This document shows positions 1 through 64,000 of a stretch of DNA of 64,000 bases, piece by piece (positions within the stretch are counted from its first letter, which is position 1; every line of letters begins with the position of its first letter). The DNA lies in IMG/VR virus record IMGVR_UViG_3300032287_004484, positions 124,001 through 188,000 of that record; one strand, written 5' to 3'. Under the pieces are notes generated by a model. The model saw nothing but the letters and a program-made list of their open reading frames with translations, ran no database searches and had not been told where the DNA came from. Both the position numbers and the translations under genes were made by a program.

Positions 1-2
1 GT

Positions 3-254
3 GATTTCTTTTTTTTCATTCATAATGAAACAATCAAAAATACTATTAAGATATTTATCGTGATTTTTAACATGATTAAAGTTTTCAAAATCTGATATAA
101 GCGCAATATTATATTGATCTTTAAATTTTGTTAACCAATAAGTATAAGTTATATATGAATGTTTTGATGCGTTCCTTAAATTAAAGGGTGCGCCAAAACC
201 AACTACAATAGTTTTTTTATTTTGATTAAAAGAATTCTTTTTCTCAAATCTCAT
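3..254 (-). CDS. Partial ORF running off the window edge, possibly a glycosyltransferase N-terminus
   Basis: Not in the ORF track. ATG at 254 overlaps the upstream TGA (ATGA) and reads MRFEKKNSFNQNKKTIVVGFGAPFNLRN... open to the edge. Product call rests only on context. Confidence 0.6.
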   Translation of the reverse strand, partial: MRFEKKNSFNQNKKTIVVGFGAPFNLRNASKHSYITYTYWLTKFKDQYNIALISDFENFNHVKNHDKYLNSIFDCFIMNEKKEI

Positions 255-1246
255 TCTTTATTTTCCTTATTAAATTGTTTTTCAATCCATTTAAAAGTTT
301 TTTTCATTCCATCTTCTAATTTAGTTGAAGGTTCCCAATTTAATAATTCTTTAATTAAAGTATTATCACTATTACGACTCTTAACACCTTGTGGAGCACT
401 AACATTATAAATATAAGTTGAATCTATAATATCAGTTTTAGAAATTTTCATTGCTAAATCATGCAAATATTGAATAGTAACTCCTTGACTAGAACCTAAA
501 TTAACTGGACCTTGAATTTTATTATTTATTAATTTATGTATTCCAACAATTGCATCTTCTATGTACATAAAAGATCTTCGTTGTTTACCATCTCCCCAAA
601 TTTCAACATGATCTTTTTTCATATTAATATATTCAATAATTTTTCTAATTGAAGCAGCTGGAGCTTTTTCTTTTCCATCTTTCCAAGATCCATGAGGTCC
701 ATAAACATTATGAAAACGAGCAATCGTAACTGGAACTCCAAATTCTTTATTAAGATAACGATAAAGTTCTTCACAATATAATTTATTTAATCCATACATT
801 AAATCAGGATGTGCTGGCCACGCATCACTTTCTTTTAACATAATATCTTTAGAATCATCAGTTTGAAGAGAATCGTTATAGACACAAGCAGATGAAGAGA
901 AAAAAACATGTGGCTTATTCTCACTTTTTAAAATACTTTCTATTAAATTAATATGAATCTTTCCTGATAATCCAGTTAAAAGATGATTATGTTCGCAATA
1001 TCCGATTCCACCCATATCCTCAGCTAGGTTATAAATAATATTAACACCTTGAGTAACTGAGTCAGTAATTTGAGGATTGACCATATCTCCTTTTTTACCA
1101 TGATAATTATCAGCTTCTTTAAATCTTTGATACCATTCATTTTTTGGTTTTTTATCATAAGCTTTAACTTCGTAACCTAAATCTAGACAGCTTTTAACAA
1201 GATGTCCACCTATAAATCCACCTGCTCCGCAAACAGAAACTTTCAT
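251..1246 (-). CDS. NAD-dependent epimerase, GDP-mannose 3,5-epimerase-like
   Basis: GAGGFIG, DMGGIG, SSSACVY, YGLNK, RFHNVYGP, GKEKAPAA motifs; AAGGAG RBS. Confidence 0.85.
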   Translation of the reverse strand: MKVSVCGAGGFIGGHLVKSCLDLGYEVKAYDKKPKNEWYQRFKEADNYHGKKGDMVNPQITDSVTQGVNIIYNLAEDMGGIGYCEHNHLLTGLSGKIHINLIESILKSENKPHVFFSSSACVYNDSLQTDDSKDIMLKESDAWPAHPDLMYGLNKLYCEELYRYLNKEFGVPVTIARFHNVYGPHGSWKDGKEKAPAASIRKIIEYINMKKDHVEIWGDGKQRRSFMYIEDAIVGIHKLINNKIQGPVNLGSSQGVTIQYLHDLAMKISKTDIIDSTYIYNVSAPQGVKSRNSDNTLIKELLNWEPSTKLEDGMKKTFKWIEKQFNKENKE

Positions 1247-1329
1247 TTTTTCTCCTTATATTTCGTAAAAGTTATCACTATATTAAATAATTTTATTAAT
1301 ACTTTTTTCTTATGTTTATCTTTTTCATA

Positions 1330-1593
1330 TTATAATTTAGTTTTTTTTGAATTAAAAAAAGCACTAGACGTTGAATTAGAAGCGCTACTATTATAAGTTG
1401 GACTTGATGTAAATATATTATCAACATTTAAAAAAGGTTGTGAGGTTCCAGTATATGTACTTTTATTATTAACATATTGATCAACATAAGGCACTATTGG
1501 TTTTTCTTCTTCTACTAAAATACAAAATTCATCAACATTTATTAATTCATCTTTGAATAATTTAAGAAGAATTTTAATTTTTTCTTTATTCAT
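1330..1593 (-). CDS. Hypothetical protein
   Basis: 87 aa ORF overlapping the upstream gene end in an operon. Confidence 0.6.
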   Translation of the reverse strand: MNKEKIKILLKLFKDELINVDEFCILVEEEKPIVPYVDQYVNNKSTYTGTSQPFLNVDNIFTSSPTYNSSASNSTSSAFFNSKKTKL

Positions 1594-2542
1594 GTTTTTT
1601 CATCTCATTATTATAATATAAATATTTTATTTTAGTTATTTCTGGTAATAAATCGTGAATTGATTCTTTTTCTAGTTTGATAGTATTCTCATATCCCCAA
1701 ACTTCATTTTTTAAATCTTTAATTAAATCATGTTCATTTCTTTGCTGATGAACCGTAATTTTATTAAAAATTATTTTTTGTCTTAAATTAACAAGATTTT
1801 GTAATAAGTATGCTCCCCATATATCATCATATCTTCCAATATTACATAACATCATATATTTAGATATAAGACTTCTATGAATAAAAGTATTCTGAGAATT
1901 AAATGGAGTGAATTGATATGTTGTAAAAGGTCCATCATAAAAAGAATCGTATTCATTATATTTCCAATCAGGAGAATTAGATAATCTACAGATTGCCGAT
2001 ATATCTGGATCTCCACTCCATAAATCAGCTTGAATTAACGGGATAGTCTCTACTTTTTCTTCTAATTTAATTTTTCTTTTATTTAAAAGTTGTTCTGGAA
2101 AGCCACGGTGCCAGGTTCTTTCTGTACCTTTTGTATAAGTAAAAATAGGATCAAAAAAGAATTCATTTGTAGAGTAGCAAGGAACTTTTATTTTTTTACC
2201 AACTAAAACATTTTTTCCCCAATCTGGATATGGAATATTATCATCGTCAACAGTAGCAAAAATTTCGTATTTTTTAGGATCTTGTAGAGCATACCAAAAA
2301 CCAAAATTTCTTCTCTGAATATTATTCCAACCTAAAACATCACTTAATTCTTTATTATAGTGAATTTGAGAATATGAAGAAAGATATGTTACGTGTTTTT
2401 TATCTTTAAAAGTATCTTGAAATTCTTTATCAGGAGTTTTTAAATCACCTACTATAACTAAATCCCATCCTTCAATTTCACTAAATTTTATAAGAGCCTC
2501 TGTTGGCGGATTAATTGTTGTTGTAACTATTACTTTATTCAT
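1586..2542 (-). CDS. RGP/STELLO-like protein (UDP-arabinopyranose mutase / GT75-related)
   Basis: IVTTTIN, VGDLKTP, RRNFGF, VDDDN, FNSQNT, GRYDDIWG motifs; start moved to the ATG overlapping the upstream TGA. Confidence 0.75.
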   Translation of the reverse strand: MNKVIVTTTINPPTEALIKFSEIEGWDLVIVGDLKTPDKEFQDTFKDKKHVTYLSSYSQIHYNKELSDVLGWNNIQRRNFGFWYALQDPKKYEIFATVDDDNIPYPDWGKNVLVGKKIKVPCYSTNEFFFDPIFTYTKGTERTWHRGFPEQLLNKRKIKLEEKVETIPLIQADLWSGDPDISAICRLSNSPDWKYNEYDSFYDGPFTTYQFTPFNSQNTFIHRSLISKYMMLCNIGRYDDIWGAYLLQNLVNLRQKIIFNKITVHQQRNEHDLIKDLKNEVWGYENTIKLEKESIHDLLPEITKIKYLYYNNEMKKHE

Positions 2543-3831
2543 ATTCTTATTCCCCATTTTGTATTAGATAAATAACTATTAACTGTGTTAGTTAAAAAAG
2601 AACCATCTGGACCATCAGACATTTCGTTATAAAGTTCTTCTAATAATTTATATCTCATTTCTGGATTAGCTTCTAACTGTTCTATTTTTTGATACATTTC
2701 TTCTGGTTTTGAAACTCTTAAAAAAGATGGTACTGGCTGATTTTGTTGAACATCATAAGAATCAGGTATAAATGGTATTGTTCCTCTACTAGCAACAATC
2801 CAAGGTTTACTTGTAGCCCAACCATAATTAGTAGGCATAATTACTGTATATCTTGTATTTCTCATAATATCGTATAACTCATCAGTGCTTTTTACAAAAC
2901 CCTTAAATCTGGGATCACCTAAAGTTCTTGATTCATGCCAATAACCATAAATAGAATTTTCTTTATTAATGTCTGGATCTAAAACCCATCTTTTTAATTC
3001 CATATATCTAAAATCTTCTACTGGATTAAGAGCATCTGATTCTAATTGAGCTGAAATAACGGAGAATTTAAAAGTCTTTTCTCTTCTAAAATCACTATCA
3101 AGATTAACGTCAATTAAATCTATTTTTTCAATTCCATCATAAGTGCTATCCCAATTTTGTATTTCTTGAATAGGAGGTGGACCAAATTTAACAACTCTTT
3201 TCCAAACATGTTTTCCATTAGCTTGAGAAAGGAACCTTACTGGTGGATTAGTAATTTCTCTTGGATAGATTTGATGACGAAAGTGTCTTGGATCAGTACA
3301 GAGAATAAAATATGGAAATGGTTTATAATTAGAAAGAAAAGCACATAAAGGAGCAGTGTATCTAACATTCATTGCTCTTGGAACAGCGATTCCTTCTTGT
3401 CTTAATTTTGGCATATAATATGGAATAGAAACAGATGAATTAGAACCTTGACTCATAAAAAAGAATCCTAAATCTATTTCTAAATTAGCAGTCTTTAATC
3501 CATCAATTATTTTTTGACAACAACCCATTACTAAATCATAGTGTTCTGGTTTAGTAAAACTTTCTTTTGGATCTACAGGTGGCTTATATCCTATATCTCT
3601 TCCTAAAACGATCTTATTTTCTGGATCGATTTCTTTGACATGAGATAAATTTCTTTTTAAATCTTTTTCAGAAGAAGAAATTAAAATTATTTTTTTTACT
3701 GATTTTAATTTTAATAACCATAATAATGTTTTATAATAATCACTTTGTCCTGTATAACCTTGGTCACGACTACCAAACATCATCATTGAACCTAAAATAC
3801 CTAATACAACTGTTAAATCTTGATCTTTCAT
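2539..3831 (-). CDS. GT-B glycosyltransferase, T4 DNA beta-glucosyltransferase-like
   Basis: ILCTDPR, WATSKPW, IPFIPDSYD and FLRVSKPEEMYQKIEQL resemble the T4 BGT C-terminal half as recalled; GAGGAG RBS. Confidence 0.55.
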   Translation of the reverse strand: MKDQDLTVVLGILGSMMMFGSRDQGYTGQSDYYKTLLWLLKLKSVKKIILISSSEKDLKRNLSHVKEIDPENKIVLGRDIGYKPPVDPKESFTKPEHYDLVMGCCQKIIDGLKTANLEIDLGFFFMSQGSNSSVSIPYYMPKLRQEGIAVPRAMNVRYTAPLCAFLSNYKPFPYFILCTDPRHFRHQIYPREITNPPVRFLSQANGKHVWKRVVKFGPPPIQEIQNWDSTYDGIEKIDLIDVNLDSDFRREKTFKFSVISAQLESDALNPVEDFRYMELKRWVLDPDINKENSIYGYWHESRTLGDPRFKGFVKSTDELYDIMRNTRYTVIMPTNYGWATSKPWIVASRGTIPFIPDSYDVQQNQPVPSFLRVSKPEEMYQKIEQLEANPEMRYKLLEELYNEMSDGPDGSFLTNTVNSYLSNTKWGIRI

Positions 3832-3891
3832 ATGCTCCTCTACATTTATTATTATATTCTATTGTATATAAAAATAATAAAAAGGTTTAAA

Positions 3892-4242
3892 TTATTTTTC
3901 AATATTACTAGTGACTTCTACTATTTCAACAGTAGGATCATTAAATAATTCAATAAAACATGTACCTCTATAACGACCACTATCCCATCTCATAGTTATT
4001 TCCCACCATTGATTATTAGAATTTTTTTCAAAGAATTGACTTGTTGTTACAGGTAAAGAAAACTTCTTACATATTTCTTCTGCTACATCTTCAATAAATC
4101 TTAAATCGTCTTCTGACTTTGTATGAAATATCACCCATTTTTTTAAAGATTCATTTTTACCCTTTTTTACATTTTTTGATATTATTTCAAAATTATACTC
4201 TCTATTAATACCATGCATATCAACTAAATTAAATTTTTCCAT
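3892..4242 (-). CDS. Hypothetical protein
   Basis: 116 aa ORF, TATAAT 8 nt upstream. Confidence 0.65.
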   Translation of the reverse strand: MEKFNLVDMHGINREYNFEIISKNVKKGKNESLKKWVIFHTKSEDDLRFIEDVAEEICKKFSLPVTTSQFFEKNSNNQWWEITMRWDSGRYRGTCFIELFNDPTVEIVEVTSNIEK

Positions 4243-4285
4243 ATAAAAGTATTATATTGTTTTAAAAATAAAAAAAGGAGATTTT

Positions 4286-4498
4286 ATGTTTATAAAAGAA
4301 ATGACTATTGGTGAAGCGTTAGAGGTTCATCCCGAAGTTGGAATGGTTTTATCTGCTTACCACCTCGGTGGATGTTCGCATTGTTCTGTAAATGAGGTAG
4401 AAACTATCGAGCAAGTTTGTGAAGGATATGGAGTTGATGTTGATGAATTATTATGCTCTATGAATTCACTATTAAATGAAGATGAACAATTAGATTAA
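4286..4498 (+). CDS. DUF1858 / hybrid-cluster-associated redox disulfide domain protein
   Basis: MTIGEALEVHPE, GCSHC, ETIEQVCEGYGVD; AAGGAG RBS. Confidence 0.85.
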   Translation: MFIKEMTIGEALEVHPEVGMVLSAYHLGGCSHCSVNEVETIEQVCEGYGVDVDELLCSMNSLLNEDEQLD

Positions 4499-5038
4499 AA
4501 TTTCTTTTAATTGTTTTATAGTATCTTTACTATTAAGGTGGAGAATTGATTTTCCACCTTTTTCTTTAAATTCATCACAATTAGATTTTAAATCATCAAT
4601 TAAAATAGAATTTGAGTTAGCATATAGTTTTTTATCACTTTTTTTATTAACAAAATTAATATGATCAGTATCTAAGTATTGTGAAACATTATTTTTTTCT
4701 AACCAATTCTTTTTTTGTTGACTAAAATCTTCATAATTTTCTTTTCTAGCCGTAGAAGATAAAATTCCTAATTTAAAATTATATTCCTTTTTTAATTCAA
4801 AAATATTTTCAATTAATGAATTTTCTTCTAATACATCTAAAGTTTCAAATAATTTTTCTTTTTTAATTAAATCCCAAATTTTTTGTTTTTGATCTTCAGT
4901 TAAATTATGTTTTTTGATAATTTCTTTTTTCATTTTTTCAAAATCAGCAAGTACACCATCCATATCTAAATAAATGATGTACTGATCTAATTTTTTACTT
5001 TCTAAAATAGTATCTAAATATTTTTTAAAGATTGACAT
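4490..5038 (-). CDS. HAD-family 5'(3')-deoxyribonucleotidase-like protein with N-terminal leader
   Basis: YLDMDGVLADF, ILSS, KKNWL, ILIDD motifs; starts MSIFKKYLDTILE. Confidence 0.85.
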   Translation of the reverse strand: MSIFKKYLDTILESKKLDQYIIYLDMDGVLADFEKMKKEIIKKHNLTEDQKQKIWDLIKKEKLFETLDVLEENSLIENIFELKKEYNFKLGILSSTARKENYEDFSQQKKNWLEKNNVSQYLDTDHINFVNKKSDKKLYANSNSILIDDLKSNCDEFKEKGGKSILHLNSKDTIKQLKEILI

Positions 5039-5041
5039 CTA

Positions 5042-5743
5042 TTAAGAAAACTGTGAATATATTTTTTTAAATTTTTGTATTTCTTTATCGTTTAAATTTA
5101 ATTCTTGTAATACTCCATCTTCATTATAACTATTTAAAATCTCTTCTATAGAAAAATTATAATTATTAACGTTATCATCAATTTCCATAATAAGATCTTC
5201 TGCATTATCCCATTTTTTTCCAATAACATTTACAATATATTTTATAGTTATTCTTGGATCTTTTAAAATAGAATTTTCTAACGATTTTTTAAAATCAGAT
5301 TCAATTTTTTTCTTATTCTCATAAAAAGAATATAAATAAGATAAAGATATACTATTAGATATATCACTTTTTTGTTCATCAGTTAATGCTTCTTTTTGTT
5401 TAGCTATTTTATCTATATTTTGTTCATTAATTTTACTATCAATTGTTTGACTATGCACCATTTGAATTTGTTTTAAATATTCTTTATAATCTTTATTGGA
5501 CAAAGTTTTTGTTTTATTTTTTTCTTTATCTTCGTCTTGTAATTTTTTTAAAGATTCTTCATCAGAAAGTGGTTCAGATTCTGGTTGATACGGTGTTGTT
5601 TCAATTCTATAATCTTTATCACGATATTGCCATCCTGGCTTAACGGTTGGTTTATTTGATCCGCCCCTAGGAGCTCTTATATCTCTAATTTTATCCCCAA
5701 CTGCTTCTTGAATTATCGTTAAATATTTATTAAATAGTGACAT
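5042..5743 (-). CDS. Hypothetical protein with N-terminal leader (putative internal head protein)
   Basis: Starts MSLFNKYLTIIQE. Confidence 0.7.
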   Translation of the reverse strand: MSLFNKYLTIIQEAVGDKIRDIRAPRGGSNKPTVKPGWQYRDKDYRIETTPYQPESEPLSDEESLKKLQDEDKEKNKTKTLSNKDYKEYLKQIQMVHSQTIDSKINEQNIDKIAKQKEALTDEQKSDISNSISLSYLYSFYENKKKIESDFKKSLENSILKDPRITIKYIVNVIGKKWDNAEDLIMEIDDNVNNYNFSIEEILNSYNEDGVLQELNLNDKEIQKFKKIYSQFS

Positions 5744-5804
5744 GCTTTTATCCTAATGATTTAATATAATATTTTTACAATAACTCCGTAAAAAATTCTT
5801 TTTT

Positions 5805-6545
5805 TTATGGAGTCCAATCACCGCCCATTCTTTTTTTAATAGCTTTAACATAATTACTAGCTTCTAATAAAGAATCATAATTACCGCAATCAAACCAAGA
5901 ACAATCTATTTCTACAATATTTAGACGATCCTCATCAGCATATAAATTAGATAGTTCAGCAATTTCTGTTTCTCCTCTTGAAGATGGTTTTAGTGAATTA
6001 ACTTTTTCTAAAACATCACTTGGATAATAATAAAAACCAGGAACAGCTAAATTACCAATGTATTCTTTTGGTTTTTCAACTATTCTTCGAGTGTCTTTAT
6101 GTATTACTCCATATTGAGAAGGATCAAAGACTCTTAATCCAGTGATCATTGCTTTATTTTGAGAAATAGATTCTTCTAATTCTTTTTTTATTTGATGAGT
6201 AAAATTAAAAAATAAATTATCGCCTAAAATAAGGATAGCTCCATCTCCTTTTAACCATTTCTTTTCTTCTACTATTTTAAAAGCATCTGGTAGTCCAGTG
6301 GGTGTATCTTGAATGAAATAACGATCTATATTAGAACTAAATACATCTCTAAAATCAGAAAAAAAATCATTTTTACAAATAAGAGAAATTCTTTCTACTC
6401 CTAAAGCTTTTAAAACTTGAAATGGATACCACACCATTGGTTGATCATATACTGGTAATAATTGTTTTGATGTGTATTTTGTAAAATTAGAAAGACGAGT
6501 GCCATTTCCGCCGGCTAAAATAATTGCTGATAAATTGTGTTCCAT
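5805..6545 (-). CDS. rmlA: Glucose-1-phosphate thymidylyltransferase
   Basis: LAGGNGTRL, SKQLLPVYDQPM, LGDN, VEKP, SSRGETEI, WFDCG. Confidence 0.9.
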   Translation of the reverse strand: MEHNLSAIILAGGNGTRLSNFTKYTSKQLLPVYDQPMVWYPFQVLKALGVERISLICKNDFFSDFRDVFSSNIDRYFIQDTPTGLPDAFKIVEEKKWLKGDGAILILGDNLFFNFTHQIKKELEESISQNKAMITGLRVFDPSQYGVIHKDTRRIVEKPKEYIGNLAVPGFYYYPSDVLEKVNSLKPSSRGETEIAELSNLYADEDRLNIVEIDCSWFDCGNYDSLLEASNYVKAIKKRMGGDWTP

Positions 6546-6590
6546 ATTATTAATATATTATTAAAAAAAAAATAATGTTTATTTTTATAT

Positions 6591-6601
6591 CATAAATATA
6601 T
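6591..6601 (+). promoter_or_regulatory. Putative T4-type late promoter CATAAATATAT
   Basis: Same 11-mer at 9150-9160(-) and 23489-23499(-); CTAAATATAT at 23933-23942(-) and 48127-48136(+); resembles T4 TATAAATA. Confidence 0.5.
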
Positions 6602-6625
6602 TTTATAAAAAATAAGGAGAAAAAA

Positions 6626-6835
6626 ATGTCTCAATTTAATAAATATCTAAATATAGTGCAAGAGGCATCTTATGCTGATACAGAAAAAGCTAATGATCCG
6701 AAGCGTTTTGAAGATACTAGGAAGGCTTCTAAAGATAAGCGAGGATTTGTTAGAAACCCTAATAGTGAAACTAATTCTCAAAAAATAGAAAGATTAAAAA
6801 AAGAAGAAGAAGAAAAGAAAAAACAAAGAAGATAA
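6626..6835 (+). CDS. Small charged protein with N-terminal leader (putative internal head protein)
   Basis: Starts MSQFNKYLNIVQE; AAGGAG RBS; CATAAATATAT upstream. Confidence 0.75.
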   Translation: MSQFNKYLNIVQEASYADTEKANDPKRFEDTRKASKDKRGFVRNPNSETNSQKIERLKKEEEEKKKQRR

Positions 6836-6837
6836 TA

Positions 6838-7836
6838 TTACATCCATTCTTTATTTTTAAGAGTCCAATCTACTAAATGTTTCAACCCTTCTTCAAAAGA
6901 GAAGGGTGGAATCCAGCCTAAAGATCTTAAAAGAGCATCATTAATTCCATATTTTCGATCATATCCAGGACGAACTTTAGAATCGTCAATGGTATCTATT
7001 GGATAAACATTTATATTCATTATATTAGCAATTTTTTGAATTAATTCTAAATTATTAATTGAATCATTACCAGCAACATTAAATTTAAGAGGAGTTTCAA
7101 GAAAATTTTTTTTCTCGTAAAAAACTGGATCTACTTTATTATCTATAAATATAAGAGCATCACTTAAATTTCTACAATCTAAATAAACTCTTGATCCTAC
7201 TTTTCCACCAGAAGTATATACTGGTATAGTTTTACCTTGACTAAGGTATGAAATTGTTTTAGGTATCATTTTTTCTGGATTCTGCCTCTTACCGAACATG
7301 TTCATGCAATGAATTATAATACTTGGTATTCTATATGTTCTCCAATAAGAAAAGATTATATTATCTTGAGCTGCTTTACTAGCACTATAAGGATTACTAG
7401 GGTGATACTCCCACCCTTCTCGATGGAGATCATCTCCAAAGACTTCTCCATAAACCTCATCAGTAGATAGATGAATAAATTTAGATGGATTTATTTTTCT
7501 TACAAAATCTAAAACGCTTAGTATTAATTGAACATTATTATTAATAATATCATCTGGAGATTCGACTGATGTTGCTACACTAGAATCACTAGCAATAGAA
7601 AATACAGTATCTATGTGTCCTATTTTAGAAATTAAAGTTTCACTAAATGGAACTCTTAAATCATGTCTAAAATTAGTATAATTAGGATGATTATTAAAAA
7701 TTAATCTTTGAGAATCACCTTTTCTAGTTAGTGAATCAATTCCTATAACTTGGTATCCTCTACTGAGGAGATCTTCAACTAAGTGATGTCCAACAAAACC
7801 AGAACTACCAGTAACTAAAACTTTTTTTATATCCAT
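6838..7836 (-). CDS. rmlB: dTDP-glucose 4,6-dehydratase
   Basis: GSSGFVG, STDEVYG, PSNPYSASK, QNPEKMIP, RPGYDRKY. Confidence 0.88.
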   Translation of the reverse strand: MDIKKVLVTGSSGFVGHHLVEDLLSRGYQVIGIDSLTRKGDSQRLIFNNHPNYTNFRHDLRVPFSETLISKIGHIDTVFSIASDSSVATSVESPDDIINNNVQLILSVLDFVRKINPSKFIHLSTDEVYGEVFGDDLHREGWEYHPSNPYSASKAAQDNIIFSYWRTYRIPSIIIHCMNMFGKRQNPEKMIPKTISYLSQGKTIPVYTSGGKVGSRVYLDCRNLSDALIFIDNKVDPVFYEKKNFLETPLKFNVAGNDSINNLELIQKIANIMNINVYPIDTIDDSKVRPGYDRKYGINDALLRSLGWIPPFSFEEGLKHLVDWTLKNKEWM

Positions 7837-7841
7837 ATTTA

Positions 7842-7904
7842 ATTATACTCAAAAAAGATAATTAATGTTTATAATTAAACATAAAAATAAAAAGTAAATA
7901 AAAT
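7842..7904. promoter_or_regulatory. Back-to-back divergent promoters of the TAAACA class
   Basis: Minus strand TAAACA(7871-7866)-N18-TATAAT-N5-ATG of rmlB; plus strand TAAACA(7876-7881)-N17-TAAAAT. Confidence 0.6.
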
Positions 7905-7912
7905 TACTATGT

Positions 7913-8419
7913 ATGAGTGAAAAAAGTTTTTTTGAAGAAATTATTATTGAGGAACATGGAGTGAGACCAGTTTATTTAATAGTGTTTTTCATATTTTGTG
8001 AGTCCATTATTGCTCTTACAAGTTATGTTACTTCACCAGTTGCAAGATTACATGTCGAACCTAATATAAGTTCAGAATCAATCGCTTTATCAAAAGGAAC
8101 TGTAGTTAATAAAATTGGTGAAAAGGATATGTTTATTAAAGTTACTACTGATGGAAAAGAAGGATATGTTAATAAACTATTTTTATCAGATAATCCGCCT
8201 TCTGGTAAAGTTTCTTTTTCATCAGATATTGATCAGTCTACATCTATTAAAGCTCGCGCTAGAGCATCTAATTTTACTCAAACAGCCGCTGCGAGAGGTT
8301 TTAGTGAATCTCAAATTCTAAGAACAAGAGGCGGTGCTAACGATTATGATATGGATTCTATTAGATGGTTAGAATCTATTAAAATAGATGAAGAAGAAAT
8401 TAAAAAATTTAATAACTAA
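7913..8419 (+). CDS. Secreted SH3-domain protein
   Basis: Hydrophobic signal-like segment (true start may be the GTG of VRPVYLIVFF), SH3b-like IKVTTDGKEGYV, ARARASNFTQTAAARG. Confidence 0.7.
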   Translation: MSEKSFFEEIIIEEHGVRPVYLIVFFIFCESIIALTSYVTSPVARLHVEPNISSESIALSKGTVVNKIGEKDMFIKVTTDGKEGYVNKLFLSDNPPSGKVSFSSDIDQSTSIKARARASNFTQTAAARGFSESQILRTRGGANDYDMDSIRWLESIKIDEEEIKKFNN

Positions 8420-9144
8420 ATTTGATCTTTAATTGATTCCATTTTAAAAGTTAAAAAAATATAAAAATCTTCAAAATTAAGAAAACGATCTGGATAAATA
8501 ATTTCTGAACAATTATAAGTTATTATTCTATTTAGATTAGCCATTCCTTTTTTATAAAAAACTATCACTGGAAAATTATTTTGAAAAACAAATTTTAGTA
8601 ATCCTTTTTTAAAGGGATTAGGTTTATCACTAAAAGATCTTTCTCCTTCTGGCATAAATCCTATATTACAGTATTTTAAATAATCTTCAGCCTCATCAAT
8701 AGATTCTTTAATTCTTACACCATCTTTTAAAAGAATCCCCGCTTTTTGAAGAAAAAAATAAAGAAGTCCACTACGGTACATCGCTTTATCAAAAAGAAAA
8801 GCACAATTACCTTCTAATGGATCAAAAGGATATTCAAATTCATTAACGTGATTAAATATTACTATATGTCCATTTTTAGGAATCATATTTTTTGGATATC
8901 TTCTATATATAAAAATTAAAAGAAAAATTCTACAAACTATATTCCAAATTTTTAAAAAGAAAAATAAAAACACTATATTTATCTTTTTAAAATCTTTTCT
9001 TTTTAAGAATGGTAATATCGATATAAAATATAAAAAACCTATTATTGTTCCACTTAAATAAACTACTAATGAATAATAAATTCTTTTTATTATTGAATCT
9101 TTTCTTGAATTTAAATTAGGTGAATCACCTTTATAAACGATCAT
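8416..9144 (-). CDS. PlsC-like lysophospholipid acyltransferase
   Basis: N-terminal TM segments, IFNH, MPEGERS, FKKG. Confidence 0.75.
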   Translation of the reverse strand: MIVYKGDSPNLNSRKDSIIKRIYYSLVVYLSGTIIGFLYFISILPFLKRKDFKKINIVFLFFFLKIWNIVCRIFLLIFIYRRYPKNMIPKNGHIVIFNHVNEFEYPFDPLEGNCAFLFDKAMYRSGLLYFFLQKAGILLKDGVRIKESIDEAEDYLKYCNIGFMPEGERSFSDKPNPFKKGLLKFVFQNNFPVIVFYKKGMANLNRIITYNCSEIIYPDRFLNFEDFYIFLTFKMESIKDQI

Positions 9145-9167
9145 ATAAAATATATTTATGTTTTTTT

Positions 9168-9722
9168 TTAATGATTATTCAAATATTCTTGTAATGATGG
9201 TGCATTTCTATCTTTATTAGAAATCGTTATTTCTCTTATATTAACTGGTGGCATTCTTTTAATAAAGACTTCACTCTGTAAAAGAGGAATACCATTTATT
9301 ATTCTTTCATTTTCGGGAACTCTTGGAGATGATACAGAATATAAAACTCTATTATCATTTTCAAGAGTAAAAAATCCATGAGCACAGCCTTCTGGTACAT
9401 ATACTGATTGTAGAGTCGAATCTGTTAAAAAAACGACTTCTGTTTCTAAATAAGATGGTGATCCTTTTCTAAGATCAATAAAAAAATCATAAATTGATCC
9501 TTTCATTACTGTCACCAATTTTGCTTGTGCAAAATTACCTTCTTGAAAGTGTAAACCTCTAAGAACATGTTTTTTAGATTGAGAAATATTTTGCTGAATA
9601 AAGTGTTTAAAGTATTTATCTTTAAAATCATCTTGTAGATATTCAGAGAAAAAGCCTCTATCATCTTCAAAACTTTTATGGTCTAATAAAAAAGAATCTT
9701 GAATTTTTAAGTTAGTTATCAT
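9168..9722 (-). CDS. rmlC: dTDP-4-dehydrorhamnose 3,5-epimerase
   Basis: FEDDRGFFSE, VLRGLHFQ, QAKLV, DLRKGSPSY, GCAHGF. Confidence 0.9.
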   Translation of the reverse strand: MITNLKIQDSFLLDHKSFEDDRGFFSEYLQDDFKDKYFKHFIQQNISQSKKHVLRGLHFQEGNFAQAKLVTVMKGSIYDFFIDLRKGSPSYLETEVVFLTDSTLQSVYVPEGCAHGFFTLENDNRVLYSVSSPRVPENERIINGIPLLQSEVFIKRMPPVNIREITISNKDRNAPSLQEYLNNH

Positions 9723-9788
9723 AGTTTATTATATTTTATAAATGTATTTATTTAAAAATAAATAATAAAAAATATAAAATATAATTAT

Positions 9789-10424
9789 ATGGACTTAACT
9801 TTTGGAATAGTTACTAAATATGATGATAATAATCGTTTATTAGAAATAATAAATTCTATAAAAAATCTTCATATAAAAAACTATGAAATTATTTTTATTG
9901 GCGATGGAATAACAAGTGAAAATATTATTGGAGAAAATATTAAACATATAAAATTTGATGAAACTATAAAACAAGGTTGGATCACTAAAAAAAAGAATAT
10001 TATAGCAAAATCAGCAAAATATGAAATAATTGTTATGATGCATGATTATCATGTTTTTGATAAAGATTGGTATGAAAAATTTTTAATATTTGGTGATAAT
10101 TGGGATATATGTTGTACATCACAAATTATGATAGATGGTAGAAGGAATTTTGTAGATTGGGCCTTATGGGATAAACCTGGTTTTGGAAAAGGTCAAACAT
10201 GGGATTATAACGACTGGAATGAAACAAAATATATGTATATAAGCGGAGCTTTCTTTTTAGTTAAAAAATATGTTTTATTAAATGAACCTTTTAATGAATC
10301 TTTAACTTGGAATCAATCAGAAGATGTTGAGTGGTCTTTAAGAGTTAGAGAAAAATATAAAATCGTATGCAATGGATCTAGTGTTGTAAGACATAATAAG
10401 TCACATAGACATAATTATATGTAA
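9789..10424 (+). CDS. GT-A (GT2-like) glycosyltransferase
   Basis: LTFGIVT, WITKKKN, MHDY, EDVEWS. Confidence 0.75.
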   Translation: MDLTFGIVTKYDDNNRLLEIINSIKNLHIKNYEIIFIGDGITSENIIGENIKHIKFDETIKQGWITKKKNIIAKSAKYEIIVMMHDYHVFDKDWYEKFLIFGDNWDICCTSQIMIDGRRNFVDWALWDKPGFGKGQTWDYNDWNETKYMYISGAFFLVKKYVLLNEPFNESLTWNQSEDVEWSLRVREKYKIVCNGSSVVRHNKSHRHNYM

Positions 10425-10425
10425 T

Positions 10426-11799
10426 ATGAAAAATAAACTTGTAATTTTTGATTTAGATGGAGTATTAATTGATTCTAGAGATTTACATTATTACTCATTA
10501 AATAATGCTTTAAGTAAAATTGATAATAAATATATAATATCTAAAGATGAACATCTATCTATATTTGACGGATTAAGTACAACTAAAAAATTAAATTTAT
10601 TAGCTGAAATTAAAAAACTACCTAAAGAGTATCATCAGATCATTTGGGAAGATAAACAAAAAGCAACAATAGAATTATTAAAAAAAATTAATAAAAACAA
10701 AATCGCAATTTCTATAATTAATGAATTAAAAAAAATAGGATGGAAAGTAGCGGTTGCTTCTAATAGTATTAGAGAAACTTTAAGAGTATCTTTACATAGC
10801 ATTGGAATATTACATTTAATAGATTATATGGTTAGTAATGAAGATGTAATTAATCATAAACCTCATCCAGAAATGTATTGGAAGTGTATGTTATCTTTAA
10901 ATGCTTTACCATCTAATACTTTAATAGTTGAAGATTCACATATAGGAAGGCAAGCTGCATTATCTTCTGGAGCTAATCTTTATGCTATTAAAGATTCTTA
11001 TGAATTAAATTATAAAACATTTTTTAATGAACTTGAAAAGTTTGATAATAAAAAACAAAAAATAAATATACCTTGGAGTAATAAAAAAATGAACGTATTA
11101 ATCCCAATGGCTGGGGCTGGATCTAGATTTTCTCAAGCAGGATATACTTTTCCAAAACCATTAATTGAAGTTAATGGAAAACCAATGATTCAAAAAATAG
11201 TTGAAAATCTTAATATAGACGCTCATTATATTTTTATAGTACAAAAAGAACATTATGACAAATATAATTTAAAGCAATTATTAAATTTAATATCTCAAGA
11301 CTGTGATATAATTATTGTAGATTCTATTACTGAAGGAGCAGCTTGCACTGCTTTATTAGCAAAAGAAATAATAAACGATGATCAACCTCTTTTAATTGCT
11401 AATTCTGATCAAATTATGGATTGGAATTCTAATGAATGTTTATATGCTTTTTCTAATGATAATATTGATGGAGGAATTTTAGTTTTTGAATCAACACACC
11501 CTAAATGGTCTTTTGTTAAATTAGATTCTAATAATTTTGTAATAGAAGTTGCAGAAAAAAATCCTATTTCAAACATAGCTACTACAGGAGTTTATTATTG
11601 GTCAAAAGGTTCTCATTTTGTTAAATACGCAGAACAAATGATTACTAATAATATTAGAGTTAATAATGAATTTTATATATGTCCTATTTTTAATGAAGCT
11701 ATTAAAGATAATAAAAAAATTAAAATAAAATATGTTGATAAAATGTGGGGAATAGGTACCCCAGAAGATTTAAAATATTATTTGGAAAATAATAAATGA
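10426..11799 (+). CDS. HAD phosphatase fused to sugar nucleotidyltransferase
   Basis: N-half FDLDGVL, KPHPEMY, VEDS; C-half IPMAGAGSRF, PKPLIEV, ANSDQ, EFYICP, GTPEDL. Confidence 0.85.
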   Translation: MKNKLVIFDLDGVLIDSRDLHYYSLNNALSKIDNKYIISKDEHLSIFDGLSTTKKLNLLAEIKKLPKEYHQIIWEDKQKATIELLKKINKNKIAISIINELKKIGWKVAVASNSIRETLRVSLHSIGILHLIDYMVSNEDVINHKPHPEMYWKCMLSLNALPSNTLIVEDSHIGRQAALSSGANLYAIKDSYELNYKTFFNELEKFDNKKQKINIPWSNKKMNVLIPMAGAGSRFSQAGYTFPKPLIEVNGKPMIQKIVENLNIDAHYIFIVQKEHYDKYNLKQLLNLISQDCDIIIVDSITEGAACTALLAKEIINDDQPLLIANSDQIMDWNSNECLYAFSNDNIDGGILVFESTHPKWSFVKLDSNNFVIEVAEKNPISNIATTGVYYWSKGSHFVKYAEQMITNNIRVNNEFYICPIFNEAIKDNKKIKIKYVDKMWGIGTPEDLKYYLENNK

Positions 11800-12497
11800 A
11801 AAATATAAATGAATATTTAAATATGCAAAAAAATCAATATGAATTTGAAGCCTCAAACTGGAGTCTACAAAATTTAGATCATGTTGTAGGAAGTTATCAA
11901 GAACATAACAATTGGAAAGATTATGATGATTACCTTTTTAAAGATATAAATACTAATAATTTAGTTGGATTAGAATATGGATGTGGTCCAGCAAGAAATC
12001 TAATTAGATTTAATAATAGATTTTTAAAAATTGATGGATGTGATATTTCTAAAAATAATATTGATAAAGCTGAATTAAACTTAAAACATAATAACATAAA
12101 TAATTATTCTTTATTTATTTGTGATGGAAAAAGTATTCCAGCACAAAGTGAATTTTATGATATAATTTTTAGTGTTATATGTTTACAGCATATAGCTTGT
12201 TATGATATTCGTTATAGCATATTTAATGATATATATAGATGTTTAAAAAAAGATGGATATTTTTGTTTTCAAATGGGCTTTGGAAAAAAAAATAATTTTA
12301 ATGTTTCTAATTATTATGATAACTCTTTTGACGTTAATGTTACTAATGGTCTACATGATGTTATAATTGAAGATGAAAATTATTTAATTAATGATTTAAA
12401 AGATAAAATAGGATTTAGAAACTATATTTCTTATATAAGACCTACTGGACCTGGAGATTATCACGAAAATTGGATTTGGGTGCAAGCTCAAAAATGA
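11796..12497 (+). CDS. Class I SAM-dependent methyltransferase
   Basis: LEYGCGPAR, GCDIS, YDIIFSVICLQH, LKKDG. Confidence 0.85.
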   Translation: MKNINEYLNMQKNQYEFEASNWSLQNLDHVVGSYQEHNNWKDYDDYLFKDINTNNLVGLEYGCGPARNLIRFNNRFLKIDGCDISKNNIDKAELNLKHNNINNYSLFICDGKSIPAQSEFYDIIFSVICLQHIACYDIRYSIFNDIYRCLKKDGYFCFQMGFGKKNNFNVSNYYDNSFDVNVTNGLHDVIIEDENYLINDLKDKIGFRNYISYIRPTGPGDYHENWIWVQAQK

Positions 12498-12940
12498 TAT
12501 TAATATCACATAGAGGAAACTTAAATGGTCCAAATATATCTTTTGAAAATAATCCAGAATACATTTTATCTTGTATCAATGATAATTTTGATTGTGAAAT
12601 TGATTTTTGGTTATTTAATAATAAATTATATCTAGGACACGATGAACCTCAATATCAAATTAATTTAGATTTTTTTAATAATAAAAACTTATGGATACAT
12701 TGTAAAAATAATTTATCTTTAGATTTTTGTTTAAAAAACAACCTAAGATGTTTTTTTCATAATAATGATGATTATACTATTACAAATAAAGGATATATTT
12801 GGGCATATCCAGGAAAAGAGTTTAATTCAAATTTATGTATTTCAGTTTTACCAGAAAAAAATAATTTTTTTATTCCAAAAAATATCTATGGAGTATGTTC
12901 TGATTATATAATTAAAATAAAGGAAATTTTAAATGTTTAA
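12494..12940 (+). CDS. Glycerophosphodiester phosphodiesterase / PI-PLC-like protein
   Basis: ISHRGN, CEIDFW, LGHDEP, LWIHCKN, GVCSD; start moved to the ATGA overlap. Confidence 0.75.
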   Translation: MILISHRGNLNGPNISFENNPEYILSCINDNFDCEIDFWLFNNKLYLGHDEPQYQINLDFFNNKNLWIHCKNNLSLDFCLKNNLRCFFHNNDDYTITNKGYIWAYPGKEFNSNLCISVLPEKNNFFIPKNIYGVCSDYIIKIKEILNV

Positions 12941-13727
12941 AGAAATAGATTATAATAAAAGAATACTAATAGGTACACCACTAGTTGATTGGAAGTGTTA
13001 TAAAAATGAACACGAAGCATGGTTGATAAACAGACACGAAATAAAAAATACTTTTAAAAATTGTGAATTTTTTTCTGCTTTTGAAATAAATAAAACTGGA
13101 TTAGATCCTTTTAATTCTGTAATTCAAAAATTAAATGAAATAAATGGAAAATATTGGACTTATTCAATTAATGATAATGAAAAAGAAATAAGAGAAATAA
13201 ATAGACTTATAAGAATAGAAACTGGTAGAAATTTAGTTAGAGAATATGCTCAAAGAAAAAGAATAACTAAGGGTGGTTCTTGGGGAGAAGATTGTACTTC
13301 TGAAAATAATTCGGTTTTTAATTTTGATGCTATATTATATGTGGATAGTGATATGATATTAACAAAACAAGTGATAGAAGGAGTTATATCTATTGATCAT
13401 CCATTGGTTGGTTGTAGAACATATTACGGATTACCGCCTGGAAAAATAATTAATCATAATCCTTTAATTGAAGAACACTGGACTACAGCTGGACTTTTAT
13501 TAGTAAATTCACCTGCATATTATGATTTGCCTTGGTATCATAATGCTTATTTAAATTTAAGCGATGATCCAAGTTTTCAATATATGTCATCAAGATTAAA
13601 TGAAATGAAAAACGATTTAACAATTAATCAACCTTATGGGATGACATGGGTTAGAAAAGATATTTATATAGATCATGTTGGACAAATAGGATTATTAGAA
13701 CATAGAAATTTACCAAATAGAGAATAA
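12933..13727 (+). CDS. Putative GT-A glycosyltransferase
   Basis: ILIGTP, GRN, YVDSD, SDDP. Confidence 0.6.
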   Translation: MFKEIDYNKRILIGTPLVDWKCYKNEHEAWLINRHEIKNTFKNCEFFSAFEINKTGLDPFNSVIQKLNEINGKYWTYSINDNEKEIREINRLIRIETGRNLVREYAQRKRITKGGSWGEDCTSENNSVFNFDAILYVDSDMILTKQVIEGVISIDHPLVGCRTYYGLPPGKIINHNPLIEEHWTTAGLLLVNSPAYYDLPWYHNAYLNLSDDPSFQYMSSRLNEMKNDLTINQPYGMTWVRKDIYIDHVGQIGLLEHRNLPNRE

Positions 13728-13729
13728 AA

Positions 13730-14362
13730 TTATAAAATTAATTCTTCATAATCTTTAGGTACTCCATTTTTAAAACAAAAATGTTTAGATTGATTTAATC
13801 CTATCCATCCTTCAGCTCTATGTCTATGTTCGTAATTAGGAGATGGTAGATTTTTTATAAAATTTAATGTTGTCCACCAAAAAGTTCCAGCATAAAAATT
13901 ATTATGTCCAACATGTTCTGGACCCGAACTATTCATCCAATATATTCCAACGGTGTCATAACCTTCAATCATTTTATTAATACAATCGTTCCAATTTAAA
14001 ACATTATATTTTGTCATAGTTTCACGCCAAGGAATATTTGGATAATCTTGACTATAAGAACCCTTAGTATGAGCATATAAAATATATCCATCGTTGTATT
14101 GAGAAAAATTATATAATTCTTGTTGCGTAACTTGTTCCCATCCATTATTTTTAATAGAAACTATTTCATAATTATAATTATTAACGTTTAAAAAGTTTTT
14201 TACGTTATTAATATTTTCATTATTTCCAACAAAACCTATTTTTACAGGAGATGTAAGTGAATCATATAATTTAGATTTTTTTAATGCCCTAAAATGCTGA
14301 TCAACTGGTGTTTGCCACAATCCATCAGCATATATATGATAAAAATGATAAATTCTCACCAA
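13730..14362 (-). CDS. Putative glycosyltransferase (paralog of 14356-15015)
   Basis: YHFYHIY, GWEQVT, LYAHTKG, YAGTFWW, AEGWIG. Confidence 0.6.
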   Translation of the reverse strand: MVRIYHFYHIYADGLWQTPVDQHFRALKKSKLYDSLTSPVKIGFVGNNENINNVKNFLNVNNYNYEIVSIKNNGWEQVTQQELYNFSQYNDGYILYAHTKGSYSQDYPNIPWRETMTKYNVLNWNDCINKMIEGYDTVGIYWMNSSGPEHVGHNNFYAGTFWWTTLNFIKNLPSPNYEHRHRAEGWIGLNQSKHFCFKNGVPKDYEELIL

Positions 14363-15015
14363 GATATTACTCTTCCTATTTCATCACCTGGATGAGTAGG
14401 AGTCCAATCATATTGATTAAAGGGTTCATTGTTTTTTTCAACCGATGGTTTTAAAAAACCTATCCATCCTTCTGCATCATAACGATTTCCTCTAGCAACT
14501 TTTGGAAAATTTCTAATATATTTACAATGTGTCCACCAAAAAGTTCCAGCATAATATCCATCCATAGATTCATCTAATTTACTAGGTATCGGAATATAAT
14601 AACAACCTACTCCAGAATGACCATTATTTAAAAAATTAACACAATCGCTCCAACGAACAACATTATAATATTCCATGCTTTTTCTCCATCTAACATGAAG
14701 ATCGTTATAATTAACTGCTGTTTTAGTGTGCGTATATAAAACTAAACCATCATTTTCTTTTGAATGATAATATAAAGAATCTAAAGTTTCTTGTTCCCAT
14801 CCATCATCTGTTTCATTACAAAAATTAATATTTAAATTATAATTTCTTATAAAATCTTTTACGATGTTTCTATTATCAATATTTCCTACTATTCCAACGT
14901 TAAAAGATTTAAGATTATTAATTAAACCAAATCTAATTAAAGTATCAAAATGTTCTTGAAGAGGTTCTTGCCATCTTCCATCAGCATATACATGATAAAA
15001 ATGATACAAATTCAT
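14356..15015 (-). CDS. Putative glycosyltransferase (paralog of 13730-14362)
   Basis: YHFYHVY, GWEQET, LYTHTK, YAGTFWW, AEGWIG. Confidence 0.6.
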   Translation of the reverse strand: MNLYHFYHVYADGRWQEPLQEHFDTLIRFGLINNLKSFNVGIVGNIDNRNIVKDFIRNYNLNINFCNETDDGWEQETLDSLYYHSKENDGLVLYTHTKTAVNYNDLHVRWRKSMEYYNVVRWSDCVNFLNNGHSGVGCYYIPIPSKLDESMDGYYAGTFWWTHCKYIRNFPKVARGNRYDAEGWIGFLKPSVEKNNEPFNQYDWTPTHPGDEIGRVISW

Positions 15016-15063
15016 GTTTTTTTTTATTTCCTTTTTTAATAATTATATAAAAAAAATATAATA

Positions 15064-15426
15064 TTATGATACTATGATATTACTTTTATTTAAACTTGCA
15101 TATACACTTAATGCTAAACTTGATCCGCTATCATTTCTAAATATTACTTCTTTACATGGTCCGATAACGTTTTGAGTTATTTGATTATTAACTTTTTTAA
15201 ATAGAATAAAATCATTATAAGTTTCAGAAACACCATTCATTTTAACTTTTACATCTTGATCATACCAAAAAGTTATTGATTTAAATCCTATGGTCCCACT
15301 AACTGTTCCATCACTAATTTTATCATTGCCAGTTTTTGATGCATTATATACGGTTTCTAAATTAATTTCACTTCCATTAGAAATAGATGCTGAGTATGCA
15401 ATATAAGTTCTTCTGTTATAAGCCAT
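15064..15426 (-). CDS. Hypothetical protein, possibly virion structural
   Basis: Beta-rich 120 aa ORF, AAGGA RBS, TAAATAT upstream. Confidence 0.6.
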   Translation of the reverse strand: MAYNRRTYIAYSASISNGSEINLETVYNASKTGNDKISDGTVSGTIGFKSITFWYDQDVKVKMNGVSETYNDFILFKKVNNQITQNVIGPCKEVIFRNDSGSSLALSVYASLNKSNIIVS

Positions 15427-15561
15427 TTTTTAGTTCCTTAATATATTATATTTATTAACGTTGTGATATTTAATTTAAAATTTTAATATTATTATTTAAT
15501 GTTTTAAAAATAATTTTATTTTTTATAAAATAAATTTAAATCCAAGAGTAAAGATATAATT

Positions 15562-15786
15562 ATGAGGAAAATAAAAGATAACAAAATAAAAAATATTGTT
15601 GATTTAGAAGATGAAGAGTCAATAAAAATTGCTATTATAAAAGCAAGAGTACAATATAATTTATCGTTACCTCAAGCTTTAGTTTTTATTATTAAAAAAA
15701 TTGAAAAACAAACTAAAGACGTTTTCTCTGAAACTGAAATTGAAGAACTCTGTTTTTATTTATTACAGAGGTGTGGATTAATATGA
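15562..15786 (+). CDS. Hypothetical protein
   Basis: 74 aa ORF heading a coupled operon. Confidence 0.6.
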   Translation: MRKIKDNKIKNIVDLEDEESIKIAIIKARVQYNLSLPQALVFIIKKIEKQTKDVFSETEIEELCFYLLQRCGLI

Positions 15787-16835
15787 GATTTGACAATTTA
15801 TATGACGCATCATCAGCAAAAGCATCTTCTTTAAAAATAGAAGACGATTATAGAAGAAAATTTCTTCCTGTTTCTAATCTTTTTTCATTTGACCCAACAG
15901 CTAATATTAACTTACAAAGAAAACTGTTAAATAGTGAAGTTAAAACTATTTTAAATAAAAAGAAAAAAGAATTAAAAAAATGGAAATCACCTCCTCTTGG
16001 AATGAATTTAAAGGTTCATTCTCATAGACTTTATACGCAATTATATGATTTTTATCCAGAAAGCGGAATGTTAGTTGTTCCTTATGAAATTATTATTTAT
16101 GATACAAACAGCGGGATAGAATTTAAAATTCAAGAAAAATATCCAGATTTAGTACAATGGAATCTTCAATTGATGAGTATTGAAGCTCTTAAAAGATATT
16201 ATGGAATGATTAAAGAATTATTAGGCGGATTAAATAAAGAGGATTTTAAAGATATTCTTTTTCATTTTTTTGATAATCGCTATTTCTTTCCAAATAAATC
16301 TTTTAAACCATGGATTTGGTATGATGTAAGAACTTTAGATATAAAACCTTTTCCAATTAAAGGTGTTCAAGATTATCCTGGAATTATAGTTAAGGGTTAT
16401 ATGTTTTTTTGGGGAGACCTTTGGTTAGAAAAATATATTCGAGACAGTTTAATTGAAAAAGAATCTGGATTTGGTTTTAGAAATTTTTTAATAAGTCCTT
16501 ATAATATACCTCCTATATTTTTTACTTATCCTAATAAAACTTTAGTTACTGATTGGATGTTAGAAAAGATTGGTAATTTAATTAAAGAAGAAGATAATAT
16601 AGTATCTAATATTTTTAAAACTCAATTAGGTGTTAATACTTTTAAAGATATTAAAATTAGTGTTAGTAAAGTTGGCATTAAAGATATAAAGATAACTTTT
16701 GAAGATGTTTTTTATCTTCCGAATGAAAAAAATTGGGGAACTAAAACTCAGACAAAATTAAAAGATTTTTCTAAATATTTACCTAATAAAAAAATAAATA
16801 TAAAAATGACAAGGAACCATGGAAGAGTTATTTGA
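15783..16835 (+). CDS. Hypothetical protein
   Basis: ~350 aa ORF; start placed at the ATGA overlap. Confidence 0.7.
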   Translation: MRFDNLYDASSAKASSLKIEDDYRRKFLPVSNLFSFDPTANINLQRKLLNSEVKTILNKKKKELKKWKSPPLGMNLKVHSHRLYTQLYDFYPESGMLVVPYEIIIYDTNSGIEFKIQEKYPDLVQWNLQLMSIEALKRYYGMIKELLGGLNKEDFKDILFHFFDNRYFFPNKSFKPWIWYDVRTLDIKPFPIKGVQDYPGIIVKGYMFFWGDLWLEKYIRDSLIEKESGFGFRNFLISPYNIPPIFFTYPNKTLVTDWMLEKIGNLIKEEDNIVSNIFKTQLGVNTFKDIKISVSKVGIKDIKITFEDVFYLPNEKNWGTKTQTKLKDFSKYLPNKKINIKMTRNHGRVI

Positions 16836-18141
16836 ATCAAGAATAAAAGTCACTATTCATAATAAAACATATAATTTTACTTTTCCTGACTTATCAGAAG
16901 TGAATGGAAGAATTATTTTTGTAAATAATGTTAAAAAAGAATTAAGAGAGTATTTTTTTAAAGGATATGAAGATAATAGATCAGGAAAATCAAAACCTAA
17001 TTCTTTTACAAGTAGAGTTTCTGAGGCTGATTTATTTATGAAAAGAAAATTATCCTCTATGTTAGAAGAGATTTATGATGCTGGTTATAAAAAATACGAT
17101 TTAGATAAAGAAAAAGAATATAAAGTTGAAGATTTAGATATAGAGGATCCAAAATTAGAATCTAACATTAAAATATTAGCAAGTCAAAGTTTTTCTGATG
17201 GGATGAACGATGCTAAAAATTCATCTTATAAAAAAACTAAAATTAATATACCTAATGAATTATTTTTTATTAAAGATAAATTAAATGATATTTTAATTAA
17301 AGCTTATAATGATGGATATGATGAAGGTATCAAATTTATTAATCAAAAATATAAAATTGATATTCCAAAAATTAATAATTCATATATTCAAGAAAAAATT
17401 AAAATAGAAATTGATTCTGCTTTTGCTACTGGTAAAAAAGATTTTGACGATAATAAACCAGAAAATTTAAATTACGAACCTAATTTAAATTTTATTAAGG
17501 ATTCTGTTTTAAAAAATCAGGTTTTAGATACTGTTAAAAAAGCATACGCTGACGGATATCAGGATTATCTTAATAAGGCAGAAAAAAAACTATTAGAAAA
17601 ACAAAAAGAAAATGAAATTAGAACTAAAGAAGAAAAAGAATTATTTTATCTTATAAAAAAATATGGAAAAATTTTACAAAATAAATTTGTTAGCGCTCTT
17701 TATCAATATGTAATTAAAAGTAATGAACTTAAAGATTTAGGTGATTATAATTTTATTAATATTAAAAGTGAAGACCAAAATTTATTAGACCAAGTTAAAA
17801 AAATAGTTACATCTGCTTTTACTAAAGGTAAAGAAGATGCTATGAATGGAAGAAGAAAGAGGTTTCCAATTTTTAGTATGCCTTATAAAATAAAAGATGA
17901 TCTTATTCAAAATGAAGTTGTTAATTTAGTTAATAAAGCATACGATGATGGATATAATCTTGTAATGGATGAAATACATAAAAACTTAACTTCTGAAATT
18001 AATAAAAATCCAGAAATTAAAAGATTAGAAGAATTATTAGAAAAATTTAAAAAATATAAACCGATTAAAAAAATATCTAATCTTCCAGATCGTTATGTTA
18101 ATCAAATGATTTATTCGGTGGAAGTTCCTAGTGAATCTTGA
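16819..18141 (+). CDS. Repeat protein with four F-x-x-G-x-x-D...Y-x-x-G-Y units (Rmf/CrpP-like fold?)
   Basis: Four ~55 aa internal repeats visible in the translation. Confidence 0.65.
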   Translation: MEELFESRIKVTIHNKTYNFTFPDLSEVNGRIIFVNNVKKELREYFFKGYEDNRSGKSKPNSFTSRVSEADLFMKRKLSSMLEEIYDAGYKKYDLDKEKEYKVEDLDIEDPKLESNIKILASQSFSDGMNDAKNSSYKKTKINIPNELFFIKDKLNDILIKAYNDGYDEGIKFINQKYKIDIPKINNSYIQEKIKIEIDSAFATGKKDFDDNKPENLNYEPNLNFIKDSVLKNQVLDTVKKAYADGYQDYLNKAEKKLLEKQKENEIRTKEEKELFYLIKKYGKILQNKFVSALYQYVIKSNELKDLGDYNFINIKSEDQNLLDQVKKIVTSAFTKGKEDAMNGRRKRFPIFSMPYKIKDDLIQNEVVNLVNKAYDDGYNLVMDEIHKNLTSEINKNPEIKRLEELLEKFKKYKPIKKISNLPDRYVNQMIYSVEVPSES

Positions 18142-18547
18142 CGAAATAGTCAAAACAGATCTTTCATCTATTACTTATAGATCAGTTCGTGAAAGAAGAA
18201 AAGACTTTAGAAGGAAAACTCCTAATACAGTTTTTTTATTTAAAGATAAAAATATTTTACACTACTCTTCTCCATCAACTAAAAACAGAAATAAAACTTA
18301 TAAAATATTAGTTAAAAAAGATAAGAATAATGATATATTTTTTCATTGTACTTGTAGTGCTTTTAATATGCAAGGATTTGCTTATCGAGCTCACTCTTTG
18401 GGTTGTGGAATAAAAAAAGAAACTAGAAGAGATTATAGATGGAGAAAATATCACGGTAAAAACACTGTTCTATGTAAACATCTATGGATTCTATTTCATA
18501 AAGATATAAAAAAATTAAAAAATAATCTTGAAAGAATCAAAAAATAA
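18131..18547 (+). CDS. SWIM zinc-finger protein
   Basis: HCTCSAF...LCKHL. Confidence 0.75.
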   Translation: MNLDEIVKTDLSSITYRSVRERRKDFRRKTPNTVFLFKDKNILHYSSPSTKNRNKTYKILVKKDKNNDIFFHCTCSAFNMQGFAYRAHSLGCGIKKETRRDYRWRKYHGKNTVLCKHLWILFHKDIKKLKNNLERIKK

Positions 18548-18575
18548 TATATTATCTCCACCCATGGAAAACAAA

Positions 18576-18884
18576 ATGAGTAAATTTAGAGATTATTTAG
18601 AAAAAATTAAAGTTGATTATAATTTAAATGATGTTGTAATTTCAGAGGCAAAAAAGAAAAAAAAGAAAAAAATGAAGCCAACTGAAAAATTAGAACCTGG
18701 CGATGTACTATATAAAGGTACAGGTACTTCTGCTGATAAGTTAGGTGTTGGTAAGGCTGCATATAGAAAATATTTTTTAAATATAAAAAATGGATTATTA
18801 GCTTCTGGAAAAAATGCTGGTAGTGCTATTGCTATTGCTTATTATTCTACTAATAAACATTTTAAAGACTTAGAAAAAAAATAA
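18576..18884 (+). CDS. Small basic protein with leader-like N-terminus
   Basis: Likely start MSKFRDYLEKI...VISE then AKKKKKKK; AIAIAY near C-terminus. Confidence 0.65.
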   Translation: MSKFRDYLEKIKVDYNLNDVVISEAKKKKKKKMKPTEKLEPGDVLYKGTGTSADKLGVGKAAYRKYFLNIKNGLLASGKNAGSAIAIAYYSTNKHFKDLEKK

Positions 18885-18893
18885 TTTTATTGA

Positions 18894-20270
18894 ATGAAAG
18901 ATAAAAAAAACTTACAATCTAATTATCATTTCATTCAAAAACTATCTTTTTATTTTAGTCAAAAAACATCCTTTATTTCTTCTACTAATGGTCTAAATTG
19001 TAATGCTACTGATCCAAAAGAAATAATAAAACTTATAATTAATAAAGATAAGCAAATAAATTATGATTTGTTATTTAAAGATATTTTTTTAAATAATAAA
19101 AAAATAGATAAATACATTGATTATTACAAATTATCTAAAATTAGTTATCATGATAATTTAGAAGTAATACAAATTTTATTAAGAATATTATCTCAAAAAA
19201 GAATTAAAAAATTACTTATTAACGATTTCAAATTAATTAGAAGTCTTAACAGATATATTGTTGAATTTAAAAATATTTTTACAAAAATAAAAAAGATTGA
19301 TTTAATTACAAAAAATTATCCTAAGTTTTTAAAAGATAGCGGTAGTCAAGTTTTTAAAATAGAATACGATAATGGAGATATATTTTATTTTAAAAACATC
19401 AAGAAAAAAATTAAAAATGAAATATTAATTGATTCAACAATTAAAAATTCTGAGTTAAGACCGTGTCATTTAAATTTATCAGATACCTACAATAAACAGC
19501 AATTATATAGATTATTAAGATTTAAACTAAGAAAATTATCAAATCAAAAAATCTCAGAAATTTTATTAATCATTTTAGAATCAATAATTAAATTAGATAA
19601 AATTTCTGATAAAATCTATATACCTGAATTAAACGATAAATTAAAAGAAATATCAATTGAGGATCAGCGTTGTATTTTTAAAGATTTTGGAGAAATTATA
19701 AGTGCTTTTAATTATTGTCAAAATGATAAGGTTTCTTTTACGACGTATAATGAAAAAGTAGTTGATTTTATAATTCACAAAGAAAATAAAAAAGAATTAT
19801 ATTCCTGTAAATACACGAAAAATAATAGTTCTAAATCATCTTTAAGTTATATTTTAGATTACATGAAAACTTTACAATTAGATGATGAAGAAAAAAAATT
19901 ATACGATTTATTATCTATTGTTGTTGAATCTAAAGGTTCTCTTAATTCTTTTAATAATTTATCAAATTTTTTAAACATTAAAGAGTCTAGTGATATAGAA
20001 TTCTTTAATCTTCCAATAAAAGATCAAAGAAATGGAAGATTAATTTATATCTATTCGAGGAATTGTAAAAAGATTTTAAATAATTCATTTTATAAAAATC
20101 TTTTAAACAGAATATTAAACAAATTGGATATTAACCAAATAACTATTAATTATGACAGAAATAATTTTATATCTTTTGATAATAATCATTTTAGCGAGAG
20201 TTCATTCATCTTTGAATCATCAGTAAGTGTAAATAAATATAATTCTAAATTATGTTTTAAAATGGAATAA
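18894..20270 (+). CDS. Hypothetical protein, possible PD-(D/E)XK nuclease-like domain
   Basis: DFGEII...VVDF...YSCK spacing; weak. Confidence 0.45.
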   Translation: MKDKKNLQSNYHFIQKLSFYFSQKTSFISSTNGLNCNATDPKEIIKLIINKDKQINYDLLFKDIFLNNKKIDKYIDYYKLSKISYHDNLEVIQILLRILSQKRIKKLLINDFKLIRSLNRYIVEFKNIFTKIKKIDLITKNYPKFLKDSGSQVFKIEYDNGDIFYFKNIKKKIKNEILIDSTIKNSELRPCHLNLSDTYNKQQLYRLLRFKLRKLSNQKISEILLIILESIIKLDKISDKIYIPELNDKLKEISIEDQRCIFKDFGEIISAFNYCQNDKVSFTTYNEKVVDFIIHKENKKELYSCKYTKNNSSKSSLSYILDYMKTLQLDDEEKKLYDLLSIVVESKGSLNSFNNLSNFLNIKESSDIEFFNLPIKDQRNGRLIYIYSRNCKKILNNSFYKNLLNRILNKLDINQITINYDRNNFISFDNNHFSESSFIFESSVSVNKYNSKLCFKME

Positions 20271-20273
20271 AAA

Positions 20274-20720
20274 ATGGAAGATTTATACGAAGAGTTAGAA
20301 GAACTAAATTCTATCAAAAAGAAAAAAAAGAAACCGCGTGAAAAAAGGGTTCTTGAAGAAGATGAACAATTTAATGTTATCAGATATTTAAGAGATAAAC
20401 ATCCTGACGTTCTTTTTAGAGTTTCTATTGATGGAGTAAGATTACCTATTGGCATTTTAATGAAAATTAAAAAAAGCGGTGGTCTTCAAAAAGGATTACC
20501 AGATATTGAGATCTTTCATCCAAATAATGGTTATCATGGTCTTTTTATTGAAATGAAAAAGACTGGAAGAAAACTTAAAAAGAAAAATGGTGATTGGGTT
20601 GATGAGAAAATAGAACTACAGGCTTTAACAATTCAAAAATTAAATTCACTTGGATATTTAGCAGCTTTTGCTGATGGAGAAAAAGACGCAATTAAAATAA
20701 TTGATGATTATTTTAAGTAA
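20274..20720 (+). CDS. VRR-NUC domain nuclease
   Basis: EDEQ, KGLPDI, GLFIEMK, LNSLGY. Confidence 0.85.
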   Translation: MEDLYEELEELNSIKKKKKKPREKRVLEEDEQFNVIRYLRDKHPDVLFRVSIDGVRLPIGILMKIKKSGGLQKGLPDIEIFHPNNGYHGLFIEMKKTGRKLKKKNGDWVDEKIELQALTIQKLNSLGYLAAFADGEKDAIKIIDDYFK

Positions 20721-22041
20721 TTTCTTTTTTTAACATTTTAATAAAATTATCTTGCCTTATATTTTTAATAAAATTTCCAATTCTATTTAAAGAATAATCG
20801 ATTTTAGGTAATTTATATTCTATATCGTTTGTTTTTGTTTTTAAAATTGATGATGTTGCATAAATGGATCTTGAAATTAAATTAGTTAATTTCTCTGAAT
20901 CTTGCTGATTTAATTCAAATATTTTTTGATCGTCTTTAAAATTAGTAAATATTTTTAAAAAAACTGGATAATCTTTGAAATGTTCTTTAAAATCTTTAAA
21001 AGTAGTATTTTCATTAAAAGTGTCAGAACTCTTTAGTAAATCAATAAAATCTCGTTTATAATCTTTTGTATAAAATCTATTTTCCATTTTATTTAATGCC
21101 AAATATAAAGGTTTTATTATATAATTAATTTCTTTATCTTTTATTTTAACATTGTTTTTTATTTTTAAAATAATATATTTTATTTCTTTTTCAGAAAAAC
21201 CTTCAAAGTCATTATATAATATAATTTCTTTTATTTTTTCTTTTATTTTTTTTTCAAAATTATTATCATCTTTAAAGATTTCATTTATTTCAAGAATAGA
21301 AAAATCTACATTATTTATAATAAAATTATCTATTTTAAAATCAAAATTATAGTGATTACCTAATAAAGCATATAGTTCTCTTAAAATTTCTTCTGGAGAA
21401 TATGTTTTAGCATCTTTAGAATTATTTTTACTATCTTTATCACTTTTTAATGGCATATATAGTAATTTGCTTTCTTTATCTTTTGCTTGAAATTTATAAA
21501 TATCTTTATTATCTAAAATTGTATGTAAATTAAAATCATGTAAAAAAGTTAATAAACCGTTACTTACATTATCTTTATTAATAACTAAAGAAAATAATTC
21601 ATGGTTAGAATTTTCATTATAAATAGAAAATGATATTTTTCTTAAAATTTGATAATTAATTAAATTAATAAAATCATTAGAATTTATTTTTTCTTTATTA
21701 TTTTCGTATATTTTTTTAAATTTTTCAACTAAAATATATTTTAGATCTTTTAAAGTAATTTCATTTAAAAAATATTTATCAAAATCTGAAACGTCAAAGA
21801 TTAGTGATAATTTATTATTATCATTAAAATAATTAATAATGGGATTATTTATTTTTATGTAAAAATCCGTATGTTTTTCTTTATATATTTCTTTTAATAT
21901 TTCATTAATATAATCAACAGATTTTTTAAATATTTCTATAACCTGTATAGGTGTTTTATCACTTATATTAAAATTATATTTAACGTTTTGATATGAACCT
22001 ATTCCTTCAATAATTATTGAAAGATTTTTTATAAATTTCAT
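20713..22041 (-). CDS. Hypothetical protein with leader-like N-terminus
   Basis: 442 aa ORF, starts MKFIKNLSIIIE. Confidence 0.6.
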   Translation of the reverse strand: MKFIKNLSIIIEGIGSYQNVKYNFNISDKTPIQVIEIFKKSVDYINEILKEIYKEKHTDFYIKINNPIINYFNDNNKLSLIFDVSDFDKYFLNEITLKDLKYILVEKFKKIYENNKEKINSNDFINLINYQILRKISFSIYNENSNHELFSLVINKDNVSNGLLTFLHDFNLHTILDNKDIYKFQAKDKESKLLYMPLKSDKDSKNNSKDAKTYSPEEILRELYALLGNHYNFDFKIDNFIINNVDFSILEINEIFKDDNNFEKKIKEKIKEIILYNDFEGFSEKEIKYIILKIKNNVKIKDKEINYIIKPLYLALNKMENRFYTKDYKRDFIDLLKSSDTFNENTTFKDFKEHFKDYPVFLKIFTNFKDDQKIFELNQQDSEKLTNLISRSIYATSSILKTKTNDIEYKLPKIDYSLNRIGNFIKNIRQDNFIKMLKKEIT

Positions 22042-22079
22042 ATTTTATTTTTATGATTTAAAATAATTAATTTTAAAAA

Positions 22080-22376
22080 TTAAATAGCATATTCTTCTAA
22101 TTGGTATTTTTTTATAAGATCAATAAATCTAGTGTTTCTTAATTGTAAATAAGATTCTTCTTTTATTTTTTTAAATTTTTCATTATCTAAAGGAATTTTA
22201 ATATCACTGTTAATATTTTGTCCATATTCACTAATAGAAACATAATCTGATTTGATTGGTGATCCACAAAATAATTTATCTGTTTTTGTATCTAATATTT
22301 TAATCGTATTAATTAATTGACGATTACCTTTTAAAGAAATCAACAAAATATACCTACTAATTGCATTTATTTTCAT
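22080..22376 (-). CDS. Hypothetical protein
   Basis: 98 aa ORF directly behind TAAACA-N17-TATAAT. Confidence 0.65.
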   Translation of the reverse strand: MKINAISRYILLISLKGNRQLINTIKILDTKTDKLFCGSPIKSDYVSISEYGQNINSDIKIPLDNEKFKKIKEESYLQLRNTRFIDLIKKYQLEEYAI

Positions 22377-22382
22377 ATACTA

Positions 22383-22411
22383 ATTATAATTAGTAGTTTT
22401 TAAAATGTTTA
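22383..22411 (-). promoter_or_regulatory. TAAACA-N17-TATAAT promoter, probably leaderless
   Basis: -10 box ends 6 nt before ATG 22376; no SD. Confidence 0.6.
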
Positions 22412-22427
22412 AACCTATAAAATATTT

Positions 22428-22787
22428 TTAAACAAAAAATATCCAATTATGTTTTGGTCTATTATGTGTATAATAAAAATCTTTTTCGTGAAAATAAGCT
22501 TCTTTTTCAAATGGATTTTTATAATATGCCTCTAAATAAGGATTTTTAAAATTAAAACTTATTAATTCTTTAATTATGTTAATTAGCATAAAATAAACAT
22601 ATAAAAAATAAAATCCTATTATCAATAATTCTTTTTGCTGTTCAATATGAATTAATTCATGATTAACTATTATTTCAATTTCTGGATCTTTTTCTAAAGT
22701 TTTTAAAATAAAAATAAAAGGATATAAAGTTATACCGCTAGCAAAACCAAATGTAATGTACTTAACTAAATTTGTAAATATTATCAT
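22428..22787 (-). CDS. Small membrane-associated HExxH metallopeptidase-like protein
   Basis: GITLYPFIF, NHELIHIEQ, NPFEKEAY. Confidence 0.75.
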   Translation of the reverse strand: MIIFTNLVKYITFGFASGITLYPFIFILKTLEKDPEIEIIVNHELIHIEQQKELLIIGFYFLYVYFMLINIIKELISFNFKNPYLEAYYKNPFEKEAYFHEKDFYYTHNRPKHNWIFFV

Positions 22788-22874
22788 ATATAAATATTTT
22801 TATATTTATACTATTATTTTTAATAAAAATAATAGTATTTAATATCTTTTTTTAAAGCTTTTGATAAATTATCT

Positions 22875-23468
22875 CTAATTAATTAATTTTATAGTTATAA
22901 TGCAATCTTTATCGACACTAATTATAAAACCTTTATACTGCGTTTTTTTTATTTTATCAAATCTTTTTTGATTTTTATCGTTAAAATCGTCATATTTTAT
23001 TTTTGAAGAAAAATTTGATTCTACTAATTCTATAATATTTTTAAAAATTATTTTAAAATTTTTATTAATCATTGCTTGTCTATAAGATAAAGTTTTTTCA
23101 TATCCTTCTTTATCTTTAAAAAAATTAGGCGATTTTTTTACTATTATATTTGCGCCAAAAGTATTAAAAAACTCAACAAATTTTACTTGCTCTTCATCTC
23201 CTTTTATATACATTTCACCATCAGTTAAAAGATATAACGATTTTAAATCTATTCTTTTATATGAATTATCTTTTATTTTAATTTTTGTTCTTGCTGAAAC
23301 AAGCGATTTTTTTATGCCTATTTTTTCTCCTAAATCCTCAAGTTTTCCTACTACTTCTGCTCCTATTTCTTGAACTGCTGCTTTAGCAAGTCTATATCCT
23401 TTCCAAGCTTCATCATAATTTTGTTTTTCTTCTTGAATTATTTCTAAATAATCATAAAAATTTTTCAT
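22875..23468 (-). CDS. Hypothetical protein with N-terminal leader (putative internal head protein)
   Basis: Starts MKNFYDYLEIIQE; GAGG RBS; CATAAATATAT upstream. Confidence 0.75.
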   Translation of the reverse strand: MKNFYDYLEIIQEEKQNYDEAWKGYRLAKAAVQEIGAEVVGKLEDLGEKIGIKKSLVSARTKIKIKDNSYKRIDLKSLYLLTDGEMYIKGDEEQVKFVEFFNTFGANIIVKKSPNFFKDKEGYEKTLSYRQAMINKNFKIIFKNIIELVESNFSSKIKYDDFNDKNQKRFDKIKKTQYKGFIISVDKDCIITIKLIN

Positions 23469-23527
23469 TTTTTTTATTTACCTCTTAAATATATTTATGT
23501 TATATTTTTTTTTCAATTTAGCAAATT

Positions 23528-23929
23528 TTAAAAAAATATATTATCCCATTCTTTAGGTAATAAGGATATATCTATTTTTCTAACTTTAATTGGTAAATTA
23601 TTTAATTTAGCTTTTTTTAATCTATGATGTCCATCTATAATTATTTTTTCTCCAGTAGAATCTTTAGTTATAATTATTATTGGATAATCTAAATCAGAAG
23701 CTTCTACTCTTAGTAAAGTATCTTCATCTGTTTTTTCACTATGAATAGAATTATATTTTTCAGACGGTTCTTCTATTATAGGAATGTTATTTTCTTTTAG
23801 TTTTTTTTGTATATCAGACATTGTAACTTGATTAATTTCATCTGACCAGTATTCATCTATAAGATTAGGATTTTTTATTAAAGATGTAGCATCATTAATA
23901 ATTTTTAAATATTCATATAGTTTAATCAC
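23528..23929 (-). CDS. ParB/Srx N-terminal-domain protein with leader-like N-terminus
   Basis: SDLDYPIII, IIDGHHRL; GTG start, MIKLYEYLKIIND. Confidence 0.75.
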   Translation of the reverse strand: MIKLYEYLKIINDATSLIKNPNLIDEYWSDEINQVTMSDIQKKLKENNIPIIEEPSEKYNSIHSEKTDEDTLLRVEASDLDYPIIIITKDSTGEKIIIDGHHRLKKAKLNNLPIKVRKIDISLLPKEWDNIFF

Positions 23930-24036
23930 ACTATATATTTAGTTGATAAAATAATTAATTGTGATTTATTTTAAAAATTTTTTGTGTATATTTATGTTTA
24001 TTATTATTAAAAATAAAAATAGAGGTACAAATTAAT

Positions 24037-24285
24037 ATGAAAAATTTTCATGATTATCTAGAAATAATTCAAGAAAAAACTGCGAATATTCCAAGCAGAG
24101 GATCAGAGGATCATCTTAAGATGATCGCACAAAAAATTTATAATATGGTTAAATCTGATGGAATGGCTACATGGAATTCAACTTCAAGATCAGAAGTATA
24201 TGATAATAAAAAATACTATGGAGTACAAAAGTTATCGGAAGATCAGATAATTGAAGTTTTAGGTATGGTTGATAAAATGTTTTAA
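24037..24285 (+). CDS. Small protein with N-terminal leader (putative internal head protein)
   Basis: Starts MKNFHDYLEIIQE; GAGG RBS. Confidence 0.75.
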   Translation: MKNFHDYLEIIQEKTANIPSRGSEDHLKMIAQKIYNMVKSDGMATWNSTSRSEVYDNKKYYGVQKLSEDQIIEVLGMVDKMF

Positions 24286-24293
24286 TAAATATA

Positions 24294-24722
24294 TTAAAGT
24301 ATTTTTTGATATTTTATTTTTCCTTTTTGAAATATAAGATCGGTATAATTAGAATTATAATCTTCTATATAATTAACTTCTTTTATACCACTATGAACAA
24401 TTAGCGCTGCACACTGAGCGCATGGTTTAGTTGTGCAGTACATTACTCCACCTTTAATAGATATTCCTAAATAAGCAGCTGTTGCGATTGCTCCTTGTTC
24501 AGCGTGCTGACAAAGAGCTTTTTCAAGATTAGTTCCACTGATATTATTAGAATTACATCTTGTACAATCATCTGTAGAACATTTTTTAGGAGGACTATTC
24601 CATCCTTCTGCAACGATTCTATCTTCAATCGTAATGATTGCGCCAACTTTACGGGACAAACATTCGCTTTGTTCAGCAATTCGTAAAACTATGTCTTTAA
24701 AGAATCTATTTTTATCTTTCAT
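24294..24722 (-). CDS. dCMP deaminase
   Basis: SECLSRKVGA, HAEQ, PCAQC. Confidence 0.9.
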   Translation of the reverse strand: MKDKNRFFKDIVLRIAEQSECLSRKVGAIITIEDRIVAEGWNSPPKKCSTDDCTRCNSNNISGTNLEKALCQHAEQGAIATAAYLGISIKGGVMYCTTKPCAQCAALIVHSGIKEVNYIEDYNSNYTDLIFQKGKIKYQKIL

Positions 24723-24793
24723 AATTATAATAAATATATTAAAGTTATATTATAAATGTTTAAAAAATAATAATATAACTTTATTAATTTATT

Positions 24794-25126
24794 TTAATTA
24801 AAATTCTTAGCCATGAAATCTATAAATTTGTTTCTTGGTGTTGCTCCAATAATTTTATCTACTACAACACCATTGTCAAGGACTATAAAAGTAGGTATAG
24901 AATTTACTGAAAAACCTCTTAAAATTGAAACTAAATCACCATTATCAGCATCTAATTTAAGAATTTTAATTTCTTTATTACCTTTAATCATCATGTCATC
25001 TATATCATAAATTATTGGAGACATCATTTTACATGGAGAACACCATTCTGCCCAAATATCTAATAAAACTTTATTATTAGATATTTGTTCTAAATATTCT
25101 TCGTTATTTTGTATGCTTAATATCAA
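24794..25126 (-). CDS. trxA: Thioredoxin
   Basis: WAEWCSPCK, SIPTF. Confidence 0.9.
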   Translation of the reverse strand: MILSIQNNEEYLEQISNNKVLLDIWAEWCSPCKMMSPIIYDIDDMMIKGNKEIKILKLDADNGDLVSILRGFSVNSIPTFIVLDNGVVVDKIIGATPRNKFIDFMAKNFN

Positions 25127-26979
25127 AGAGCAACCTCACAAACCCCGCCTCCGCAGGCTACTATTTCACCTCTGTTAGTAAAATCTTCGATTTCTCTTAC
25201 CTTAGTAAGATCAATTACTTTAACTAATTTTTCCATTTGGTCATATTTTTCAACAGATATTTCTTCAAAAGGTGCTTGCTGATAAGTTCCGCCGTCATAT
25301 GGTAATAGAGATACTCCAGTGTACTGATCTCTAGTATTCCACATTTCTTCTCTTAAAGAATCCCATTCATTTTCTCTAACAGAAATAGTTACTGAACAAT
25401 TATGAGTATTTGCTCCGCTTCGATGTCCTTCTTTAATCCAACTAACATTATACATATTAGCACGTTTTAACATATCTAGAGCAGTAGTTTTTTCTCTTGT
25501 GACAGATCCTTTTGGAGATTCTTGAGGAATAGAAACTACAACTCCATTTTCACTAAAAATATCTTGTTCTACTAATTCTGGAATTACTGTTCCTAAATAT
25601 TTTGCTAGAGGATCATTACCATTCATTCTTATTCTTCTAATATACCATTGTGAATGGCGATCATGTACTCCAGAAGAACTTCCAACAATAGTTGAAACGG
25701 TTCCTTCTGGTTTAACTGCTGATACTCTTGCTGCTACATTAATACCAATTTTTTTAGCCATTTCTTCATTAGTTTGAAGTGCTAATTTTGCTCCTTGTCT
25801 TAGAAGTTCAGGAGTAACGAATCCCATATTATCAGCAACACCAGTAAATGAAACACCTAATAGAGCTTCTTTTTCTGTTTGTATTTGCCAATTTTCAGAC
25901 AGGTAAGGAAATGTAGTATAAGAAGCCTGAATAGTTCCTATAATTGTTGCGGCTTTAATTCTTTTAAAGAATTCTTTTTCATTAGTAATTCCAGTTTGGT
26001 TAATACTTGTTAAATTACAAAACTGTTGTGAGTTAAGACCGATTTCAGCACAGGGATTTGTACCTAATTCATAATCGTTAGTCCAAAAAACACCTGGTTC
26101 ACCAGCATTAGAATCACGACACATATTATAAATATAATCAAATTCTTCTTTTGTTGTTTCTTGTCTATGTAAAACAACAGAATTATTTGCTCTAGCACGA
26201 TAAGGAGCTTTTTCCCACCATGTTCCACTTTTACATTTTAACATTTCTTCGTTATTTTTATCAAACAAAGATATTAAAGCTGCTCGACGAATTCCACCAG
26301 CAAGAACACAATCAGCAATCATACAAATAATATCGTGAACTTCTATTGCTTTTAATTTTCTTCCAATAGCATTAACAAACATTTTATCTACTTCTGTCAA
26401 CATGTGTCTTAGAGGTTCTGGTCCTGGAGCTTTAGCGCCTGTAGTAACTAGATATGATCCTTTAGGTCTAATTCCACTAAAATCATATTCTGGTTTAATT
26501 CCAGCATTAAAATAAGAATCTACTAACATGTTTAAAGATTGTCCCCAACCTTCTATACTATCGTGGACTCTAAAATAGCCTTCTTCTTTTGGTTTTCTGA
26601 TTGCTGGTAATTGATTAACGTGTCTATTTTGAACTGAAAATCCAACTCCTGTTCCACTTAATAATAAAAATAAAATTTCACTAAAAACTCTTTGATAAGT
26701 AATATTAACGAACGAACAATTATAAGACCTAGAATTATTAGAAATCACTGCTTCTCCACTAAATTGCATAGACCTCATAGACGGCATAATTTTTAAATCG
26801 TGCACTAAAGAAAATGCTTTGGTTATTTCAGAACTTAATTTAGGAAAACGATCTAAATGCATGTTCATTGTTCTATTTGTTGTTTCTGAAAGTGTTTCTC
26901 TTCTTTGGAGATGTGATATATATTTAGCATATGTTCTAAAACTGACAACATCGCTAAGTAACTTGTTTGATTCGTTCAT
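25123..26979 (-). CDS. nrdJ: Class II (adenosylcobalamin-dependent) ribonucleotide reductase
   Basis: YNCS, GTGVGFSV, RRAALISL, GEPG, TNPCAEI, FCNL, VKPEGT, YQQAPFE, C-terminal ACGGGVCE. Confidence 0.92.
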   Translation of the reverse strand: MNESNKLLSDVVSFRTYAKYISHLQRRETLSETTNRTMNMHLDRFPKLSSEITKAFSLVHDLKIMPSMRSMQFSGEAVISNNSRSYNCSFVNITYQRVFSEILFLLLSGTGVGFSVQNRHVNQLPAIRKPKEEGYFRVHDSIEGWGQSLNMLVDSYFNAGIKPEYDFSGIRPKGSYLVTTGAKAPGPEPLRHMLTEVDKMFVNAIGRKLKAIEVHDIICMIADCVLAGGIRRAALISLFDKNNEEMLKCKSGTWWEKAPYRARANNSVVLHRQETTKEEFDYIYNMCRDSNAGEPGVFWTNDYELGTNPCAEIGLNSQQFCNLTSINQTGITNEKEFFKRIKAATIIGTIQASYTTFPYLSENWQIQTEKEALLGVSFTGVADNMGFVTPELLRQGAKLALQTNEEMAKKIGINVAARVSAVKPEGTVSTIVGSSSGVHDRHSQWYIRRIRMNGNDPLAKYLGTVIPELVEQDIFSENGVVVSIPQESPKGSVTREKTTALDMLKRANMYNVSWIKEGHRSGANTHNCSVTISVRENEWDSLREEMWNTRDQYTGVSLLPYDGGTYQQAPFEEISVEKYDQMEKLVKVIDLTKVREIEDFTNRGEIVACGGGVCEVAL

Positions 26980-27047
26980 TATTTTTTCCTTTTTGATTGA
27001 TATGATTAAAAATATCTTTTATTGTAATACAACTAAAAATTGTAAAA

Positions 27048-27545
27048 TTAATTATATATCATAAAATTATTTATGATTATTCCTTCTCCACGTTGAAGAT
27101 AGAATCCATAGTTAAAGAAATAATTTTTTTCTTTTTTTTCTACTTCATCTGGATTAAAAGTTTCAATTATGTCTACGTCTCCAACTAACCAATCGTGTTC
27201 AAATTTATCATATGATGCTATAGAATCATCTAAACTTATATCTTCAATTTTAACTGGTGATAAAATACCATCAGAATCTAATCTTAGAAATGAACCTTCG
27301 CTTTCAAGGAACTGAATAATTATTTGATTATCGTCACTTGTTTTAATTATATAAGCTTTATTTTCTATTTTATTAAGAACTTGTTTTGGTATTAATTTTA
27401 ATTCTACATCTTTATAAAAGAAATTAATTGATGATCCCCATTTAAAATGTAATGCTTTTAAACTTTCTTCTCTTTTACGCTTTATTATCTCTTCTTTATT
27501 TTCATTAATAAAGAACATTGTTTTCGATAAACATCTTACAATCAT
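27048..27545 (-). CDS. Free-standing degenerate HINT/intein-like domain protein
   Basis: CL at residues 5-6, YIIKTSDDNQIII, VKIEDISLDDSI, C-terminal IIINNFMIYN-stop. Confidence 0.55.
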   Translation of the reverse strand: MIVRCLSKTMFFINENKEEIIKRKREESLKALHFKWGSSINFFYKDVELKLIPKQVLNKIENKAYIIKTSDDNQIIIQFLESEGSFLRLDSDGILSPVKIEDISLDDSIASYDKFEHDWLVGDVDIIETFNPDEVEKKEKNYFFNYGFYLQRGEGIIINNFMIYN

Positions 27546-27904
27546 TTATAACTCCAAAAATCTTTTTTTAGTGTGCTAATTAGAAAATTGCTTAATTCAT
27601 TATCTGCCATTGTTAATCGTCTAATAGTTGTCATCTCATCTTGATTAGCAACATCTTTTTGAAAATCAGTAGGAAGAAGATTATAAAACTCATAAAATGA
27701 TATTGAATTAAAAAAATAATATTTAGAATAATTATTCCCCATGAAATAATAAATACATTCTGGAATAATAGTGTTTTCTTTTTTATAAGAAAAGAATTTT
27801 TTTAAAGTCGGTGGATTGACATTTCTTTCATTACAAAACTTGATTATGTAATTAATACTATACTTTGTTTCTTGTTTGATTTTACTAAGAGAAAAATTAT
27901 CCAT
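27542..27904 (-). CDS. Hypothetical protein
   Basis: 120 aa ORF coupled (ATGA) to the HINT-like gene. Confidence 0.65.
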   Translation of the reverse strand: MDNFSLSKIKQETKYSINYIIKFCNERNVNPPTLKKFFSYKKENTIIPECIYYFMGNNYSKYYFFNSISFYEFYNLLPTDFQKDVANQDEMTTIRRLTMADNELSNFLISTLKKDFWSYK

Positions 27905-27949
27905 GCTATTATAATTTATTTAATATTTTAATAAGTGTTTAAAACTTTT

Positions 27950-28369
27950 TTATTCCATATCGTATAAAATTAAAAAAATTCCAAACATTGTTAAAATTAT
28001 GCCAATGATATTATTAAAAGAAAATTTAATTTCATTATTAAAAAACATAATTAAAAAAATGATAATTGGATATCCTAATTCAAGAATTGAAATAACAAAA
28101 GGATTAACTTCTTTCATGGACATAAAAACTAAAAAATTTCCTAAAATATTAAATAATATAAATGATAACATTAAAATATAATTTCCATTACTAATTATTT
28201 TAATATCGTTATATAAATCTTTATTAAAATAACCAAAAGCAATGATTAAAAAATTTATAGGAAATAAGATCATACAAAAACCAGCATATGATAATCCTAA
28301 CCTAGTAATTTTACTAGACAGATAATAGGAAAATCCCCACGCAATAGCTATAAAGTAAGCAAAAATCAT
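27950..28369 (-). CDS. EamA/DMT-family membrane transporter (single repeat)
   Basis: About five hydrophobic segments, AIAWG, ELGYP, NEIKFSFNNIIGIIL. Confidence 0.75.
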   Translation of the reverse strand: MIFAYFIAIAWGFSYYLSSKITRLGLSYAGFCMILFPINFLIIAFGYFNKDLYNDIKIISNGNYILMLSFILFNILGNFLVFMSMKEVNPFVISILELGYPIIIFLIMFFNNEIKFSFNNIIGIILTMFGIFLILYDME

Positions 28370-28473
28370 TGGCTATAAGTTTTTAAATTCTTTTAAGTAT
28401 CTTTTTTCTTGTTTCTTTTTTTTTTGTTGTTTAGTTACTTAAACCGAAGAATATTTTGTCCACCTTCAGGGAA

Positions 28474-28503
28474 ATTATATACAAGATGTTTATGATATGT
28501 TTA
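28474..28503 (-). promoter_or_regulatory. TAAACA-N18-TATAAT promoter upstream of the EamA gene
   Basis: Same motif and spacing as other copies, but about 100 nt from the ATG. Confidence 0.55.
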
Positions 28504-28554
28504 AAAAAAACTTTTTTATGATAAATTTTTTCACATCGATAAAAAAATAATAAA

Positions 28555-29967
28555 ATGGCTTGGAAATATAAATATGATTCACTTTCTCAATTTGTAGCTG
28601 ATTACCAATCAGCTGTTGGAATATGGACAGAATATGGAAGGATAGATTCTGTTCAAGTAACGCCTTTTACTAATCCTGCAAATGATGGATATGTAATTAT
28701 ATATGCTATACAGCCTGGATCAAAAATAAGAAATCTTAATAGATTTTCTTTTTCACTTACTCAATTTTTAAATCTTAGTTTTTCTAAGGAAATACCAGGG
28801 CTTAATTTATATTTGGGAGAAGATCCTACTGTTAGAACAGTTAATACTTGGGATCTTTTAACTACTGTTCAAAAACAATATTATCAAGATACAGCCATAA
28901 GATTAATTGCTGATAATTATTTAAGAGTTTATTGGCCACCAGAACCATTAGAAACTCTTAATCCTATTGCTCAAATTAGAATTGATAACACTATCGTTTC
29001 TCCTGCATCAACATATTCATTCCAAAGTTTCTTAAACGAGGAAAAGATTTTAAGAATTTATGTTAGAAATATTGGATTAAGTACATTACAAATATTACAA
29101 AATCCTTCATTATCTAGTAGCGTTTATTATCAGATTACCCGTCAATTAACTAAAACAACTCTCATTAAAGACGATCAAGATTATATAGATATATCACTTT
29201 ATTCTAATGTTCTTGGATTAAAAAATGTTGTTTTGACTTTTAGAACTAATGATCCTGCAAGACCAATTTTTTCTTTTGAATTAAGTTCCATTGTAGAGCT
29301 TAATATTTCAAGTCTTGCACCTCAAATTTCTCTTACTACTGCTGAAGATATTAGTAAAGTAGAAAATGGAGATCAAATTAGTCTTGTTGATTTTATAATT
29401 AGTACAGTTAAAACTTATAATGATATTGATTATATTGTTCTTAAAGATGCTGCTAATAATGAAATTATAAGATTTAATAGTCCTGCAGCTTCAGGCGGAA
29501 CTAATTATTATGAATGGGTTCCAAATACTCCTATTACTGCCGACACAACGATATCTGCCTTTGTCAGCGACATTAATAATAATCAAAATGTTTCAAATGT
29601 GGAAATAGATTTTATGAATCGTACTTATTGGGGATATCATCCTAATGCTACACTAACTAGCAATCAAATTAATTTCTTAGATAGTCGTTTACAACACTAC
29701 GTATCTGGAACTTATGAGTTTGGCGTTAATAATTATGCCACATCGGGTGTACCAGTATATCTTTATATTGCTTTCCCAACTAATTTAGGAGAAATACAAT
29801 ATGTAGATGATTTAGATAATGGTTTTACTTATGTTCCAACATCATTTAATATCAGTCAAATTAATTTTACTAATCAGCACAACTATACTACTTCCTATAA
29901 AGTATATCGTACGGTTAATAAAACATTTGGTAATGATTTATCTTGGCGCGTGACTATACTAGGGTAA
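28555..29967 (+). CDS. Virion structural protein with Ig-like (choice-of-anchor D/ASH-like) domain
   Basis: IYVRNIGLSTLQI...TNDPARP; first gene of the fibre operon. Confidence 0.6.
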   Translation: MAWKYKYDSLSQFVADYQSAVGIWTEYGRIDSVQVTPFTNPANDGYVIIYAIQPGSKIRNLNRFSFSLTQFLNLSFSKEIPGLNLYLGEDPTVRTVNTWDLLTTVQKQYYQDTAIRLIADNYLRVYWPPEPLETLNPIAQIRIDNTIVSPASTYSFQSFLNEEKILRIYVRNIGLSTLQILQNPSLSSSVYYQITRQLTKTTLIKDDQDYIDISLYSNVLGLKNVVLTFRTNDPARPIFSFELSSIVELNISSLAPQISLTTAEDISKVENGDQISLVDFIISTVKTYNDIDYIVLKDAANNEIIRFNSPAASGGTNYYEWVPNTPITADTTISAFVSDINNNQNVSNVEIDFMNRTYWGYHPNATLTSNQINFLDSRLQHYVSGTYEFGVNNYATSGVPVYLYIAFPTNLGEIQYVDDLDNGFTYVPTSFNISQINFTNQHNYTTSYKVYRTVNKTFGNDLSWRVTILG

Positions 29968-30018
29968 AAATTAAAAAAAATAATATATTTTAGTAGTAAG
30001 ATTTAAAAATATTTAGAT

Positions 30019-30807
30019 ATGCCAGGTATATTTGGTCTTCTAACCCCAGTTGATATTAGAGATTCTTATGCAATTTTTGACCCTAAATATCAAATCGGTG
30101 GATTTAGAGATGTAGAAACTATATCAGATCGTAACGCTATTTCAGAAGAAAGACGTAGAGCGGGGATGTTTTGTTATGTTCGTTCTGAAAACATTCTATT
30201 TATTCTTGGTGATGGCTTAACTAATTCTGATTGGGAACTTTTTGATGTTTCTGGAAACCTATCTGGATCAATTTCTTTTGAAGAAGTTAGAATCACTAGC
30301 TCATCCGGAACTATTAGCGATTCTGGAAATTTAAATGATGTAAATATTAATAATTTTTCAACTATCGGTTTTACTGATGCTGAATCAATATCTGGTTTTT
30401 ATGCTAATATAAATGATAATGGAAAATTATTATTTGTACATAATCTTGGAACGGATGTATTAACATTAAAAAATGATTCTAGTAATTCTTTAGAAGGAAA
30501 TCGTATTTTTACTGGAATCAATAACGATGTATTTATTTTACCTAAATCAGCGATGTTATTACAATATTTAACTAGTGATTTACATTGGAGAATAATAAGT
30601 GGATTAGGTAATTCAAATTTTAGTAAAACATTTAATTTTAGCAACGTTAGTTCTGTAACTATTAATCATAACCTTGGGTATTTGCCAAATATCTTTCTTT
30701 TTGATATTAGTGGAGTTGAAGCTTTTGCTCAAACAAGTTATGTCAATGATAATCAATTAATTTTAACTTTCAATAAAAATGAAAGTGGATATGTAATATT
30801 AAAATAA
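30019..30807 (+). CDS. Tail fibre/adaptor protein
   Basis: GGFRDV...RNAISEERRRAGMFCYV motif, shared GK..HN...NRI...LQY...WR domain, HNLGYLP C-terminus. Confidence 0.65.
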   Translation: MPGIFGLLTPVDIRDSYAIFDPKYQIGGFRDVETISDRNAISEERRRAGMFCYVRSENILFILGDGLTNSDWELFDVSGNLSGSISFEEVRITSSSGTISDSGNLNDVNINNFSTIGFTDAESISGFYANINDNGKLLFVHNLGTDVLTLKNDSSNSLEGNRIFTGINNDVFILPKSAMLLQYLTSDLHWRIISGLGNSNFSKTFNFSNVSSVTINHNLGYLPNIFLFDISGVEAFAQTSYVNDNQLILTFNKNESGYVILK

Positions 30808-30828
30808 ATTTTATAAGAGGAAAATAAA

Positions 30829-31542
30829 ATGGCGCAAAAGAAATTTTTTGTTGATATTAATTTAAATAAAAATCAACTAATTAACGCTGCATTAGAAAAT
30901 ATAAGTTCTAGTGGAGTTGCATCTCCTGCAACAGGGCAAATTATCTTTGATACTGGTGATTCAAAATTAAAGTATTATACGGGATCGATTTGGCAAAGTG
31001 CTGAAACTCGTTTTGAAGGAGCTCTTCAATATAAAGGAGCTGTTGCTCATAGTGCTACTGCACCAGTAAATCCAGCAAAAGGTGATTTATATGTATTTAA
31101 TTCTGCTGGAACTGCTACTAATTTTGGCGGAACTGTAGTACAAAGTGGTGATTTTGCAATTTATAATGGATCTGGATGGGATATAATTCAAGGAAACATT
31201 GTTTCTGCTTCTGAAAGTGTTGCGGGTATCGTAGAATTAGCAACTGATGCTGAAACAATAACTGGAACAGATACTGCTAGAGCAGTTACTCCAGCAAATA
31301 TAGCAGCTTGGGCTACACAAACTGATAAAACAGTTGTTAGAAAAAGAGTTTATAGTAGTCAAACTATATCTACTACTCCTAATACTTTAACTCATGGTTT
31401 AGGAAACAGCGATGTACAAGTTCAAGTATATAATTCAAGTGGCGATATGATTGAAGTTTTAGTTACAAAAGGAAGTGGAACAATAACTTTAACAGCAAAT
31501 AGTTCAGTACCTGGTAATTGTTTAGTAGTAATATCCGGTTAA
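30829..31542 (+). CDS. Tail fibre protein
   Basis: ASESVAGIVELATDAETITGTDTARAVTP fibre repeat; THGLG C-terminus; GAGG RBS. Confidence 0.75.
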   Translation: MAQKKFFVDINLNKNQLINAALENISSSGVASPATGQIIFDTGDSKLKYYTGSIWQSAETRFEGALQYKGAVAHSATAPVNPAKGDLYVFNSAGTATNFGGTVVQSGDFAIYNGSGWDIIQGNIVSASESVAGIVELATDAETITGTDTARAVTPANIAAWATQTDKTVVRKRVYSSQTISTTPNTLTHGLGNSDVQVQVYNSSGDMIEVLVTKGSGTITLTANSSVPGNCLVVISG

Positions 31543-31552
31543 TTTTAATTAA

Positions 31553-34195
31553 ATGATTAGATATACAAATCTAGATCTTTATGGACATTTAGCCCTTGAA
31601 TTAGGAGCAGATAATTCAGGTAGTAGTGATTTAACAAATGTCGATACTAGTGATGTATCATTTTTAAGATTTACTGGAACTAATCCTATCGTTTATGGTT
31701 TAAATCCAGGTAATAATGAAAATAATAATAAAATTTTAATTATTACTTTTATTGGTACTGGAACTTTAACCTTTAAACATCTATCTAATCAAAATACTTC
31801 AGATAACTTTAGAATTAAAACTCCTAATGGAGAAGATTATATTGTTCCAATTAATTACGGATCAATTTTAATTTATGATTCTTATGATAACTTTTGGCAT
31901 ATAGTAGGTGAGGCAAAATTAGCAGCTGGTTCTAATGGACAAATTCAATTTAATAATGGTGGATCTCTTAAGGGTAATTCTAATTTAACTTGGGATGCTA
32001 ATAATAATATTCTTAATGTTAGTGGAACTACGTATTCAACAGCTCTTTTTGACAATGGAAAAAGAGTAGCAACTCTAACTGGAACTGAAACCCTTTCTAA
32101 TAAAACTTTAGTATCTCCTGCTATTACAGGAACTCTGACTTTTGGTGAAATTCCATTTTATCAATATGGACATCATGGACTAAGTATATTTGAAGATGTT
32201 GATCTTTCTCAATCTCCTCTTCAAACGGTTTATAATTTTGGAACTCCAGATAGTGAAAAAAGCTCTGTTTTATCCTTATCAGTAAAAGATGAATATAAAG
32301 CTTTTATAGGAACATCAGGCTATAATTCAACAAATACGATAACTATAGGATCAACATCTAATTATTCTACTTTTCAAATAAGAAAAGGAACTTCAGTTGG
32401 ACCAGTAGATCTTGTAAGTGGTGGAACATCACTATTAGTTTTAAATTATTTAGGACAATTAATATTACCAACTAATATACAATCTACATCGCCAACAACA
32501 GGAACTCTTATAGTTAATGGTGGAGCAGGAATCGCTGGTCAACTATCTTTAAACGATAATTTCAATTTATTACAAGCTAAAACCTTAAGATTTTATGATA
32601 CTGATTCATCTAATTACGTAGGAATTAAAAGTCCAAGCACAATAAATTCAAATTATACACTAACATTGCCTAGTACTGATGGAACTAATGGACAAACATT
32701 AATTACTAATGGTAGTGGAACACTTACTTTTGGAACTATTGACCTAACTCATAATAATCTTTTATCTCTTCAAGGTGGTGGAGGTGGTAATTATTATCAT
32801 TCTAATCAACCTATTAATACTACAGATCCAGTTCAGTTCGGAGGTATTGAATCAACAAAAGAATTTAAACTAAGTGGTGATTCAACAGTTACTACTAGTG
32901 GTTCAATTACATCTTTAACTACAGCAGATATATCTACTATTAGATATAATTCAACTTCTCAGGGAACTCTTCATGGTTTAGCTGATGGTGTAGATGGAAA
33001 AATAGTAATCATAAATAATATTAACACTGGAAAATTATTAATTGCATCAGATAGTGGAGTAGAAACTACTGCTTCTAATCGTATTTTAACTGAGGGAGAT
33101 GTTAATCTTAGTTTAAAATATAAATCATCTATTATTCTTCAATACGATAGTACATCATCTCGATGGAGAGTCGTTAATCGTCATGCTCATAATGATTCTA
33201 GTGAACTTCAAGGTGGTGATAATCTTAATTATTATCACTCTAATCAGCCAATTAATACCACAGATGCTGTTACTTTTAATAATTTAACAGTCGTTAATGG
33301 AGCATCTGTTACTGGAACAATTCGTTTTAATAATATTACTTATCCTAATGTTGACGGTACAAATACTCAAGTTCTAACTACGAATGGTAGTGGAACACTT
33401 TCCTTTTCTACTATTACTCATAATAATATTAATGGATTACAAGGTGGTGGAGGTGGTAATTATTATCATTCTAATCAGCCTATTAATGTTGCTAACTCAG
33501 TTCAATTTGCTGGTCTTAATATTAATGGAATATATTCTTTACCTACTACTGATGGAACTAATGGACAAGTTCCTACTACTAATGGTAGTGGAACTCTTAC
33601 TTTTCGAAATGTTTTAACAGATATAGTTCAAGATACAACTCCTCAATTAGGTGGAAACTTAGATGTTAATGGATATGATATTATTTCTACATCAAATACA
33701 AACATCGATCTTTCTCCAAATGGAACCGGAATAGTTAATGTTAATTCTAATCTTAATGTATCTGGATCTTTAACAGCAAGTAATATTAATTATCCGACAT
33801 CAGATGGTACAAATCGTCAAGTATTAGCAACAAATGGAAGTGGAACTCTTGGTTTTATTACTCTTAATTCATTATATGATTTTGGAAATATATCTTCTTC
33901 TTCATCAATTAATTTAACTAATGTAAATTCACTATCTAAATTTACTCATACAAATGCTAGTTCATCTGTAATAACACTAACTAATGGAATAGTTGGTAAA
34001 ACATATAAAATAATTGGTAATTCAAATGGGGTTCAATATTCTTTTACCTCTAGTGGTGTAATTAAATGGCCAACAGGAATAACACCGATTATATCAGCTA
34101 ATGGAAAAAGTGATTTATTTGTATTTGAGTGTACTGGAACTAATAAATATTTAGGCTACTATTTTTATAATTATGATAGTACGGGTTTATTTTAA
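31553..34195 (+). CDS. Long tail fibre protein
   Basis: DGTNGQxLxTNGSGTLxF repeats, three HN..LQGG..YYHSNQP repeats, DTTPQLGGNLDVNG. Confidence 0.85.
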   Translation: MIRYTNLDLYGHLALELGADNSGSSDLTNVDTSDVSFLRFTGTNPIVYGLNPGNNENNNKILIITFIGTGTLTFKHLSNQNTSDNFRIKTPNGEDYIVPINYGSILIYDSYDNFWHIVGEAKLAAGSNGQIQFNNGGSLKGNSNLTWDANNNILNVSGTTYSTALFDNGKRVATLTGTETLSNKTLVSPAITGTLTFGEIPFYQYGHHGLSIFEDVDLSQSPLQTVYNFGTPDSEKSSVLSLSVKDEYKAFIGTSGYNSTNTITIGSTSNYSTFQIRKGTSVGPVDLVSGGTSLLVLNYLGQLILPTNIQSTSPTTGTLIVNGGAGIAGQLSLNDNFNLLQAKTLRFYDTDSSNYVGIKSPSTINSNYTLTLPSTDGTNGQTLITNGSGTLTFGTIDLTHNNLLSLQGGGGGNYYHSNQPINTTDPVQFGGIESTKEFKLSGDSTVTTSGSITSLTTADISTIRYNSTSQGTLHGLADGVDGKIVIINNINTGKLLIASDSGVETTASNRILTEGDVNLSLKYKSSIILQYDSTSSRWRVVNRHAHNDSSELQGGDNLNYYHSNQPINTTDAVTFNNLTVVNGASVTGTIRFNNITYPNVDGTNTQVLTTNGSGTLSFSTITHNNINGLQGGGGGNYYHSNQPINVANSVQFAGLNINGIYSLPTTDGTNGQVPTTNGSGTLTFRNVLTDIVQDTTPQLGGNLDVNGYDIISTSNTNIDLSPNGTGIVNVNSNLNVSGSLTASNINYPTSDGTNRQVLATNGSGTLGFITLNSLYDFGNISSSSSINLTNVNSLSKFTHTNASSSVITLTNGIVGKTYKIIGNSNGVQYSFTSSGVIKWPTGITPIISANGKSDLFVFECTGTNKYLGYYFYNYDSTGLF

Positions 34196-34241
34196 AATTA
34201 TTTTATATCATGTATAGAAATATAATTATAAAGAGAAAAAA

Positions 34242-37200
34242 ATGATATTTGATGTACCAAGAATAACTACAAGTTTAAGAGATTCCATAACTCCTGTAAA
34301 TTCATCAGTTATTTATAATACTGATAATAATCGTTATGAATATTATAATGGTACATCTTGGAAATCTTTTGGCGAAGGTGGAGTAATATCCTTTAATACG
34401 AGAACAGGAGAAGTAACTCTCCTTGATTCTGATATCGCTTCATTAGGTGATTTTACTATTAGCGGAACAGTAACTATCAATAATGATATCATACTTGGTC
34501 CACAAGCACTTAAAATTTCTACTGCTTCTATTGATCCAAATGTAAGTGGAGTATCAGCAAATGTTGGATCTATAATTTTAAGAAATGATGGTTCTATCTG
34601 GCAAAAATTAGATACTGGTAATACTGATTGGAGTCAAGTTCAAACGTCTGAATTCACTAATGAACCAACTGGTTTTCCTATTAACCCAATAACTGGTGAA
34701 ATAGATAGAACTTCATCAACTATTTCTTTTTCTGATATTGATAGAACTTTTTCAATAGGTCCATCTGGATCTAGTTATATTGTTTTACTTCAAGGTAGAC
34801 AGTATCGTAAAACAACAACAGAATCCCTTCAAATATCCACTGCTGAAGGTTTACATTATATTTATTTTAATACTAATGGCAGTTTAACAGAAACTACATC
34901 TTTTTCATTAGATTTAATTTTACACTATGCTATCATTGCTATAGTTTATTGGGATTCAACAAATAATAAAGCAATTTTATTTGGTGATGAACGACATGGT
35001 TGTACTATGGATTCTCATACTCATGCTAGAATTCATGCCGATAGTGGTGCTGTATACGTTTCTGGTATGTCACCTGGTAATTTTATAACTAATGGTAATG
35101 GAAATAGTGAATCTCATATAACTTTTAGTTTAACAGAAGGTAAATTAAGAGATGAGGACATTTTACATACTTTAGCTGCTAAATCAACATCTAATCCAAT
35201 ACCTATCTTTTATAAAGAAGGAACAGTCTGGAGATCTATAACTCCAAGTGCTGTAGGTGGAACTTATGCTAGAGCAATAGGTAGTTCTGGAAGTCCAGGG
35301 ATTATTGCTTATAATTATTTTGATGGAAGTTCTTGGACTAGAGTTAGTCTTACTTCTAATTATTATGTTTGTTACCATGTTATAGGTACGAACGATGTTA
35401 ATAATCCTTATATTCTTTTAATGGGAAATAATGAATATAATACTGCTCCATCTGCTAGTGCTGGATCAATTGTTGAAATCAGTACTTTTACTGGTTTACC
35501 ATTTGCTGAATTAGTATTAGTAGCAACATTTTTATTTAAATATTCTACAGGTAATACTAATTCGTTAAAAGCTAAATTAGTTCCTACTAACGCTACTGAT
35601 TATGAAGATTGGAGATACGCTAAAACTCTTAATCCTACAACAGCCGCTATTAATGATCATAATAATTTAGGTGGTATTTACGGTGGTTATCCATTTTATC
35701 ACTCAGATCAACCAATAGGTATTGAAGATTCACCTACTTTTAGTGGTTTAACGGTAAATGGTAATTTATATGTTTCTGGAACAACTACAACTATTAATAC
35801 TTTAAATTTACAAGTAAAAGATAAAAACATAGAATTAGCAATAAGTGATTCACCATCAGATGCTATTGCTGATGGTGGTGGAATTACATTAAAAGGAACT
35901 ACTGATAAAACTCTTAATTGGGTTGATTTTACTGATTCTTGGACTAGTTCTGAACATATAGATTTAGCATCTAATAAAGTTTATAAAATTGCTGGCGCTA
36001 CTGTATTAAGCGCTACTCAAGTTTTAGGTAAAAATGTACCAACTGGTGATATTGTAGGAACTACTGATACTCAAAATATTTCTAATAAAACAATAGATGG
36101 ATTTATTCTTAATGGCGATATAAATTCTACTTTATATGCTAGTGATGTAGATTTAATTGATAATAATTCTAGTGCTATTAGTTTTGATACATCTGGAAAA
36201 ACAGGAATTTTAGAAATAGAAACTACTAATAATTCTGAACAAGTTAAAATGAGTGGTGGACTATCGGTAACTGGAACATCTACTCTTAAAAATGTGACAG
36301 CATCAGGAACTATTACTTTAAATGGACTAACTTATCCTGTTAGTGGTGGAACTAATGGACAAGTATTAACTACTAATGGAAGTGGAAATCTTTCATTTAG
36401 CACTATTACTCAAAATCATAATCAATTAACTAATATTCAAGGTGGTGATGGTACTAATTTTTATCATTCTAATCAACCTATAAATACAACTAGTAATGTT
36501 TCTTTTAATAATTTATCAGTTGTTAGTGGAGTCAACGCTACTGGAAGTATTAAACTTAATAATATCTTTTATCCAATTTCTGATGGAACTAATGGACAAT
36601 TATTAAAAACAGATGGAAGTGGTAATTTAAGTTTTATGACTCTACCAGGTGCTACAGCATCTGTATTAGATACATATTTAAATTCACAAAAAGCAACAAT
36701 TGCTACTGGTGCTACTAGAACAATACAGACAATATTTACAGAAACAATAACCGGCATTTATCACTTTTGGAGTTCAGATGACCCAAGAATCAAAGGAACA
36801 GTTACAGTTAAATCAACTGATATATCAAATTCAACTTTAGAAACTTTTTCATCATTTATAACTGGTTTACAAAATAATCCTCTCACTTTAAATGTATATT
36901 CATCAGGAGGAAGTATTGTATTTCAAAATAATACAACTTCTTCAATCGTTTTAGTTATAAGAAGAGAAACAACTCCTGCTATTGGCGGTTCTACTGGATT
37001 AACTACTCTTACAATTGGAACTGGATTAACAGGAGGATCATATAATGGAACATCTCCTATAACTATAGGGATAGATTCAAGTGTTGTTACTCTGTCTGGA
37101 TCACAAGAATTAACTAATAAAACTTTAACATCTCCTATTATTACATCGCCAACTATTAGTGGTAATATAAGATTAGGTACAAATACTTTTAGTAAAACAA

Positions 37201-37853
37201 CTGGTTCGGGAGATGTTAGTTTTGATAATGGAACTACTGATACTCCTGGGGCTTTATTTTATTTTGCTAATAACAGTAATTTTGGAATTGATAGTTATAA
37301 TAATGGTTCTGTCCAAGTTTTAAGATTTGTAAAAAATTTAAATGAAGCAGGTGGGGCTGTATTAGGTTATTTTGATCCTAATGGCAATTTAGTTACAAAT
37401 GGTTTTTTAAATCCATTAGCATGGAAAGCAGGTCAAGTTATTCAAGATATAACTTTATCAAATACAGAAGTTACTGTAGTTAGCACTACTATCGCAACCA
37501 CTACTTCTAATGTAGATTTTATTACTTATAATTATACTCCTATTAGTTCTAGTAGTTATTTAATTGTTCATATTCACATTTCAAGATATTATATGGCAGA
37601 TGTTGCTACTGGTAATGAGGCTTGGTATTCTGTTTTAAAAGTTGCTGGTAATGAAATTGCTTATGGTTTTCAAAAAACAACGAACGCTTCTAGAACTGGA
37701 ACTTTATTCCCATTAACTGGAAGATACACTAATTCATCTACAGCATCTAAAACTATTGCGGTTGCAGCAAGAAGAGATACATCAGATGATTCATTTACAA
37801 TAGATAATTCAGCAACAGCAATTTGGTTAAGAATTACAGAGGTGGCAAGATAA
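34242..37853 (+). CDS. Long tail fibre protein (1203 aa)
   Basis: Fibre repeats, GNLYVSGTTTTIN...VKDKNIEL...ADGGGITLKG, two His-QP repeats, C-terminal tip-like domain. Confidence 0.85.
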   Translation: MIFDVPRITTSLRDSITPVNSSVIYNTDNNRYEYYNGTSWKSFGEGGVISFNTRTGEVTLLDSDIASLGDFTISGTVTINNDIILGPQALKISTASIDPNVSGVSANVGSIILRNDGSIWQKLDTGNTDWSQVQTSEFTNEPTGFPINPITGEIDRTSSTISFSDIDRTFSIGPSGSSYIVLLQGRQYRKTTTESLQISTAEGLHYIYFNTNGSLTETTSFSLDLILHYAIIAIVYWDSTNNKAILFGDERHGCTMDSHTHARIHADSGAVYVSGMSPGNFITNGNGNSESHITFSLTEGKLRDEDILHTLAAKSTSNPIPIFYKEGTVWRSITPSAVGGTYARAIGSSGSPGIIAYNYFDGSSWTRVSLTSNYYVCYHVIGTNDVNNPYILLMGNNEYNTAPSASAGSIVEISTFTGLPFAELVLVATFLFKYSTGNTNSLKAKLVPTNATDYEDWRYAKTLNPTTAAINDHNNLGGIYGGYPFYHSDQPIGIEDSPTFSGLTVNGNLYVSGTTTTINTLNLQVKDKNIELAISDSPSDAIADGGGITLKGTTDKTLNWVDFTDSWTSSEHIDLASNKVYKIAGATVLSATQVLGKNVPTGDIVGTTDTQNISNKTIDGFILNGDINSTLYASDVDLIDNNSSAISFDTSGKTGILEIETTNNSEQVKMSGGLSVTGTSTLKNVTASGTITLNGLTYPVSGGTNGQVLTTNGSGNLSFSTITQNHNQLTNIQGGDGTNFYHSNQPINTTSNVSFNNLSVVSGVNATGSIKLNNIFYPISDGTNGQLLKTDGSGNLSFMTLPGATASVLDTYLNSQKATIATGATRTIQTIFTETITGIYHFWSSDDPRIKGTVTVKSTDISNSTLETFSSFITGLQNNPLTLNVYSSGGSIVFQNNTTSSIVLVIRRETTPAIGGSTGLTTLTIGTGLTGGSYNGTSPITIGIDSSVVTLSGSQELTNKTLTSPIITSPTISGNIRLGTNTFSKTTGSGDVSFDNGTTDTPGALFYFANNSNFGIDSYNNGSVQVLRFVKNLNEAGGAVLGYFDPNGNLVTNGFLNPLAWKAGQVIQDITLSNTEVTVVSTTIATTTSNVDFITYNYTPISSSSYLIVHIHISRYYMADVATGNEAWYSVLKVAGNEIAYGFQKTTNASRTGTLFPLTGRYTNSSTASKTIAVAARRDTSDDSFTIDNSATAIWLRITEVAR

Positions 37854-37886
37854 TGATTAAAATATATATAAAGGTAAAAATATAGA

Positions 37887-39863
37887 ATGAAATTTGTAAA
37901 TTTATCATCATTATTTAGAGATTCCTCAGAGACACAAAACTTATTATCCTTAATTGATTCTAAAGGTTTTGGAATAAATTCTACTGTTATAACAACATCT
38001 GGAAATATTAATAATCTTTCTACTGATGATATTAGTTCCATTAAATTAACACAAGCAACTACTTTAACGGGTTTAGCAAATGGTGTTGATGGAAAAATAG
38101 TAATTATACATAATGCAAGTCCTAGTAATTTAACAATAGCAAATAATTCTGGATCTTCTAGTTCAGGTAATAAAATTTATACTGGATCTACATCAGATTT
38201 AACTTTATTACCTAATTCTTCTGTTTTATTACAATATGATAGCGATTCAACCATTTGGAGAGTTATTGGGATAAGTAATTCTCATAATGAATTAACAGGA
38301 AAGCAAGGTGGTGATGGTACTAATTTTTATCATTCTAATCAGCCAATAAACACTAATAGTAATGTTTCTTTTAATAATTTGACAGTTGTTAGTGGAGTCA
38401 ACGCGACTGGAAGTATTAAACTTAATAATATTACTTATCCTAGTACTGATGGAATTAGTGGACAAGCACTAATAACTAATGGATCCGGAACTTTATCTTT
38501 TACTAATGTTTCTCAAGTACATAATGATCTTACCTCAATTCAAGGTGGATCAGTTGGAAATTATTATCACTCTAATCAACCTATTAATACGACAAGTAAT
38601 GTTAGATTTAATAATTTAACGGTTGTTAGTGGAGTAAACGCAACTGGAAGTATTAAACTTAATAATATTACTTATCCAACTTCTGATGGAACCAGTGGAC
38701 AAGCTTTAGCAACTGATGGTAATGGTAATTTATATTTTACAACAGCAGGCGCTGGAACTGTTTTAGATACTTATATCACTAGTAAAGCAGTACAAATAAG
38801 CAATAATTCTACAAGTTCAGTTAATGCCCTATTTAGTGAAGTTGTATCTGGAATATATACTTTTTGGGTTAGTACTGACCCGAGAATTAAAGGTACTTTC
38901 TATTTAAATCAAAATGATATTAGCAATTCTGTGTTAGAAACAATATCTTCATCTGTATCAGGAAAACAAGATAATGCTAATTGTTTAAATGTTTACATTT
39001 CAAGTGGAAACATTATATTTCAAAATAAATTAGGTTCACAAGTAGTTGTAGCAGTAAGAAGAGAAACAAGTCCTTCTCATACTGGAGGTGGATCAGCTAT
39101 CAGTTCTGTTGCTTCTCACGCTGATTTAACAAATCTTCAAGGTGGAGATGGACAAGATTATTTTCATTCTAATCAACCTATAAATACAACTAGCACAGTA
39201 ACTTTTGCTGGAATTAATGTTCCATTAATTGAAAGTAGTGCTAGTGGAACATTGTCAAATGTAAGCACTAATAATGTAGGAGCCTTTAGATTTACTTGTG
39301 AATCTAGTACAGCGATAACTGGATTTGCTAATGGTAGTAATGGAAAATTATTATATCTTCATAACGCTAGTGCTGTAAATGTTACTTTTAAAAATAATTC
39401 AACATCATCATTATTAGCCAATAGGATTATAACTGGAAATAATGGCGATTTGATTTTAGGACCAGATAAATCGATCACTTTACAATATGATTCTTTTTCA
39501 TCTAAATGGAGAGTTTTAGGAGGAAGTGGAGGAAATAGTGGACAAAATCCTGAAACTCTTAATTTATCCAACACTAATTCAACAATTGATTTTTCAAATT
39601 ATTCTACTACTTCATTTAGAATAAAAAATCCAGCACAAATGACATTTACTAATGGAGTTAATGGAACATGGTATACATTAGCAATAGTTAGTGATGGATC
39701 TTATTCTTTCACATCTGAAACTAGATTTCCTCTTAATAACGCTCAACCAGTTCCATCTTCTGGAACTGTCGACATGTATAGTTTACATTGTATTGATACA
39801 GTTAGTGGAACCCGATATTTAGCAACATTTGCATACGATTATTCAGGAGTTATTTTACCATGA
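37887..39863 (+). CDS. Tail fibre protein
   Basis: Two shared adaptor-like domains, three His-QP repeats, DPRIKGT domain. Confidence 0.85.
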   Translation: MKFVNLSSLFRDSSETQNLLSLIDSKGFGINSTVITTSGNINNLSTDDISSIKLTQATTLTGLANGVDGKIVIIHNASPSNLTIANNSGSSSSGNKIYTGSTSDLTLLPNSSVLLQYDSDSTIWRVIGISNSHNELTGKQGGDGTNFYHSNQPINTNSNVSFNNLTVVSGVNATGSIKLNNITYPSTDGISGQALITNGSGTLSFTNVSQVHNDLTSIQGGSVGNYYHSNQPINTTSNVRFNNLTVVSGVNATGSIKLNNITYPTSDGTSGQALATDGNGNLYFTTAGAGTVLDTYITSKAVQISNNSTSSVNALFSEVVSGIYTFWVSTDPRIKGTFYLNQNDISNSVLETISSSVSGKQDNANCLNVYISSGNIIFQNKLGSQVVVAVRRETSPSHTGGGSAISSVASHADLTNLQGGDGQDYFHSNQPINTTSTVTFAGINVPLIESSASGTLSNVSTNNVGAFRFTCESSTAITGFANGSNGKLLYLHNASAVNVTFKNNSTSSLLANRIITGNNGDLILGPDKSITLQYDSFSSKWRVLGGSGGNSGQNPETLNLSNTNSTIDFSNYSTTSFRIKNPAQMTFTNGVNGTWYTLAIVSDGSYSFTSETRFPLNNAQPVPSSGTVDMYSLHCIDTVSGTRYLATFAYDYSGVILP

Positions 39864-41233
39864 TGGCGATGTTACCACCTATAAAGGAATTACAATCAGC
39901 TGCTTTACAAGATTTAAATTTAACTGATGGGATCCTACCTACTGGAGTATATAGACGAGTAACAGGAACATATACTAGTGTTTCTGATAATAATACTGAA
40001 ATTATTTGTTTAGATTTTAATGCTACAGTTTGCGGGACTGGCGCTAGTCTTAATGATTCTTATACTGCTCAAGCAACAATATATCAACCAATAATTAATC
40101 ACGACTCTTCTGGTATTACTATGTTAAAAGGTAATAATGGTTCACTTGGCGGAACTGGTGGAGGTGGTGGCGGTACTTTTGGTGGAGGAAGTACAGCTGG
40201 TGGCACTGGAGGTTCGGGTGGCAGTGGCGGACAAGGATTATCTGGTGGTGATGGTGCAGCAGGTGGTGGTGGCGCAAGTGGAGCAAGTGGGGGAAGCGCA
40301 GTACTATCTTTAGCAGGAGCTAATGGCTCTTCTGGTAGTTCAGGCGGAACTGGTGGAGCTGGAGGTATATTAAATTGTGTTTCTTCAGGCGGAGCAGGTG
40401 GAAGTGGAGGAGGCGGAGGCGGAGGAGCTTCGTTTTTATCTACTCCAGGTGTTCCTGGAGGTGCAGGCGCTAGTGGAAATCCTGGTGCTGGAAATGGAGC
40501 TCCTGGTGCTGCTAGTTCTGATCCTTGTAGTGGTGCTGTTTATCCTGGTGGTTCAGGAGGATCTGGCAATGCTTCTGGAAGTATCAATGGAAATTCTACA
40601 GCTGGAGGCGCAGGAGGCAGCGGTTCTTTAGTTCCTGGTGGAACTGGTAATACTGGTAATAATGGAGGCACTTGTGGTGATATTTTAACTGGTGGTGGTG
40701 GTGGAGGTGGAGCAGGTGGTCCTGGATTATCAGGAGTAGCTTTACCTAGTGGAGTATCTGGTGGTAATGGTGGTACAGGCGGAAATGGTGGTACAGGTGG
40801 TAAACCAAGCAAAAGTCTTTTTATTTATTCTTATAATTCAATAAGTGGTTCTATTTTATCACCTACAATCTCAGGTGCTTCTGGTTTAACGGGATCAGCT
40901 GGTTCTCTTGGATCATCAGTAACTTTAGGATTAAATACTGTAACTTCTGGTAACGGTAGTCCTGGAGGAAATGGAGGAAATGGTTCTAGTGGAGCTAATT
41001 CATATATATCTATTGTAAGCAGAAATACTAATAATATAAATTTAAATATCTGTAGTCCAATTCAAGGATCTAATGGTGATGGAAGTACTGGAAATGGAGG
41101 AGCTGGAGCATTAAGTATTTCTTCTAATGGATCAAATGGATTTACTGGAATAGGTGGAGCAGGTGGAGCAGCTCTTGCTAAAATACCTGCAAGAATTAAA
41201 AATACAAGTTGTGGCTCAATAATTAATATATAA
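39860..41233 (+). CDS. Glycine-rich (polyglycine II-like) fibre/adhesin protein
   Basis: Long GGxGGxGG tracts with scattered Cys; ATGA-coupled to the fibre gene. Confidence 0.75.
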   Translation: MMAMLPPIKELQSAALQDLNLTDGILPTGVYRRVTGTYTSVSDNNTEIICLDFNATVCGTGASLNDSYTAQATIYQPIINHDSSGITMLKGNNGSLGGTGGGGGGTFGGGSTAGGTGGSGGSGGQGLSGGDGAAGGGGASGASGGSAVLSLAGANGSSGSSGGTGGAGGILNCVSSGGAGGSGGGGGGGASFLSTPGVPGGAGASGNPGAGNGAPGAASSDPCSGAVYPGGSGGSGNASGSINGNSTAGGAGGSGSLVPGGTGNTGNNGGTCGDILTGGGGGGGAGGPGLSGVALPSGVSGGNGGTGGNGGTGGKPSKSLFIYSYNSISGSILSPTISGASGLTGSAGSLGSSVTLGLNTVTSGNGSPGGNGGNGSSGANSYISIVSRNTNNINLNICSPIQGSNGDGSTGNGGAGALSISSNGSNGFTGIGGAGGAALAKIPARIKNTSCGSIINI

Positions 41234-41245
41234 AAGGAAATAAAA

Positions 41246-42094
41246 ATGGAATTTACTCAAGCATATATATATAAAATTTTTGTATTTGATTCAAATACTG
41301 GTGAATTATTGAAAACAGAAGATTATTCTAATTTTCCAGATGTTCAAGAAGAAATTATAAAACATAATACTGATAATCAAGATAATCGTTGGAATTTATA
41401 TGTTGGAACAGAATATCCACCTAAAGGTGTAAAATTTGATATAACTATTAAACAATTTGTTGAAAAAACACTTTCTGAAAAATATGCTGATGGAGAAATT
41501 CAAATTTCTGATGAATTTAAGATAGTTAACGATTCATTAGTAAGATTAACTAAAAAAGAATTATATGAAAAAGGACTTATAAAATTAGAATATGACGAAA
41601 AAATAGATGAATTTGATCAAATAGTTAAACTTACTAAAAAAGAAATGTATGAACTTAATAAAATTACTAAATATCAAGTTTTTGATTACTTTATTCAAGA
41701 ATTAAATTTAAAAATAGAAACTAAATTAAAAAATTATTATAATTATCCTATGCAAGAAATAGGAACTTGGTCTTTAAAAAAAGAACAATCAGTCAAATGG
41801 TTAGAATTAACTAATCAAAATAAAATAGATGTTATTAATAATTCAATATCAATATATTATTTACTTTTTTCTGAATCTAATATTTTAGATACTGATAATG
41901 AATCTGATAAAATATTAAAAATTGATATATTATCTAATAAAATAATAAATAAGTATAAAGATTTAGAAACAGTTTACGGCAATATGTTTTTATTAAGAAG
42001 TCAAACTAAAAAACAATTAGAAGATATTTTAAATACTGAAAATAGTAATGTATTTCAAAAAATGGAAGAAGTTTTTAATAATATTAAAACATGA
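41246..42094 (+). CDS. Putative fibre assembly chaperone
   Basis: Acidic/helical, YPMQEIGTW motif, follows a fibre gene; AAGGA RBS. Confidence 0.55.
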   Translation: MEFTQAYIYKIFVFDSNTGELLKTEDYSNFPDVQEEIIKHNTDNQDNRWNLYVGTEYPPKGVKFDITIKQFVEKTLSEKYADGEIQISDEFKIVNDSLVRLTKKELYEKGLIKLEYDEKIDEFDQIVKLTKKEMYELNKITKYQVFDYFIQELNLKIETKLKNYYNYPMQEIGTWSLKKEQSVKWLELTNQNKIDVINNSISIYYLLFSESNILDTDNESDKILKIDILSNKIINKYKDLETVYGNMFLLRSQTKKQLEDILNTENSNVFQKMEEVFNNIKT

Positions 42095-42897
42095 TTATTA
42101 CTTTAACAGTTTGTTATAATAATTTCACTGTAATAGAAAAAAGTATTGATAGATATTATGAATTATGTTATTATAAACCTGATATTCATTTTATTTTAGA
42201 TAATGAATATCCTTTAAATAAAGATAGACTTAAAGAAACACTAAAAAAAATATCTCATAAATATGATTGTCTAATTTTAGAACCTAATAAAAATTTAGGA
42301 ATTAAAAATGGTACAAATTGGGCATTAGATCAAATATCGTTAAGTGATAATGATAAAATAATTATATATGATTCTAATGCTTATCCTATTACTAAACACT
42401 TTGATAAAGCATTAATAGATGTTTTAGAAAATAATGAAGATATTGTCGGAGTTTGTTTAACAGGTGGATCTTCATATACGAATAATTTAGAAAAGTTATA
42501 CGATAAATATTCTAAGCATTATTATTTTAGTGAAAATAATTTTAATATGGGTTCATCAATAGGTGTTTTTAATTATTACATTCATAAACAATTAAAATAT
42601 GATATTGATCTTTATAATAATTATTATGGAGATGCTATAAATTTACCTGATTCAAAATTAAAAAAATTACTTAAAAAAATAGATAAAAAAATGATTTTTT
42701 TATCTGATTATAATGAAAATTTAAAATTTTATTTTAATCAAGAAGATAAAGAATATATAAACTATAAAATTATTGCGCAAATTAATTCTTTAAATGATTT
42801 TAATCTAGAAAAATACCTTTTAAATAAGAATAAATATAATAAAATATCTCTTATAAATTACAAAATAAAAAAAATAAATGAGGTATTAAATTTTTGA
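42091..42897 (+). CDS. Putative GT-A glycosyltransferase (paralog of 44609-45424)
   Basis: TVCYN, LDNEYP, KNLGI, YDSN, FDKALID. Confidence 0.6.
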   Translation: MIITLTVCYNNFTVIEKSIDRYYELCYYKPDIHFILDNEYPLNKDRLKETLKKISHKYDCLILEPNKNLGIKNGTNWALDQISLSDNDKIIIYDSNAYPITKHFDKALIDVLENNEDIVGVCLTGGSSYTNNLEKLYDKYSKHYYFSENNFNMGSSIGVFNYYIHKQLKYDIDLYNNYYGDAINLPDSKLKKLLKKIDKKMIFLSDYNENLKFYFNQEDKEYINYKIIAQINSLNDFNLEKYLLNKNKYNKISLINYKIKKINEVLNF

Positions 42898-43523
42898 AAA
42901 AGGTTGTTATTTTTGGGTTTAGTGGTTTAACTAAAGGTTTTATTGTTAATAATATAGATTATCTTTTAAAAGGTAATATATCTTATGATATAGAATGTAT
43001 TTATATTGATAAGGAATATATAAAAGAAACATCTTTTGAAGGAATACCTATATTAAGTGATATTAATAAATATAAAGGTTATAGTTGTCTTATATTGACT
43101 TATCATCATGATTTAAGAAAAAAATGGATAAAAATTGCTGATTCATTAGAAATGGAGCATATAAGTATAATACATAAAGATAATTATATTGCTGAAAATG
43201 TTAAAATAGGTAAAGGTTGTTTTATAGGTCAGAATAATATAATTGAAAGTGGTGTCATCATAGGTGATTATTTTATTGCTGGATATAATAATAGAATAGG
43301 TCATGATAGTATTATAGGTGATTTTTGTCATATTTATGTTAGTGCTAATATAGGTGGGTATAATAAAATAAAAGATAATACTTCAATATGTTCTTCATCC
43401 TGTACTAAAGAGTATATAAGTATTGGTGATAATTCTATTATTGGTTTAGGTGCAGTTTTATTTAAAGATCTTAATGATAATTGTACAGCAATAGGAAATC
43501 CAGCAAGAGTAATTAAAAAATGA
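42894..43523 (+). CDS. NeuD/PglD-family sugar acetyltransferase
   Basis: Hexapeptide repeats, IGHD, AIGNPAR. Confidence 0.88.
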   Translation: MKKVVIFGFSGLTKGFIVNNIDYLLKGNISYDIECIYIDKEYIKETSFEGIPILSDINKYKGYSCLILTYHHDLRKKWIKIADSLEMEHISIIHKDNYIAENVKIGKGCFIGQNNIIESGVIIGDYFIAGYNNRIGHDSIIGDFCHIYVSANIGGYNKIKDNTSICSSSCTKEYISIGDNSIIGLGAVLFKDLNDNCTAIGNPARVIKK

Positions 43524-44059
43524 TAAAAATACATAAAGATATAGAAAAGAATATTTTTGAAGACTCACTACTTTTTATTTTAGATAATTATGATACTATA
43601 AAAAAGGATCTCTTAAATGTTCCTAAAAAATGTTATTCAGCATTTTATCAAATTCAAAATGTAAGTGATTATGATTCTAATTGGACTTTTTACCCTTTAA
43701 TATATAAAAAAAGAATTTTAGATTTTGAAAGACTAGCAACATTTACTACTCAATTATTAAATGATATAGGGGTTATTAATGCTGGTTTTTCCTTAATTTC
43801 ACCAAAATCAAAAACATCTTTACATAAAGATAATACTCCATATACATATCGTTCACATCTAGGTTTAATAGTTCCAAAAAATAATAGTTTTTTATTAGAT
43901 GGAGAAGATTTTACTGTTAAAGAAAAAGAAATCACTTTATTTTCAACTGAATTAGAACATATAGCAATAAATGATAGTGATGAGGATAGGTTTATACTTT
44001 TATTAGATTTTTTAAGACCTAATATATCTATTAACAAATTATTTTTAAAAAATGTTTAA
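43520..44059 (+). CDS. Aspartyl/asparaginyl beta-hydroxylase-family 2OG-Fe(II) oxygenase
   Basis: AGFSLISP, LHKD, RSHLGLIVP, EHIAIN, RFILLLDF. Confidence 0.85.
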   Translation: MIKIHKDIEKNIFEDSLLFILDNYDTIKKDLLNVPKKCYSAFYQIQNVSDYDSNWTFYPLIYKKRILDFERLATFTTQLLNDIGVINAGFSLISPKSKTSLHKDNTPYTYRSHLGLIVPKNNSFLLDGEDFTVKEKEITLFSTELEHIAINDSDEDRFILLLDFLRPNISINKLFLKNV

Positions 44060-44612
44060 CCAAGAATTAGAAAAATTATTAAATGTAGATATTAAATTAA
44101 ATGCTGAGTTTTATAATGATATTATAGATTCGGAATTATCAATAATATATCACGGTGAAAGATTAGCAAGTATTCTATATAAAAGAAGTGGTTTATTAAA
44201 ATTAAGTAAAATTGAATCAGTACACGCAAAAAAAATAAAAAAAATTATAAAAAAAATACACCCTATTGAAAAAGATTTTTTTAAGTTTTATAAATCAGTA
44301 TTAAAATCGAGGGATTTAAAAAAATATTCTCTTTTAATTGATGATTTAGAACAATATGCTATATATAGGTATAATACATTAATTAAAGTATTAAATGATA
44401 AAATAATAATTAATACACTAAAAGATATATTAAGAGATGAAGCAGATCATTCAAATGATAATATAAAAATTACATATAAAAATAAATTTGAAGGATATGA
44501 AAATTATTATTTATATAATAAGTATATTGATTTTTTAAATATTGATTATGATCAATTTAAAAAAATGATGTGGAATTGTGAGTTTTATAAACAACTAAGA
44601 GGACATAAATGA
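44052..44612 (+). CDS. Ferritin-like di-iron protein
   Basis: Two ExxH motifs (ESVH, DEADH), each preceded by a Glu-bearing helix (GERLA, LEQYA). Confidence 0.65.
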   Translation: MFNQELEKLLNVDIKLNAEFYNDIIDSELSIIYHGERLASILYKRSGLLKLSKIESVHAKKIKKIIKKIHPIEKDFFKFYKSVLKSRDLKKYSLLIDDLEQYAIYRYNTLIKVLNDKIIINTLKDILRDEADHSNDNIKITYKNKFEGYENYYLYNKYIDFLNIDYDQFKKMMWNCEFYKQLRGHK

Positions 44613-45424
44613 ATTTATTTTGTGGAACTATCGCTTATAATAAATTTTCAATATTAGAAAAATCAATTATTAATTTTATTGAAAAATCTAAAATTAAAAA
44701 TAAAACTCATTATGTAATTGATAATAATTATCCTTACGGTGATTCTAAAAAATTAGAAAAATTATGTAATGATTTTAATATTAAATATCTAAATTTTAAT
44801 AAAAATTTAGGGTTATTTAATTCTATGTATGAAATACAAAATTTATGTCAAGAACAAGATTATATTATTTTACACGAAGGAAATAATTTAATTTTAGATG
44901 ATGGATTTGATGAAGCATTAATTGATGCATATAATATTTTTGCTTATGATCATAAAGATGAAATTTATTATTTATGTTTAGAAAATGAATTTAGTAATGA
45001 ATTACAAAAATTACAAAAAAATAATATTAATTATTCTATAATACAAGATAAAAAATTGATTGGTTTTCCTTATTCTGGAACTAATATTTGTAAAAAAGAA
45101 AAATTAAAAGTTTTTTTATCTAATTATAATAATATTTATTTTGATGACCCCTATTTAAATTCAAATATAAAAAAAGATGCTTATATACTTAGAGATTATA
45201 AAGAAATATCACATTATTTTCTTAAAGAAGAAGATATAGAATATAAAATGTATAAAATGATAACTGTTTTTTTAAAATATTCAAAATCTTTTGATGAATT
45301 TTTAAAATTATATAATGAAAAAACTGAATATGTTTATATGATGATTAATAAAATAGATAAAAAAGTATTGAATTATATAGGGTATATTCCAGAAAGTCCT
45401 ATTATAAGGAATAATCATGAGTGA
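44609..45424 (+). CDS. Putative GT-A glycosyltransferase (paralog of 42091-42897)
   Basis: TIAYN, IDNNYP, KNLGL, FDEALID. Confidence 0.6.
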   Translation: MNLFCGTIAYNKFSILEKSIINFIEKSKIKNKTHYVIDNNYPYGDSKKLEKLCNDFNIKYLNFNKNLGLFNSMYEIQNLCQEQDYIILHEGNNLILDDGFDEALIDAYNIFAYDHKDEIYYLCLENEFSNELQKLQKNNINYSIIQDKKLIGFPYSGTNICKKEKLKVFLSNYNNIYFDDPYLNSNIKKDAYILRDYKEISHYFLKEEDIEYKMYKMITVFLKYSKSFDEFLKLYNEKTEYVYMMINKIDKKVLNYIGYIPESPIIRNNHE

Positions 45425-45998
45425 AATAAAAACATATCTTAATCAAAATATTGTTTCTTTATACGAAGATAAATTAAAATATTTACAAAAAAATATTAAT
45501 GTTTTTAAACAGGAATTATCTGATATACCTTTAGATAAATATGAAAACTTATTATTTATGAAAGATGTTGTAGATGATGATTATAAATGGAAAGTATATG
45601 GGATAAGATATAAATATAAAAACATTGATTTTGGAGATTATGCTCCAAAATCTGAAAGAATTTTAAATGAAATTAATTGTGTTAATGGTGGTTTTAGTTT
45701 ATTTTTACCAAATACAGAAACAACTTTACATTCTGGAACTACTCCTTACACTTATAGAAGTCATCTTGGATTAGATGTACCAGAAAATTGCGGTTTTATT
45801 TGTAATGATAATGATATCAGTATTAAAAATGGCGATATAAATTTTTTTGATGCTACTGATAAACATCAAGCTTGGAATAAATCTCAAAAAAATAGAATTA
45901 TATTATTAGTTGATTTTTTAAAACCAAATATTGATAAAAACAATATAATAAGAGGAACTAAGCAGCAAACTAATATTAAAACATATAAGAATAATTAA
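45417..45998 (+). CDS. Aspartyl/asparaginyl beta-hydroxylase-family 2OG-Fe(II) oxygenase
   Basis: GGFSLFLP, LHSG, RSHLGLDVP, FFD..KHQAWN, RIILLVDF. Confidence 0.85.
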   Translation: MSEIKTYLNQNIVSLYEDKLKYLQKNINVFKQELSDIPLDKYENLLFMKDVVDDDYKWKVYGIRYKYKNIDFGDYAPKSERILNEINCVNGGFSLFLPNTETTLHSGTTPYTYRSHLGLDVPENCGFICNDNDISIKNGDINFFDATDKHQAWNKSQKNRIILLVDFLKPNIDKNNIIRGTKQQTNIKTYKNN

Positions 45999-45999
45999 A

Positions 46000-47115
46000 A
46001 TGATCAATATACATCAACCGAAAATAGATTTATTTGATAAATTTGAAATACTTAAAACTTTATCAACAAATTGGATAGGTAAAGGTAAAAAAGTAGAAGA
46101 ATTTGAAAAAAACTTACAAGATTATCTTCAATTAAAAAATATCACCACAGTTACTTCTGGTACACAAGCTCTATATGAAGTTTTTAGATTATTAAAATCT
46201 AAAACTCAAAAAAAAGAAATTATAGTTTCATCACTATCTTTTATTGGAGTTTTAAGTTCGTTAAAAATAAATGATTTTGATTTTGTCTATGCTGACATAG
46301 ATAAAAGTCATTTAAGTTTATCATTAAAATCAATTAATCAAAAAATAACTGAAAATACAGCAGCTGTTGTGATACAACATTATGGCGGTAGACCAAATCA
46401 TGAAATAGAAAAAATAGCAAAATCTTTAAAACAAAAAAATATTTATTTAATTGAAGATTGTGCAACAGTTTTCGGAGGAACTATAAATGATATTCATCTT
46501 GGTAGTTATAGTGACTTCGCAATTTGGTCTTTTGATTCCGTAAAAATAATTACTACCTTAGATGGTGGAGCAATTTATTGTAAAAATAGCGATGATCTAC
46601 AAAAAATAAAAGAAAATATACATTTTGGATTAGTTGATTCACCTACCTCTTATAGTGCTTTTCAAAAGAAAAATGAATGGTGGGAAATAAATCCTAAATC
46701 ATATGGAACTCGTAATGTATTAAACGATGTTACTGCTTCACTTGGAATCTCTCAATTAAAAAAAATAAAAAAATTTATAAAATGTCAACAAGATGTATGG
46801 GATTTTTATTTAAATAATATAAAAAACAAAAAAATATCTTTTCCAATAGAATCGTCACCACATATTAAAGAATCTTATTTCTTTTTTTGGATTTTATCGC
46901 CAGAAAGGGATCAATTAGCTCAATTTTTAAAAAAAAATGAAATCTTTAGCACTTTTAGATATTATCCTTTACATAAAACTGAACTATATCATAAAGAAAA
47001 TGTTTTTTTACCAAATACTGATTTTATGTATCAAAGATTATTATGTCTACCTTGTCATAAAAGTTTAATAATAAAAGATTTAAAATATATAATAAATTTA
47101 ATAAATAAATTTTAA
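46000..47115 (+). CDS. DegT/DnrJ/EryC1/StrS sugar aminotransferase
   Basis: SGTQAL, HYGG, IEDCA, SFDSVKIITTLDGG, LCLP. Confidence 0.92.
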   Translation: MINIHQPKIDLFDKFEILKTLSTNWIGKGKKVEEFEKNLQDYLQLKNITTVTSGTQALYEVFRLLKSKTQKKEIIVSSLSFIGVLSSLKINDFDFVYADIDKSHLSLSLKSINQKITENTAAVVIQHYGGRPNHEIEKIAKSLKQKNIYLIEDCATVFGGTINDIHLGSYSDFAIWSFDSVKIITTLDGGAIYCKNSDDLQKIKENIHFGLVDSPTSYSAFQKKNEWWEINPKSYGTRNVLNDVTASLGISQLKKIKKFIKCQQDVWDFYLNNIKNKKISFPIESSPHIKESYFFFWILSPERDQLAQFLKKNEIFSTFRYYPLHKTELYHKENVFLPNTDFMYQRLLCLPCHKSLIIKDLKYIINLINKF

Positions 47116-47148
47116 AAGGCTAATAAAAGTTATTACATAGTTTAAATA

Positions 47149-48057
47149 ATGAATAAAAATATATACATACAAATAACTGGTGGAGTTGGTAAACATGTAG
47201 CCTTTACTTGTCTTTTACCCTTACTTAAAAATAAATATGAAAATATATACATATCCTGTATATATGAAGATATATTTAAAGGAAATCCTTATGTAAAAGA
47301 AGTAAATCCTAAAGTAGATAAAACTTTTTATAAAAATATTATTCTCAACGATAAAACAAAAATAGTTTTAAGTGATCCATATGATTCTGAACTATTTTTA
47401 AAAAAGAAAATTCACATGTTAGAAGCTTGGGGAAATTTATGTGAAATAGAAATAAATAACCCTATGAATTTAAAAACAGAACTTTACATGACAGAACGTG
47501 AAAAATTTACTGTAGATAAAGTAATAAATGAATTGAGAATAAAAACTAAAGATAAATTTATTATGATACAGTTAAATGGAGGACAAAGCCCTCATAACTT
47601 TGATATGAATAATGAAAAGGAATTTACATTTTTTAATGAAGAATCAAAAAGATTTTATCCTTTTGATTATTATATAGAACTTATCAAAAAATTAAAACAA
47701 AATTATCCAGAACATGCTATAATTAGATATGGTCTTATGAATGAAACAATACCAAATGAAATAAGTAATTTAATATTAACTATTCAACCAGCAATTCTTT
47801 ATAAAAATTATTATTGGATTTCTCAATACGCTAAACATGTAATATGTATAGATTCATCCTTACAACACATGACAGCAGGCATAAAACCTTCCGTAGTTAT
47901 TTGGGGAAATACAAAATCAGAACATTTTGGATACAATATTCATAAAAACTTACAAGAAAATAATGAGGACACGACGTCTTACTGTAGACCACTAGGAGAA
48001 AATAATCCCAACATTAAGTTTCCTTCTCCAAACAAAATAATGGAAAATTTAATATAG
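47149..48057 (+). CDS. GT9-like (GT-B) glycosyltransferase
   Basis: GGVGKHV, IDSSLQH, SVVIWGNT, FGY. Confidence 0.75.
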   Translation: MNKNIYIQITGGVGKHVAFTCLLPLLKNKYENIYISCIYEDIFKGNPYVKEVNPKVDKTFYKNIILNDKTKIVLSDPYDSELFLKKKIHMLEAWGNLCEIEINNPMNLKTELYMTEREKFTVDKVINELRIKTKDKFIMIQLNGGQSPHNFDMNNEKEFTFFNEESKRFYPFDYYIELIKKLKQNYPEHAIIRYGLMNETIPNEISNLILTIQPAILYKNYYWISQYAKHVICIDSSLQHMTAGIKPSVVIWGNTKSEHFGYNIHKNLQENNEDTTSYCRPLGENNPNIKFPSPNKIMENLI

Positions 48058-48156
48058 TTAAAAACATTTAAAAAATGAAGTATATTAAAAATTAAATAAA
48101 ATTTAATTATTTTATAAACAGCAAACCTAAATATATTTTATAAAAAATGGTATTAA

Positions 48157-49737
48157 ATGAAATATATTAATTTATCATCTTTAGTTAGAAATTCAAATGA
48201 AAACGATGACATATTATCGTTATCAGCCAAAAAAGGATTCGCACTAGATTTTACAATAGTAAATACATCTGGTACTCTTAACAATTATTCAATTTCAGAA
48301 GAATCTTCTTTTAAATTTACAGCAGCTACTAATATCACTGGATTTAGTGGAGGATTTAATGGTAAATTTCTATATATTTATAATGGAAATAATTCGTCTG
48401 TTTTAATTTTAAATAATAACTCTTTATCATCTTTATCTCAAAATAGAATTTTAACTAATACTGGTGCTGATTTAGAAATTCCAATTAATGGCGGAGTAAT
48501 TTTACAATATGACAGTGATTCGTCCGTTTGGAGAATAATAGGTGGAAGCGGAAGTGGAGCATCAACTGGTGGAGGATCTAGCGTCACATTTACTTCTTCA
48601 ACTGATTTTTCTCTTGGTAGTCCAATATATTTTAGTTCTAGTGGTACGTGGCAATTAGCAAAAGCTGATTTAGATACGACTTCTGTTCAATATGTAATTT
48701 CTCAAAAAACAGGTTCTGGAAGTATTTCTTATACTGCTCTAGCAAGTGGAGAAATAACTTTAACAACGGGACAATGGGATGTAGTTACAAATGGTAGTGG
48801 CGGATTAACATCTGGGTCAATTTATTTCTTATCATCTTCTACAGCAGGTAAAATATCTACTAATGTTGGATTAATTTATGCACCAGTTCTAAGAGCTCTT
48901 TCATCAACTAAAGGATTCGTTTCTCTTTCAATTAATTCAATCGAAAGTGGAATGGGTGATACTTTTTATCGAGATACTGTTACAACAATTGCTAATACAT
49001 CAGCAATAACTCTAACTTATCCACCTGCTGGTAAAGCATATACTTGGTTATCTATTGATGGAGCAATTCAAAGTGGAATTGATTTTGACCTTGCAGGTAA
49101 TACCCTAACTTTAGGAGCAACAGTTCCATCTGGAACTTTAATAGATGTTTTATATGCTAGAGCAGTTCTATTAGCCGATTCTAATGCAATTAATAAAATG
49201 GTCGCATTTAGTGAAACAGTAACTGGATCAGCAAAAACAACTTTTAATTTACCTTCAGTTCCATCTGGATTAAATTCTTGTATAGTTTTTGTAGGAGGAT
49301 CTATTCAAGATACTTCTAAATTTAATCTTTCTGGTAATGTTTTATCTATGAGTGATCCAGTCCCAGTAGGAGTTCAATTAGTTGCTTATATTTTAAATTC
49401 AAGTGGAATTTCAAATAGCATAGATTCATATGTAAATCGTCAAGCATATAATTTATCAGCAAATGGAGCAATTTCAATATCAACTATATTTGGAAGTCAA
49501 AGTACTGGATTTTATAGATTTTTTGATATGAATGATCCTAGAATAAGTGGAACAATATCTTTAAAACATAATGGCATTGGCGTTGATCCAGATATAAGAG
49601 TTGATTCAAACAGTAGTTTAATTAGTATAACAATAAATACCGCAAGTAAAGTTAATATCTATATATCTTCTAACTTACTAACCTTTCAAAATTTAACATC
49701 TAACACTTTAGCTTTAAGGATTTATAGAGAGATATAA
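48157..49737 (+). CDS. Tail fibre/adaptor protein
   Basis: N-terminus homologous to 37887 protein, two IDGAIQ/VGGSIQ repeats, C-terminal DPRISGT domain. Confidence 0.8.
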   Translation: MKYINLSSLVRNSNENDDILSLSAKKGFALDFTIVNTSGTLNNYSISEESSFKFTAATNITGFSGGFNGKFLYIYNGNNSSVLILNNNSLSSLSQNRILTNTGADLEIPINGGVILQYDSDSSVWRIIGGSGSGASTGGGSSVTFTSSTDFSLGSPIYFSSSGTWQLAKADLDTTSVQYVISQKTGSGSISYTALASGEITLTTGQWDVVTNGSGGLTSGSIYFLSSSTAGKISTNVGLIYAPVLRALSSTKGFVSLSINSIESGMGDTFYRDTVTTIANTSAITLTYPPAGKAYTWLSIDGAIQSGIDFDLAGNTLTLGATVPSGTLIDVLYARAVLLADSNAINKMVAFSETVTGSAKTTFNLPSVPSGLNSCIVFVGGSIQDTSKFNLSGNVLSMSDPVPVGVQLVAYILNSSGISNSIDSYVNRQAYNLSANGAISISTIFGSQSTGFYRFFDMNDPRISGTISLKHNGIGVDPDIRVDSNSSLISITINTASKVNIYISSNLLTFQNLTSNTLALRIYREI

Positions 49738-49738
49738 A

Positions 49739-51565
49739 ATGCCAATAAATAAAATAGCATATCAAGTATTAGAAGAAAACCAACAAAATTATATCAATAT
49801 TCTTAGAAGTGGTCAATCAGTAAGTGATATAGGATGGACCACATATGCTGATTCAGCAGGAACTAATCCAGTCGATGGAATCGGTGGAAGCCCAAGTATT
49901 ACTTGGTCACAAAACACTTCTAGTCCTTTAAGTGGCGATTCTGACTTAAGATTAGTAAAAGATGCAGTTAATAGGCAAGGAAATGGAGTAAGTATTCCTT
50001 TCACTATTGCTAATAGACATTTAGGAAAAGTTCTTCAAATAACTTGTGATATGGAATTAATCTCTGGAACTTATGCTTCTGGAGATTTAAGAATAAGCAT
50101 AATACAAGACCCTACTGGAACTCCAGTTGTATTAGAACCTGTAGGAACGTCTCTTGAGTTAGGTATTGCAAATCAAAGAATAAGAGAAATTGCTACTTTT
50201 CAAAGTCATATCTCTATTACTTCTTATAGATTATGTATTCACGTAAGTAGTACAAGTGCAAACGCTTATACAGTAGATTTTGCTAATTTTAAAGTATGGG
50301 AACCAACTCAAAGTATAGGAAGTGTTATAACAGATTGGCAAAGTTATACACCTACAATAGTTGGGTGTGGTACAGTTTCTACTGTTGATTTTAGATGGAG
50401 AAGAGCTGGAAGTTCAATGGAGATATTCGGTTCATTTAGAACTGGTACTACAACAGCAGTTCCAATTCAAATTCCTTTGCCAAATGGTTTATTTCCAAAT
50501 TTACCAAATAGTGCTAATCAAACAAGAAATAGTGTTGGAATTGGGACAAGAGCGGAATATTCTTCAACCGTAAATTCTTATAATGTAATAGCTGATAATA
50601 GTTTAAATTATTTAACTTTTGGTTATTTGAATGCAGGTAGTTCATCTTATGACCCATTAGCAACTTTTAATTGTTCAAGTGTATTTAATACGAATGATGA
50701 TATACTTGTTCGTGCTGAAGTTCCAATAGCAGGTTGGGGTTCTAGTGTTGCAATGAGTTCTGATAGCGGAGATGGAAGAGTTATAAGTGCTATGGTTACA
50801 GGAAGTTTAAGTACTGGGGCAAATACTTCTACAAATTTAACTTGGAGTTCCCCTACTATACTTTATGATACTCATGGAGGTTTTAATGCTACTACTGGAT
50901 ATACTGCACCTGTTTCTGGTTATTATCAATTTACAGGTTATTTTAATACAGATAGCACAAGTGGGACTTATTGGAATGCTTGGGTATCGGGTTCAAATAG
51001 ACAAAGTTGTGGTGTATCTTTAAGCGGTTTTATTTTTGTTTCTGGTACAGTTTTATTATTGGCAGGGCAAAATTTAACATTTAGACCTGCTTCTGGTAGT
51101 GTAGCAAGCGTTAGTTCTGGAAATTATTTTACAATAAATAGAGTTTCAACCGGTAGTCAAGTTATTGCAACAAGTGAAACAGTTGCTTGTAGTGTTAATA
51201 AAACATCTGGAACTGCTAGTGCTTCAACAAGAATTGCATCTTGGAATACAAAAGATTTAGATACTCATGGAAGTTTTGATTTAACAAATGGAACTTTTAC
51301 AGTTCCAATGTCTGGAGTTTATTTAATAAATGCTTCTGCTCATACTTTTAATTTTACTTCTTATAATCAAGCAGGATTCACAATACGTTCTGGCACTACT
51401 GTTTTATCTACTTCAACGATGTACTTCACTTCTTCTTTTGAACCTGAGATAGGTACATCAGCTTTACGAAGATTTATAGCAGGTGATATAATTAGTTTAT
51501 ATGGTTATGGAAGTGGTTTTGCTTGCAATAATTTAATTATGAATATATCAAGGATAGGAATATGA
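49739..51565 (+). CDS. Receptor-binding protein with C1q/TNF-like C-terminal domains
   Basis: TDWQSYTP, YDTHGGF...YTAPVSGYY, DTHGSF...FTVPMSGVY. Confidence 0.75.
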   Translation: MPINKIAYQVLEENQQNYINILRSGQSVSDIGWTTYADSAGTNPVDGIGGSPSITWSQNTSSPLSGDSDLRLVKDAVNRQGNGVSIPFTIANRHLGKVLQITCDMELISGTYASGDLRISIIQDPTGTPVVLEPVGTSLELGIANQRIREIATFQSHISITSYRLCIHVSSTSANAYTVDFANFKVWEPTQSIGSVITDWQSYTPTIVGCGTVSTVDFRWRRAGSSMEIFGSFRTGTTTAVPIQIPLPNGLFPNLPNSANQTRNSVGIGTRAEYSSTVNSYNVIADNSLNYLTFGYLNAGSSSYDPLATFNCSSVFNTNDDILVRAEVPIAGWGSSVAMSSDSGDGRVISAMVTGSLSTGANTSTNLTWSSPTILYDTHGGFNATTGYTAPVSGYYQFTGYFNTDSTSGTYWNAWVSGSNRQSCGVSLSGFIFVSGTVLLLAGQNLTFRPASGSVASVSSGNYFTINRVSTGSQVIATSETVACSVNKTSGTASASTRIASWNTKDLDTHGSFDLTNGTFTVPMSGVYLINASAHTFNFTSYNQAGFTIRSGTTVLSTSTMYFTSSFEPEIGTSALRRFIAGDIISLYGYGSGFACNNLIMNISRIGI

Positions 51566-52104
51566 TAAAATTAATTATTAAAAATATATACTTGCCTTAT
51601 CCTCAATACAGTTGGGATACAATAAAAGAAAACCAAGAAGAAGCCGATAAGTTTATAGATAACAATAGACATCTTTTTGGTAAACCTGAAAGATGGGCTC
51701 TTGCTAAAGAACTTATGGAAAATGGTGATACAAACGAACCAGAACATTGGATGTGGCACTCAGAACATTATGAAGATAGTGATGTTTTACAAACTGAAAT
51801 TAGAATTAGAAAATATATCGTAAATGAACTTAATGAGTTAGGTCATACAATAGAAGTAGAAAAAGAAGAAAGTGAAAATTGGGTATTACTTAAAGCCGAT
51901 TATACTATCGAAATAATAGATTTAGATAACGATTATGATTGGTTATTAAGTGAATGTCATAGAAAGAGAAAAGCTGAATATCCTGATAGTGGTGATTATT
52001 TAGATGCTATTGTGAAAGGCGATGAAGAACAAAAACAAACGTATATAGATAAGTGTTTAGAAGTTAAACTAAAATATCCTAAACCTATAAGAGAGGATAT
52101 ATAA
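51562..52104 (+). CDS. Fibre assembly chaperone-like protein
   Basis: RKAEYP...YLDAIVKG...VKLKYPK. Confidence 0.65.
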   Translation: MIKLIIKNIYLPYPQYSWDTIKENQEEADKFIDNNRHLFGKPERWALAKELMENGDTNEPEHWMWHSEHYEDSDVLQTEIRIRKYIVNELNELGHTIEVEKEESENWVLLKADYTIEIIDLDNDYDWLLSECHRKRKAEYPDSGDYLDAIVKGDEEQKQTYIDKCLEVKLKYPKPIREDI

Positions 52105-52668
52105 ATGGCTATTGGTTTTAATAATGATATTAATAATCTAGGAGTATTAAATGGGACTATTAATAGTGAGTTTAGAAATGTAATTCAAAATATAACAAAT
52201 TTATCTACTGGTCAAAATAATGGAACTACTACTTCATTATACAATAATATCCAATCTCTTTCAAATAGTACAAGTCAATATAGAATAATATGTCAAGGAA
52301 CTATTATTCCTAAATCTTCTAATTCCTTAATAGAGGTAATAGGATTTTTAAGTGGGTATGCTGATAATACTGCAACAACTCAAATGGAATCATTAGTATA
52401 TGTTCATACTGCTAGTCAAGGAACAATAGCAGGTCTAGCATCAAATCCACCATCAGGAACTTTAATAGGTAAATTTATTGCGGGTACGTCAATTTCTACT
52501 ACTGGGGCAGGTGTTGGTTCTTTTGGAGTATTAGCTTATACCACAAGCCTAATAGCAAACACTACTTATTTTATTACTTTAATAAGTCGTAGTTATAATG
52601 GAAGTTATGCCTATGTAAATATTTCCAATGTGCACTTTTCTAGTATGGTATTTAAGGAGTATATATAA
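52105..52668 (+). CDS. Short fibre tip / receptor-binding domain protein
   Basis: TIIPKSSNSLIEV, C-terminal MVFKEY shared with neighbouring tip proteins. Confidence 0.65.
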   Translation: MAIGFNNDINNLGVLNGTINSEFRNVIQNITNLSTGQNNGTTTSLYNNIQSLSNSTSQYRIICQGTIIPKSSNSLIEVIGFLSGYADNTATTQMESLVYVHTASQGTIAGLASNPPSGTLIGKFIAGTSISTTGAGVGSFGVLAYTTSLIANTTYFITLISRSYNGSYAYVNISNVHFSSMVFKEYI

Positions 52669-52669
52669 A

Positions 52670-53008
52670 ATGCTAAATTATTCTGATATATTAAAAAATG
52701 CTAATTATAATAAAACATATTCTAGTAAAGATGTTCATGATTGGAATACGTTTATATTTGATAATCCAGAAGATAAACCTAATGAAGAATTATTAAATCA
52801 ATTTATACATTATGTAAGTAATATACTACCAATCAAAGAAAAACAAAAAGAGATTCAAAGATTATTATTAGAATCTGATTATATCGAACTATCTTCTTTT
52901 TTAGAACGTAAAGGACAAGAAACCTATAATCTTTGGATGACTTATCGAACTAATTTAAGAGAAGCATATCATGATTTTGAATTACCTATACCTGAGAAAC
53001 CATTATGA
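52670..53008 (+). CDS. Fibre assembly chaperone-like protein
   Basis: LLESDY...WMTYRTNLR...PEKP; start at ATG 52670. Confidence 0.65.
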   Translation: MLNYSDILKNANYNKTYSSKDVHDWNTFIFDNPEDKPNEELLNQFIHYVSNILPIKEKQKEIQRLLLESDYIELSSFLERKGQETYNLWMTYRTNLREAYHDFELPIPEKPL

Positions 53009-53301
53009 AAAGCATTACTGAAATAGAAAAAGATGGTTACATTTTAGTTAATAATCCAGATCTTGTACCCGAATATAAATTTAATCTTTCTAATTATGCT
53101 ATTGGTAGTGGTGAAAGGGCTCTTTATTTTGGTGAATTACAGGTATATAATACTTTAAAAGTTGAAGGTGAATTAAATGTTTTATCTGGAACTTTATATA
53201 GTTATAATTTAGGTTCATCTATAACGAGTGATACTACTATTTATGGAGTAATTAATGTTACTGATGAAATAAATATTGGAGGGATTCTAACTGTAATATG
53301 A
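53005..53301 (+). CDS. Small fibre-associated protein
   Basis: Coupled ORF, beta-repeat character. Confidence 0.6.
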   Translation: MKSITEIEKDGYILVNNPDLVPEYKFNLSNYAIGSGERALYFGELQVYNTLKVEGELNVLSGTLYSYNLGSSITSDTTIYGVINVTDEINIGGILTVI

Positions 53302-53582
53302 AAATTTTTCAAAATAATACTTTTCCAATTAAAATAAGAAAACAAAATACTGATAGTCAATCAATAAATATTTTCAATTATCGAAATGTATTTTTTAAAG
53401 GTGATATAAATATTTCTGATCTTAATATAGATTCTACAAGTTCAGCAAGTTTTTTAGAACAAAAACCAATTAACATAGAAAATATAAATATAGAATCAGG
53501 TAAATTATTATTAATTGATCAAGATGTAAGAATAATTAGTGATGTTATTATAGCAAATGGTGGAGAAATGAGGATCATATAA
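53298..53582 (+). CDS. Small fibre-associated protein
   Basis: Coupled ORF, beta-repeat character. Confidence 0.6.
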   Translation: MKIFQNNTFPIKIRKQNTDSQSINIFNYRNVFFKGDINISDLNIDSTSSASFLEQKPINIENINIESGKLLLIDQDVRIISDVIIANGGEMRII

Positions 53583-54260
53583 ATGGCTAGTATTATCAAA
53601 GTAGATCAAATACAAGAAAGTACTACTGGTGTAGGAACTAATTTCTCTAACACTGGAAGTGCTACTACTCCTACTATATCTATAGGGAATCAAACTAATA
53701 AAGGATTGTATCATTTAGCAAATGATAAAATAGGAGTATCAGTTGGTGGACAAAGAGTAGGTGAGATAGGTGCAGGTTATGGCGGATTTACTGGGAATAT
53801 AATTCAAGTTCAAAGCACAGTAAAAAGTAATCCATTTACATTAAATGCTACAAATACTTTTACTGATATTCCAGGATTAAACGTAACGGTGATTCCTAAA
53901 TATAATACAAGCAGAATATTAATTATTTGTCATATAGGCTGTGTAAGTACTGGTACTGGTGGAGGAGCTTCCATATTTAGATTTATGAGAAATAGTACGG
54001 CAGTAGGAATAGGTGATGCAGAATCATCTAGATTAAGAGCTGGATTTAGAACTTCTCTTGGATATAACGGTGATCATGGAAATGCTACATCTATGACTTT
54101 TTTAGATTCACCATCCTCTACTTCATCATTAGTTTATACTGTACAAATGGCATGTGAATTTAATACTACTATTAATGGAACAATAAGTAATAGTGACGGT
54201 GCTAATACATATCAAGCAAGACATATTTCAACTATAACAGTAATGGAATTACAGCAATGA
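53583..54260 (+). CDS. Short fibre tip / receptor-binding protein
   Basis: MASIIKVDQI, GNIIQVQ, PKYNTSRILI, FLDSPSSTS, STITVME. Confidence 0.75.
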   Translation: MASIIKVDQIQESTTGVGTNFSNTGSATTPTISIGNQTNKGLYHLANDKIGVSVGGQRVGEIGAGYGGFTGNIIQVQSTVKSNPFTLNATNTFTDIPGLNVTVIPKYNTSRILIICHIGCVSTGTGGGASIFRFMRNSTAVGIGDAESSRLRAGFRTSLGYNGDHGNATSMTFLDSPSSTSSLVYTVQMACEFNTTINGTISNSDGANTYQARHISTITVMELQQ

Positions 54261-54604
54261 TAAATTATGTTTTAATATTAGATACTAATTATAAAGAAAA
54301 AAAATGGTCTTTAGATGGATATACTTATGATGGTCTTAACTGGTTAGATGAATCTCCAAAACCAACTAAAGAAGAATTAGATTCTCAATGGGAACAAGTT
54401 TTATCTATAAAAAATAAACAAAATTGTAAATCAAAAGCTAAACAGTTAATTGCTAATACTGATTGGTCTGTTTTACCTGATGTAAATATAACTAATAAAT
54501 CAGAATTTGAATCATATAGAAACATATTAAGAAATTACATTATTAATCCTATAGAAAATCCAGAATTTCCTATTGAACCAAAACCTGTATGGAGTATAGA
54601 ATAA
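54257..54604 (+). CDS. Fibre assembly chaperone (XkdW/tail-assembly-like)
   Basis: WSLDGYTYDGLNWLDESPKPT, TDWS, YRNILR. Confidence 0.7.
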   Translation: MINYVLILDTNYKEKKWSLDGYTYDGLNWLDESPKPTKEELDSQWEQVLSIKNKQNCKSKAKQLIANTDWSVLPDVNITNKSEFESYRNILRNYIINPIENPEFPIEPKPVWSIE

Positions 54605-54605
54605 G

Positions 54606-55322
54606 ATGCCTGATAGTATTATAAAAGCAGATAATATAACTTCTCTTAGTGGAGGTGGTATAGGTTTTCCTGATGGAAGCGCAGCTAATCCATCACTAAA
54701 ATTTACTAATGATGGAGATACGGGATTATATAGAATAGGAAGCAATACTATTGGTATAGCAAGTAATGGAAGTAAAGTAGGTGAAATAGGTGCTGATTAT
54801 GGAGCTTTTAAAGGTAATGTAGTTCAATGTAGAGTTACAAGATATGATATACAAACATCTGGTTCAACAGGTAGTGGAGTGGATGGAGTAGAATTAACTG
54901 GAATGAGAGTATCTATTACTCCTAAATTTGCTAGTAGTATGATTCTTTGTCAATTTCAAGTTCATTTAGAACTGAACAGTGCTGATTGGGATGCAATGTT
55001 TACTGTTTATAGAAATGGTGCGGTACCAACTGGGGTTTATGCGGGTTTTAATACAGTTGTAGGTAATGCTAATTGGAGCGGATTAAGTATAACATCTTAC
55101 TATGATTCAACAAATAATGCTGATTCTACTCCAAATACACAATCTTTTATGTATCACGATTTTCCTAATACTACTAATACATTAACTTATGCTCCAGGAA
55201 TTAAAACAAGTTCTCCTAGCGCAGCTAAAACTTTTTATATAAATAGAACAGTCAGTAGTCTTGGAGCAAGTTCTTATGAAGCTGGCGTTTGTTTTTCTAC
55301 TGTTTGGGAGATTGCACAATGA
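54606..55322 (+). CDS. Short fibre tip / receptor-binding protein
   Basis: GSAANPSLKF..DGDTGLY, ITPKFASS, HDFPNTT, WEIAQ. Confidence 0.75.
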   Translation: MPDSIIKADNITSLSGGGIGFPDGSAANPSLKFTNDGDTGLYRIGSNTIGIASNGSKVGEIGADYGAFKGNVVQCRVTRYDIQTSGSTGSGVDGVELTGMRVSITPKFASSMILCQFQVHLELNSADWDAMFTVYRNGAVPTGVYAGFNTVVGNANWSGLSITSYYDSTNNADSTPNTQSFMYHDFPNTTNTLTYAPGIKTSSPSAAKTFYINRTVSSLGASSYEAGVCFSTVWEIAQ

Positions 55323-55871
55323 TACGAAAACCTAGTATTACAGATGCTATTATAAGTTTAAGACCAAATAGTGCTTTTATTTTAGAAAGTGACGATATAT
55401 CTCGATTAGAATGGAAAGATAATAATACTATTTCTCCAACCTTAGAAGAAATACAAAATGAATTAAATAGATTACAACAAGATTTTTATAATATAGAATA
55501 TAAAAATTTAAGAGAAAAAGAATACCCTAATATTAAAAATCAATTAGATATTTTGTATCACCAAGGATATGATGGGTGGAAAAAAGTAATTCAAGAAATA
55601 AAGGATAAATATCCTAAAAATGGAAATATTTAATGAATAAATTAATTAATTTTATTGAAAATCTAGTATTTCTTAATAAACCACAAACGATATGGAAGGA
55701 GTCATAAATTGATTATAAGTGGTGATACAATTCAACCATCTATTGGAACTAATATAACTGTTCCTAGTGGATTAGGTATAAATGTTGGAAGTACTAAAAT
55801 AGGTGAAATAGGTGCTGATTATGGAGCTTTTAAAGGTAATGTAGTTCAATGTAGAGTTACAAGATATGATA
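54778..55871 (+). repeat. 72 bp exact direct repeat (54778-54849 and 55800-55871) in duplicated fibre-tip cassettes
   Basis: TAGGTGAAATAGGTGCTGATTATGG...GATATGATA identical in both copies. Confidence 0.9.
55319..55633 (+). CDS. Fibre assembly chaperone (XkdW-like)
   Basis: AIISLRP, REKEYP..QLDILYH..W...IKDKYPK; ATGA overlap start. Confidence 0.75.
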   Translation: MIRKPSITDAIISLRPNSAFILESDDISRLEWKDNNTISPTLEEIQNELNRLQQDFYNIEYKNLREKEYPNIKNQLDILYHQGYDGWKKVIQEIKDKYPKNGNI

Positions 55872-56341
55872 CACAAGTAAGTCTTACAACTGGTACTGGT
55901 GTTAGTGGAATCGAAATAACTGGGATGCAAGTTTCTATAACTCCTAAATTTATAAATAGTATGATAATTTGTCAATTTCAGATTCATGGAGAAGGTTCAA
56001 GCGGAGAGCATAATTTAATGTTTAATGTTTATCGAAACGGAAGTATACCAACAGGTACTTATTCTGCCTTTAATACAGTTGCTGGAAATAATATTTGGTC
56101 TGGAGTGTCAATGGCCACTATATATGATTCTGCTCAAAATAGTGATTCAACTCCTACTACTCAAACTTTTTTTTATCATGATTTTCCAAATACTAATTCT
56201 AATTTGATATATTCTCCAGGAGTAAAATCTACGGATGGCACAAGTAGAACTTTTGTTGTAAATCGTTCCATAGGAAGTTTAGGAGGATCAGCTTCTGAAG
56301 TTGGGATTAGTTATTCTATGGTTTGGGAGATTGCTCAATGA
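55709..56341 (+). CDS. Short fibre tip / receptor-binding protein (paralog of 54606-55322)
   Basis: TTG start with AAGGAG RBS; high similarity to 54606 protein. Confidence 0.75.
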   Translation: MIISGDTIQPSIGTNITVPSGLGINVGSTKIGEIGADYGAFKGNVVQCRVTRYDTQVSLTTGTGVSGIEITGMQVSITPKFINSMIICQFQIHGEGSSGEHNLMFNVYRNGSIPTGTYSAFNTVAGNNIWSGVSMATIYDSAQNSDSTPTTQTFFYHDFPNTNSNLIYSPGVKSTDGTSRTFVVNRSIGSLGGSASEVGISYSMVWEIAQ

Positions 56342-56655
56342 AAAATAAACCTTTACTATCAGATGCAATAATTAAAATTAGACCTAATAGTGCTTTTATT
56401 TTAGAAAACGAAGATCTTTCAAGATTAGAATGGAAAGATAACTCTATTTCTCCTCCTAATGTTGATGAAATAAATTTTGAATATTCAAAACTTTTACAAG
56501 AATATGAATCTTATGATTATTGGAGAAATAGAAAAAAAGAATATCCTAAAATAGAAGATCAGTTAGATATTCTTTATCACCAAGGATATGATGGTTGGAA
56601 AAAAATAATCCAAGAAATAAAAGATAAATATCCTAAAAATGGAGATACTAAGTGA
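56338..56655 (+). CDS. Fibre assembly chaperone (paralog of 55319-55633)
   Basis: Near-identical QLDILYHQGYDGWKK.IQEIKDKYPKNG. Confidence 0.75.
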   Translation: MKNKPLLSDAIIKIRPNSAFILENEDLSRLEWKDNSISPPNVDEINFEYSKLLQEYESYDYWRNRKKEYPKIEDQLDILYHQGYDGWKKIIQEIKDKYPKNGDTK

Positions 56656-57722
56656 GTAAATTATATGTAGATCAAATACTTCCTAGTACCACAAATAATG
56701 TTTCTTTTGTACAAGGTGGAACTTCTAATTTTATATCACCTTCTTTTGTTGGTGAATTAAAATCATTTAGGATTAGAAGAACTACTTCTGTCGCTTTTCC
56801 TTTTTGGAATTTATCTCTACCAGACCAAACATTATCAGCAGGAACTTATCCTGATTATGTTGAATATCTCCGAAGTATAAAAATAGAAACATGTAATCCT
56901 ACATTATTGACAGGTAACGTATCTACAAGTGGGAACTCTACTACTATAACCTTTGCTTCTTCTCAAACTTTAACAGCAGGTAGTTTATTATATTTTCATT
57001 CTTCAGCTCAATTTAGAATTATTCTTTCTGGAAGCACAACATCTTATGTAGTAGATGAACCTATTACTTTATCGAGTCAAGCCGTATCTTTAATAGATCA
57101 ATCAACATACAGTTCTATTTTTTCAGGTGCTTGGAGTACTACGGCTTTTACCTTAACTGACAATGCTCAAAATAAAATTCTATTAGATGCTTTGACCGAA
57201 GATGCTTACTATACTGGTGCAAGTATTTCTAGTAATGTAATAACGCCAATTAATACTACTAACTGGTTAATTCTTAGATGGGGAACTACTGATATTAATA
57301 TAACAAGTTTTAATCCTACAACAAGAGTACTAAATATTGCTTCTGGTTCTCCTAGTGGCACTACAATAGAATTATATCCACATCGTATTTCAGGTTCTAT
57401 AAATGCTTATCATAAACAAGTTGAAGATTCTGTACTAATTAATAATGGAATACAAGTAGTAAATGGTTTAAGATTGAGGGATAGATTTCAAGGACATAGA
57501 CATCAAGCCTTTGGTAGTTCTAGTACGGGAACTAGGTCTACATTAGCCGACAATATCTCTTATGTAGGTTTTGATCCAGGAGGGACTACGGGGCAATCTA
57601 ATGGTATGGTTTTAAATCCATCTACGGATACAGTAAACGGAACGCCAAGAACGGGACAATTTACTAGACCTAGAGGACTTGGGGTAATTTTCTATGAGTA
57701 TATGGGAAGGGTAACAGCATGA
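56652..57722 (+). CDS. Tail fibre protein with collar-like and HxH tip motifs
   Basis: VGEL, RDRFQGHRH, GTPRTGQFTRPR. Confidence 0.75.
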   Translation: MSKLYVDQILPSTTNNVSFVQGGTSNFISPSFVGELKSFRIRRTTSVAFPFWNLSLPDQTLSAGTYPDYVEYLRSIKIETCNPTLLTGNVSTSGNSTTITFASSQTLTAGSLLYFHSSAQFRIILSGSTTSYVVDEPITLSSQAVSLIDQSTYSSIFSGAWSTTAFTLTDNAQNKILLDALTEDAYYTGASISSNVITPINTTNWLILRWGTTDINITSFNPTTRVLNIASGSPSGTTIELYPHRISGSINAYHKQVEDSVLINNGIQVVNGLRLRDRFQGHRHQAFGSSSTGTRSTLADNISYVGFDPGGTTGQSNGMVLNPSTDTVNGTPRTGQFTRPRGLGVIFYEYMGRVTA

Positions 57723-58159
57723 GCCTTACAAAAATAACAAGTACAGTAATAAATACTTTAAGTTCTTTTTTTAGTATTAATAGTAGTACAGGAGCAATAA
57801 CTACAAATGTTCCTGATTTAATTGGAAGTAATACAACACTATATCCTTCTTTTGCATGTAGAGCATGGGTAAATTTTAATGGAGTTCCATCTACTCCTAC
57901 AATTCGAGCAAGTGGAAATGTATTGAGCGTTACAAAGACTGCTGATGGCGATTATACCGTAAATTTTATAACTCCTATGCCCGATGCGAATTATTGTATA
58001 TTTTCAACAGGTCACCAAGTGGATGCAGATGGCACATTTATTTCTTTTAGCGTTCTTTCAAGAAGTACAACAGGGTATAGAATAAGATGTGGACATTATG
58101 ATAGTGGGCAATATAGTCTTAGAAATTGTGATTATGTAGGTACTGGAGTATTTAGATGA
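57719..58159 (+). CDS. Short fibre tip protein
   Basis: CRAWVNFNG...IRASGNV.SV...GDYTVNF..PMPDANY. Confidence 0.75.
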   Translation: MSLTKITSTVINTLSSFFSINSSTGAITTNVPDLIGSNTTLYPSFACRAWVNFNGVPSTPTIRASGNVLSVTKTADGDYTVNFITPMPDANYCIFSTGHQVDADGTFISFSVLSRSTTGYRIRCGHYDSGQYSLRNCDYVGTGVFR

Positions 58160-58210
58160 GAATAGCCGGATATAACAAAAAAGATAATAGATTAGAAGTT
58201 TAGAAGGAAA

Positions 58211-58558
58211 TTAAAAATAATTATTATCTTCACAATTATTAATTATTTCTTCAACTTTATTTTTCCAATTAGTATCATAAATAATTTTTTTATGTTCAAA
58301 ATTTAGTGGTCTAAAATTACAACTGTTCATGTCTCGATTTATTAAATAAAAAATAACATATATCTTCCAATCTTTTTCTTCTGGCATAGTTCCGATTAAA
58401 TATTGACTTAATAACTTATGTGATTTATTTAGATTGCCATTACCATATTCTAATAAACCATTAAATTTTAAATCGTTTAGAATATCAGAAGTAGATAAAT
58501 GTTCAAAGGGTAAGCATATGCCTGTAAATAAAATAAACATTAATAAAAATTTTTTCAT
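58211..58558 (-). CDS. Hypothetical secreted protein
   Basis: Signal peptide-like MKKFLLMFILFTGIC; GGAG RBS. Confidence 0.6.
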   Translation of the reverse strand: MKKFLLMFILFTGICLPFEHLSTSDILNDLKFNGLLEYGNGNLNKSHKLLSQYLIGTMPEEKDWKIYVIFYLINRDMNSCNFRPLNFEHKKIIYDTNWKNKVEEIINNCEDNNYF

Positions 58559-58657
58559 AAAGATTCTCCATAAATAAGCATTTAGTATAATTTCTATATA
58601 ATATACAAGAAGTGTACCAAGGTTAAATTTTTTTTAAAAAATAGAACTATAAAAAAA

Positions 58658-58687
58658 TAAACATTAGAACATAATTTCAAATATAAT
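58658..58687 (+). promoter_or_regulatory. TAAACA-N18-TATAAT promoter, probably leaderless
   Basis: -10 box ends 5 nt before ATG 58693; no SD. Confidence 0.6.
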
Positions 58688-58692
58688 AAAAT

Positions 58693-59106
58693 ATGGATAA
58701 TACTAAAAAGACTGATTACTTTAATGTTTTTAAATTTAAAGCTTATTTTGTTTTAGATTCTAAGAAATCTAGTAATCTTATGGAAGAATATTTAGATGGC
58801 ATTGAGTTTTTTTATAAGAAGAAAAGTTTTTTTTCATTTAATAAAAATAAAATTATTATTGATGTTTATTATAACATGAATAAGAATTTTGATATTGTTA
58901 AAAATGAATTGAAAAATAATAAAAAACTTCTTATTGGTAAACAAATAATAATAAAGAATTTATCAAGTGATGAAAAAACTCAAATAGAAACTTTTAGATT
59001 AAAAATAAAAAAATATTTAAAGATAGAAATATTTCCTAATAAAATAAGTTATTCTAAAACTGGTAGATTATTTTATAAAATAAGGTTGGAGTGTATAGAG
59101 GTATGA
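58693..59106 (+). CDS. Hypothetical protein
   Basis: 137 aa ORF behind TAAACA-N18-TATAAT. Confidence 0.6.
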   Translation: MDNTKKTDYFNVFKFKAYFVLDSKKSSNLMEEYLDGIEFFYKKKSFFSFNKNKIIIDVYYNMNKNFDIVKNELKNNKKLLIGKQIIIKNLSSDEKTQIETFRLKIKKYLKIEIFPNKISYSKTGRLFYKIRLECIEV

Positions 59107-59390
59107 ATAAGAAAGATTTAATTGTTGCTTTATGTAAAAAGAATGATTTTGATTTTATCGAACCAGAATTTTTAGATATAACTAAAAATGAATATTTTCA
59201 AATGGTTTTTGCTTCGCCAGATGAAGAGAAGATTAACAGTATGAATGATGTTAATAAATTTGTTAATTTTATTGAAATGATAATAGATGAATCAGAGAAA
59301 ATTTATAAAAAGAAATTTAATGATCGTATCTTTATGATAAAAGATTCACTCCTCGTCTTTGGTGAGTGGAAAGAATTAGAGAAGGTTTGA
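59103..59390 (+). CDS. Hypothetical protein
   Basis: ATGA overlap with GAGG RBS. Confidence 0.65.
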   Translation: MNKKDLIVALCKKNDFDFIEPEFLDITKNEYFQMVFASPDEEKINSMNDVNKFVNFIEMIIDESEKIYKKKFNDRIFMIKDSLLVFGEWKELEKV

Positions 59391-59391
59391 T

Positions 59392-60213
59392 ATGCCAGAA
59401 GCACCAGAAATAAAGATGTATACTGATTTTTTAAATTATATCTCTGAAAAATCGTCTTGTGTTGGAATCCAAAAAATGCCTCAATCTAAAAATAAAGATA
59501 TATCTTTTTCTGTTTTAGATCCAGAATTAGGTATTCCATCACTTAAGTTACGATTTGAAAGTAAAGGTAAAGAAATAGGTGCTAATTTTTTACACGAAAA
59601 CGGATCATTGTATAAAAGGTATCTTTTTCAAATGGGAATGAGTGGTTATTGGTTATTATGTGACGAACCATCTTTTCATAAAAATATTAAAATTAAAAAC
59701 AATACCGTTTTAAGATTTTTAATATATTCTGAACTTACAGATATTCATGGTTTTTTATGTTTAGTAGATACGAGAAGATTTGCTAAATGGAGCGAGGTTA
59801 CTCCAGATAAATGGGGTAATAATCGAGGTCCAGATCCTTTTTATGAGAGAGATCAATTTAAAGAGAATATTCTTTTTTCATTACATCAAAAAGATTTTGG
59901 AAAACCAATTTATGAAACTCTAATGAATCAAAAATATTTTAATGGAATTGGAAATTATCTAAGAGCAGTGATATGCGGAAGAATAGATGAAACACCTTTT
60001 CAATCAGCTCGTGATTATATTAAAAAAGATCCAGATTTATTTTTTGATACAATATGGCAAGTTATAGATGAATCTTACGATATGCAGATTAAAAATGCTA
60101 CTCCTTCTAATTGGTATAGTCCTTATGACGATAAAAAGGAAAAAAACTTAGAAGATTCAAATGGACGAAGATTTTGGTACAAGAAAAAGTGGGATCCAGA
60201 TAAAAATAAATAA
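59392..60213 (+). CDS. nei: Fpg/Nei DNA glycosylase, NEIL1-like (zincless finger)
   Basis: N-terminal MPEAPE, SKGKE, GMSG, DTRRF, H2TH LMNQKYFNGIGNYLRA, DSNGRRFWY with no Cys4 finger. Confidence 0.85.
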   Translation: MPEAPEIKMYTDFLNYISEKSSCVGIQKMPQSKNKDISFSVLDPELGIPSLKLRFESKGKEIGANFLHENGSLYKRYLFQMGMSGYWLLCDEPSFHKNIKIKNNTVLRFLIYSELTDIHGFLCLVDTRRFAKWSEVTPDKWGNNRGPDPFYERDQFKENILFSLHQKDFGKPIYETLMNQKYFNGIGNYLRAVICGRIDETPFQSARDYIKKDPDLFFDTIWQVIDESYDMQIKNATPSNWYSPYDDKKEKNLEDSNGRRFWYKKKWDPDKNK

Positions 60214-60225
60214 AAGGAGTTTTAA

Positions 60226-60699
60226 ATGTTAAAAGACTTTAAGTTTTATTTGGAGATGGTAGAAATCAATAAGGATATAGTTTTAAGCAAAATTAGTGAA
60301 ATCAATTCTTTTAAACAAGGAATCAAAAAAGAAGATATTAATTCTGAGAACTTTACTTTCTCTTATTTCCCTGAAAGGGACTTTAATCCTGTAATTTATA
60401 CTAATACTGAAGGTACTACAAATTTTTATGTTCCTACACTAGATGACTTATCAGAAAAAATAAAATCAGAAAAATTATTTGCTAATAACAACACTTTATC
60501 TTATACGATTGAGTATATGGAAGACGGCGCTATTATTAAAAAATCTTTTGGGACAGAAGAATATGGTGGAGAAAGAGAAGAAGGAATGGAACACGAAAAG
60601 AAAATAGTATCTTCATCTGAAACTAAAAAAATAGATAAATTTGGTGAAAAATATGAAAAACAATTCACTATTATGGCAACTTCTGAATTAAAATATTAA
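60226..60699 (+). CDS. Hypothetical protein with leader-like N-terminus
   Basis: Starts MLKDFKFYLEMVE; AAGGAG RBS. Confidence 0.7.
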   Translation: MLKDFKFYLEMVEINKDIVLSKISEINSFKQGIKKEDINSENFTFSYFPERDFNPVIYTNTEGTTNFYVPTLDDLSEKIKSEKLFANNNTLSYTIEYMEDGAIIKKSFGTEEYGGEREEGMEHEKKIVSSSETKKIDKFGEKYEKQFTIMATSELKY

Positions 60700-60751
60700 A
60701 AAAAAATTTAAAAAAAACAGATATTTTTTATTTAAATCCTATATAAAATAA

Positions 60752-60811
60752 TATAGAGATTATTGCTGATAAGGATAATCTCTATAAAAATTGCTCAAAG
60801 AGGATTTGAAT
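60752..60811 (+). promoter_or_regulatory. ROSE-like RNA thermometer in the hsp20 5' UTR
   Basis: 12 bp stem TATAGAGATTAT/ATAATCTCTATA, then hairpin AAATTGCTC-AAA-GAGGATTT pairing UUGCU with the AGGA Shine-Dalgarno (bulged G). Confidence 0.7.
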
Positions 60812-61264
60812 ATGACAACAAGTTTATCAAAAATTATTAATAACAACGGACAAAATCTTTTTTCTGATTTTGATTTTATTCTCACAAACTTTATGGATTC
60901 TCAGGGTCGATATAAGTTTGCTGAATCTTCTGGTTTTCCAAAATTGAACCTATATAGTTCTGAAACAGAAGATGGTAAAGTGAAGTACACAATTGAGGCT
61001 TCTATTACTGGATATGATAAAAATGATATAGATGTAATTGTAGATAGAAATAAATTAACTATATCATATAATAAAGATTTAGATAAAGATGAAGAAAAAA
61101 AGAATTATTTCTTACAAGAAATTAAGAAATCTTCTTTTTCAAGAAGTATTCTTTTATCTGAAAAATTAGATGTAGATAATCCTATCACATCTTATTCAGA
61201 CGGGTTATTAAAAATAGAGTTTTTTGAAGATATAAAGAAAAAATCTAAAAGATTAACATTCTAA
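60812..61264 (+). CDS. Hsp20/alpha-crystallin small heat shock protein
   Basis: FPKLNL, GYDKNDIDV, FSRSI, YSDGLLKI; ATG 60812 has a GAGGA RBS. Confidence 0.9.
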   Translation: MTTSLSKIINNNGQNLFSDFDFILTNFMDSQGRYKFAESSGFPKLNLYSSETEDGKVKYTIEASITGYDKNDIDVIVDRNKLTISYNKDLDKDEEKKNYFLQEIKKSSFSRSILLSEKLDVDNPITSYSDGLLKIEFFEDIKKKSKRLTF

Positions 61265-61274
61265 TTTTTTCACT

Positions 61275-61308
61275 TTTGACTCCTTAAATTTTACTTTAAG
61301 GAGTCAAA
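61275..61308. terminator. Stem-loop, probable terminator after hsp20
   Basis: TTTGACTCCTTAAA / TTTAAGGAGTCAAA perfect 14 bp inverted repeat. Confidence 0.7.
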
Positions 61309-61388
61309 TAAATAAAAAAAATTAATAAAAAAATAATCACAACGTAAAAATACTATAATCGCGAAATTTAACCTATAGGTGAGTATTA

Positions 61389-62573
61389 ATGATGGAATAT
61401 AAAAGTTATAAAAAAATACAGGAAAAAATAGAAGTTTTTGAAGATGCTTCTTTTGTCTCTTTACAAGATGACAAAACAGCTCTTATTAAAAATTCTAATG
61501 GAGATACTTGGAGCGTTCCATTTTCTTTTGAAGAAGATGAACTAACTCTTTTTGGTGAAAAAGCTGAATTAGTAGAATTAGCACCTGAAATTATTGAAGA
61601 AGAAAAAGAAGAAACAGTAGCAGATGTTAATTGCATGGTTTTAAAATCAGTTAAAGATGAAGAATTATTTAATGAAAGCTTAAATAGATTAGTTGAAGTC
61701 TTTGTTAATGAAAGAAAAAAATATAAATCAAAAAATAAAAAATCAAAAGTAATTTCTGAGTCAAAAACTGTGGAAACAGAAGAAGAAAATGAAGAGAAAA
61801 TCTGGGATTTTTTAAATAAGGATTCTAGAGATTTTACAGTTGCTTTTACTGAAAGTTGGGAAGATAAAATTAAACAAGTTAAAGAAAGTTTTAATGAGTT
61901 ATTTGAAAGTGGATTTTTATTTTCTAATGGAACAATTAAAAGAAAAACAATCTTAGATCCAGCTTTAATTTTAGAAGCTTATAAAGCAAAAAAAGAAAAT
62001 GTAAATTCATTTTTTGAAAATTTAAAATATATTAATGATTGGTATTTAAAAGCAGAAGAATTAGGTGTTATGAATGAATCACTTAATGGAGTTTCTCCAC
62101 TTTCTAAAGATTGGAAAACACATCTTCTTAAAAATCTTGTTCTTCAAAAAAGAAAAGGATTAGAAGTCAATATTAGTGAAGTTTTAACTGATCTTGAAAA
62201 ATTTGCATTAGAAATAATTTCTGAATCTGATATGACGATGAATATTGGATTAGATTCAAGTAAAATCCCTGGTTCACATAATGGAGAAAATCAAATTAAT
62301 TTCTTAAAAATGGGCGGAGTCTTTACTTATACCGATTTAGAAAAACTAATTTCTGATTTTACTAGAGCTATGTCAACTTATCAAGCATCTGGAATGGAAA
62401 GAGACACTCTCGGAAAAATCTCTAATTATAAAGATATTGCTGATAAAATGTATCGTACTAATATGATTGACGATGAAACAGTAACTAATATAATTACTGA
62501 TTTTAACACTACTTATGGTCCAGTTAAAGATAACATGTATGCTCCTTTAACTACATTTAAAGCAGGTGTGTAA
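61389..62573 (+). CDS. Putative prohead core/scaffold protein
   Basis: Acidic, many (I/L/F/M)-x-E sites (FNE, ISE, FTE, LFE, ILE, MNE), coupled to the prohead protease. Confidence 0.6.
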   Translation: MMEYKSYKKIQEKIEVFEDASFVSLQDDKTALIKNSNGDTWSVPFSFEEDELTLFGEKAELVELAPEIIEEEKEETVADVNCMVLKSVKDEELFNESLNRLVEVFVNERKKYKSKNKKSKVISESKTVETEEENEEKIWDFLNKDSRDFTVAFTESWEDKIKQVKESFNELFESGFLFSNGTIKRKTILDPALILEAYKAKKENVNSFFENLKYINDWYLKAEELGVMNESLNGVSPLSKDWKTHLLKNLVLQKRKGLEVNISEVLTDLEKFALEIISESDMTMNIGLDSSKIPGSHNGENQINFLKMGGVFTYTDLEKLISDFTRAMSTYQASGMERDTLGKISNYKDIADKMYRTNMIDDETVTNIITDFNTTYGPVKDNMYAPLTTFKAGV

Positions 62574-63226
62574 TGGAATCAATCTACTTATCAGAAGCGG
62601 TAGTAATTAAAGATCACGAACTCAAAGAAATTATTATCGAAAGTAATGGTAGAGAAAGAAGAGTCCTTCAATTAGAAGGGCTCTTTCAAAGAGCTAATGA
62701 GAAAAATCGTAATGGAAGAATTTATCCTCTTCCTATCTTAGAAAGAGAAGCTTCTCGTCTTGTATCTTCTAAAATTAAAATAGAAGGCGGACTTATTGGA
62801 GAAATGGAACACCCTATCATTGAAGCTAATGATCCTAATGCAGTTTCTAGAGCAACTAAAATTCTCTATGAAAGAGCCTGTATCATGATCAAAGATCTTA
62901 GAGTTTCTGGAGATGATATTATCGGTAAATGTGAAATCTTAGATGATGCTAATCAATACGGTGCTACTCTAGCATCTATGGCTCGTCGAGGACATATGGC
63001 TGGTATCTCATCAAGAGCAGTTGGATCTAAACCTAAATTAGATTCTAATGGCGGACTTATGGTTAACGAAGATATTCAATTTGTTACTTGGGATATCGTT
63101 AGTGATCCTAGCGTTCATAATGCTAGATTAAAAGCTTTTATCAGCGAAGAAGTTCAGCGAATTCAACACTTACAAAAATCTGGAAGAAAAACTAATCTGT
63201 GGCAAGTTTTAGAAAAATTTAATTAA
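62573..63226 (+). CDS. T4 gp21-like prohead core protease
   Basis: LEGLFQ, KNRNGRIYP, GEMEHP, GISSRAVGS, TWDIVSDPS. Confidence 0.92.
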   Translation: MESIYLSEAVVIKDHELKEIIIESNGRERRVLQLEGLFQRANEKNRNGRIYPLPILEREASRLVSSKIKIEGGLIGEMEHPIIEANDPNAVSRATKILYERACIMIKDLRVSGDDIIGKCEILDDANQYGATLASMARRGHMAGISSRAVGSKPKLDSNGGLMVNEDIQFVTWDIVSDPSVHNARLKAFISEEVQRIQHLQKSGRKTNLWQVLEKFN

Positions 63227-63232
63227 ATAAAA

Positions 63233-63260
63233 AAAAATCAGTCTTTTAAGACTGATTTTT
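63233..63260. terminator. Bidirectional intrinsic terminator
   Basis: AAAAATCAGTCTT / AAGACTGATTTTT between convergent genes. Confidence 0.8.
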
Positions 63261-63909
63261 AAATATCATATTTATCTATTACAGATAAACTCTTATCTTC
63301 AATATTATATTTACGCATAATCTTATTAATACTGTCTTCATTTTTATTAGAATAAATCTTTTCTTTAGAATCTATCAATAATTTACCAATCAATTTTAGA
63401 TTATTTTGATTTGATAAAAAATCAAATAATTTTTGATGATTAATTTTTTGATGCTCCATAAGATTTATTTCACTTAAAATAGAATTTAAAATTTTAATAA
63501 AATTATCTTTATTTTTTGTTAATAAATTATAAAAAGATTTACTTACGTTTTTAATGTTTTTACTTGTAATTAAATCTTGAATTAAATTTTTATTATTTTT
63601 ATTAATAACTAATTGTAATAATTCTTTTAATCTTTCTTTAAATATACTAATAAAGAAATTTTCTGGTTCTTTTTCTTGTAAATAATTAATTATATTTATC
63701 AAATTAAAAGTAAAAAATAAAAATTTAAAAAGATCAGCTTTTTCATTATCATTTAAATCAGGTAAAAAATCTTTTGAAAGAGAATCAAATGGAAATTCTT
63801 GACTTATATATTTAAAAACGTTTAAATCAACATTAGAGTCTCTTAATAATTTATCATTTTTAAGATAATTTAATATGTAATTAATATTAATCGTCTTATC
63901 TTCAGTCAA
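63259..63909 (-). CDS. Hypothetical protein
   Basis: 216 aa ORF; start uncertain. Confidence 0.6.
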   Translation of the reverse strand: MTEDKTININYILNYLKNDKLLRDSNVDLNVFKYISQEFPFDSLSKDFLPDLNDNEKADLFKFLFFTFNLINIINYLQEKEPENFFISIFKERLKELLQLVINKNNKNLIQDLITSKNIKNVSKSFYNLLTKNKDNFIKILNSILSEINLMEHQKINHQKLFDFLSNQNNLKLIGKLLIDSKEKIYSNKNEDSINKIMRKYNIEDKSLSVIDKYDI

Positions 63910-64000
63910 TTCTTTTATCTTTTTAATAAGAGATTTTTTTTCTTTATCTTTTAAACTTTCAATTTTCTTTATTAATTTTAAACGATATATTTTATTATTA

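What the first reader, a model, noticed from the sequence alone, without database searches (positions are those of the whole stretch)
27048..27545. Free-standing degenerate intein/HINT gene immediately upstream of nrdJ
Seen: 165 aa protein beginning MIVR-CLSKT (block A-like Cys), with YIIKTSDDNQIII (pre-block B), VKIEDISLDDSI (the V.A.DL..GD.I strand) and ending IIINNFMIYN-stop (block G-like terminal Asn). Both conserved His residues appear lost (SEGSF for TxxH; YN for HN). There is only a 4-residue N-extein, no C-extein and no endonuclease. NrdJ itself appears uninterrupted. Established: RNRs are frequent intein hosts. Inference: a domesticated HINT fold acting in trans (adaptor, RNR regulator, decoy for split inteins) or a Cys acyl carrier.
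Basis: partly seen in the sequence, partly recalled or inferred. Interest (0 to 1): 0.7.

Follow-up and report, generated by a model that had tools for sequence, protein, structure and literature searches.

The report
Catalytically dead stand-alone intein-fold gene
A giant freshwater phage carries a small, well-conserved gene whose protein has the fold of a self-splicing intein but has lost every splicing residue and stands alone; it is always paired with a second small gene and almost always sits just in front of the phage's ribonucleotide reductase gene.

Summary
The 165-aa ORF at 27048-27545 (minus strand) is real. It lies 68 bp upstream of an uninterrupted nrdJ in a 290-kb phage genome with terminal repeats. 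With a 37-sequence alignment AlphaFold2 gives a confident model (pLDDT 88). All top structural matches are inteins, Hedgehog or BIL domains (Z up to 14.5) across the whole length.

The "block A Cys" and "terminal Asn" are peculiar to the window's close clade. Among 26 non-redundant relatives, Cys5 occurs once and the terminal Asn twice. Superpositions put a nearly invariant Arg4, not Cys5, at the nucleophile position. Block B and G histidines are absent, so splicing or cleavage is very unlikely.

The gene is under strong purifying selection (dN/dS about 0.08, like nrdJ). In 11 of 13 distinct contexts the next gene is an RNR, although the RNR type varies.

My best reading is a domesticated, non-catalytic HINT-fold binding protein. 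It probably works with its 120-aa partner at the head of the phage dNTP-synthesis operon. The function itself is inferred, not shown. It is a new variant of a known kind, of moderate interest.

The parts
27048..27545 (-). Free-standing, catalytically degenerate HINT-fold protein, 165 aa and acidic (family median pI 4.9). Family-conserved residues are R4, K24/R25, F34, K50-x-I52-P53-K54, Q78, Y146, G155 and N159.
   Evidence: ORF. Homologues. AF2 pLDDT 88.4. Foldseek and VIA hits are all HINT domains, Z up to 14.5 over residues 1-165. dN/dS 0.08. Conservation table.
27542..27904 (-). Partner gene 'p120': a 120-aa basic protein (family median pI 8.9) with no known family. Its stop overlaps the HINT start (ATGA). 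A homologue sits directly upstream of the HINT gene in every locus examined.
   Evidence: Alignments A4 and A5. hmmsearch of loci. No Pfam or PHROG hit. dN/dS 0.06-0.2.
27546..27555 (-). Translation start context of the HINT gene. GGAG (27555-27552) lies inside the 3' end of p120, followed by an in-frame TAA (27548-27546) immediately before the ATG. No N-terminal extein is possible.
   Evidence: Read directly from the sequence.
25123..26979 (-). Uninterrupted monomeric-type class II ribonucleotide reductase (NrdJ, 618 aa), 68 bp downstream of the HINT gene.
   Evidence: Pfam RNR-II_ins_dom and Ribonuc_red_lgC; PHROG 367 at E 5e-134. Orthologues of 80-94% identity lie downstream of HINT homologues.
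24794..25126 (-). Thioredoxin, overlapping the end of nrdJ, in the same leftward operon.
   Evidence: Pfam Thioredoxin, E 2e-19.
24294..24722 (-). dCMP deaminase, the last gene of the nucleotide-metabolism block.
   Evidence: Pfam dCMP_cyt_deam_1, E 2.5e-19.
27950..28369 (-). Small EamA-like membrane protein (139 aa). It is the first gene of the leftward block, divergent from the tail-fibre genes that start at 28555. It is not conserved next to the cassette in relatives.
   Evidence: Pfam EamA 29.0 bits against a cut-off of 28.2. Upstream neighbours differ in other loci.

Best explanation
The gene encodes a stand-alone HINT-fold (Hedgehog/intein) protein that descends from an intein-like ancestor. 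Its boundaries still coincide with the two former splice junctions: three leader residues, then position 1, and an end at or one residue before the terminal-Asn position. It has lost the position-1 nucleophile (now a nearly invariant Arg), the block B Thr/His, the block F Asp/His, the penultimate His and, in most members, the terminal Asn. It therefore cannot splice or self-cleave and acts as a non-catalytic protein. It is kept by purifying selection and is inherited as a two-gene cassette with a basic ~120-aa protein encoded immediately upstream, often with translational coupling.

Inferred mechanism: the acidic HINT protein serves as a binding or adaptor module, probably together with p120. 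The residues conserved in the four former active-site blocks (R4, Q78, Y146, N159) now form either a structural clasp for the free termini or a ligand/partner site. The pair is expressed at the head of the operon that makes dNTPs (RNR, thioredoxin, dCMP deaminase). It most likely acts on that module at a level common to all RNR classes, such as expression, assembly or coupling to DNA metabolism, rather than on one enzyme surface.

Shown: the gene, its fold, the loss of catalytic residues, selection, the partner gene and the synteny.
Inferred: non-catalytic binding, partnership with p120 and a link to dNTP synthesis.
For: Fold:
- AF2 with 37 sequences gives pLDDT 88.4 and pTM 0.84.
- The top 50 Foldseek PDB hits are all inteins, Hedgehog or BIL domains, best E 4e-6.
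- VIA-align against 48,161 chains gives 32 top hits that are all HINT domains, Z 14.5-14.3 for the TvoVMA and NpuDnaB inteins and Hedgehog 1at0, covering residues 1-165.
- BFVD, ESM Atlas and AFDB give the same answer.

Sequence echoes of homology:
- Collinear sub-threshold PF14890 hits occur in P0016, P0011, P0022 and the L023 member, E 0.0025-0.05.
- The only PDB profile hits are inteins.

Loss of catalytic residues:
- Superposition ranges are 4..165 to 1..last residue in 8 chains. Also 1jva 2..165 to 282..737, 1at0 4..165 to 258..400, and 1am2 3..165 to 0..198.
- Column statistics: R4 25/26, C5 1/26, terminal Asn 2/26, His at the block B column 5/26.

Selection:
- dN/dS is 0.08 in the closest pairs, against 0.06-0.08 for nrdJ.
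- Homologues are 152-195 aa and free-standing down to 22% identity.

Partner:
- A p120 homologue lies upstream in every locus.
- The two families have opposite net charge.

RNR linkage:
- An RNR is the very next gene in 11 of 13 distinct contexts, although its type changes. The types are the 618-aa NrdJ, the same with an intein, a 642-aa NrdJ only 26% identical, a fractured nrdJ with split inteins, and an 811-aa lgN/lgC/TSCPD RNR.
- In one further context NrdG/NrdD lies 2.4 kb away.
Against: - No experiment or structure shows any binding. The one complex prediction (p120 + HINT) gave no verdict.
- L027 has the cassette but no RNR within 6 kb.
- Five phage contigs with a 57-63% identical NrdJ lack the cassette, so RNR does not need it.
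- In deeper lineages the cassette also neighbours a divergent SbcCD-like pair. The adjacency may therefore be inherited gene order rather than functional coupling.
- Residue-level placement of R4, Q78, Y146 and N159 around the old active site rests on alignment ranges and motif matching, not on measured distances.
Confidence: 0.5

Rival explanations
1. The cassette's job has nothing to do with RNR. p120 and the HINT protein are a conserved early-gene pair of a T4-like jumbo-phage lineage, for example acting in host takeover, anti-defence or recombination. They sit beside RNR only because gene order in this region is inherited.
For: - RNR types are swapped next to an identical HINT protein (L007/L008 against L009).
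- The cassette is absent from phages with a related NrdJ.
- L027 has no RNR within 6 kb.
- A divergent Metallophos/SMC (SbcCD-like) pair recurs upstream in L011, L012, L023, L027 and L029.
- The cassette evolves several times faster than nrdJ (dN 0.24 against 0.04), as accessory interaction proteins often do.
Against: - Upstream neighbours vary widely (EamA, tubulin, unknown genes).
- The downstream RNR adjacency survives RNR replacement in 11 of 13 contexts. That is hard to explain without co-expression or a functional tie.
Confidence: 0.3
2. It is still an autoprocessing element. In the window's clade, Cys5 attacks the preceding peptide bond (N-terminal cleavage or thioester formation) or Asn165 cyclises.
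For: The window's clade conserves MIVRCLSK and a terminal YN. N165 superposes on the intein terminal Asn.
Against: - Cys5 occurs in 1 of 26 and the terminal Asn in 2 of 26 non-redundant members.
- Arg4, not Cys5, superposes on residue 1.
- There is no block B Thr/His, no block F Asp/His and no penultimate His.
- There is no C-extein to release.
- Pfam intein models score far below threshold (18 bits against 35.8).
Confidence: 0.04
3. It is a decaying relic of a selfish intein, or of an intein-bearing gene whose exteins were deleted. It is transcribed but has no function.
For: All catalytic residues are lost. RNR loci in relatives are hot spots for inteins and homing endonucleases.
Against: - dN/dS is 0.08-0.3.
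- The family spans 22-98% identity with constant length and an intact fold.
- New family-specific residues are conserved (R4, KMIPK, Q78, Y146, N159).
- There is no similarity to the local RNR intein.
Confidence: 0.05
4. The cassette is part of a homing or recombination system. It marks, or helps create, the boundary at which RNR cassettes are exchanged between phages, for example through DNA binding by p120 and the HINT domain in the way intein HINT domains assist their endonucleases.
For: - An identical HINT protein (P0007) lies next to two RNRs only 26% identical. One of these comes with a GIY-YIG endonuclease and the other with an intein.
- The exchange boundary lies just 3' of the HINT gene.
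- p120 is basic and has weak HTH-like language-model neighbours.
Against: - No nuclease motif or family hit occurs in either protein.
- The HINT protein is acidic.
- The cassette co-diverges with its genomes rather than showing a sporadic distribution within the lineage.
- The adjacent GIY-YIG, HNH and intein endonucleases suffice to explain RNR mobility.
Confidence: 0.08

Closest known systems
Class 1 mini-inteins (e.g. TvoVMA, NpuDnaB and NrdJ-1 inteins)
   Same: The whole-length HINT fold matches (Z 12-14.5). The domain boundaries coincide with the splice junctions. The block G-like strand pattern (h-h-h-N-[ND]-h-h-h) is retained. Weak collinear matches to Pfam Intein_splicing occur.
   Different: It is not inserted in a host protein. 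Arg occupies position 1. There is no TxxH, no block F Asp/His and no penultimate His. The terminal Asn is present only in one clade, and no +1 nucleophile exists. It cannot splice.
Yeast HO endonuclease and the WHO elements (domesticated, free-standing degenerate inteins; bioRxiv 10.1101/2020.01.20.913210, found)
   Same: They set a precedent for an intein-derived gene that stands alone, no longer splices, and is kept for a host function.
   Different: HO keeps a LAGLIDADG endonuclease and adds a zinc finger, and its function is DNA cleavage. The phage protein is a bare HINT domain with no nuclease. There is no detectable sequence relationship.
Hedgehog/Hog and bacterial intein-like (BIL) domains
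   Same: The fold matches (1at0 Z 14.3; 2lwy Z 12.1; BIL2 Z 11.5). Protein-language-model neighbours carry PF01079.
   Different: Those are C-terminal or internal autoprocessing modules with a Cys at position 1 and a cargo domain. Here there is no cargo, no Cys at position 1 and no processing residues.
Uncharacterised stand-alone HINT-size phage proteins in BFVD (e.g. A0A1S5RCV4 143 aa, A0A8S5P792 144 aa 'Hint module', A0A218MLH4 132 aa)
   Same: They are phage-encoded proteins of about one HINT domain in length with the same fold (TM 0.54-0.61 by query).
   Different: There is no detectable sequence similarity to this family. I did not examine their catalytic status or gene context. None is known to pair with a p120-like gene or an RNR.

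Membership tests
HINT (Hedgehog/intein) structural superfamily | Horseshoe-like all-beta HINT fold over the whole domain | tested here: met
   The AF2 model has pLDDT 88.4. VIA-align gives Z 14.5, 14.3 and 14.3 with 138-144 residues aligned over 1-165, and the 32 best of 48,161 chains are all HINT domains. Foldseek against PDB, BFVD, Atlas and AFDB agrees.
Intein (protein-splicing element) | In-frame insertion between an N-extein and a C-extein of a host protein | tested here: not met
   A TAA directly precedes the ATG and a TAA follows Asn165. All 26 family clusters are 152-195 aa stand-alone ORFs.
Intein (protein-splicing element) | Nucleophile (Cys/Ser/Thr) at intein position 1 (block A) | tested here: not met
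   Arg4 superposes on residue 1 in 8 or more chains, including VMA1 Cys284 and Hedgehog Cys258. R4 occurs in 25/26 members. Cys5 occurs in 1/26 and is otherwise V/I/L/T/F. The register is uncertain by one residue, but the Cys is not conserved in either register.
Intein (protein-splicing element) | Block B Thr-x-x-His | tested here: not met
   SEGS aligns to TIDH of a split intein (hhalign, low confidence). His occurs in that column in only 5/26 members, and no His lies anywhere in 74-90 of the window protein.
Intein (protein-splicing element) | Block G penultimate His, terminal Asn and a +1 Cys/Ser/Thr | tested here: not met
   The window protein ends in Tyr-Asn-stop. The terminal Asn occurs in 2/26 members, and the penultimate column is C/I/T/L/F/Y. 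No residue follows.
Intein (protein-splicing element) | Match to Pfam Intein_splicing (PF14890) above the gathering score | tested here: not met
   The best member scores 18.1 bits against a cut-off of 35.8. The window protein has no hit.
Homing-endonuclease-bearing intein / HO-like domesticated intein | Endonuclease domain (LAGLIDADG, HNH, etc.) inserted in or attached to the HINT domain | tested here: not met
   The 165 aa are fully accounted for by the HINT fold. There is no nuclease family hit.
Hedgehog/Hog or BIL autoprocessing domain | Cys at position 1 preceded by a cargo domain that is released | tested here: not met
   Only a 3-residue leader is present, and Arg sits at position 1.
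RNR accessory protein (functional class) | Physical or regulatory interaction with a ribonucleotide reductase | not testable with these tools
   Only gene adjacency is available. An RNR is the next gene in 11 of 13 contexts. Phages with a related NrdJ lack the gene.

The most novel reading that the evidence does not exclude
The p120/HINT pair is a dedicated accessory of phage ribonucleotide-reductase modules and works irrespective of RNR class, for example as a regulator or assembly factor of the dNTP-synthesis operon. This would be the first non-autoprocessing, trans-acting function for a HINT fold in viruses of prokaryotes. The former splice-site cleft would be rebuilt (Arg/Gln/Tyr/Asn) into a binding site.
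Probability: 0.2. Interest if true: 0.75.

Novelty: new variant of a known kind. Interest (0 to 1): 0.55.

Why it matters
HINT domains are known almost only as single-turnover autoprocessing modules: inteins, Hedgehog and BIL domains, and toxin-releasing HINTs. This family has kept the fold and the exact domain boundaries for a long time while replacing every catalytic residue, and it has acquired a fixed partner gene. That shows the fold can be recruited for a non-catalytic job in phages.

It offers a natural "dead intein" scaffold for studying what the HINT fold does besides chemistry. It is also a data point for how inteins are domesticated, or conversely what their ancestors looked like.

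The locus further documents rapid in-place swapping of RNR genes next to a constant cassette. The variants are class II enzymes only 26% identical, intein-bearing and fractured genes, and class III. This is useful for understanding modular exchange in jumbo phages.

Tried and rejected
- AF2 with the shallow 13-sequence alignment gave an unusable model (pLDDT 42). Only the 37-sequence alignment worked.
- Pfam and PHROGs gave no significant hit for the HINT protein or for p120.
- tblastn and blastn against 50,697 GenBank phages found no relative.
- hhalign of the close clade against the RNR intein of relative L009 found no similarity, so the gene is not a recent copy of the local intein.
- Complex prediction for p120 + HINT returned no verdict (score 0.00). 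This is neither support nor evidence against binding.
A1 found nothing in IMG/VR. A7 found one viral locus (L027), and in metagenomes only the already known contig.
- P0023 (1655 aa, 7 matched stretches) is a eukaryotic HYR/SRCR repeat protein and a spurious hit.
- A 99-aa ORF upstream of nrdJ in L018 and L019 with a 'TPHKF' motif is NIF/HAD-like, not HINT.
- A weak PF14890 hit in the own genome (window about 63478-63927, minus strand) falls in a low-complexity Lys/Asn-rich ORF and was dismissed.
- The p120 profile hit to the DapH N-terminal domain 3bv8 (E 0.016) and its HTH-like Atlas neighbours (score 0.84 or less) are too weak to use.
- The promoter and terminator scan was uninformative in this AT-rich DNA.
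- No RNA-seq run was shown to hold the locus in a search across all run kinds; a dedicated RNA search was not run.
- Residue-level distances in the model could not be measured, because coordinates are not exposed to scripts.

Full report
**1. The observation**

The window is bases 124001-188000 of a 290,274-bp virus record with direct terminal repeats, that is, a jumbo phage. DNA runs that hold it are freshwater and lake metagenomes.

Read on the minus strand, the sequence is GGAG (27555-27552), TTA, TAA (27548-27546), then ATG (27545-27543). The frame is therefore closed by a stop codon immediately before the start, and no N-extein can exist. Asn165 is followed by TAA (27050-27048).

The upstream 120-aa ORF (27542-27904) ends in TGA overlapping the ATG (ATGA). 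A 618-aa NrdJ (25123-26979) starts 68 bp downstream. It is followed by thioredoxin and dCMP deaminase. NrdJ is uninterrupted. Relatives L009 and L018 carry an intein at its NPC motif, and L010 has the gene fractured by split inteins.

**2. It is a real, selected gene family**

A word-indexed search found 12 proteins of 59-98% identity. An exhaustive profile search of 1.84 billion representatives found 26 clusters with E below 1e-3. All are stand-alone proteins of 152-195 aa, apart from one spurious eukaryotic repeat protein.

For the closest DNA pairs dN/dS is 0.08 (window against L020; L002 against L007). This equals the nrdJ values of 0.06-0.08, although dS is near saturation.

**3. Fold**

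With only the 13 close sequences, AF2 failed (pLDDT 42). With 37 sequences it gave pLDDT 88.4 and pTM 0.84, and all five models scored 86.6-88.4.
- Foldseek against the PDB returned only inteins, Hedgehog and BIL domains among the top 50, best E 4e-6.
- VIA-align against 48,161 representative chains returned 32 HINT domains before the first unrelated chain (which scored Z 2.2). Z was 14.5 for the TvoVMA intein, 14.3 for the NpuDnaB intein and 14.3 for Hedgehog 1at0, with 138-144 residues aligned over model residues 1-165.
- BFVD, the ESM Atlas and AFDB clusters agree.

Sequence-level echoes support homology rather than mere analogy.
- Four of 31 members, plus the L023 member, give collinear sub-threshold hits to Pfam Intein_splicing. 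Protein residues about 30-120 match profile positions 12-96, with E 0.0025-0.05.
- The only PDB profile hits at E below 10 are inteins.
- Protein-language-model neighbours with a family carry PF01079 Hint.

**4. What is left of the intein machinery**

Eight chains align as model 4..165 to chain 1..last residue. These are Mtu RecA, PI-PfuI, PI-TkoII, MchDnaB-1, PhoRadA, Cne Prp8 and a TFIIB intein, plus Hedgehog 258..400. In addition:
- 1jva aligns 2..165 to 282..737. From my own knowledge, the VMA1 intein is Cys284-Asn737.
- 1am2 aligns 3..165 to 0..198.
- 8cpo aligns 3..164 to -1..182.

Arg4 thus takes the place of the position-1 nucleophile. Cys5 is block A position 2, normally a hydrophobic residue. 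Asn165 takes the place of the terminal Asn. The register could be off by one residue.

Family statistics make that uncertainty unimportant. Among 26 members non-redundant at 60% identity:

| Column | Finding |
|---|---|
| R4 | 25/26 |
| Column 5 | Cys only in the window's clade; otherwise V/I/L/T/F |
| Terminal Asn | 2/26; most proteins stop one residue earlier |
| Penultimate column | C/I/T/L/F/Y, never His |

That column holds His in 5/26 members, which looks like a vestige. No Asp or His survives in block F.

Other residues are conserved instead: R4, a K/R patch at 23-25, F34, [KR]-M-I-P-[KR] at 50-54, Q78, Y146, G155 and N159. R4, Q78, Y146 and N159 lie in the segments that correspond to blocks A, B, F and G. 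In inteins these segments meet at the active site. I infer that the old cleft is still the most constrained part, either as a structural clasp (for example Arg4 pairing with the nearby free C-terminal carboxylate) or as a binding site.

**5. The partner gene and the neighbourhood**

Every locus with sequence upstream of a family member has a homologue of the 120-aa protein directly in front. These proteins are 111-134 aa and 25-80% identical, with invariant F23, P48, N66, S67, D80 and D115.

The junction between the two genes varies. It is a 4-nt overlap in the window, L002, L004, L007 and L011. Gaps are 0 nt (L023), 1 nt (L014), 5 nt (L010), 11 nt (L012) and 70 nt (L020). All three relative frames occur, so a conserved frameshift fusion is excluded.

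The HINT family is acidic (median pI 4.9) and p120 is basic (median pI 8.9). p120 has no family or structure match worth using.

Downstream, an RNR is the very next gene in 11 of 13 distinct contexts, but the RNR differs:

| Downstream gene | Loci |
|---|---|
| 618-aa NrdJ | window, L020, L002, L011, L029 |
| 618-aa NrdJ with an intein | L009 |
| 642-aa NrdJ, only 26% identical, followed by a GIY-YIG endonuclease | L004, L007/L008 |
| nrdJ fractured by split inteins | L010 |
| lgN/lgC(/TSCPD) RNR | L014, L023 |
| NrdG/NrdD (class III), 2.4 kb downstream | L012 |
| No RNR within 6 kb | L027 |

Strikingly, L007/L008 and L009 encode the identical HINT protein (P0007) next to RNRs that are 26% identical to each other. 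The RNR was therefore exchanged recently just 3' of the cassette.

Conversely, five IMG/VR contigs with a 57-63% identical NrdJ have no cassette within 4 kb. In deeper lineages a divergently transcribed Metallophos/SMC (SbcCD-like) pair recurs upstream (L011, L012, L023, L027, L029).

The phage's own genome has no intein above the Pfam cut-off.

**6. Interpretation**

Three points are firmly shown.
- The protein is a free-standing HINT-fold protein.
- It has been stripped of splicing residues.
- It is under purifying selection and inherited together with p120, usually at the head of the RNR operon.

How it acts is inferred. I favour a non-catalytic binding or adaptor role together with p120, connected to the dNTP-synthesis module. 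The role would operate at a level that does not depend on RNR class (expression, assembly or coupling), because the RNR class changes while the cassette stays. Overall confidence in this reading is about 0.5.

The main rival, at about 0.3, is that the adjacency is only inherited gene order in a T4-like early region and the pair serves another purpose. Residual autoprocessing (0.04), a functionless relic (0.05) and a role in homing or recombination at the RNR exchange boundary (0.08) are less likely, for the reasons listed under rival explanations.

**7. Comparison with what is known, and novelty**

At fold level the protein is a member of the HINT superfamily. It fails every tested defining feature of inteins other than the fold: host insertion, position-1 nucleophile, TxxH, HN plus a +1 nucleophile, and the Pfam threshold. 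It should not be called an intein.

The nearest conceptual precedent is yeast HO and the WHO elements, which are domesticated free-standing degenerate inteins (bioRxiv 10.1101/2020.01.20.913210). However, those retain an endonuclease.

BFVD contains other uncharacterised stand-alone HINT-size phage proteins, so a lone HINT ORF is not unique. Three full-text literature searches found no description of a catalytically dead, partner-linked, RNR-adjacent HINT family. I rate it a new variant of a known kind, with interest 0.55.

Noticed in passing
L007:5693-7621 and L008:5421-7349 compared with L009:766-4044: Contigs that encode the identical HINT protein (P0007) carry completely different RNR genes downstream. 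One is a 642-aa NrdJ, 26% identical to the window's, followed by a GIY-YIG/NUMOD3 endonuclease. The other is a 94%-identical NrdJ interrupted by a 474-aa intein. This indicates a recent in-place RNR exchange whose boundary lies just 3' of the HINT gene.
   Followed up: partly
L010:2585-7179: In a distant relative nrdJ is fractured into four ORFs joined by three split inteins. A 210-aa HNH-like ORF (L010:5847-6479) lies between pieces 3 and 4. This is the 'fractured gene' arrangement of Dassa et al. 2009 (PMC2677866).
   Followed up: partly
L009:766-4044 and L018:4001-6808: The NrdJ inteins of relatives are inserted at the conserved TNP|C motif, so the Cys of that motif is the +1 residue. The window's NrdJ has this site intact (…GTNPCAEIGL…).
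   Followed up: partly
window 27950-28369 (-): A 139-aa EamA-like (DMT superfamily) membrane protein heads the leftward nucleotide-metabolism block (Pfam 29.0 bits, cut-off 28.2). A small transporter-like gene is unusual in a phage, and it is not conserved at this position in relatives.
   Followed up: no
L023:3824-4975 and L024:925-2076: A tubulin/FtsZ-family gene (383 aa; PF00091, E 3e-9) lies immediately upstream of the p120/HINT cassette in one lineage. At least some carriers are therefore tubulin-encoding jumbo phages.
   Followed up: no
window 24794-25126 (-) compared with L020:7421-7753 and L002:9878-10213: The thioredoxin next to nrdJ is only 51-53% identical between genomes whose NrdJ is 92-94% identical, and its dN/dS is about 0.45-0.55. 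It is either evolving very fast or has been replaced.
   Followed up: no
L011:2569-5477, L012:1706-2758, L023:1551-2576, L027:2209-5390, L029:1262-2299: A divergently transcribed Metallophos (SbcD/gp47-like) gene, often with an SMC-like (SbcC/gp46-like) gene, recurs upstream of the cassette in the deeper lineages. This is a second conserved neighbour besides the RNR.
   Followed up: partly
window 63478-63927 (-): There is a weak PF14890 match (E 0.0036, 14.7 bits) in a Lys/Asn/Ile-rich 266-aa ORF. I judged it a low-complexity artefact, not an intein.
   Followed up: yes

What the first reader, a model, noticed from the sequence alone, without database searches (positions are those of the whole stretch)
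39860..48057. Virion-tailoring cassette inside the fibre operon: polyglycine protein + 2 AspH-type hydroxylases + di-iron protein + amino-sugar enzymes + 3 GTs
Seen: a Gly-rich 457 aa protein and a chaperone-like ORF are followed by mostly overlapping genes in the order GT, acetyltransferase, hydroxylase, ferritin-like, GT paralog, hydroxylase paralog, DegT, GT9-like, after which fibre genes resume. Established: AspH-family enzymes hydroxylate Asp/Asn (LpxO hydroxylates lipid A), DegT plus NeuD/PglD make N-acyl amino sugars, and some ferritin-like di-iron enzymes are N-oxygenases or hydroxylases. Inference: a hydroxylate-then-glycosylate pathway, analogous to collagen modification, that decorates the fibre with a rare amino sugar for shielding or adhesion. 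The repeated GT+hydroxylase pairing suggests two matched writer sets.
Basis: partly seen in the sequence, partly recalled or inferred. Interest (0 to 1): 0.85.

Follow-up and report, generated by a model that had tools for sequence, protein, structure and literature searches.

The report
Fibre-tip glycosylation cassette in uncultured phages
A large uncultured phage carries, between two of its tail-fibre genes, a glycine-rich fibre-tip-like protein followed by enzymes that make an amino sugar, transfer sugars and add oxygen; the same arrangement recurs in at least seven related phage lineages, so it is probably a kit for chemically decorating the fibre, which has not been described for phages.

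Summary
Window 39860-48057 has ten tightly packed + strand genes: Gly-rich 457 aa protein, 282 aa chaperone-like protein, GT-A glycosyltransferase, PglD/VioB-like N-acetyltransferase, AspH-family oxygenase, di-iron ferritin-like protein, GT-A paralog, oxygenase paralog, DegT aminotransferase, weak GT9-like protein. It lies between paralogous fibre genes.

New here: the order fibre, Gly-rich protein, p282, GT-A, acetyltransferase, DegT recurs in at least seven uncultured-phage lineages, one beside T4 gp13-15. It is absent from isolated phages. That core is invariant. The oxygenases vary in kind and number: PF05118 0-3, di-iron 0-1, TauD, P4H-like. One relative adds APS kinase and a weak sulfotransferase-like gene.

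RmlA- and RmlB-like genes elsewhere in the window could supply the keto-sugar. No cassette protein has a membrane segment.

Best reading, about 0.5: a fibre-tip tailoring module that glycosylates the Gly-rich protein or neighbouring fibres with a 4-acetamido-4,6-dideoxyhexose. Oxygenases either create acceptor hydroxyls or modify the sugar.

Main rival: host-envelope remodelling. This is a new variant of virion glycosylation. Interest 0.62.

The parts
37887..39863 (+). Fibre paralog (658 aa) immediately upstream; its stop overlaps the start of the Gly-rich gene
   Evidence: Paralog of the 880, 1203 and 526 aa products. It has internal repeats and a Ser/Thr/Asn-rich composition. A homolog of this family precedes the Gly-rich gene in L003, L029, L031, L033 and L034.
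39860..41233 (+). Gly-rich 457 aa protein: about 90 aa N-terminal domain, then conserved GGxGG motifs separated by variable segments. Candidate fibre-tip adhesin and candidate substrate.
   Evidence: 36% Gly in the core. Homologs lie at the same position in L003, L023, L029, L031, L033 and L034, E 7e-22 to 5e-138. Alignment A5 shows conserved Gly motifs with indel-rich stretches between them. Language-model neighbours are phage GP38 adhesin clusters, score 0.85, a lead only. There is no Pfam or PDB sequence match. The AlphaFold model was unusable, pLDDT 34.
41246..42094 (+). 282 aa protein (p282), probable fibre assembly or chaperone protein
   Evidence: phrog_10358, function unknown, E 8e-12. 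Atlas neighbours score 0.91 with 178 shared features; named families among them are Caudo_TAP, Caudo_TAP_N, DUF4376 and YomQ_N. There are 29 homolog clusters. Every long contig examined has the GT-A gene directly after it. Shorter, distant 182 aa relatives lie among tail genes without the cassette.
42091..42897 (+). GTa: GT-A fold glycosyltransferase, a phage-specific family
   Evidence: AF2 pLDDT 82, pTM 0.82. Foldseek PDB hits are PcManGT, the LH3 GT domain, TarP, SpsA and ppGalNAcTs, E about 1e-6, TM about 0.5. Only 5 clusters exist in 5.8 billion proteins. It is present in every lineage.
42894..43523 (+). Left-handed beta-helix N-acetyltransferase of the NeuD/PglB/VioB/PglD type
   Evidence: TIGR03570, 133 bits, full length, below cut-off. 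PDB: WeeI 4m9c E 3.5e-16, PglB, VioB, PglD.
43520..44059 (+). HydA: small soluble AspH-family (PF05118) Fe(II)/2OG oxygenase
   Evidence: PF05118, E 6.6e-24. It aligns to the human AspH catalytic domain, with His102, His147 and Arg157 invariant in 12 phage homologs. LpxO and OlsC models score only 48 and 34 bits against cut-offs of 500 and 450. No membrane segment.
44052..44612 (+). Ferritin-like di-iron four-helix protein (186 aa)
   Evidence: Sub-threshold Rubrerythrin and Ferritin_2 hits. E36, E55xxH58, E100 and E130xxH133 are invariant in the window, L003, L007 and L034 at 35-40% identity. Atlas neighbours are ferritin, rubrerythrin, COQ7, MiaE and AurF-like.
44609..45424 (+). GTb: paralog of GTa
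   Evidence: 29% identity, E 5e-16. Orthologs in L003 and L007/L029. The L003 ortholog carries a weak PF00535 hit.
45417..45998 (+). HydB: second PF05118 oxygenase, next to DegT
   Evidence: PF05118, E 6.5e-23. 39% identical to HydA. A PF05118 gene directly precedes DegT in the window, L003, L007, L022 and L031.
46000..47115 (+). DegT/DnrJ/EryC1-family PLP sugar aminotransferase
   Evidence: PF01041, 217 bits. Best solved relative is TlmJ 5uid, E 1e-50, far ahead of PseC and others. Best NCBIfam model is PseC, 196 bits against a 423 cut-off.
47149..48057 (+). GT9-like (GT-B) putative glycosyltransferase; accessory, seen in this genome only
   Evidence: PF01075, E 0.004, and TIGR02193, E 5.8e-5, on the same C-terminal part. 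Absent from L003, where DegT is followed directly by the fibre gene. No PDB sequence hit.
48157..51565 (+). Next fibre paralog (526 aa) and a 608 aa protein with a C1q-like head domain
   Evidence: The 526 aa product shares its N-terminal domain with the 658 aa fibre. C1q domain, 25.5 bits, above cut-off.
5808..7836 (-). RmlA-like nucleotidyltransferase (5808-6545) and RmlB-like 4,6-dehydratase (6841-7836): probable supply of the NDP-4-keto-6-deoxyhexose that DegT needs
   Evidence: TIGR01207, 178 bits, and TIGR01181, 208 bits; both are best hits and both are below the equivalog cut-off. Pfam NTP_transferase and GDP_Man_Dehyd/Epimerase. The link to the cassette is an inference.

Best explanation
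This is a phage-encoded tailoring module for a tail-fibre tip.

The fibre gene at 37887 is followed by a Gly-rich protein, which probably caps or decorates that fibre. Next comes its probable assembly factor, p282.

The enzymes that follow are soluble and made from the same strand as the fibre genes.
- Sugar supply: DegT aminates an NDP-4-keto-6-deoxyhexose, probably made by the phage's own RmlA- and RmlB-like enzymes. The PglD/VioB-like enzyme N-acetylates the product, giving an NDP-4-acetamido-4,6-dideoxyhexose.
- Transfer: the GT-A enzymes GTa and GTb, and here a GT9-like enzyme, transfer this and perhaps other sugars onto the Gly-rich protein or the adjacent fibres.
- Oxygen: the PF05118 oxygenases and the di-iron protein add oxygen. 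They either act on side chains of the acceptor to create or alter attachment sites, or act on the sugar or its N-acyl group.

What is shown: the gene identities, the fold of GTa, the metal-site residues, and the conserved linkage with the Gly-rich gene.

What is inferred: the sugar's identity, the acceptor, the order of steps and the timing.

Because the oxygenase set differs between lineages while the sugar and GT core is constant, I take the oxygenases to be diversifiers of the decoration rather than an obligatory first step.
For: (1) Conserved linkage. The order fibre paralog, Gly-rich about 460-500 aa, p282, GTa, LbH, then DegT is found in the window, L003, L029+L007, L023, L031, L033 (contig ends after GTa) and L034. 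Protein identities fall to about 35-45%, and other genes are inserted or lost.

(2) Every long contig examined for a full-length p282 homolog has GTa directly after p282.

(3) All genes lie on one strand with overlapping stops and starts. No terminator-like or promoter-like signal exceeds chance inside the block.

(4) No cassette protein has a membrane segment, and there is no flippase, polymerase or priming transferase. A soluble acceptor therefore fits.

(5) The sugar pathway is coherent: RmlA- and RmlB-like genes in the window, a TlmJ/PseC-like aminotransferase, and a PglD/VioB-like acetyltransferase.

(6) In the same slot, relatives carry other protein-type oxygenases: P4H-like 2OG-FeII_Oxy_3 directly before the Gly-rich gene in L029 and after DegT in L034, and TauD in L023. 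L023 also has an APS kinase and a weak sulfotransferase-like gene. This matches the bacterial systems predicted to hydroxylate then sulfate co-encoded Gly-rich or tail-collar proteins (PMC2938197).

(7) Cellular PF05118 relatives found by the phage profile are fused to TPR, FKBP and sulfotransferase domains, which are protein-directed contexts.

(8) Virion glycosylation by GTs in structural operons is established in mycobacteriophages (Freeman 2023, as cited in PMC12619734).
Against: - There is no direct evidence that any virion protein is modified.
- Conserved synteny among related phages can persist without a direct enzyme-substrate relation.
- The virion location of the Gly-rich protein is unproven. 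It shows no sequence match to gp38 and the structure prediction failed.
- The nearest curated relatives of the hydroxylases are lipid acyl hydroxylases, LpxO and OlsC.
- GT9 relatives are mostly LPS heptosyltransferases.
- Published opinion reads jumbo-phage sugar clusters as host polysaccharide modifiers (PMC7824862).
- Expression timing is unknown. The T4 late-promoter motif is not enriched.
Confidence: 0.5

Rival explanations
1. Host-envelope remodelling. The cassette and the upstream sugar genes make an amino sugar that is added to host LPS, capsule or S-layer during infection. This would mask receptors and block superinfection. On this view the position among fibre genes is only a tolerated insertion site.
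For: - This is the standard reading of sugar clusters in jumbo and cyanophages (PMC7824862; PMC12801897).
- The hydroxylases score best against LpxO and OlsC among curated models.
- The GT9-like protein weakly resembles heptosyltransferase I.
- A separate sugar cluster of the usual type exists at 254-12497.
Against: - The LpxO and OlsC scores are a tenth of the cut-offs, and the phage proteins lack the membrane segments.
- There is no flippase, polymerase or lipid-carrier transferase.
- The GT9-like gene is missing in the closest relative.
- This view does not explain why the enzymes stay glued to the Gly-rich gene and p282 in seven lineages while their own composition changes.
- The genes sit on the same strand as late-type structural genes, with overlapping junctions.
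Confidence: 0.2
2. Sugar-only chemistry. The acceptor is the fibre, but the oxygenases never touch protein. They hydroxylate or oxidise the nucleotide sugar or its N-acyl group, so the module simply builds an unusual glycan that goes onto ordinary Ser/Thr.
For: - A PF05118 gene sits directly before DegT in five lineages.
- The Gly-rich core already has 61 Ser and 22 Thr, so no new hydroxyl is needed.
- LpxO and OlsC hydroxylate acyl groups.
- Oxygenase number and kind vary freely, as expected for glycan diversification.
Against: - No PF05118 enzyme acting on a nucleotide sugar is known to me.
- The P4H-like and TauD-type oxygenases in relatives, and the TPR and FKBP fusions of cellular relatives, point to amino-acid or protein substrates.
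Confidence: 0.2
3. The cassette acts on phage DNA (glycosyl hypermodification) or makes a small-molecule metabolite, and is unrelated to the fibres.
For: - Phages glycosylate DNA with diverse glycans (Pyle 2024, as cited in PMC12619734).
- The DegT's best solved relative, TlmJ, is from an antibiotic pathway.
- Cyanophages carry dioxygenase arrays proposed to make metabolites (PMC2938197).
Against: - There is no base-modifying enzyme, kinase, NRPS or PKS in or beside the cassette.
- The linkage is to the Gly-rich gene, p282 and the fibre genes, not to replication genes.
- PF05118 is not a nucleic-acid dioxygenase family.
Confidence: 0.05

Closest known systems
Mycobacteriophage virion glycosylation (Freeman et al. 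2023, Cell Host Microbe; cited in PMC12619734 and PMC12801897)
   Same: Phage-encoded glycosyltransferases sit in the structural gene block and decorate virion proteins.
   Different: There the targets are the capsid and tail-tube C-termini. No sugar-synthesis genes, oxygenases or Gly-rich partner are involved. Modification is demonstrated there and only inferred here.
Predicted bacterial systems that hydroxylate then sulfate co-encoded Gly-rich (collagen-like) or phage tail-collar proteins (Iyer et al. 2010, PMC2938197)
   Same: - A beta-hydroxylase-family 2OG oxygenase and an acetyltransferase are encoded with a Gly-rich protein or a tail-fibre-type protein.
- One relative of the cassette (L023) carries APS kinase and a weak sulfotransferase-like gene.
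- L022 has a Collar-domain gene downstream.
   Different: - Those systems are bacterial and built around sulfation.
- This one is in phage fibre operons and built around an amino-sugar pathway plus GT-A enzymes.
- Neither has been tested experimentally.
Mimivirus collagen modification (bifunctional lysyl hydroxylase/glycosyltransferase L230; glucosyltransferase R699; PMC9546862, PMC12279948) and, from my own knowledge, giant-virus fibril glycosylation with virus-made viosamine or bacillosamine
   Same: - The virus encodes both hydroxylase and GT for a Gly-rich structural protein.
- The virus encodes DegT-type and N-acetyltransferase steps for a 4-amino-4,6-dideoxy sugar.
- The GTa model resembles the LH3 GT domain among other GT-A folds.
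   Different: - The host is eukaryotic.
- The hydroxylase family is different (LH/P4H rather than PF05118).
- Those targets have true Gly-X-Y collagen repeats, which the Gly-rich protein here lacks.
- The LH3 resemblance is generic GT-A, TM about 0.5.
T2/S16-type gp38 tail-fibre adhesin with a polyglycine-II sandwich (Dunne et al. 2018, cited in PMC12801897)
   Same: - A Gly-rich protein is encoded directly after the distal fibre gene.
- Conserved Gly motifs are separated by variable segments.
- Language-model neighbours are GP38 clusters.
   Different: - There is no Pfam GP38 hit and no PDB sequence hit.
- It is nearly twice as long.
- gp38 is not known to be modified.
Bleomycin/tallysomycin tailoring (BlmE/BlmF in PMC11611020; beta-hydroxylases in PMC2938197; TlmJ structure 5uid)
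   Same: - A hydroxylase and a glycosyltransferase act together to attach sugar to a peptide backbone.
- TlmJ is by far the closest solved relative of the cassette's aminotransferase.
   Different: - The substrate there is a non-ribosomal peptide.
- The hydroxylases were not compared directly here.
Jumbo- and cyanophage polysaccharide gene clusters (Iyer et al. 2021, PMC7824862)
   Same: They hold NDP-sugar synthesis enzymes plus several GT families in large aquatic myoviruses. The window's 254-12497 cluster is of this type.
   Different: Those clusters are not tied to a Gly-rich fibre gene and are read as host-surface modifiers.

Membership tests
Aspartyl/asparaginyl beta-hydroxylase family (PF05118) | Pfam score above the gathering threshold | tested here: met
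   85.0 and 81.8 bits against 22.6
Aspartyl/asparaginyl beta-hydroxylase family (PF05118) | Two-His iron site and the 2OG-binding Arg of AspH | tested here: met
   His102, His147 and Arg157 are invariant in 12 homologs. In the 5apa alignment they align to AspH residues that I identify from memory as the iron-binding His and 2OG-binding Arg.
LpxO lipid A hydroxylase / OlsC ornithine-lipid hydroxylase | Equivalog score and membrane anchoring | tested here: not met
   48.5 and 41.4 bits against 500 for LpxO; 33.6 and 55.5 bits against 450 for OlsC. No hydrophobic segment, max KD19 1.23.
DegT/DnrJ/EryC1 sugar aminotransferases | Pfam score above threshold over the full length | tested here: met
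   217 bits, residues 16-368 of 371. The motif SFDSVK with the expected Lys is visible in the sequence.
PseC (UDP-4-amino-4,6-dideoxy-AltNAc transaminase) equivalog | NCBIfam equivalog cut-off | tested here: not met
   196 bits against 423.5. The sugar and nucleotide specificity therefore remain open.
NeuD/PglB/VioB sugar N-acetyltransferases | TIGR03570 cut-off; left-handed beta-helix with an N-terminal Rossmann-like domain | tested here: inconclusive
   133 bits against 160.8, but aligned end to end, 4-205 to 2-202. PDB best hits are WeeI, PglB, VioB and PglD.
GT-A fold glycosyltransferases (GT2-like) | Sequence membership in PF00535 | tested here: not met
   20 bits against 23.3 for GTa; none for GTb
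GT-A fold glycosyltransferases (GT2-like) | GT-A fold | tested here: met
   AF2 pLDDT 82. 183 Foldseek PDB matches at E <= 0.001, and the top 50 are GT-A enzymes or the related nucleotidyltransferases.
GT9 heptosyltransferases | Pfam or NCBIfam cut-off | tested here: not met
   16.8 bits against 22; 22.5 bits against 185. A resemblance only.
Ferritin-like di-iron carboxylate proteins | E, ExxH, E, ExxH ligand set on a four-helix bundle | tested here: met
   E36, E55, H58, E100, E130 and H133 are invariant in four lineages. Pfam scores are below cut-off, and the helical bundle is known only from the Atlas model, pTM 0.62.
gp38 tail-fibre adhesin (PF05268) | Sequence or structure match to gp38 and its PGII sandwich | tested here: not met
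   No Pfam hit at E <= 0.1. No PDB hit by sequence or profile. The model was unusable. Only Atlas feature neighbours support it.
Tail fibre assembly proteins (Caudo_TAP/DUF4376) | Pfam match | tested here: not met
   No Pfam hit. Atlas neighbours only. phrog_10358 has no known function.
Phage virion glycosylation systems | GT genes inside the structural gene block | tested here: met
   The cassette lies between paralogous fibre genes. In L007 it lies next to T4 gp13-15.
Phage virion glycosylation systems | Glycan attached to a virion protein | not testable with these tools
   Needs mass spectrometry of virions or of co-expressed proteins.

The most novel reading that the evidence does not exclude
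Phages of this clade write a combinatorial post-translational code on a polyglycine receptor-binding protein. Lineage-specific sets of oxygenases (AspH-type, di-iron, TauD, P4H-like) install hydroxyls on the fibre tip. These are then capped by a virus-made amino sugar, or by sulfate in some lineages. On this reading, host range or resistance to host defences evolves by swapping tailoring enzymes rather than by mutating the adhesin.
Probability: 0.22. Interest if true: 0.85.

Novelty: new variant of a known kind. Interest (0 to 1): 0.62.

Why it matters
Receptor-binding proteins decide which bacteria a phage can infect. They are normally thought to change only by mutation and domain swapping.

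A conserved module that chemically decorates the fibre tip with a virus-made amino sugar and with oxygenases would add a second, enzymatic layer to host recognition or virion protection. It would extend virion glycosylation from actinobacteriophages to large aquatic T4-like phages.

It would also give the first tractable test case for the idea, predicted in 2010 and still untested, that prokaryotic AspH-type hydroxylases modify Gly-rich and fibre proteins. The enzymes are small and soluble, so the test is simple.

Tried and rejected
1. Nucleotide searches of the cassette and of 24 kb of flank against isolated phages gave no match. tblastn of the Gly-rich protein and p282 also gave no match.

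2. tblastn of HydA against phages returned only distant LpxO-like genes, mostly bacterial contaminants or unrelated phages.

3. AlphaFold of the Gly-rich protein with a 4-row alignment gave pLDDT 34, so I ran no fold search on it.

4. A profile search of PDB for a gp38 relation returned only noise.

5. Pro-Gly (P4H-type) motif enrichment in the Gly-rich core: 8 observed against 5.1 expected. This is not convincing and I dropped it.

6. The one-to-one GT:hydroxylase pairing is not upheld across lineages.

7. The hydroxylase tree has only a moderately supported phage clade (89/95) and unresolved internal order, so it gives no statement on paired duplication.

8. The T4 late-promoter motif TATAAATA occurs 25 times against 33 expected. 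The sigma-70 and terminator scans were at or below chance.

9. Scans of metagenome contigs (twice) and genome contigs for p282 found nothing, so there is no host clue.

10. More distant viral PF05118 genes (L011-L021) lack the other cassette genes and are a different context.

11. Two small cellular PF05118 relatives (P0019, P0022) lay on contigs too short to give context.

12. The low G+C of the enzyme genes (18.5-21%) is matched elsewhere in the window, so I do not read it as foreign origin.

Full report
**Source and setting**

The window is positions 124001-188000 of IMGVR_UViG_3300032287_004484, a 290 kb viral contig. G+C is about 25%. It has no nucleotide match among 50,697 isolated phage records.

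From 28555 to 58159 almost every gene is on the + strand. The products of 31553 (880 aa), 34242 (1203 aa), 37887 (658 aa) and 48157 (526 aa) are mutually homologous, Ser/Thr/Asn-rich proteins. They give weak PHROG hits to tail-fibre and tail-collar families nearby. The 608 aa product at 49739 has a C1q-like head domain above the Pfam threshold. "Fibre operon" is therefore a fair description. The finding lies between two paralogous fibre genes.

**The observation**

Ten ORFs fill 39860-48057. Junctions are 4- or 8-nt overlaps or gaps of 1-33 nt.
- Two PF05118 oxygenases, 85 and 82 bits, 39% identical to each other.
- A DegT aminotransferase, 217 bits. Its closest solved relative by a wide margin is TlmJ, E 1e-50.
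- A hexapeptide acetyltransferase of the NeuD/PglB/VioB/PglD kind.
- Two "GT" genes that are paralogs. They have only a sub-threshold GT2 hit. An AlphaFold model of the first (pLDDT 82, pTM 0.82) matches GT-A glycosyltransferases throughout the top of a Foldseek PDB search.
- The "ferritin-like" protein, which is sub-threshold in Pfam. It has the full E / ExxH / E / ExxH ligand set, invariant in four lineages at 35-40% identity.
- The "GT9-like" call, which rests on two weak but concordant hits and is the least secure.

None of the ten proteins has a hydrophobic segment long enough to span a membrane.

**What the relatives show**

The hydroxylase and GT families are rare. There are nine and five 90%-identity clusters respectively among 5.8 billion proteins. 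Only four 50%-identity clusters score below E 1e-30 in an exhaustive profile search, before the general PF05118 family begins.

Contigs carrying these proteins, and contigs carrying homologs of the 282 aa protein (29 clusters), were fetched and compared with the window's proteins by phmmer. The gene orders are as follows.
- **L003-L005:** fibre, Gly-rich, p282, GTa, LbH, Hyd, Ferr, GTb, Hyd, DegT, fibre. This is the window's order without the GT9-like gene.
- **L029 + L007 (one lineage):** fibre, P4H-like oxygenase, Gly-rich, p282, Hyd, GTa, LbH, Ferr, GTb, Hyd, LbH, a 126 aa ORF, Hyd, DegT, a third GT-like protein, three minus-strand genes including an APS-kinase-like one, then T4 gp13, gp14 and gp15.
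- **L023:** Gly-rich, a 200 aa ORF, TauD, p282, GTa, Hyd, LbH, APS kinase (E 2e-22), a weak sulfotransferase-like ORF, a cytidylyltransferase-like ORF, DUF2061, DegT.
- **L031:** fibre, Gly-rich, p282, GTa, LbH, the third GT-like type, Hyd, DegT.
- **L033:** fibre, Gly-rich, p282, GTa, then the contig ends.
- **L034:** fibre, Gly-rich, p282, GTa, LbH, Ferr, DegT, P4H-like oxygenase. It has no PF05118 gene.
- **L022:** Hyd, DegT, fibre paralog, Collar-domain protein.

The invariant set is therefore the Gly-rich protein, p282, one GT-A, the acetyltransferase and DegT. Oxygenases are always present but differ in family and number.

Identities between lineages fall to 35-45%. G+C ranges from 26% to 34%. 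These are not near-identical copies of one genome.

Neither the Gly-rich protein nor p282 has any tblastn match in isolated phages.

**The two non-enzymes**

*The Gly-rich protein.* It has a conserved N-terminal domain of about 90 aa. After that come conserved GGxGG motifs and short beta-like segments, interrupted by indel-rich stretches.
- Its protein-language-model neighbours are overwhelmingly phage GP38 tail-fibre adhesin clusters (score 0.85, which the tool rates as a lead only).
- In T2/S16-type phages, gp38 is a polyglycine-rich adhesin encoded directly after the distal fibre gene (Dunne 2018, cited in PMC12801897). The gene position here is the same.
- Membership is not shown. There is no Pfam GP38 hit and no PDB sequence or profile hit. 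The AlphaFold model was unusable.

*The 282 aa protein (p282).* Its neighbours score 0.91 with 178 shared features. The named families among them are tail-fibre assembly proteins: Caudo_TAP, DUF4376 and YomQ_N.
- Shorter, distant relatives sit among tail genes of other phages without any cassette.
- I read p282 as an assembly factor, not as part of the chemistry.

**The chemistry**

DegT enzymes aminate NDP-keto-sugars, and PglD/VioB-type enzymes N-acetylate the resulting 4-amino sugars. This is established family knowledge. The best structural relatives here are WeeI, PglB, VioB, PglD, TlmJ and PseC.

The keto-sugar supply is not in the cassette. The window does carry an RmlA-like nucleotidyltransferase and an RmlB-like 4,6-dehydratase on the minus strand at 5808-7836. 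They sit inside a second sugar cluster with another SDR, a GT2, a beta-phosphoglucomutase-like HAD fused to a nucleotidyltransferase, a methyltransferase and a PlsC-like acyltransferase.

The most economical pathway is hexose-1-P, then NDP-hexose, then NDP-4-keto-6-deoxyhexose, then the 4-amino sugar, then the 4-acetamido-4,6-dideoxyhexose, then GT-A transfer. All equivalog scores are below cut-off, so the nucleotide and the stereochemistry are open.

The PF05118 proteins keep the two His and the Arg that align with residues of human AspH. I identify these from memory as its iron and 2OG ligands. Among curated models they score best against LpxO and OlsC, but at a tenth of the cut-offs and without membrane anchors. 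They are therefore not those enzymes.

**Which acceptor?**

The evidence for a virion target is contextual, but it comes from several directions.
- The persistent linkage with the Gly-rich gene, p282 and a fibre paralog.
- One strand with overlapping junctions, and no internal signals above chance.
- Soluble enzymes, with no lipid-carrier machinery.
- The company kept in relatives: P4H-like and TauD-type oxygenases, APS kinase and a sulfotransferase-like gene.

That last pattern is what Iyer et al. (PMC2938197) described in bacteria. They found beta-hydroxylase-family dioxygenases with sulfotransferases, PAPS synthetases and acetyltransferases. These were co-encoded with secreted Gly-rich peptides or T4 short-tail-fibre-type collar proteins. 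They predicted these proteins to be hydroxylated and then sulfated.

Cellular PF05118 proteins recovered by the phage profile include fusions to sulfotransferase, TPR and FKBP domains. These are protein-directed contexts.

Precedents for the general idea exist.
- Mycobacteriophage capsid and tail-tube glycosylation (Freeman 2023).
- Mimivirus collagen hydroxylation and glycosylation (PMC9546862, PMC12279948).
- Bleomycin-type tailoring, where a hydroxylase and a GT act together (PMC11611020).

Nothing shows that hydroxylation precedes glycosylation, or that it is on protein.
- The Gly-rich core already holds 61 Ser and 22 Thr.
- A PF05118 gene most often abuts DegT.
- One lineage lacks PF05118 altogether.
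- GT-like to oxygenase counts are 3:3, 2:3, 3:5, 2:1, 1:2 and 1:2 across lineages, so "two matched writer sets" is not a general rule.
- The hydroxylase tree is too poorly resolved to test paired duplication.

I therefore keep two sub-models open: oxygenases acting on the acceptor, or on the sugar and its acyl group. In both I treat the oxygenases as diversifiers.

**Rivals**

Host-envelope remodelling is the standard interpretation of jumbo-phage sugar clusters (PMC7824862) and cannot be excluded. It fits the upstream cluster at 254-12497 well. It does not explain the fixed partnership with the Gly-rich gene and p282. DNA hypermodification or metabolite synthesis has little to support it.

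**Verdict**

This is a conserved fibre-tip tailoring module, confined so far to uncultured, probably T4-like, low-G+C phages. It has an invariant amino-sugar and GT-A core and a variable oxygenase periphery.

It is a new variant of virion glycosylation, not a new category. In the literature I could search it is undescribed. It can be tested directly with soluble recombinant proteins.

Noticed in passing
window 254-12497, mostly minus strand: A second sugar-nucleotide cluster: SDR epimerase/dehydratase (254-1246), RmlA-like (5808-6545), RmlB-like (6841-7836), PlsC-like acyltransferase (8419-9144), GT2 (9789-10424), a beta-phosphoglucomutase-like HAD fused to a nucleotidyltransferase (10426-11799), and a SAM methyltransferase (11796-12497). 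It may feed the cassette, or act on the host surface.
   Followed up: partly
window 53583-56655: Three tandem pairs, each a small fibre-like protein (225, 238 and 210 aa; the last two are clear paralogs) followed by a 110-115 aa ORF. The last two small ORFs share a C-terminal EYPxIxxQLDILYHQGYDGWKK motif. They look like swappable receptor-binding protein plus chaperone cassettes.
   Followed up: no
L023:6031-7407: Inside a relative's cassette: APS kinase (E 2e-22), a weak Sulfotransfer_2-like ORF (E 0.009) and a cytidylyltransferase-like ORF. This suggests a sulfation branch alongside glycosylation. L007 has an APS-kinase-like gene on the minus strand beside its cassette.
   Followed up: partly
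L029:723-1370 and L034:13979-14581: P4H-like 2OG-FeII_Oxy_3 oxygenases, placed directly before the Gly-rich gene (L029) or after DegT (L034). L034 has no PF05118 gene.
   Followed up: partly
L007:6673-7491 and L031:12330-13094: A third cassette-associated family. The two are 47% identical over their first 100 aa, with an hhhhDxD-like motif and a weak GT2 hit. They are not significantly related to GTa/GTb by hhalign.
   Followed up: partly
L031:3766-5013: A second, shorter Gly-rich protein (416 aa, 32% Gly, E 6e-13 to the window's) upstream in the same fibre region. It is not followed by enzymes.
   Followed up: no
window 49739-51565: The 608 aa fibre-region protein has a C1q/TNF-like domain above the Pfam threshold, 25.5 bits. 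It is followed by a 180 aa ORF with weak PHROG hits of unknown function.
   Followed up: no
window 25123-26979 (-) and 59392-60213 (+): A ribonucleotide reductase whose nearest isolated-phage relatives are only 47-49% identical: Vibrio, Microcystis and Oceanospirillum phages. Also a weak Fpg/Nei-like DNA glycosylase.
   Followed up: no
window 20001-24000 and 42001-46000: G+C drops to 18.5-21% in two stretches, against about 30% in the fibre genes. In the cassette this tracks the Lys/Asn/Ile-rich enzymes. I do not take it as a sign of recent transfer.
   Followed up: no

Follow-up and report, generated by a model that had tools for sequence, protein, structure and literature searches.

The leader of a small heat-shock gene (hsp20) carried by a freshwater jumbo phage contains two real and conserved hairpins that resemble a short bacterial ROSE RNA thermometer, in which the second hairpin is predicted to mask the ribosome-binding site. 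A leader of the same design precedes hsp20 in 16 of 18 sampled cultured phages, including cyanophages, pelagiphages, a Methylophilales phage, PA5oct and Atu_ph07. The structures and positions given in the original prediction were confirmed to the base. Its interpretation as a ROSE-like thermometer with a duplicated UUGCU/AGGA motif was partly supported: the anatomy and conservation agree with it, while the duplicated motif has to be read differently and the temperature response remains an inference.

Genomic context and anatomy of the hsp20 leader

The window analyzed here is a 64,000-nucleotide stretch (bases 124001-188000) of a 290,274-bp IMG/VR virus record with direct terminal repeats and about 26% G+C. 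The record is a phage. The protein encoded by hsp20 was identified as a small heat-shock protein by profile searches (Pfam HSP20, 3.8e-12; phrog_432, 6.6e-21). The gene is followed by a gene for a 394-aa protein of unknown function and then by a T4 gp21-like prohead protease gene, and a tail-fibre-like gene lies upstream. A search of the isolate phage collection returned no DNA match and no protein match at 1e-5 for the phage of the window. The sequencing runs that contain the locus are labelled freshwater, lake-water and riverine metagenomes, and no RNA run contains it. The features of the locus are listed in Table 1.

Table 1. Features in and around the hsp20 leader (window positions; structures are predictions)
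Position (strand)	Feature	Observations
59392-60213	273-aa ORF	Weak, sub-threshold Fpg/Nei DNA glycosylase matches (H2TH 5e-4, Fapy_DNA_glyco 2e-3)
60710-60729 (+)	A-run, six bases (CAGATA), T-run; possibly a promoter-upstream element or a weak A-U hairpin	Conserved upstream of the promoter-like box in both groups of relatives, even where the upstream gene is divergent (group 2) and no co-directional gene ends there, so not simply the terminator of the preceding gene
60743-60750 (+)	ATAAAATA box, 2 nt before hairpin 1; likely -10/T4-late-type promoter element	ATAA(A/G)ATA invariant in 17 relatives; 28:13 forward versus reverse strand bias at -45..-8 of genes in this genome
60752-60786 (+)	Hairpin 1 (family hairpin I)	Arms 60752-60763 and 60775-60786 are perfect reverse complements (12 bp); UUGCU at 60763-67, AGGA at 60772-75; RNAfold gives a 13-pair lower stem ending in U60764.G60774, bulged G60765, C66-G73, U67-A72 and loop GAUA (60768-71); in relatives 12 of 14 pairs change on both sides and 95.6% of cells are paired; G.U wobbles fit only the + strand RNA
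60788-60807 (+)	Hairpin 2, predicted SD-masking hairpin	ROSE motif UUGCU at 60791-95; pairs A88-U07, A89-U06, A90-U05, U91-A04, U92.G03, bulged G60793, C94-G02, U95-A01, C96-G00; loop AAA (60797-99); six pairs invariant in 17 sequences, basal pair A-U in 8 and U-A in 9; loop of 3-6 nt, variable
60800-60804 (+)	Shine-Dalgarno (SD) GAGGA, paired in hairpin 2	GAGGAU invariant in all relatives
60812-61264 (+)	hsp20 gene (150 aa plus stop)	AUG at 60812, 7 nt after GAGGA and 4 nt after the end of hairpin 2; the TTG at 60791 is not the start, because its frame relative to the AUG is not kept in relatives
61265-61388	Region after hsp20	In group-1 relatives a 305-334-aa gene follows hsp20 within 2-12 nt; the window lacks it and has the hairpin at 61275-61308 and a TACTATAAT-like box before the next gene
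61275-61308 (+)	12-bp perfect hairpin, likely transcript end, which would make hsp20 a single-gene unit here	Not called by a simple terminator scan because there is no T-run

To determine whether these structures exceed chance, we analyzed the folding of the leader and the distribution of similar elements in the genome. The 86-nt region folds at -16.7 kcal/mol with a z of -3.0, and 1 of 200 shuffled sequences was as good. Perfect hairpins of 12 bp or more number 31 in the 290-kb genome against 2-6 in Markov simulations, and 22 of the 31 are intergenic; most look like A-run/T-run terminators, but hairpin 1 does not. About half of the 410 ORFs have a 4-mer SD, and only hsp20 among them has a U(U/C)GC(U/C)...(A/G)GGA arrangement at a real ribosome-binding site, the one other match abutting a tRNA-like sequence. 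A scan for sigma-70 promoters and terminators found nothing upstream of hsp20.

Energy alone is not convincing for hairpin 2. It is the MFE fold only at 25 °C or below, with -4.9, -3.3, -1.6 and -0.5 kcal/mol at 10, 20, 30 and 37 °C, respectively. Its predicted SD masking ranks 53 of 204 and its predicted opening from 10 to 40 °C ranks 15 of 204, neither of which is exceptional for this AT-rich genome, and so a thermodynamic ranking of SDs does not single out hsp20. The reality of hairpin 2 therefore rests on comparative evidence.

Conservation and covariation in related phages

A word search identified 34 Hsp20 relatives, whose contigs fall into two groups. Group 1 (70-83% identity) keeps the gene order of the window, while group 2 (57-61% identity) has other neighbours. 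Group 2 shares eight ORFs with the genome of the window by tblastn, so these are related large phages, and the element travels with hsp20 into a different gene neighbourhood. The group 2 contigs (up to 209 kb) carry TROVE/Ro60, PilZ, a 7TMR-DISM sensor kinase, a cytochrome c peroxidase-like gene and a peroxiredoxin near hsp20. Protein-pattern scans of IMG/VR, JGI metagenomes and GTDB genomes gave few or no relatives, and no host could be named.

Seventeen distinct relatives (Hsp20 57-83% identical) keep the whole architecture, namely the box, hairpin 1, an invariant AUUGCUC, the variable loop, the invariant GAGGAU, and 5-8 bases before the AUG. Each sequence folds on its own into two hairpins, both with a single bulged G on the 5' side, and RNAalifold on a plain MAFFT alignment recovers hairpin 2 with the bulge, its basal pair being A-U in one group and U-A in the other. 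A covariance model built from eight group-1 leaders without the window (model R1) hits the window at 53.7 bits (E 4e-10) and group 2 at 29-45 bits, and it hits only once in the 290-kb genome. On the model-made alignment, 96.9% of cells pair against 41-59% when the partners are slid, 15 of 21 pairs show double changes, and 0 of 500 shuffles reach the observed values. This alignment held one stray minus-strand row; without it, hairpin 1 still covaries at most positions, while hairpin 2 is invariant except for the basal flip. It should be noted that hairpin 2 shows only one clear compensatory event plus a few loop-closing pairs, and that its otherwise invariant arms are also what a protein or sRNA site would show. 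The wobble pairs are G.U on the + strand only, which argues for RNA and not for a DNA palindrome.

Contigs of close strains from three other studies carry no difference in 60711-60832, while the flanking coding sequence differs at about 3-4%. A search of IMG/VR with the short DNA pattern ATTGCTC..GAGGAT..ATGA gave more than 118 matches, and of the 80 listed none fits model R1 or precedes an hsp20, so the pattern alone is non-specific. Among more distant metagenomic hsp20 loci, L004 and L006 lack the motif. A third such locus, L002, a metagenomic phage hsp20 (32% identical), keeps at 2816-2869 a bulged-G CC-GUAA-GG hairpin directly before its SD but has no U(U/C)GCU arm. Hairpin I can therefore occur without hairpin II.

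The comparison also corrects the reading of hairpin 1. The original prediction described it as capped by the same UUGCU-N4-AGGA motif as hairpin 2. These letters are real but specific to the strain group of the window, and relatives have (U/C)-G-CC...GG-G at this place. What is shared is a bulged-G module, which is also hairpin I of Rfam ROSE_3 and of E. coli ibpA. The top of hairpin 1 in the window (U.G, bulged G, CU-GAUA-AG) is a diverged form of this module and not a second SD trap.

A similar leader in cultured phages

The Hsp20 protein of the window finds only distant isolates, whose upstream regions show the same design. We then sampled the 507 phage records that carry an hsp20 like that of S-CRM01, adding 12 more. 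In 16 of 18 phages, hsp20 is preceded by a TATAAATA/TAAATA box at the same place, a hairpin made of a stem, a (U/C).G or C-G pair, a bulged G and CC-tetraloop-GG, a spacer of about 10 nt, and CU(C/U)GCUU, a loop and AAGGAG, again with a bulged G by prediction. The 16 are cyanophages Syn1, S-RIM44, S-RIM2, S-SM1, S-SRM01, S-SM2, ACG-2014d, ACG-2014f, S-SSM7, S-CRM01 and P-TIM40, pelagiphages HTVC008M and Mosig, Methylophilales phage Melnitz, Pseudomonas phage PA5oct and Agrobacterium phage Atu_ph07. The exceptions are Vibrio phage PWH3a-P1 and Salicola phage SCTP-2, which has a variant. In S-SRM01, the annotated hsp20 start (position 210 of the extracted locus) lies inside hairpin I, and the leader and its SD point to the ATG at position 261.

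The 61-nt S-RIM2 leader (positions 143-203 of its extracted locus) alone matches 282 cyanophage records at 80-100% identity, once per genome, at hsp20. Hsp20 proteins in the same set are only 31-46% identical to the S-CRM01 protein used as query, so that the non-coding leader is better conserved than the protein.

A scan with the Rfam ROSE models had been suggested beforehand as a check. ROSE (RF00435), ROSE_2 (RF01832) and ROSE_3 (RF02523) gave no hit at E up to 10 on the window or the genome, although ROSE_2 detected its control in E. coli. However, ROSE_3 gives hits exactly on six of the cultured phage leaders, below its 43-bit gathering cut-off: Melnitz (34.1 bits, E 5e-4), Atu_ph07 (28.0 bits, E 0.011), S-SM2 (24.9 bits, E 0.12), Syn1 (21.6 bits, E 0.78), S-SRM01 (19.2 bits, E 3.3) and S-RIM44 (18.9 bits, E 3.7). 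The ROSE_3 consensus has eight pairs, a bulged G and CCG-tetraloop-CGG in hairpin I, and CUcGCu opposite aGgAG in hairpin II.

A second covariance model built from nine cyanophage leaders (model R2) hits S-SSM7 (40.1 bits, E 1.3e-8), PA5oct (25.6 bits, E 1.1e-4), group 2 of the relatives of the window (20-23.5 bits, E 4e-4 to 0.003), L002 (19.3 bits, E 0.005), Atu_ph07 (18.5 bits, E 0.009), the E. coli ibpA-ibpB spacer just upstream of ibpB (17.4 bits, E 0.018; 6900-6975, minus strand, of the extracted locus) and Melnitz (16.0 bits, E 0.044). The region upstream of ibpB carries a thermometer of its own. Model R2 does not reach the window or group 1 directly, and the link of the window to ROSE_3 is therefore a chain from ROSE_3 to cultured phage leaders, then to group 2 and, through model R1, to group 1 and the window.

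Comparison with known RNA thermometers

The leader agrees with each sequence and structure criterion used in the literature for ROSE-like thermometers (PMC11182007, PMC3669281, PMC11342760): it lies in the 5' UTR of a small heat-shock gene, two hairpins are predicted in the window and in all 17 relatives with support from covariation, a U(U/C)GCU motif is imperfectly paired with the SD, and a wobble pair and a bulged G lie within the motif by prediction. For the functional criterion, that heat opens the SD hairpin and raises translation, the support comes from energy models only. The local geometry (U.G, bulged G, C-G) is that of the crystallised ROSE-like motif (PMC11342760).

The closest systems are the short ROSE-like thermometers of Pseudomonas ibpA (ROSE_3; PMC3669281), which share two hairpins in a leader of about 60 nt before an sHSP gene, a hairpin I with a stem, a bulged G, CC(G), a tetraloop and (C)GG, a hairpin II that pairs U(U/C)GCU with the SD with a bulged G, and an unpaired AUG. 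The window differs in that it receives no score from the model, has no G-C clamps around the motif, has CU/AG instead of CC/GG at the top of hairpin I with a much longer A-U-rich stem, is preceded by a phage late-type box rather than a sigma-32 promoter, and is predicted to be far less stable.

The E. coli ibpA and ibpB leaders (Rfam ROSE_2) are validated thermometers, and as a control we folded the ibpA leader with the same program. The top of its hairpin I is C-G, a bulged G and CC-UGAU-GG, like phage group 1, and its SD hairpin pairs CUC-G-CUG with CAG-GAG. The E. coli ibpA and ibpB leaders differ in having three hairpins and being G+C-rich, and model R1 scores the ibpA leader at only 13.3 bits, the best hit in 12 kb but not significant genome-wide. 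The ibpA SD hairpin has -5.6 kcal/mol at 30 °C and -3.8 at 42.5 °C. The phage relatives reach these values at about 8-18 °C and 20-32 °C, the weaker hairpin of the window at about -4 and 8 °C (for an 18-nt cut), and the cyanophage cores at about -1 to 6 °C and 12-21 °C. Predicted stability thus matches that of ibpA at temperatures roughly 10-35 °C lower, which fits the lake and river sources and suggests tuning to cool water. This calibration is rough and is inference only, as nearest-neighbour energies do not capture the non-canonical pairs of ROSE motifs.

The phage RNA thermometers named in the literature searched are lambda cIII, SPbeta blyA (fourU) and a sigma-70 fourU of a gut Caudoviricetes (PMC11182007). 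These are also phage-borne mRNA structures that gate translation by temperature, but they belong to other classes (alternative structures or fourU), control other genes, and none is ROSE-like or attached to a chaperone gene. In T4 late transcripts of the lysozyme and soc type, a late-type promoter also sits next to an SD-masking hairpin, but the late TSS lies inside the hairpin, so the late mRNA is open, while here both arms lie downstream of the box. Other genes of this genome do look like the T4 case: at 114590-114623, about 265100 and about 195530 of the record (outside the window), perfect hairpins pair the SD with an upstream complement and carry a promoter-like TATAAT/ATAAAATA box in the loop, the arrangement in which only transcripts that start inside the hairpin are translatable.

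Proposed function and alternative explanations

We consider it more likely than not, although with clear reservations, that the 70 nt before hsp20 form a short, two-hairpin ROSE-like (ROSE_3-type) leader. In this view, the box acts as a late-type promoter, as suggested by the T4-like late boxes at the same place in the isolates, and transcription starts a few bases after it, placing the stable hairpin 1 at the 5' end of the mRNA. Hairpin 1 would stay folded and is probably a folding scaffold and a protection for the 5' end, as proposed for Pseudomonas hairpin I (PMC3669281). Hairpin 2, a deliberately weak helix, would mask the SD in the cold and open as temperature rises, so that more Hsp20 is made when phage (head) proteins are more prone to aggregate. 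The anatomy, the conservation, the covariation, the uniqueness in the genome and the similarity to ROSE_3 through related phage leaders are established by our analysis, whereas the TSS, the temperature response and melting in vivo, the working temperature range and the benefit to the phage are inferred, as there are no experimental or RNA data.

It is possible, though unlikely, that the leader is instead a constitutive tuning and stability element, in which hairpin 1 protects the 5' end and hairpin 2 merely damps translation of an abundant late gene, with no meaningful temperature response in the range of the host. This cannot be excluded on present evidence: hairpin 1 sits right after the promoter-like box, 5' hairpins stabilise mRNAs (an idea also raised for Pseudomonas ibpA; PMC3669281), many genes in this genome have masked SDs by prediction, and with the full UTR the SD is predicted to open only at 38-68 °C in most relatives. 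However, it does not explain why exactly the ROSE motif with a U.G wobble and a bulged G, rather than any weak complement, is kept invariant across phages of cyanobacteria, SAR11, Methylophilales, Pseudomonas and Agrobacterium, and any such weak helix is intrinsically temperature-sensitive. A protein operator, bound by the sHSP itself, by a phage translational repressor such as RegA or by host CsrA, with temperature secondary, is somewhat less likely still. Two similar bulged-G modules and invariant single-stranded letters are typical of protein sites, IbpA represses its own ROSE-containing leader (PMC10474464), and the T4-type regA gene lies directly upstream of the hsp20 leader in cyanophages S-CRM01, S-SM2, ACG-2014f and S-SSM7. 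Against this, Arg93 of IbpA, irreplaceable for binding the leader (PMC10474464), aligns with Ser in five phage Hsp20s (with Q88, F95, R97 and L101 as anchors), and no regA neighbour is seen in the part of the window examined. A CsrA-regulated leader would present two or more conserved GGA motifs in loops, one of them at the SD. CsrA binding, raised in the original prediction because of the twin GGA motifs, is not supported, since twin GGA is absent in the relatives L029-L032, GGA lies in stems and no CsrA is found in the phage. A protein operator could nevertheless coexist with thermosensing rather than replace it.

Two further readings are very unlikely. Hairpin 1 is an inverted repeat between the promoter box and a chaperone gene, and its arms in relatives start with TTAG and end with CTAA, like the CIRCE operator of HrcA, a conserved 9-N9-9 inverted repeat; however, the arms covary instead of keeping a sequence, contain G.U wobbles and an asymmetric bulge, the core does not match CIRCE, and the phage has no HrcA. 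A weak match to the SAM-II riboswitch (RF01726) on 60750-60807 (19.4 bits, E 0.42, gathering score 44) is not seen in any relative, and the loop of hairpin 1 is closed by pairs in relatives, which leaves no pseudoknot partner. A chance structure is excluded by conservation.

More tentatively, with somewhat less than even likelihood, a ROSE_3-type leader driven by a late-type promoter may be an old and nearly universal companion of hsp20 in T4-like and other large aquatic phages, being found in at least 282 cyanophage genomes by sequence alone and also in pelagiphages, a Methylophilales phage, PA5oct, Atu_ph07 and this freshwater jumbo-phage clade. Its SD hairpin may be tuned to the temperature of each habitat, and its bulged-G hairpin I may be a second functional module shared with bacterial ibpA leaders. 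Phage morphogenesis would then carry its own RNA thermometer, and this would be the first ROSE-like thermometer class known in viruses. No paper in the literature searched combines cyanophage, hsp20 and thermometer, although an earlier report cannot be ruled out because subscription journals were largely outside that search. The element differs from described ROSE-like thermometers in being phage-borne and preceded by a late-type box, in being very A+U-rich and weak, and in lying below the Rfam cut-offs, and it extends ROSE-like elements beyond bacterial genomes. The hsp20 gene is a core cyanophage gene whose role is still guessed at, for example scaffolding during capsid maturation (PMC3037559). 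A conserved temperature-gated leader would say when the phage needs the chaperone, and would give a simple sequence handle, directly testable in cultured systems, on how phage infection responds to water temperature.

Other promoter-like motifs in the genome

Outside the window (e.g., at 2189, 33395, 110238, 198079, 243153 and 283498 of the record), about 45 genes are preceded by a strongly conserved TTTTTAGGTTTA(A/T)ACACTTA motif, followed some 20 nt later by a TATAAT-like hexamer. This motif is clustered towards the genome ends and is probably the early promoter class of the phage. A sub-class at 23-32 kb precedes a repeated gene family that starts ATGAAAAGAAAA.
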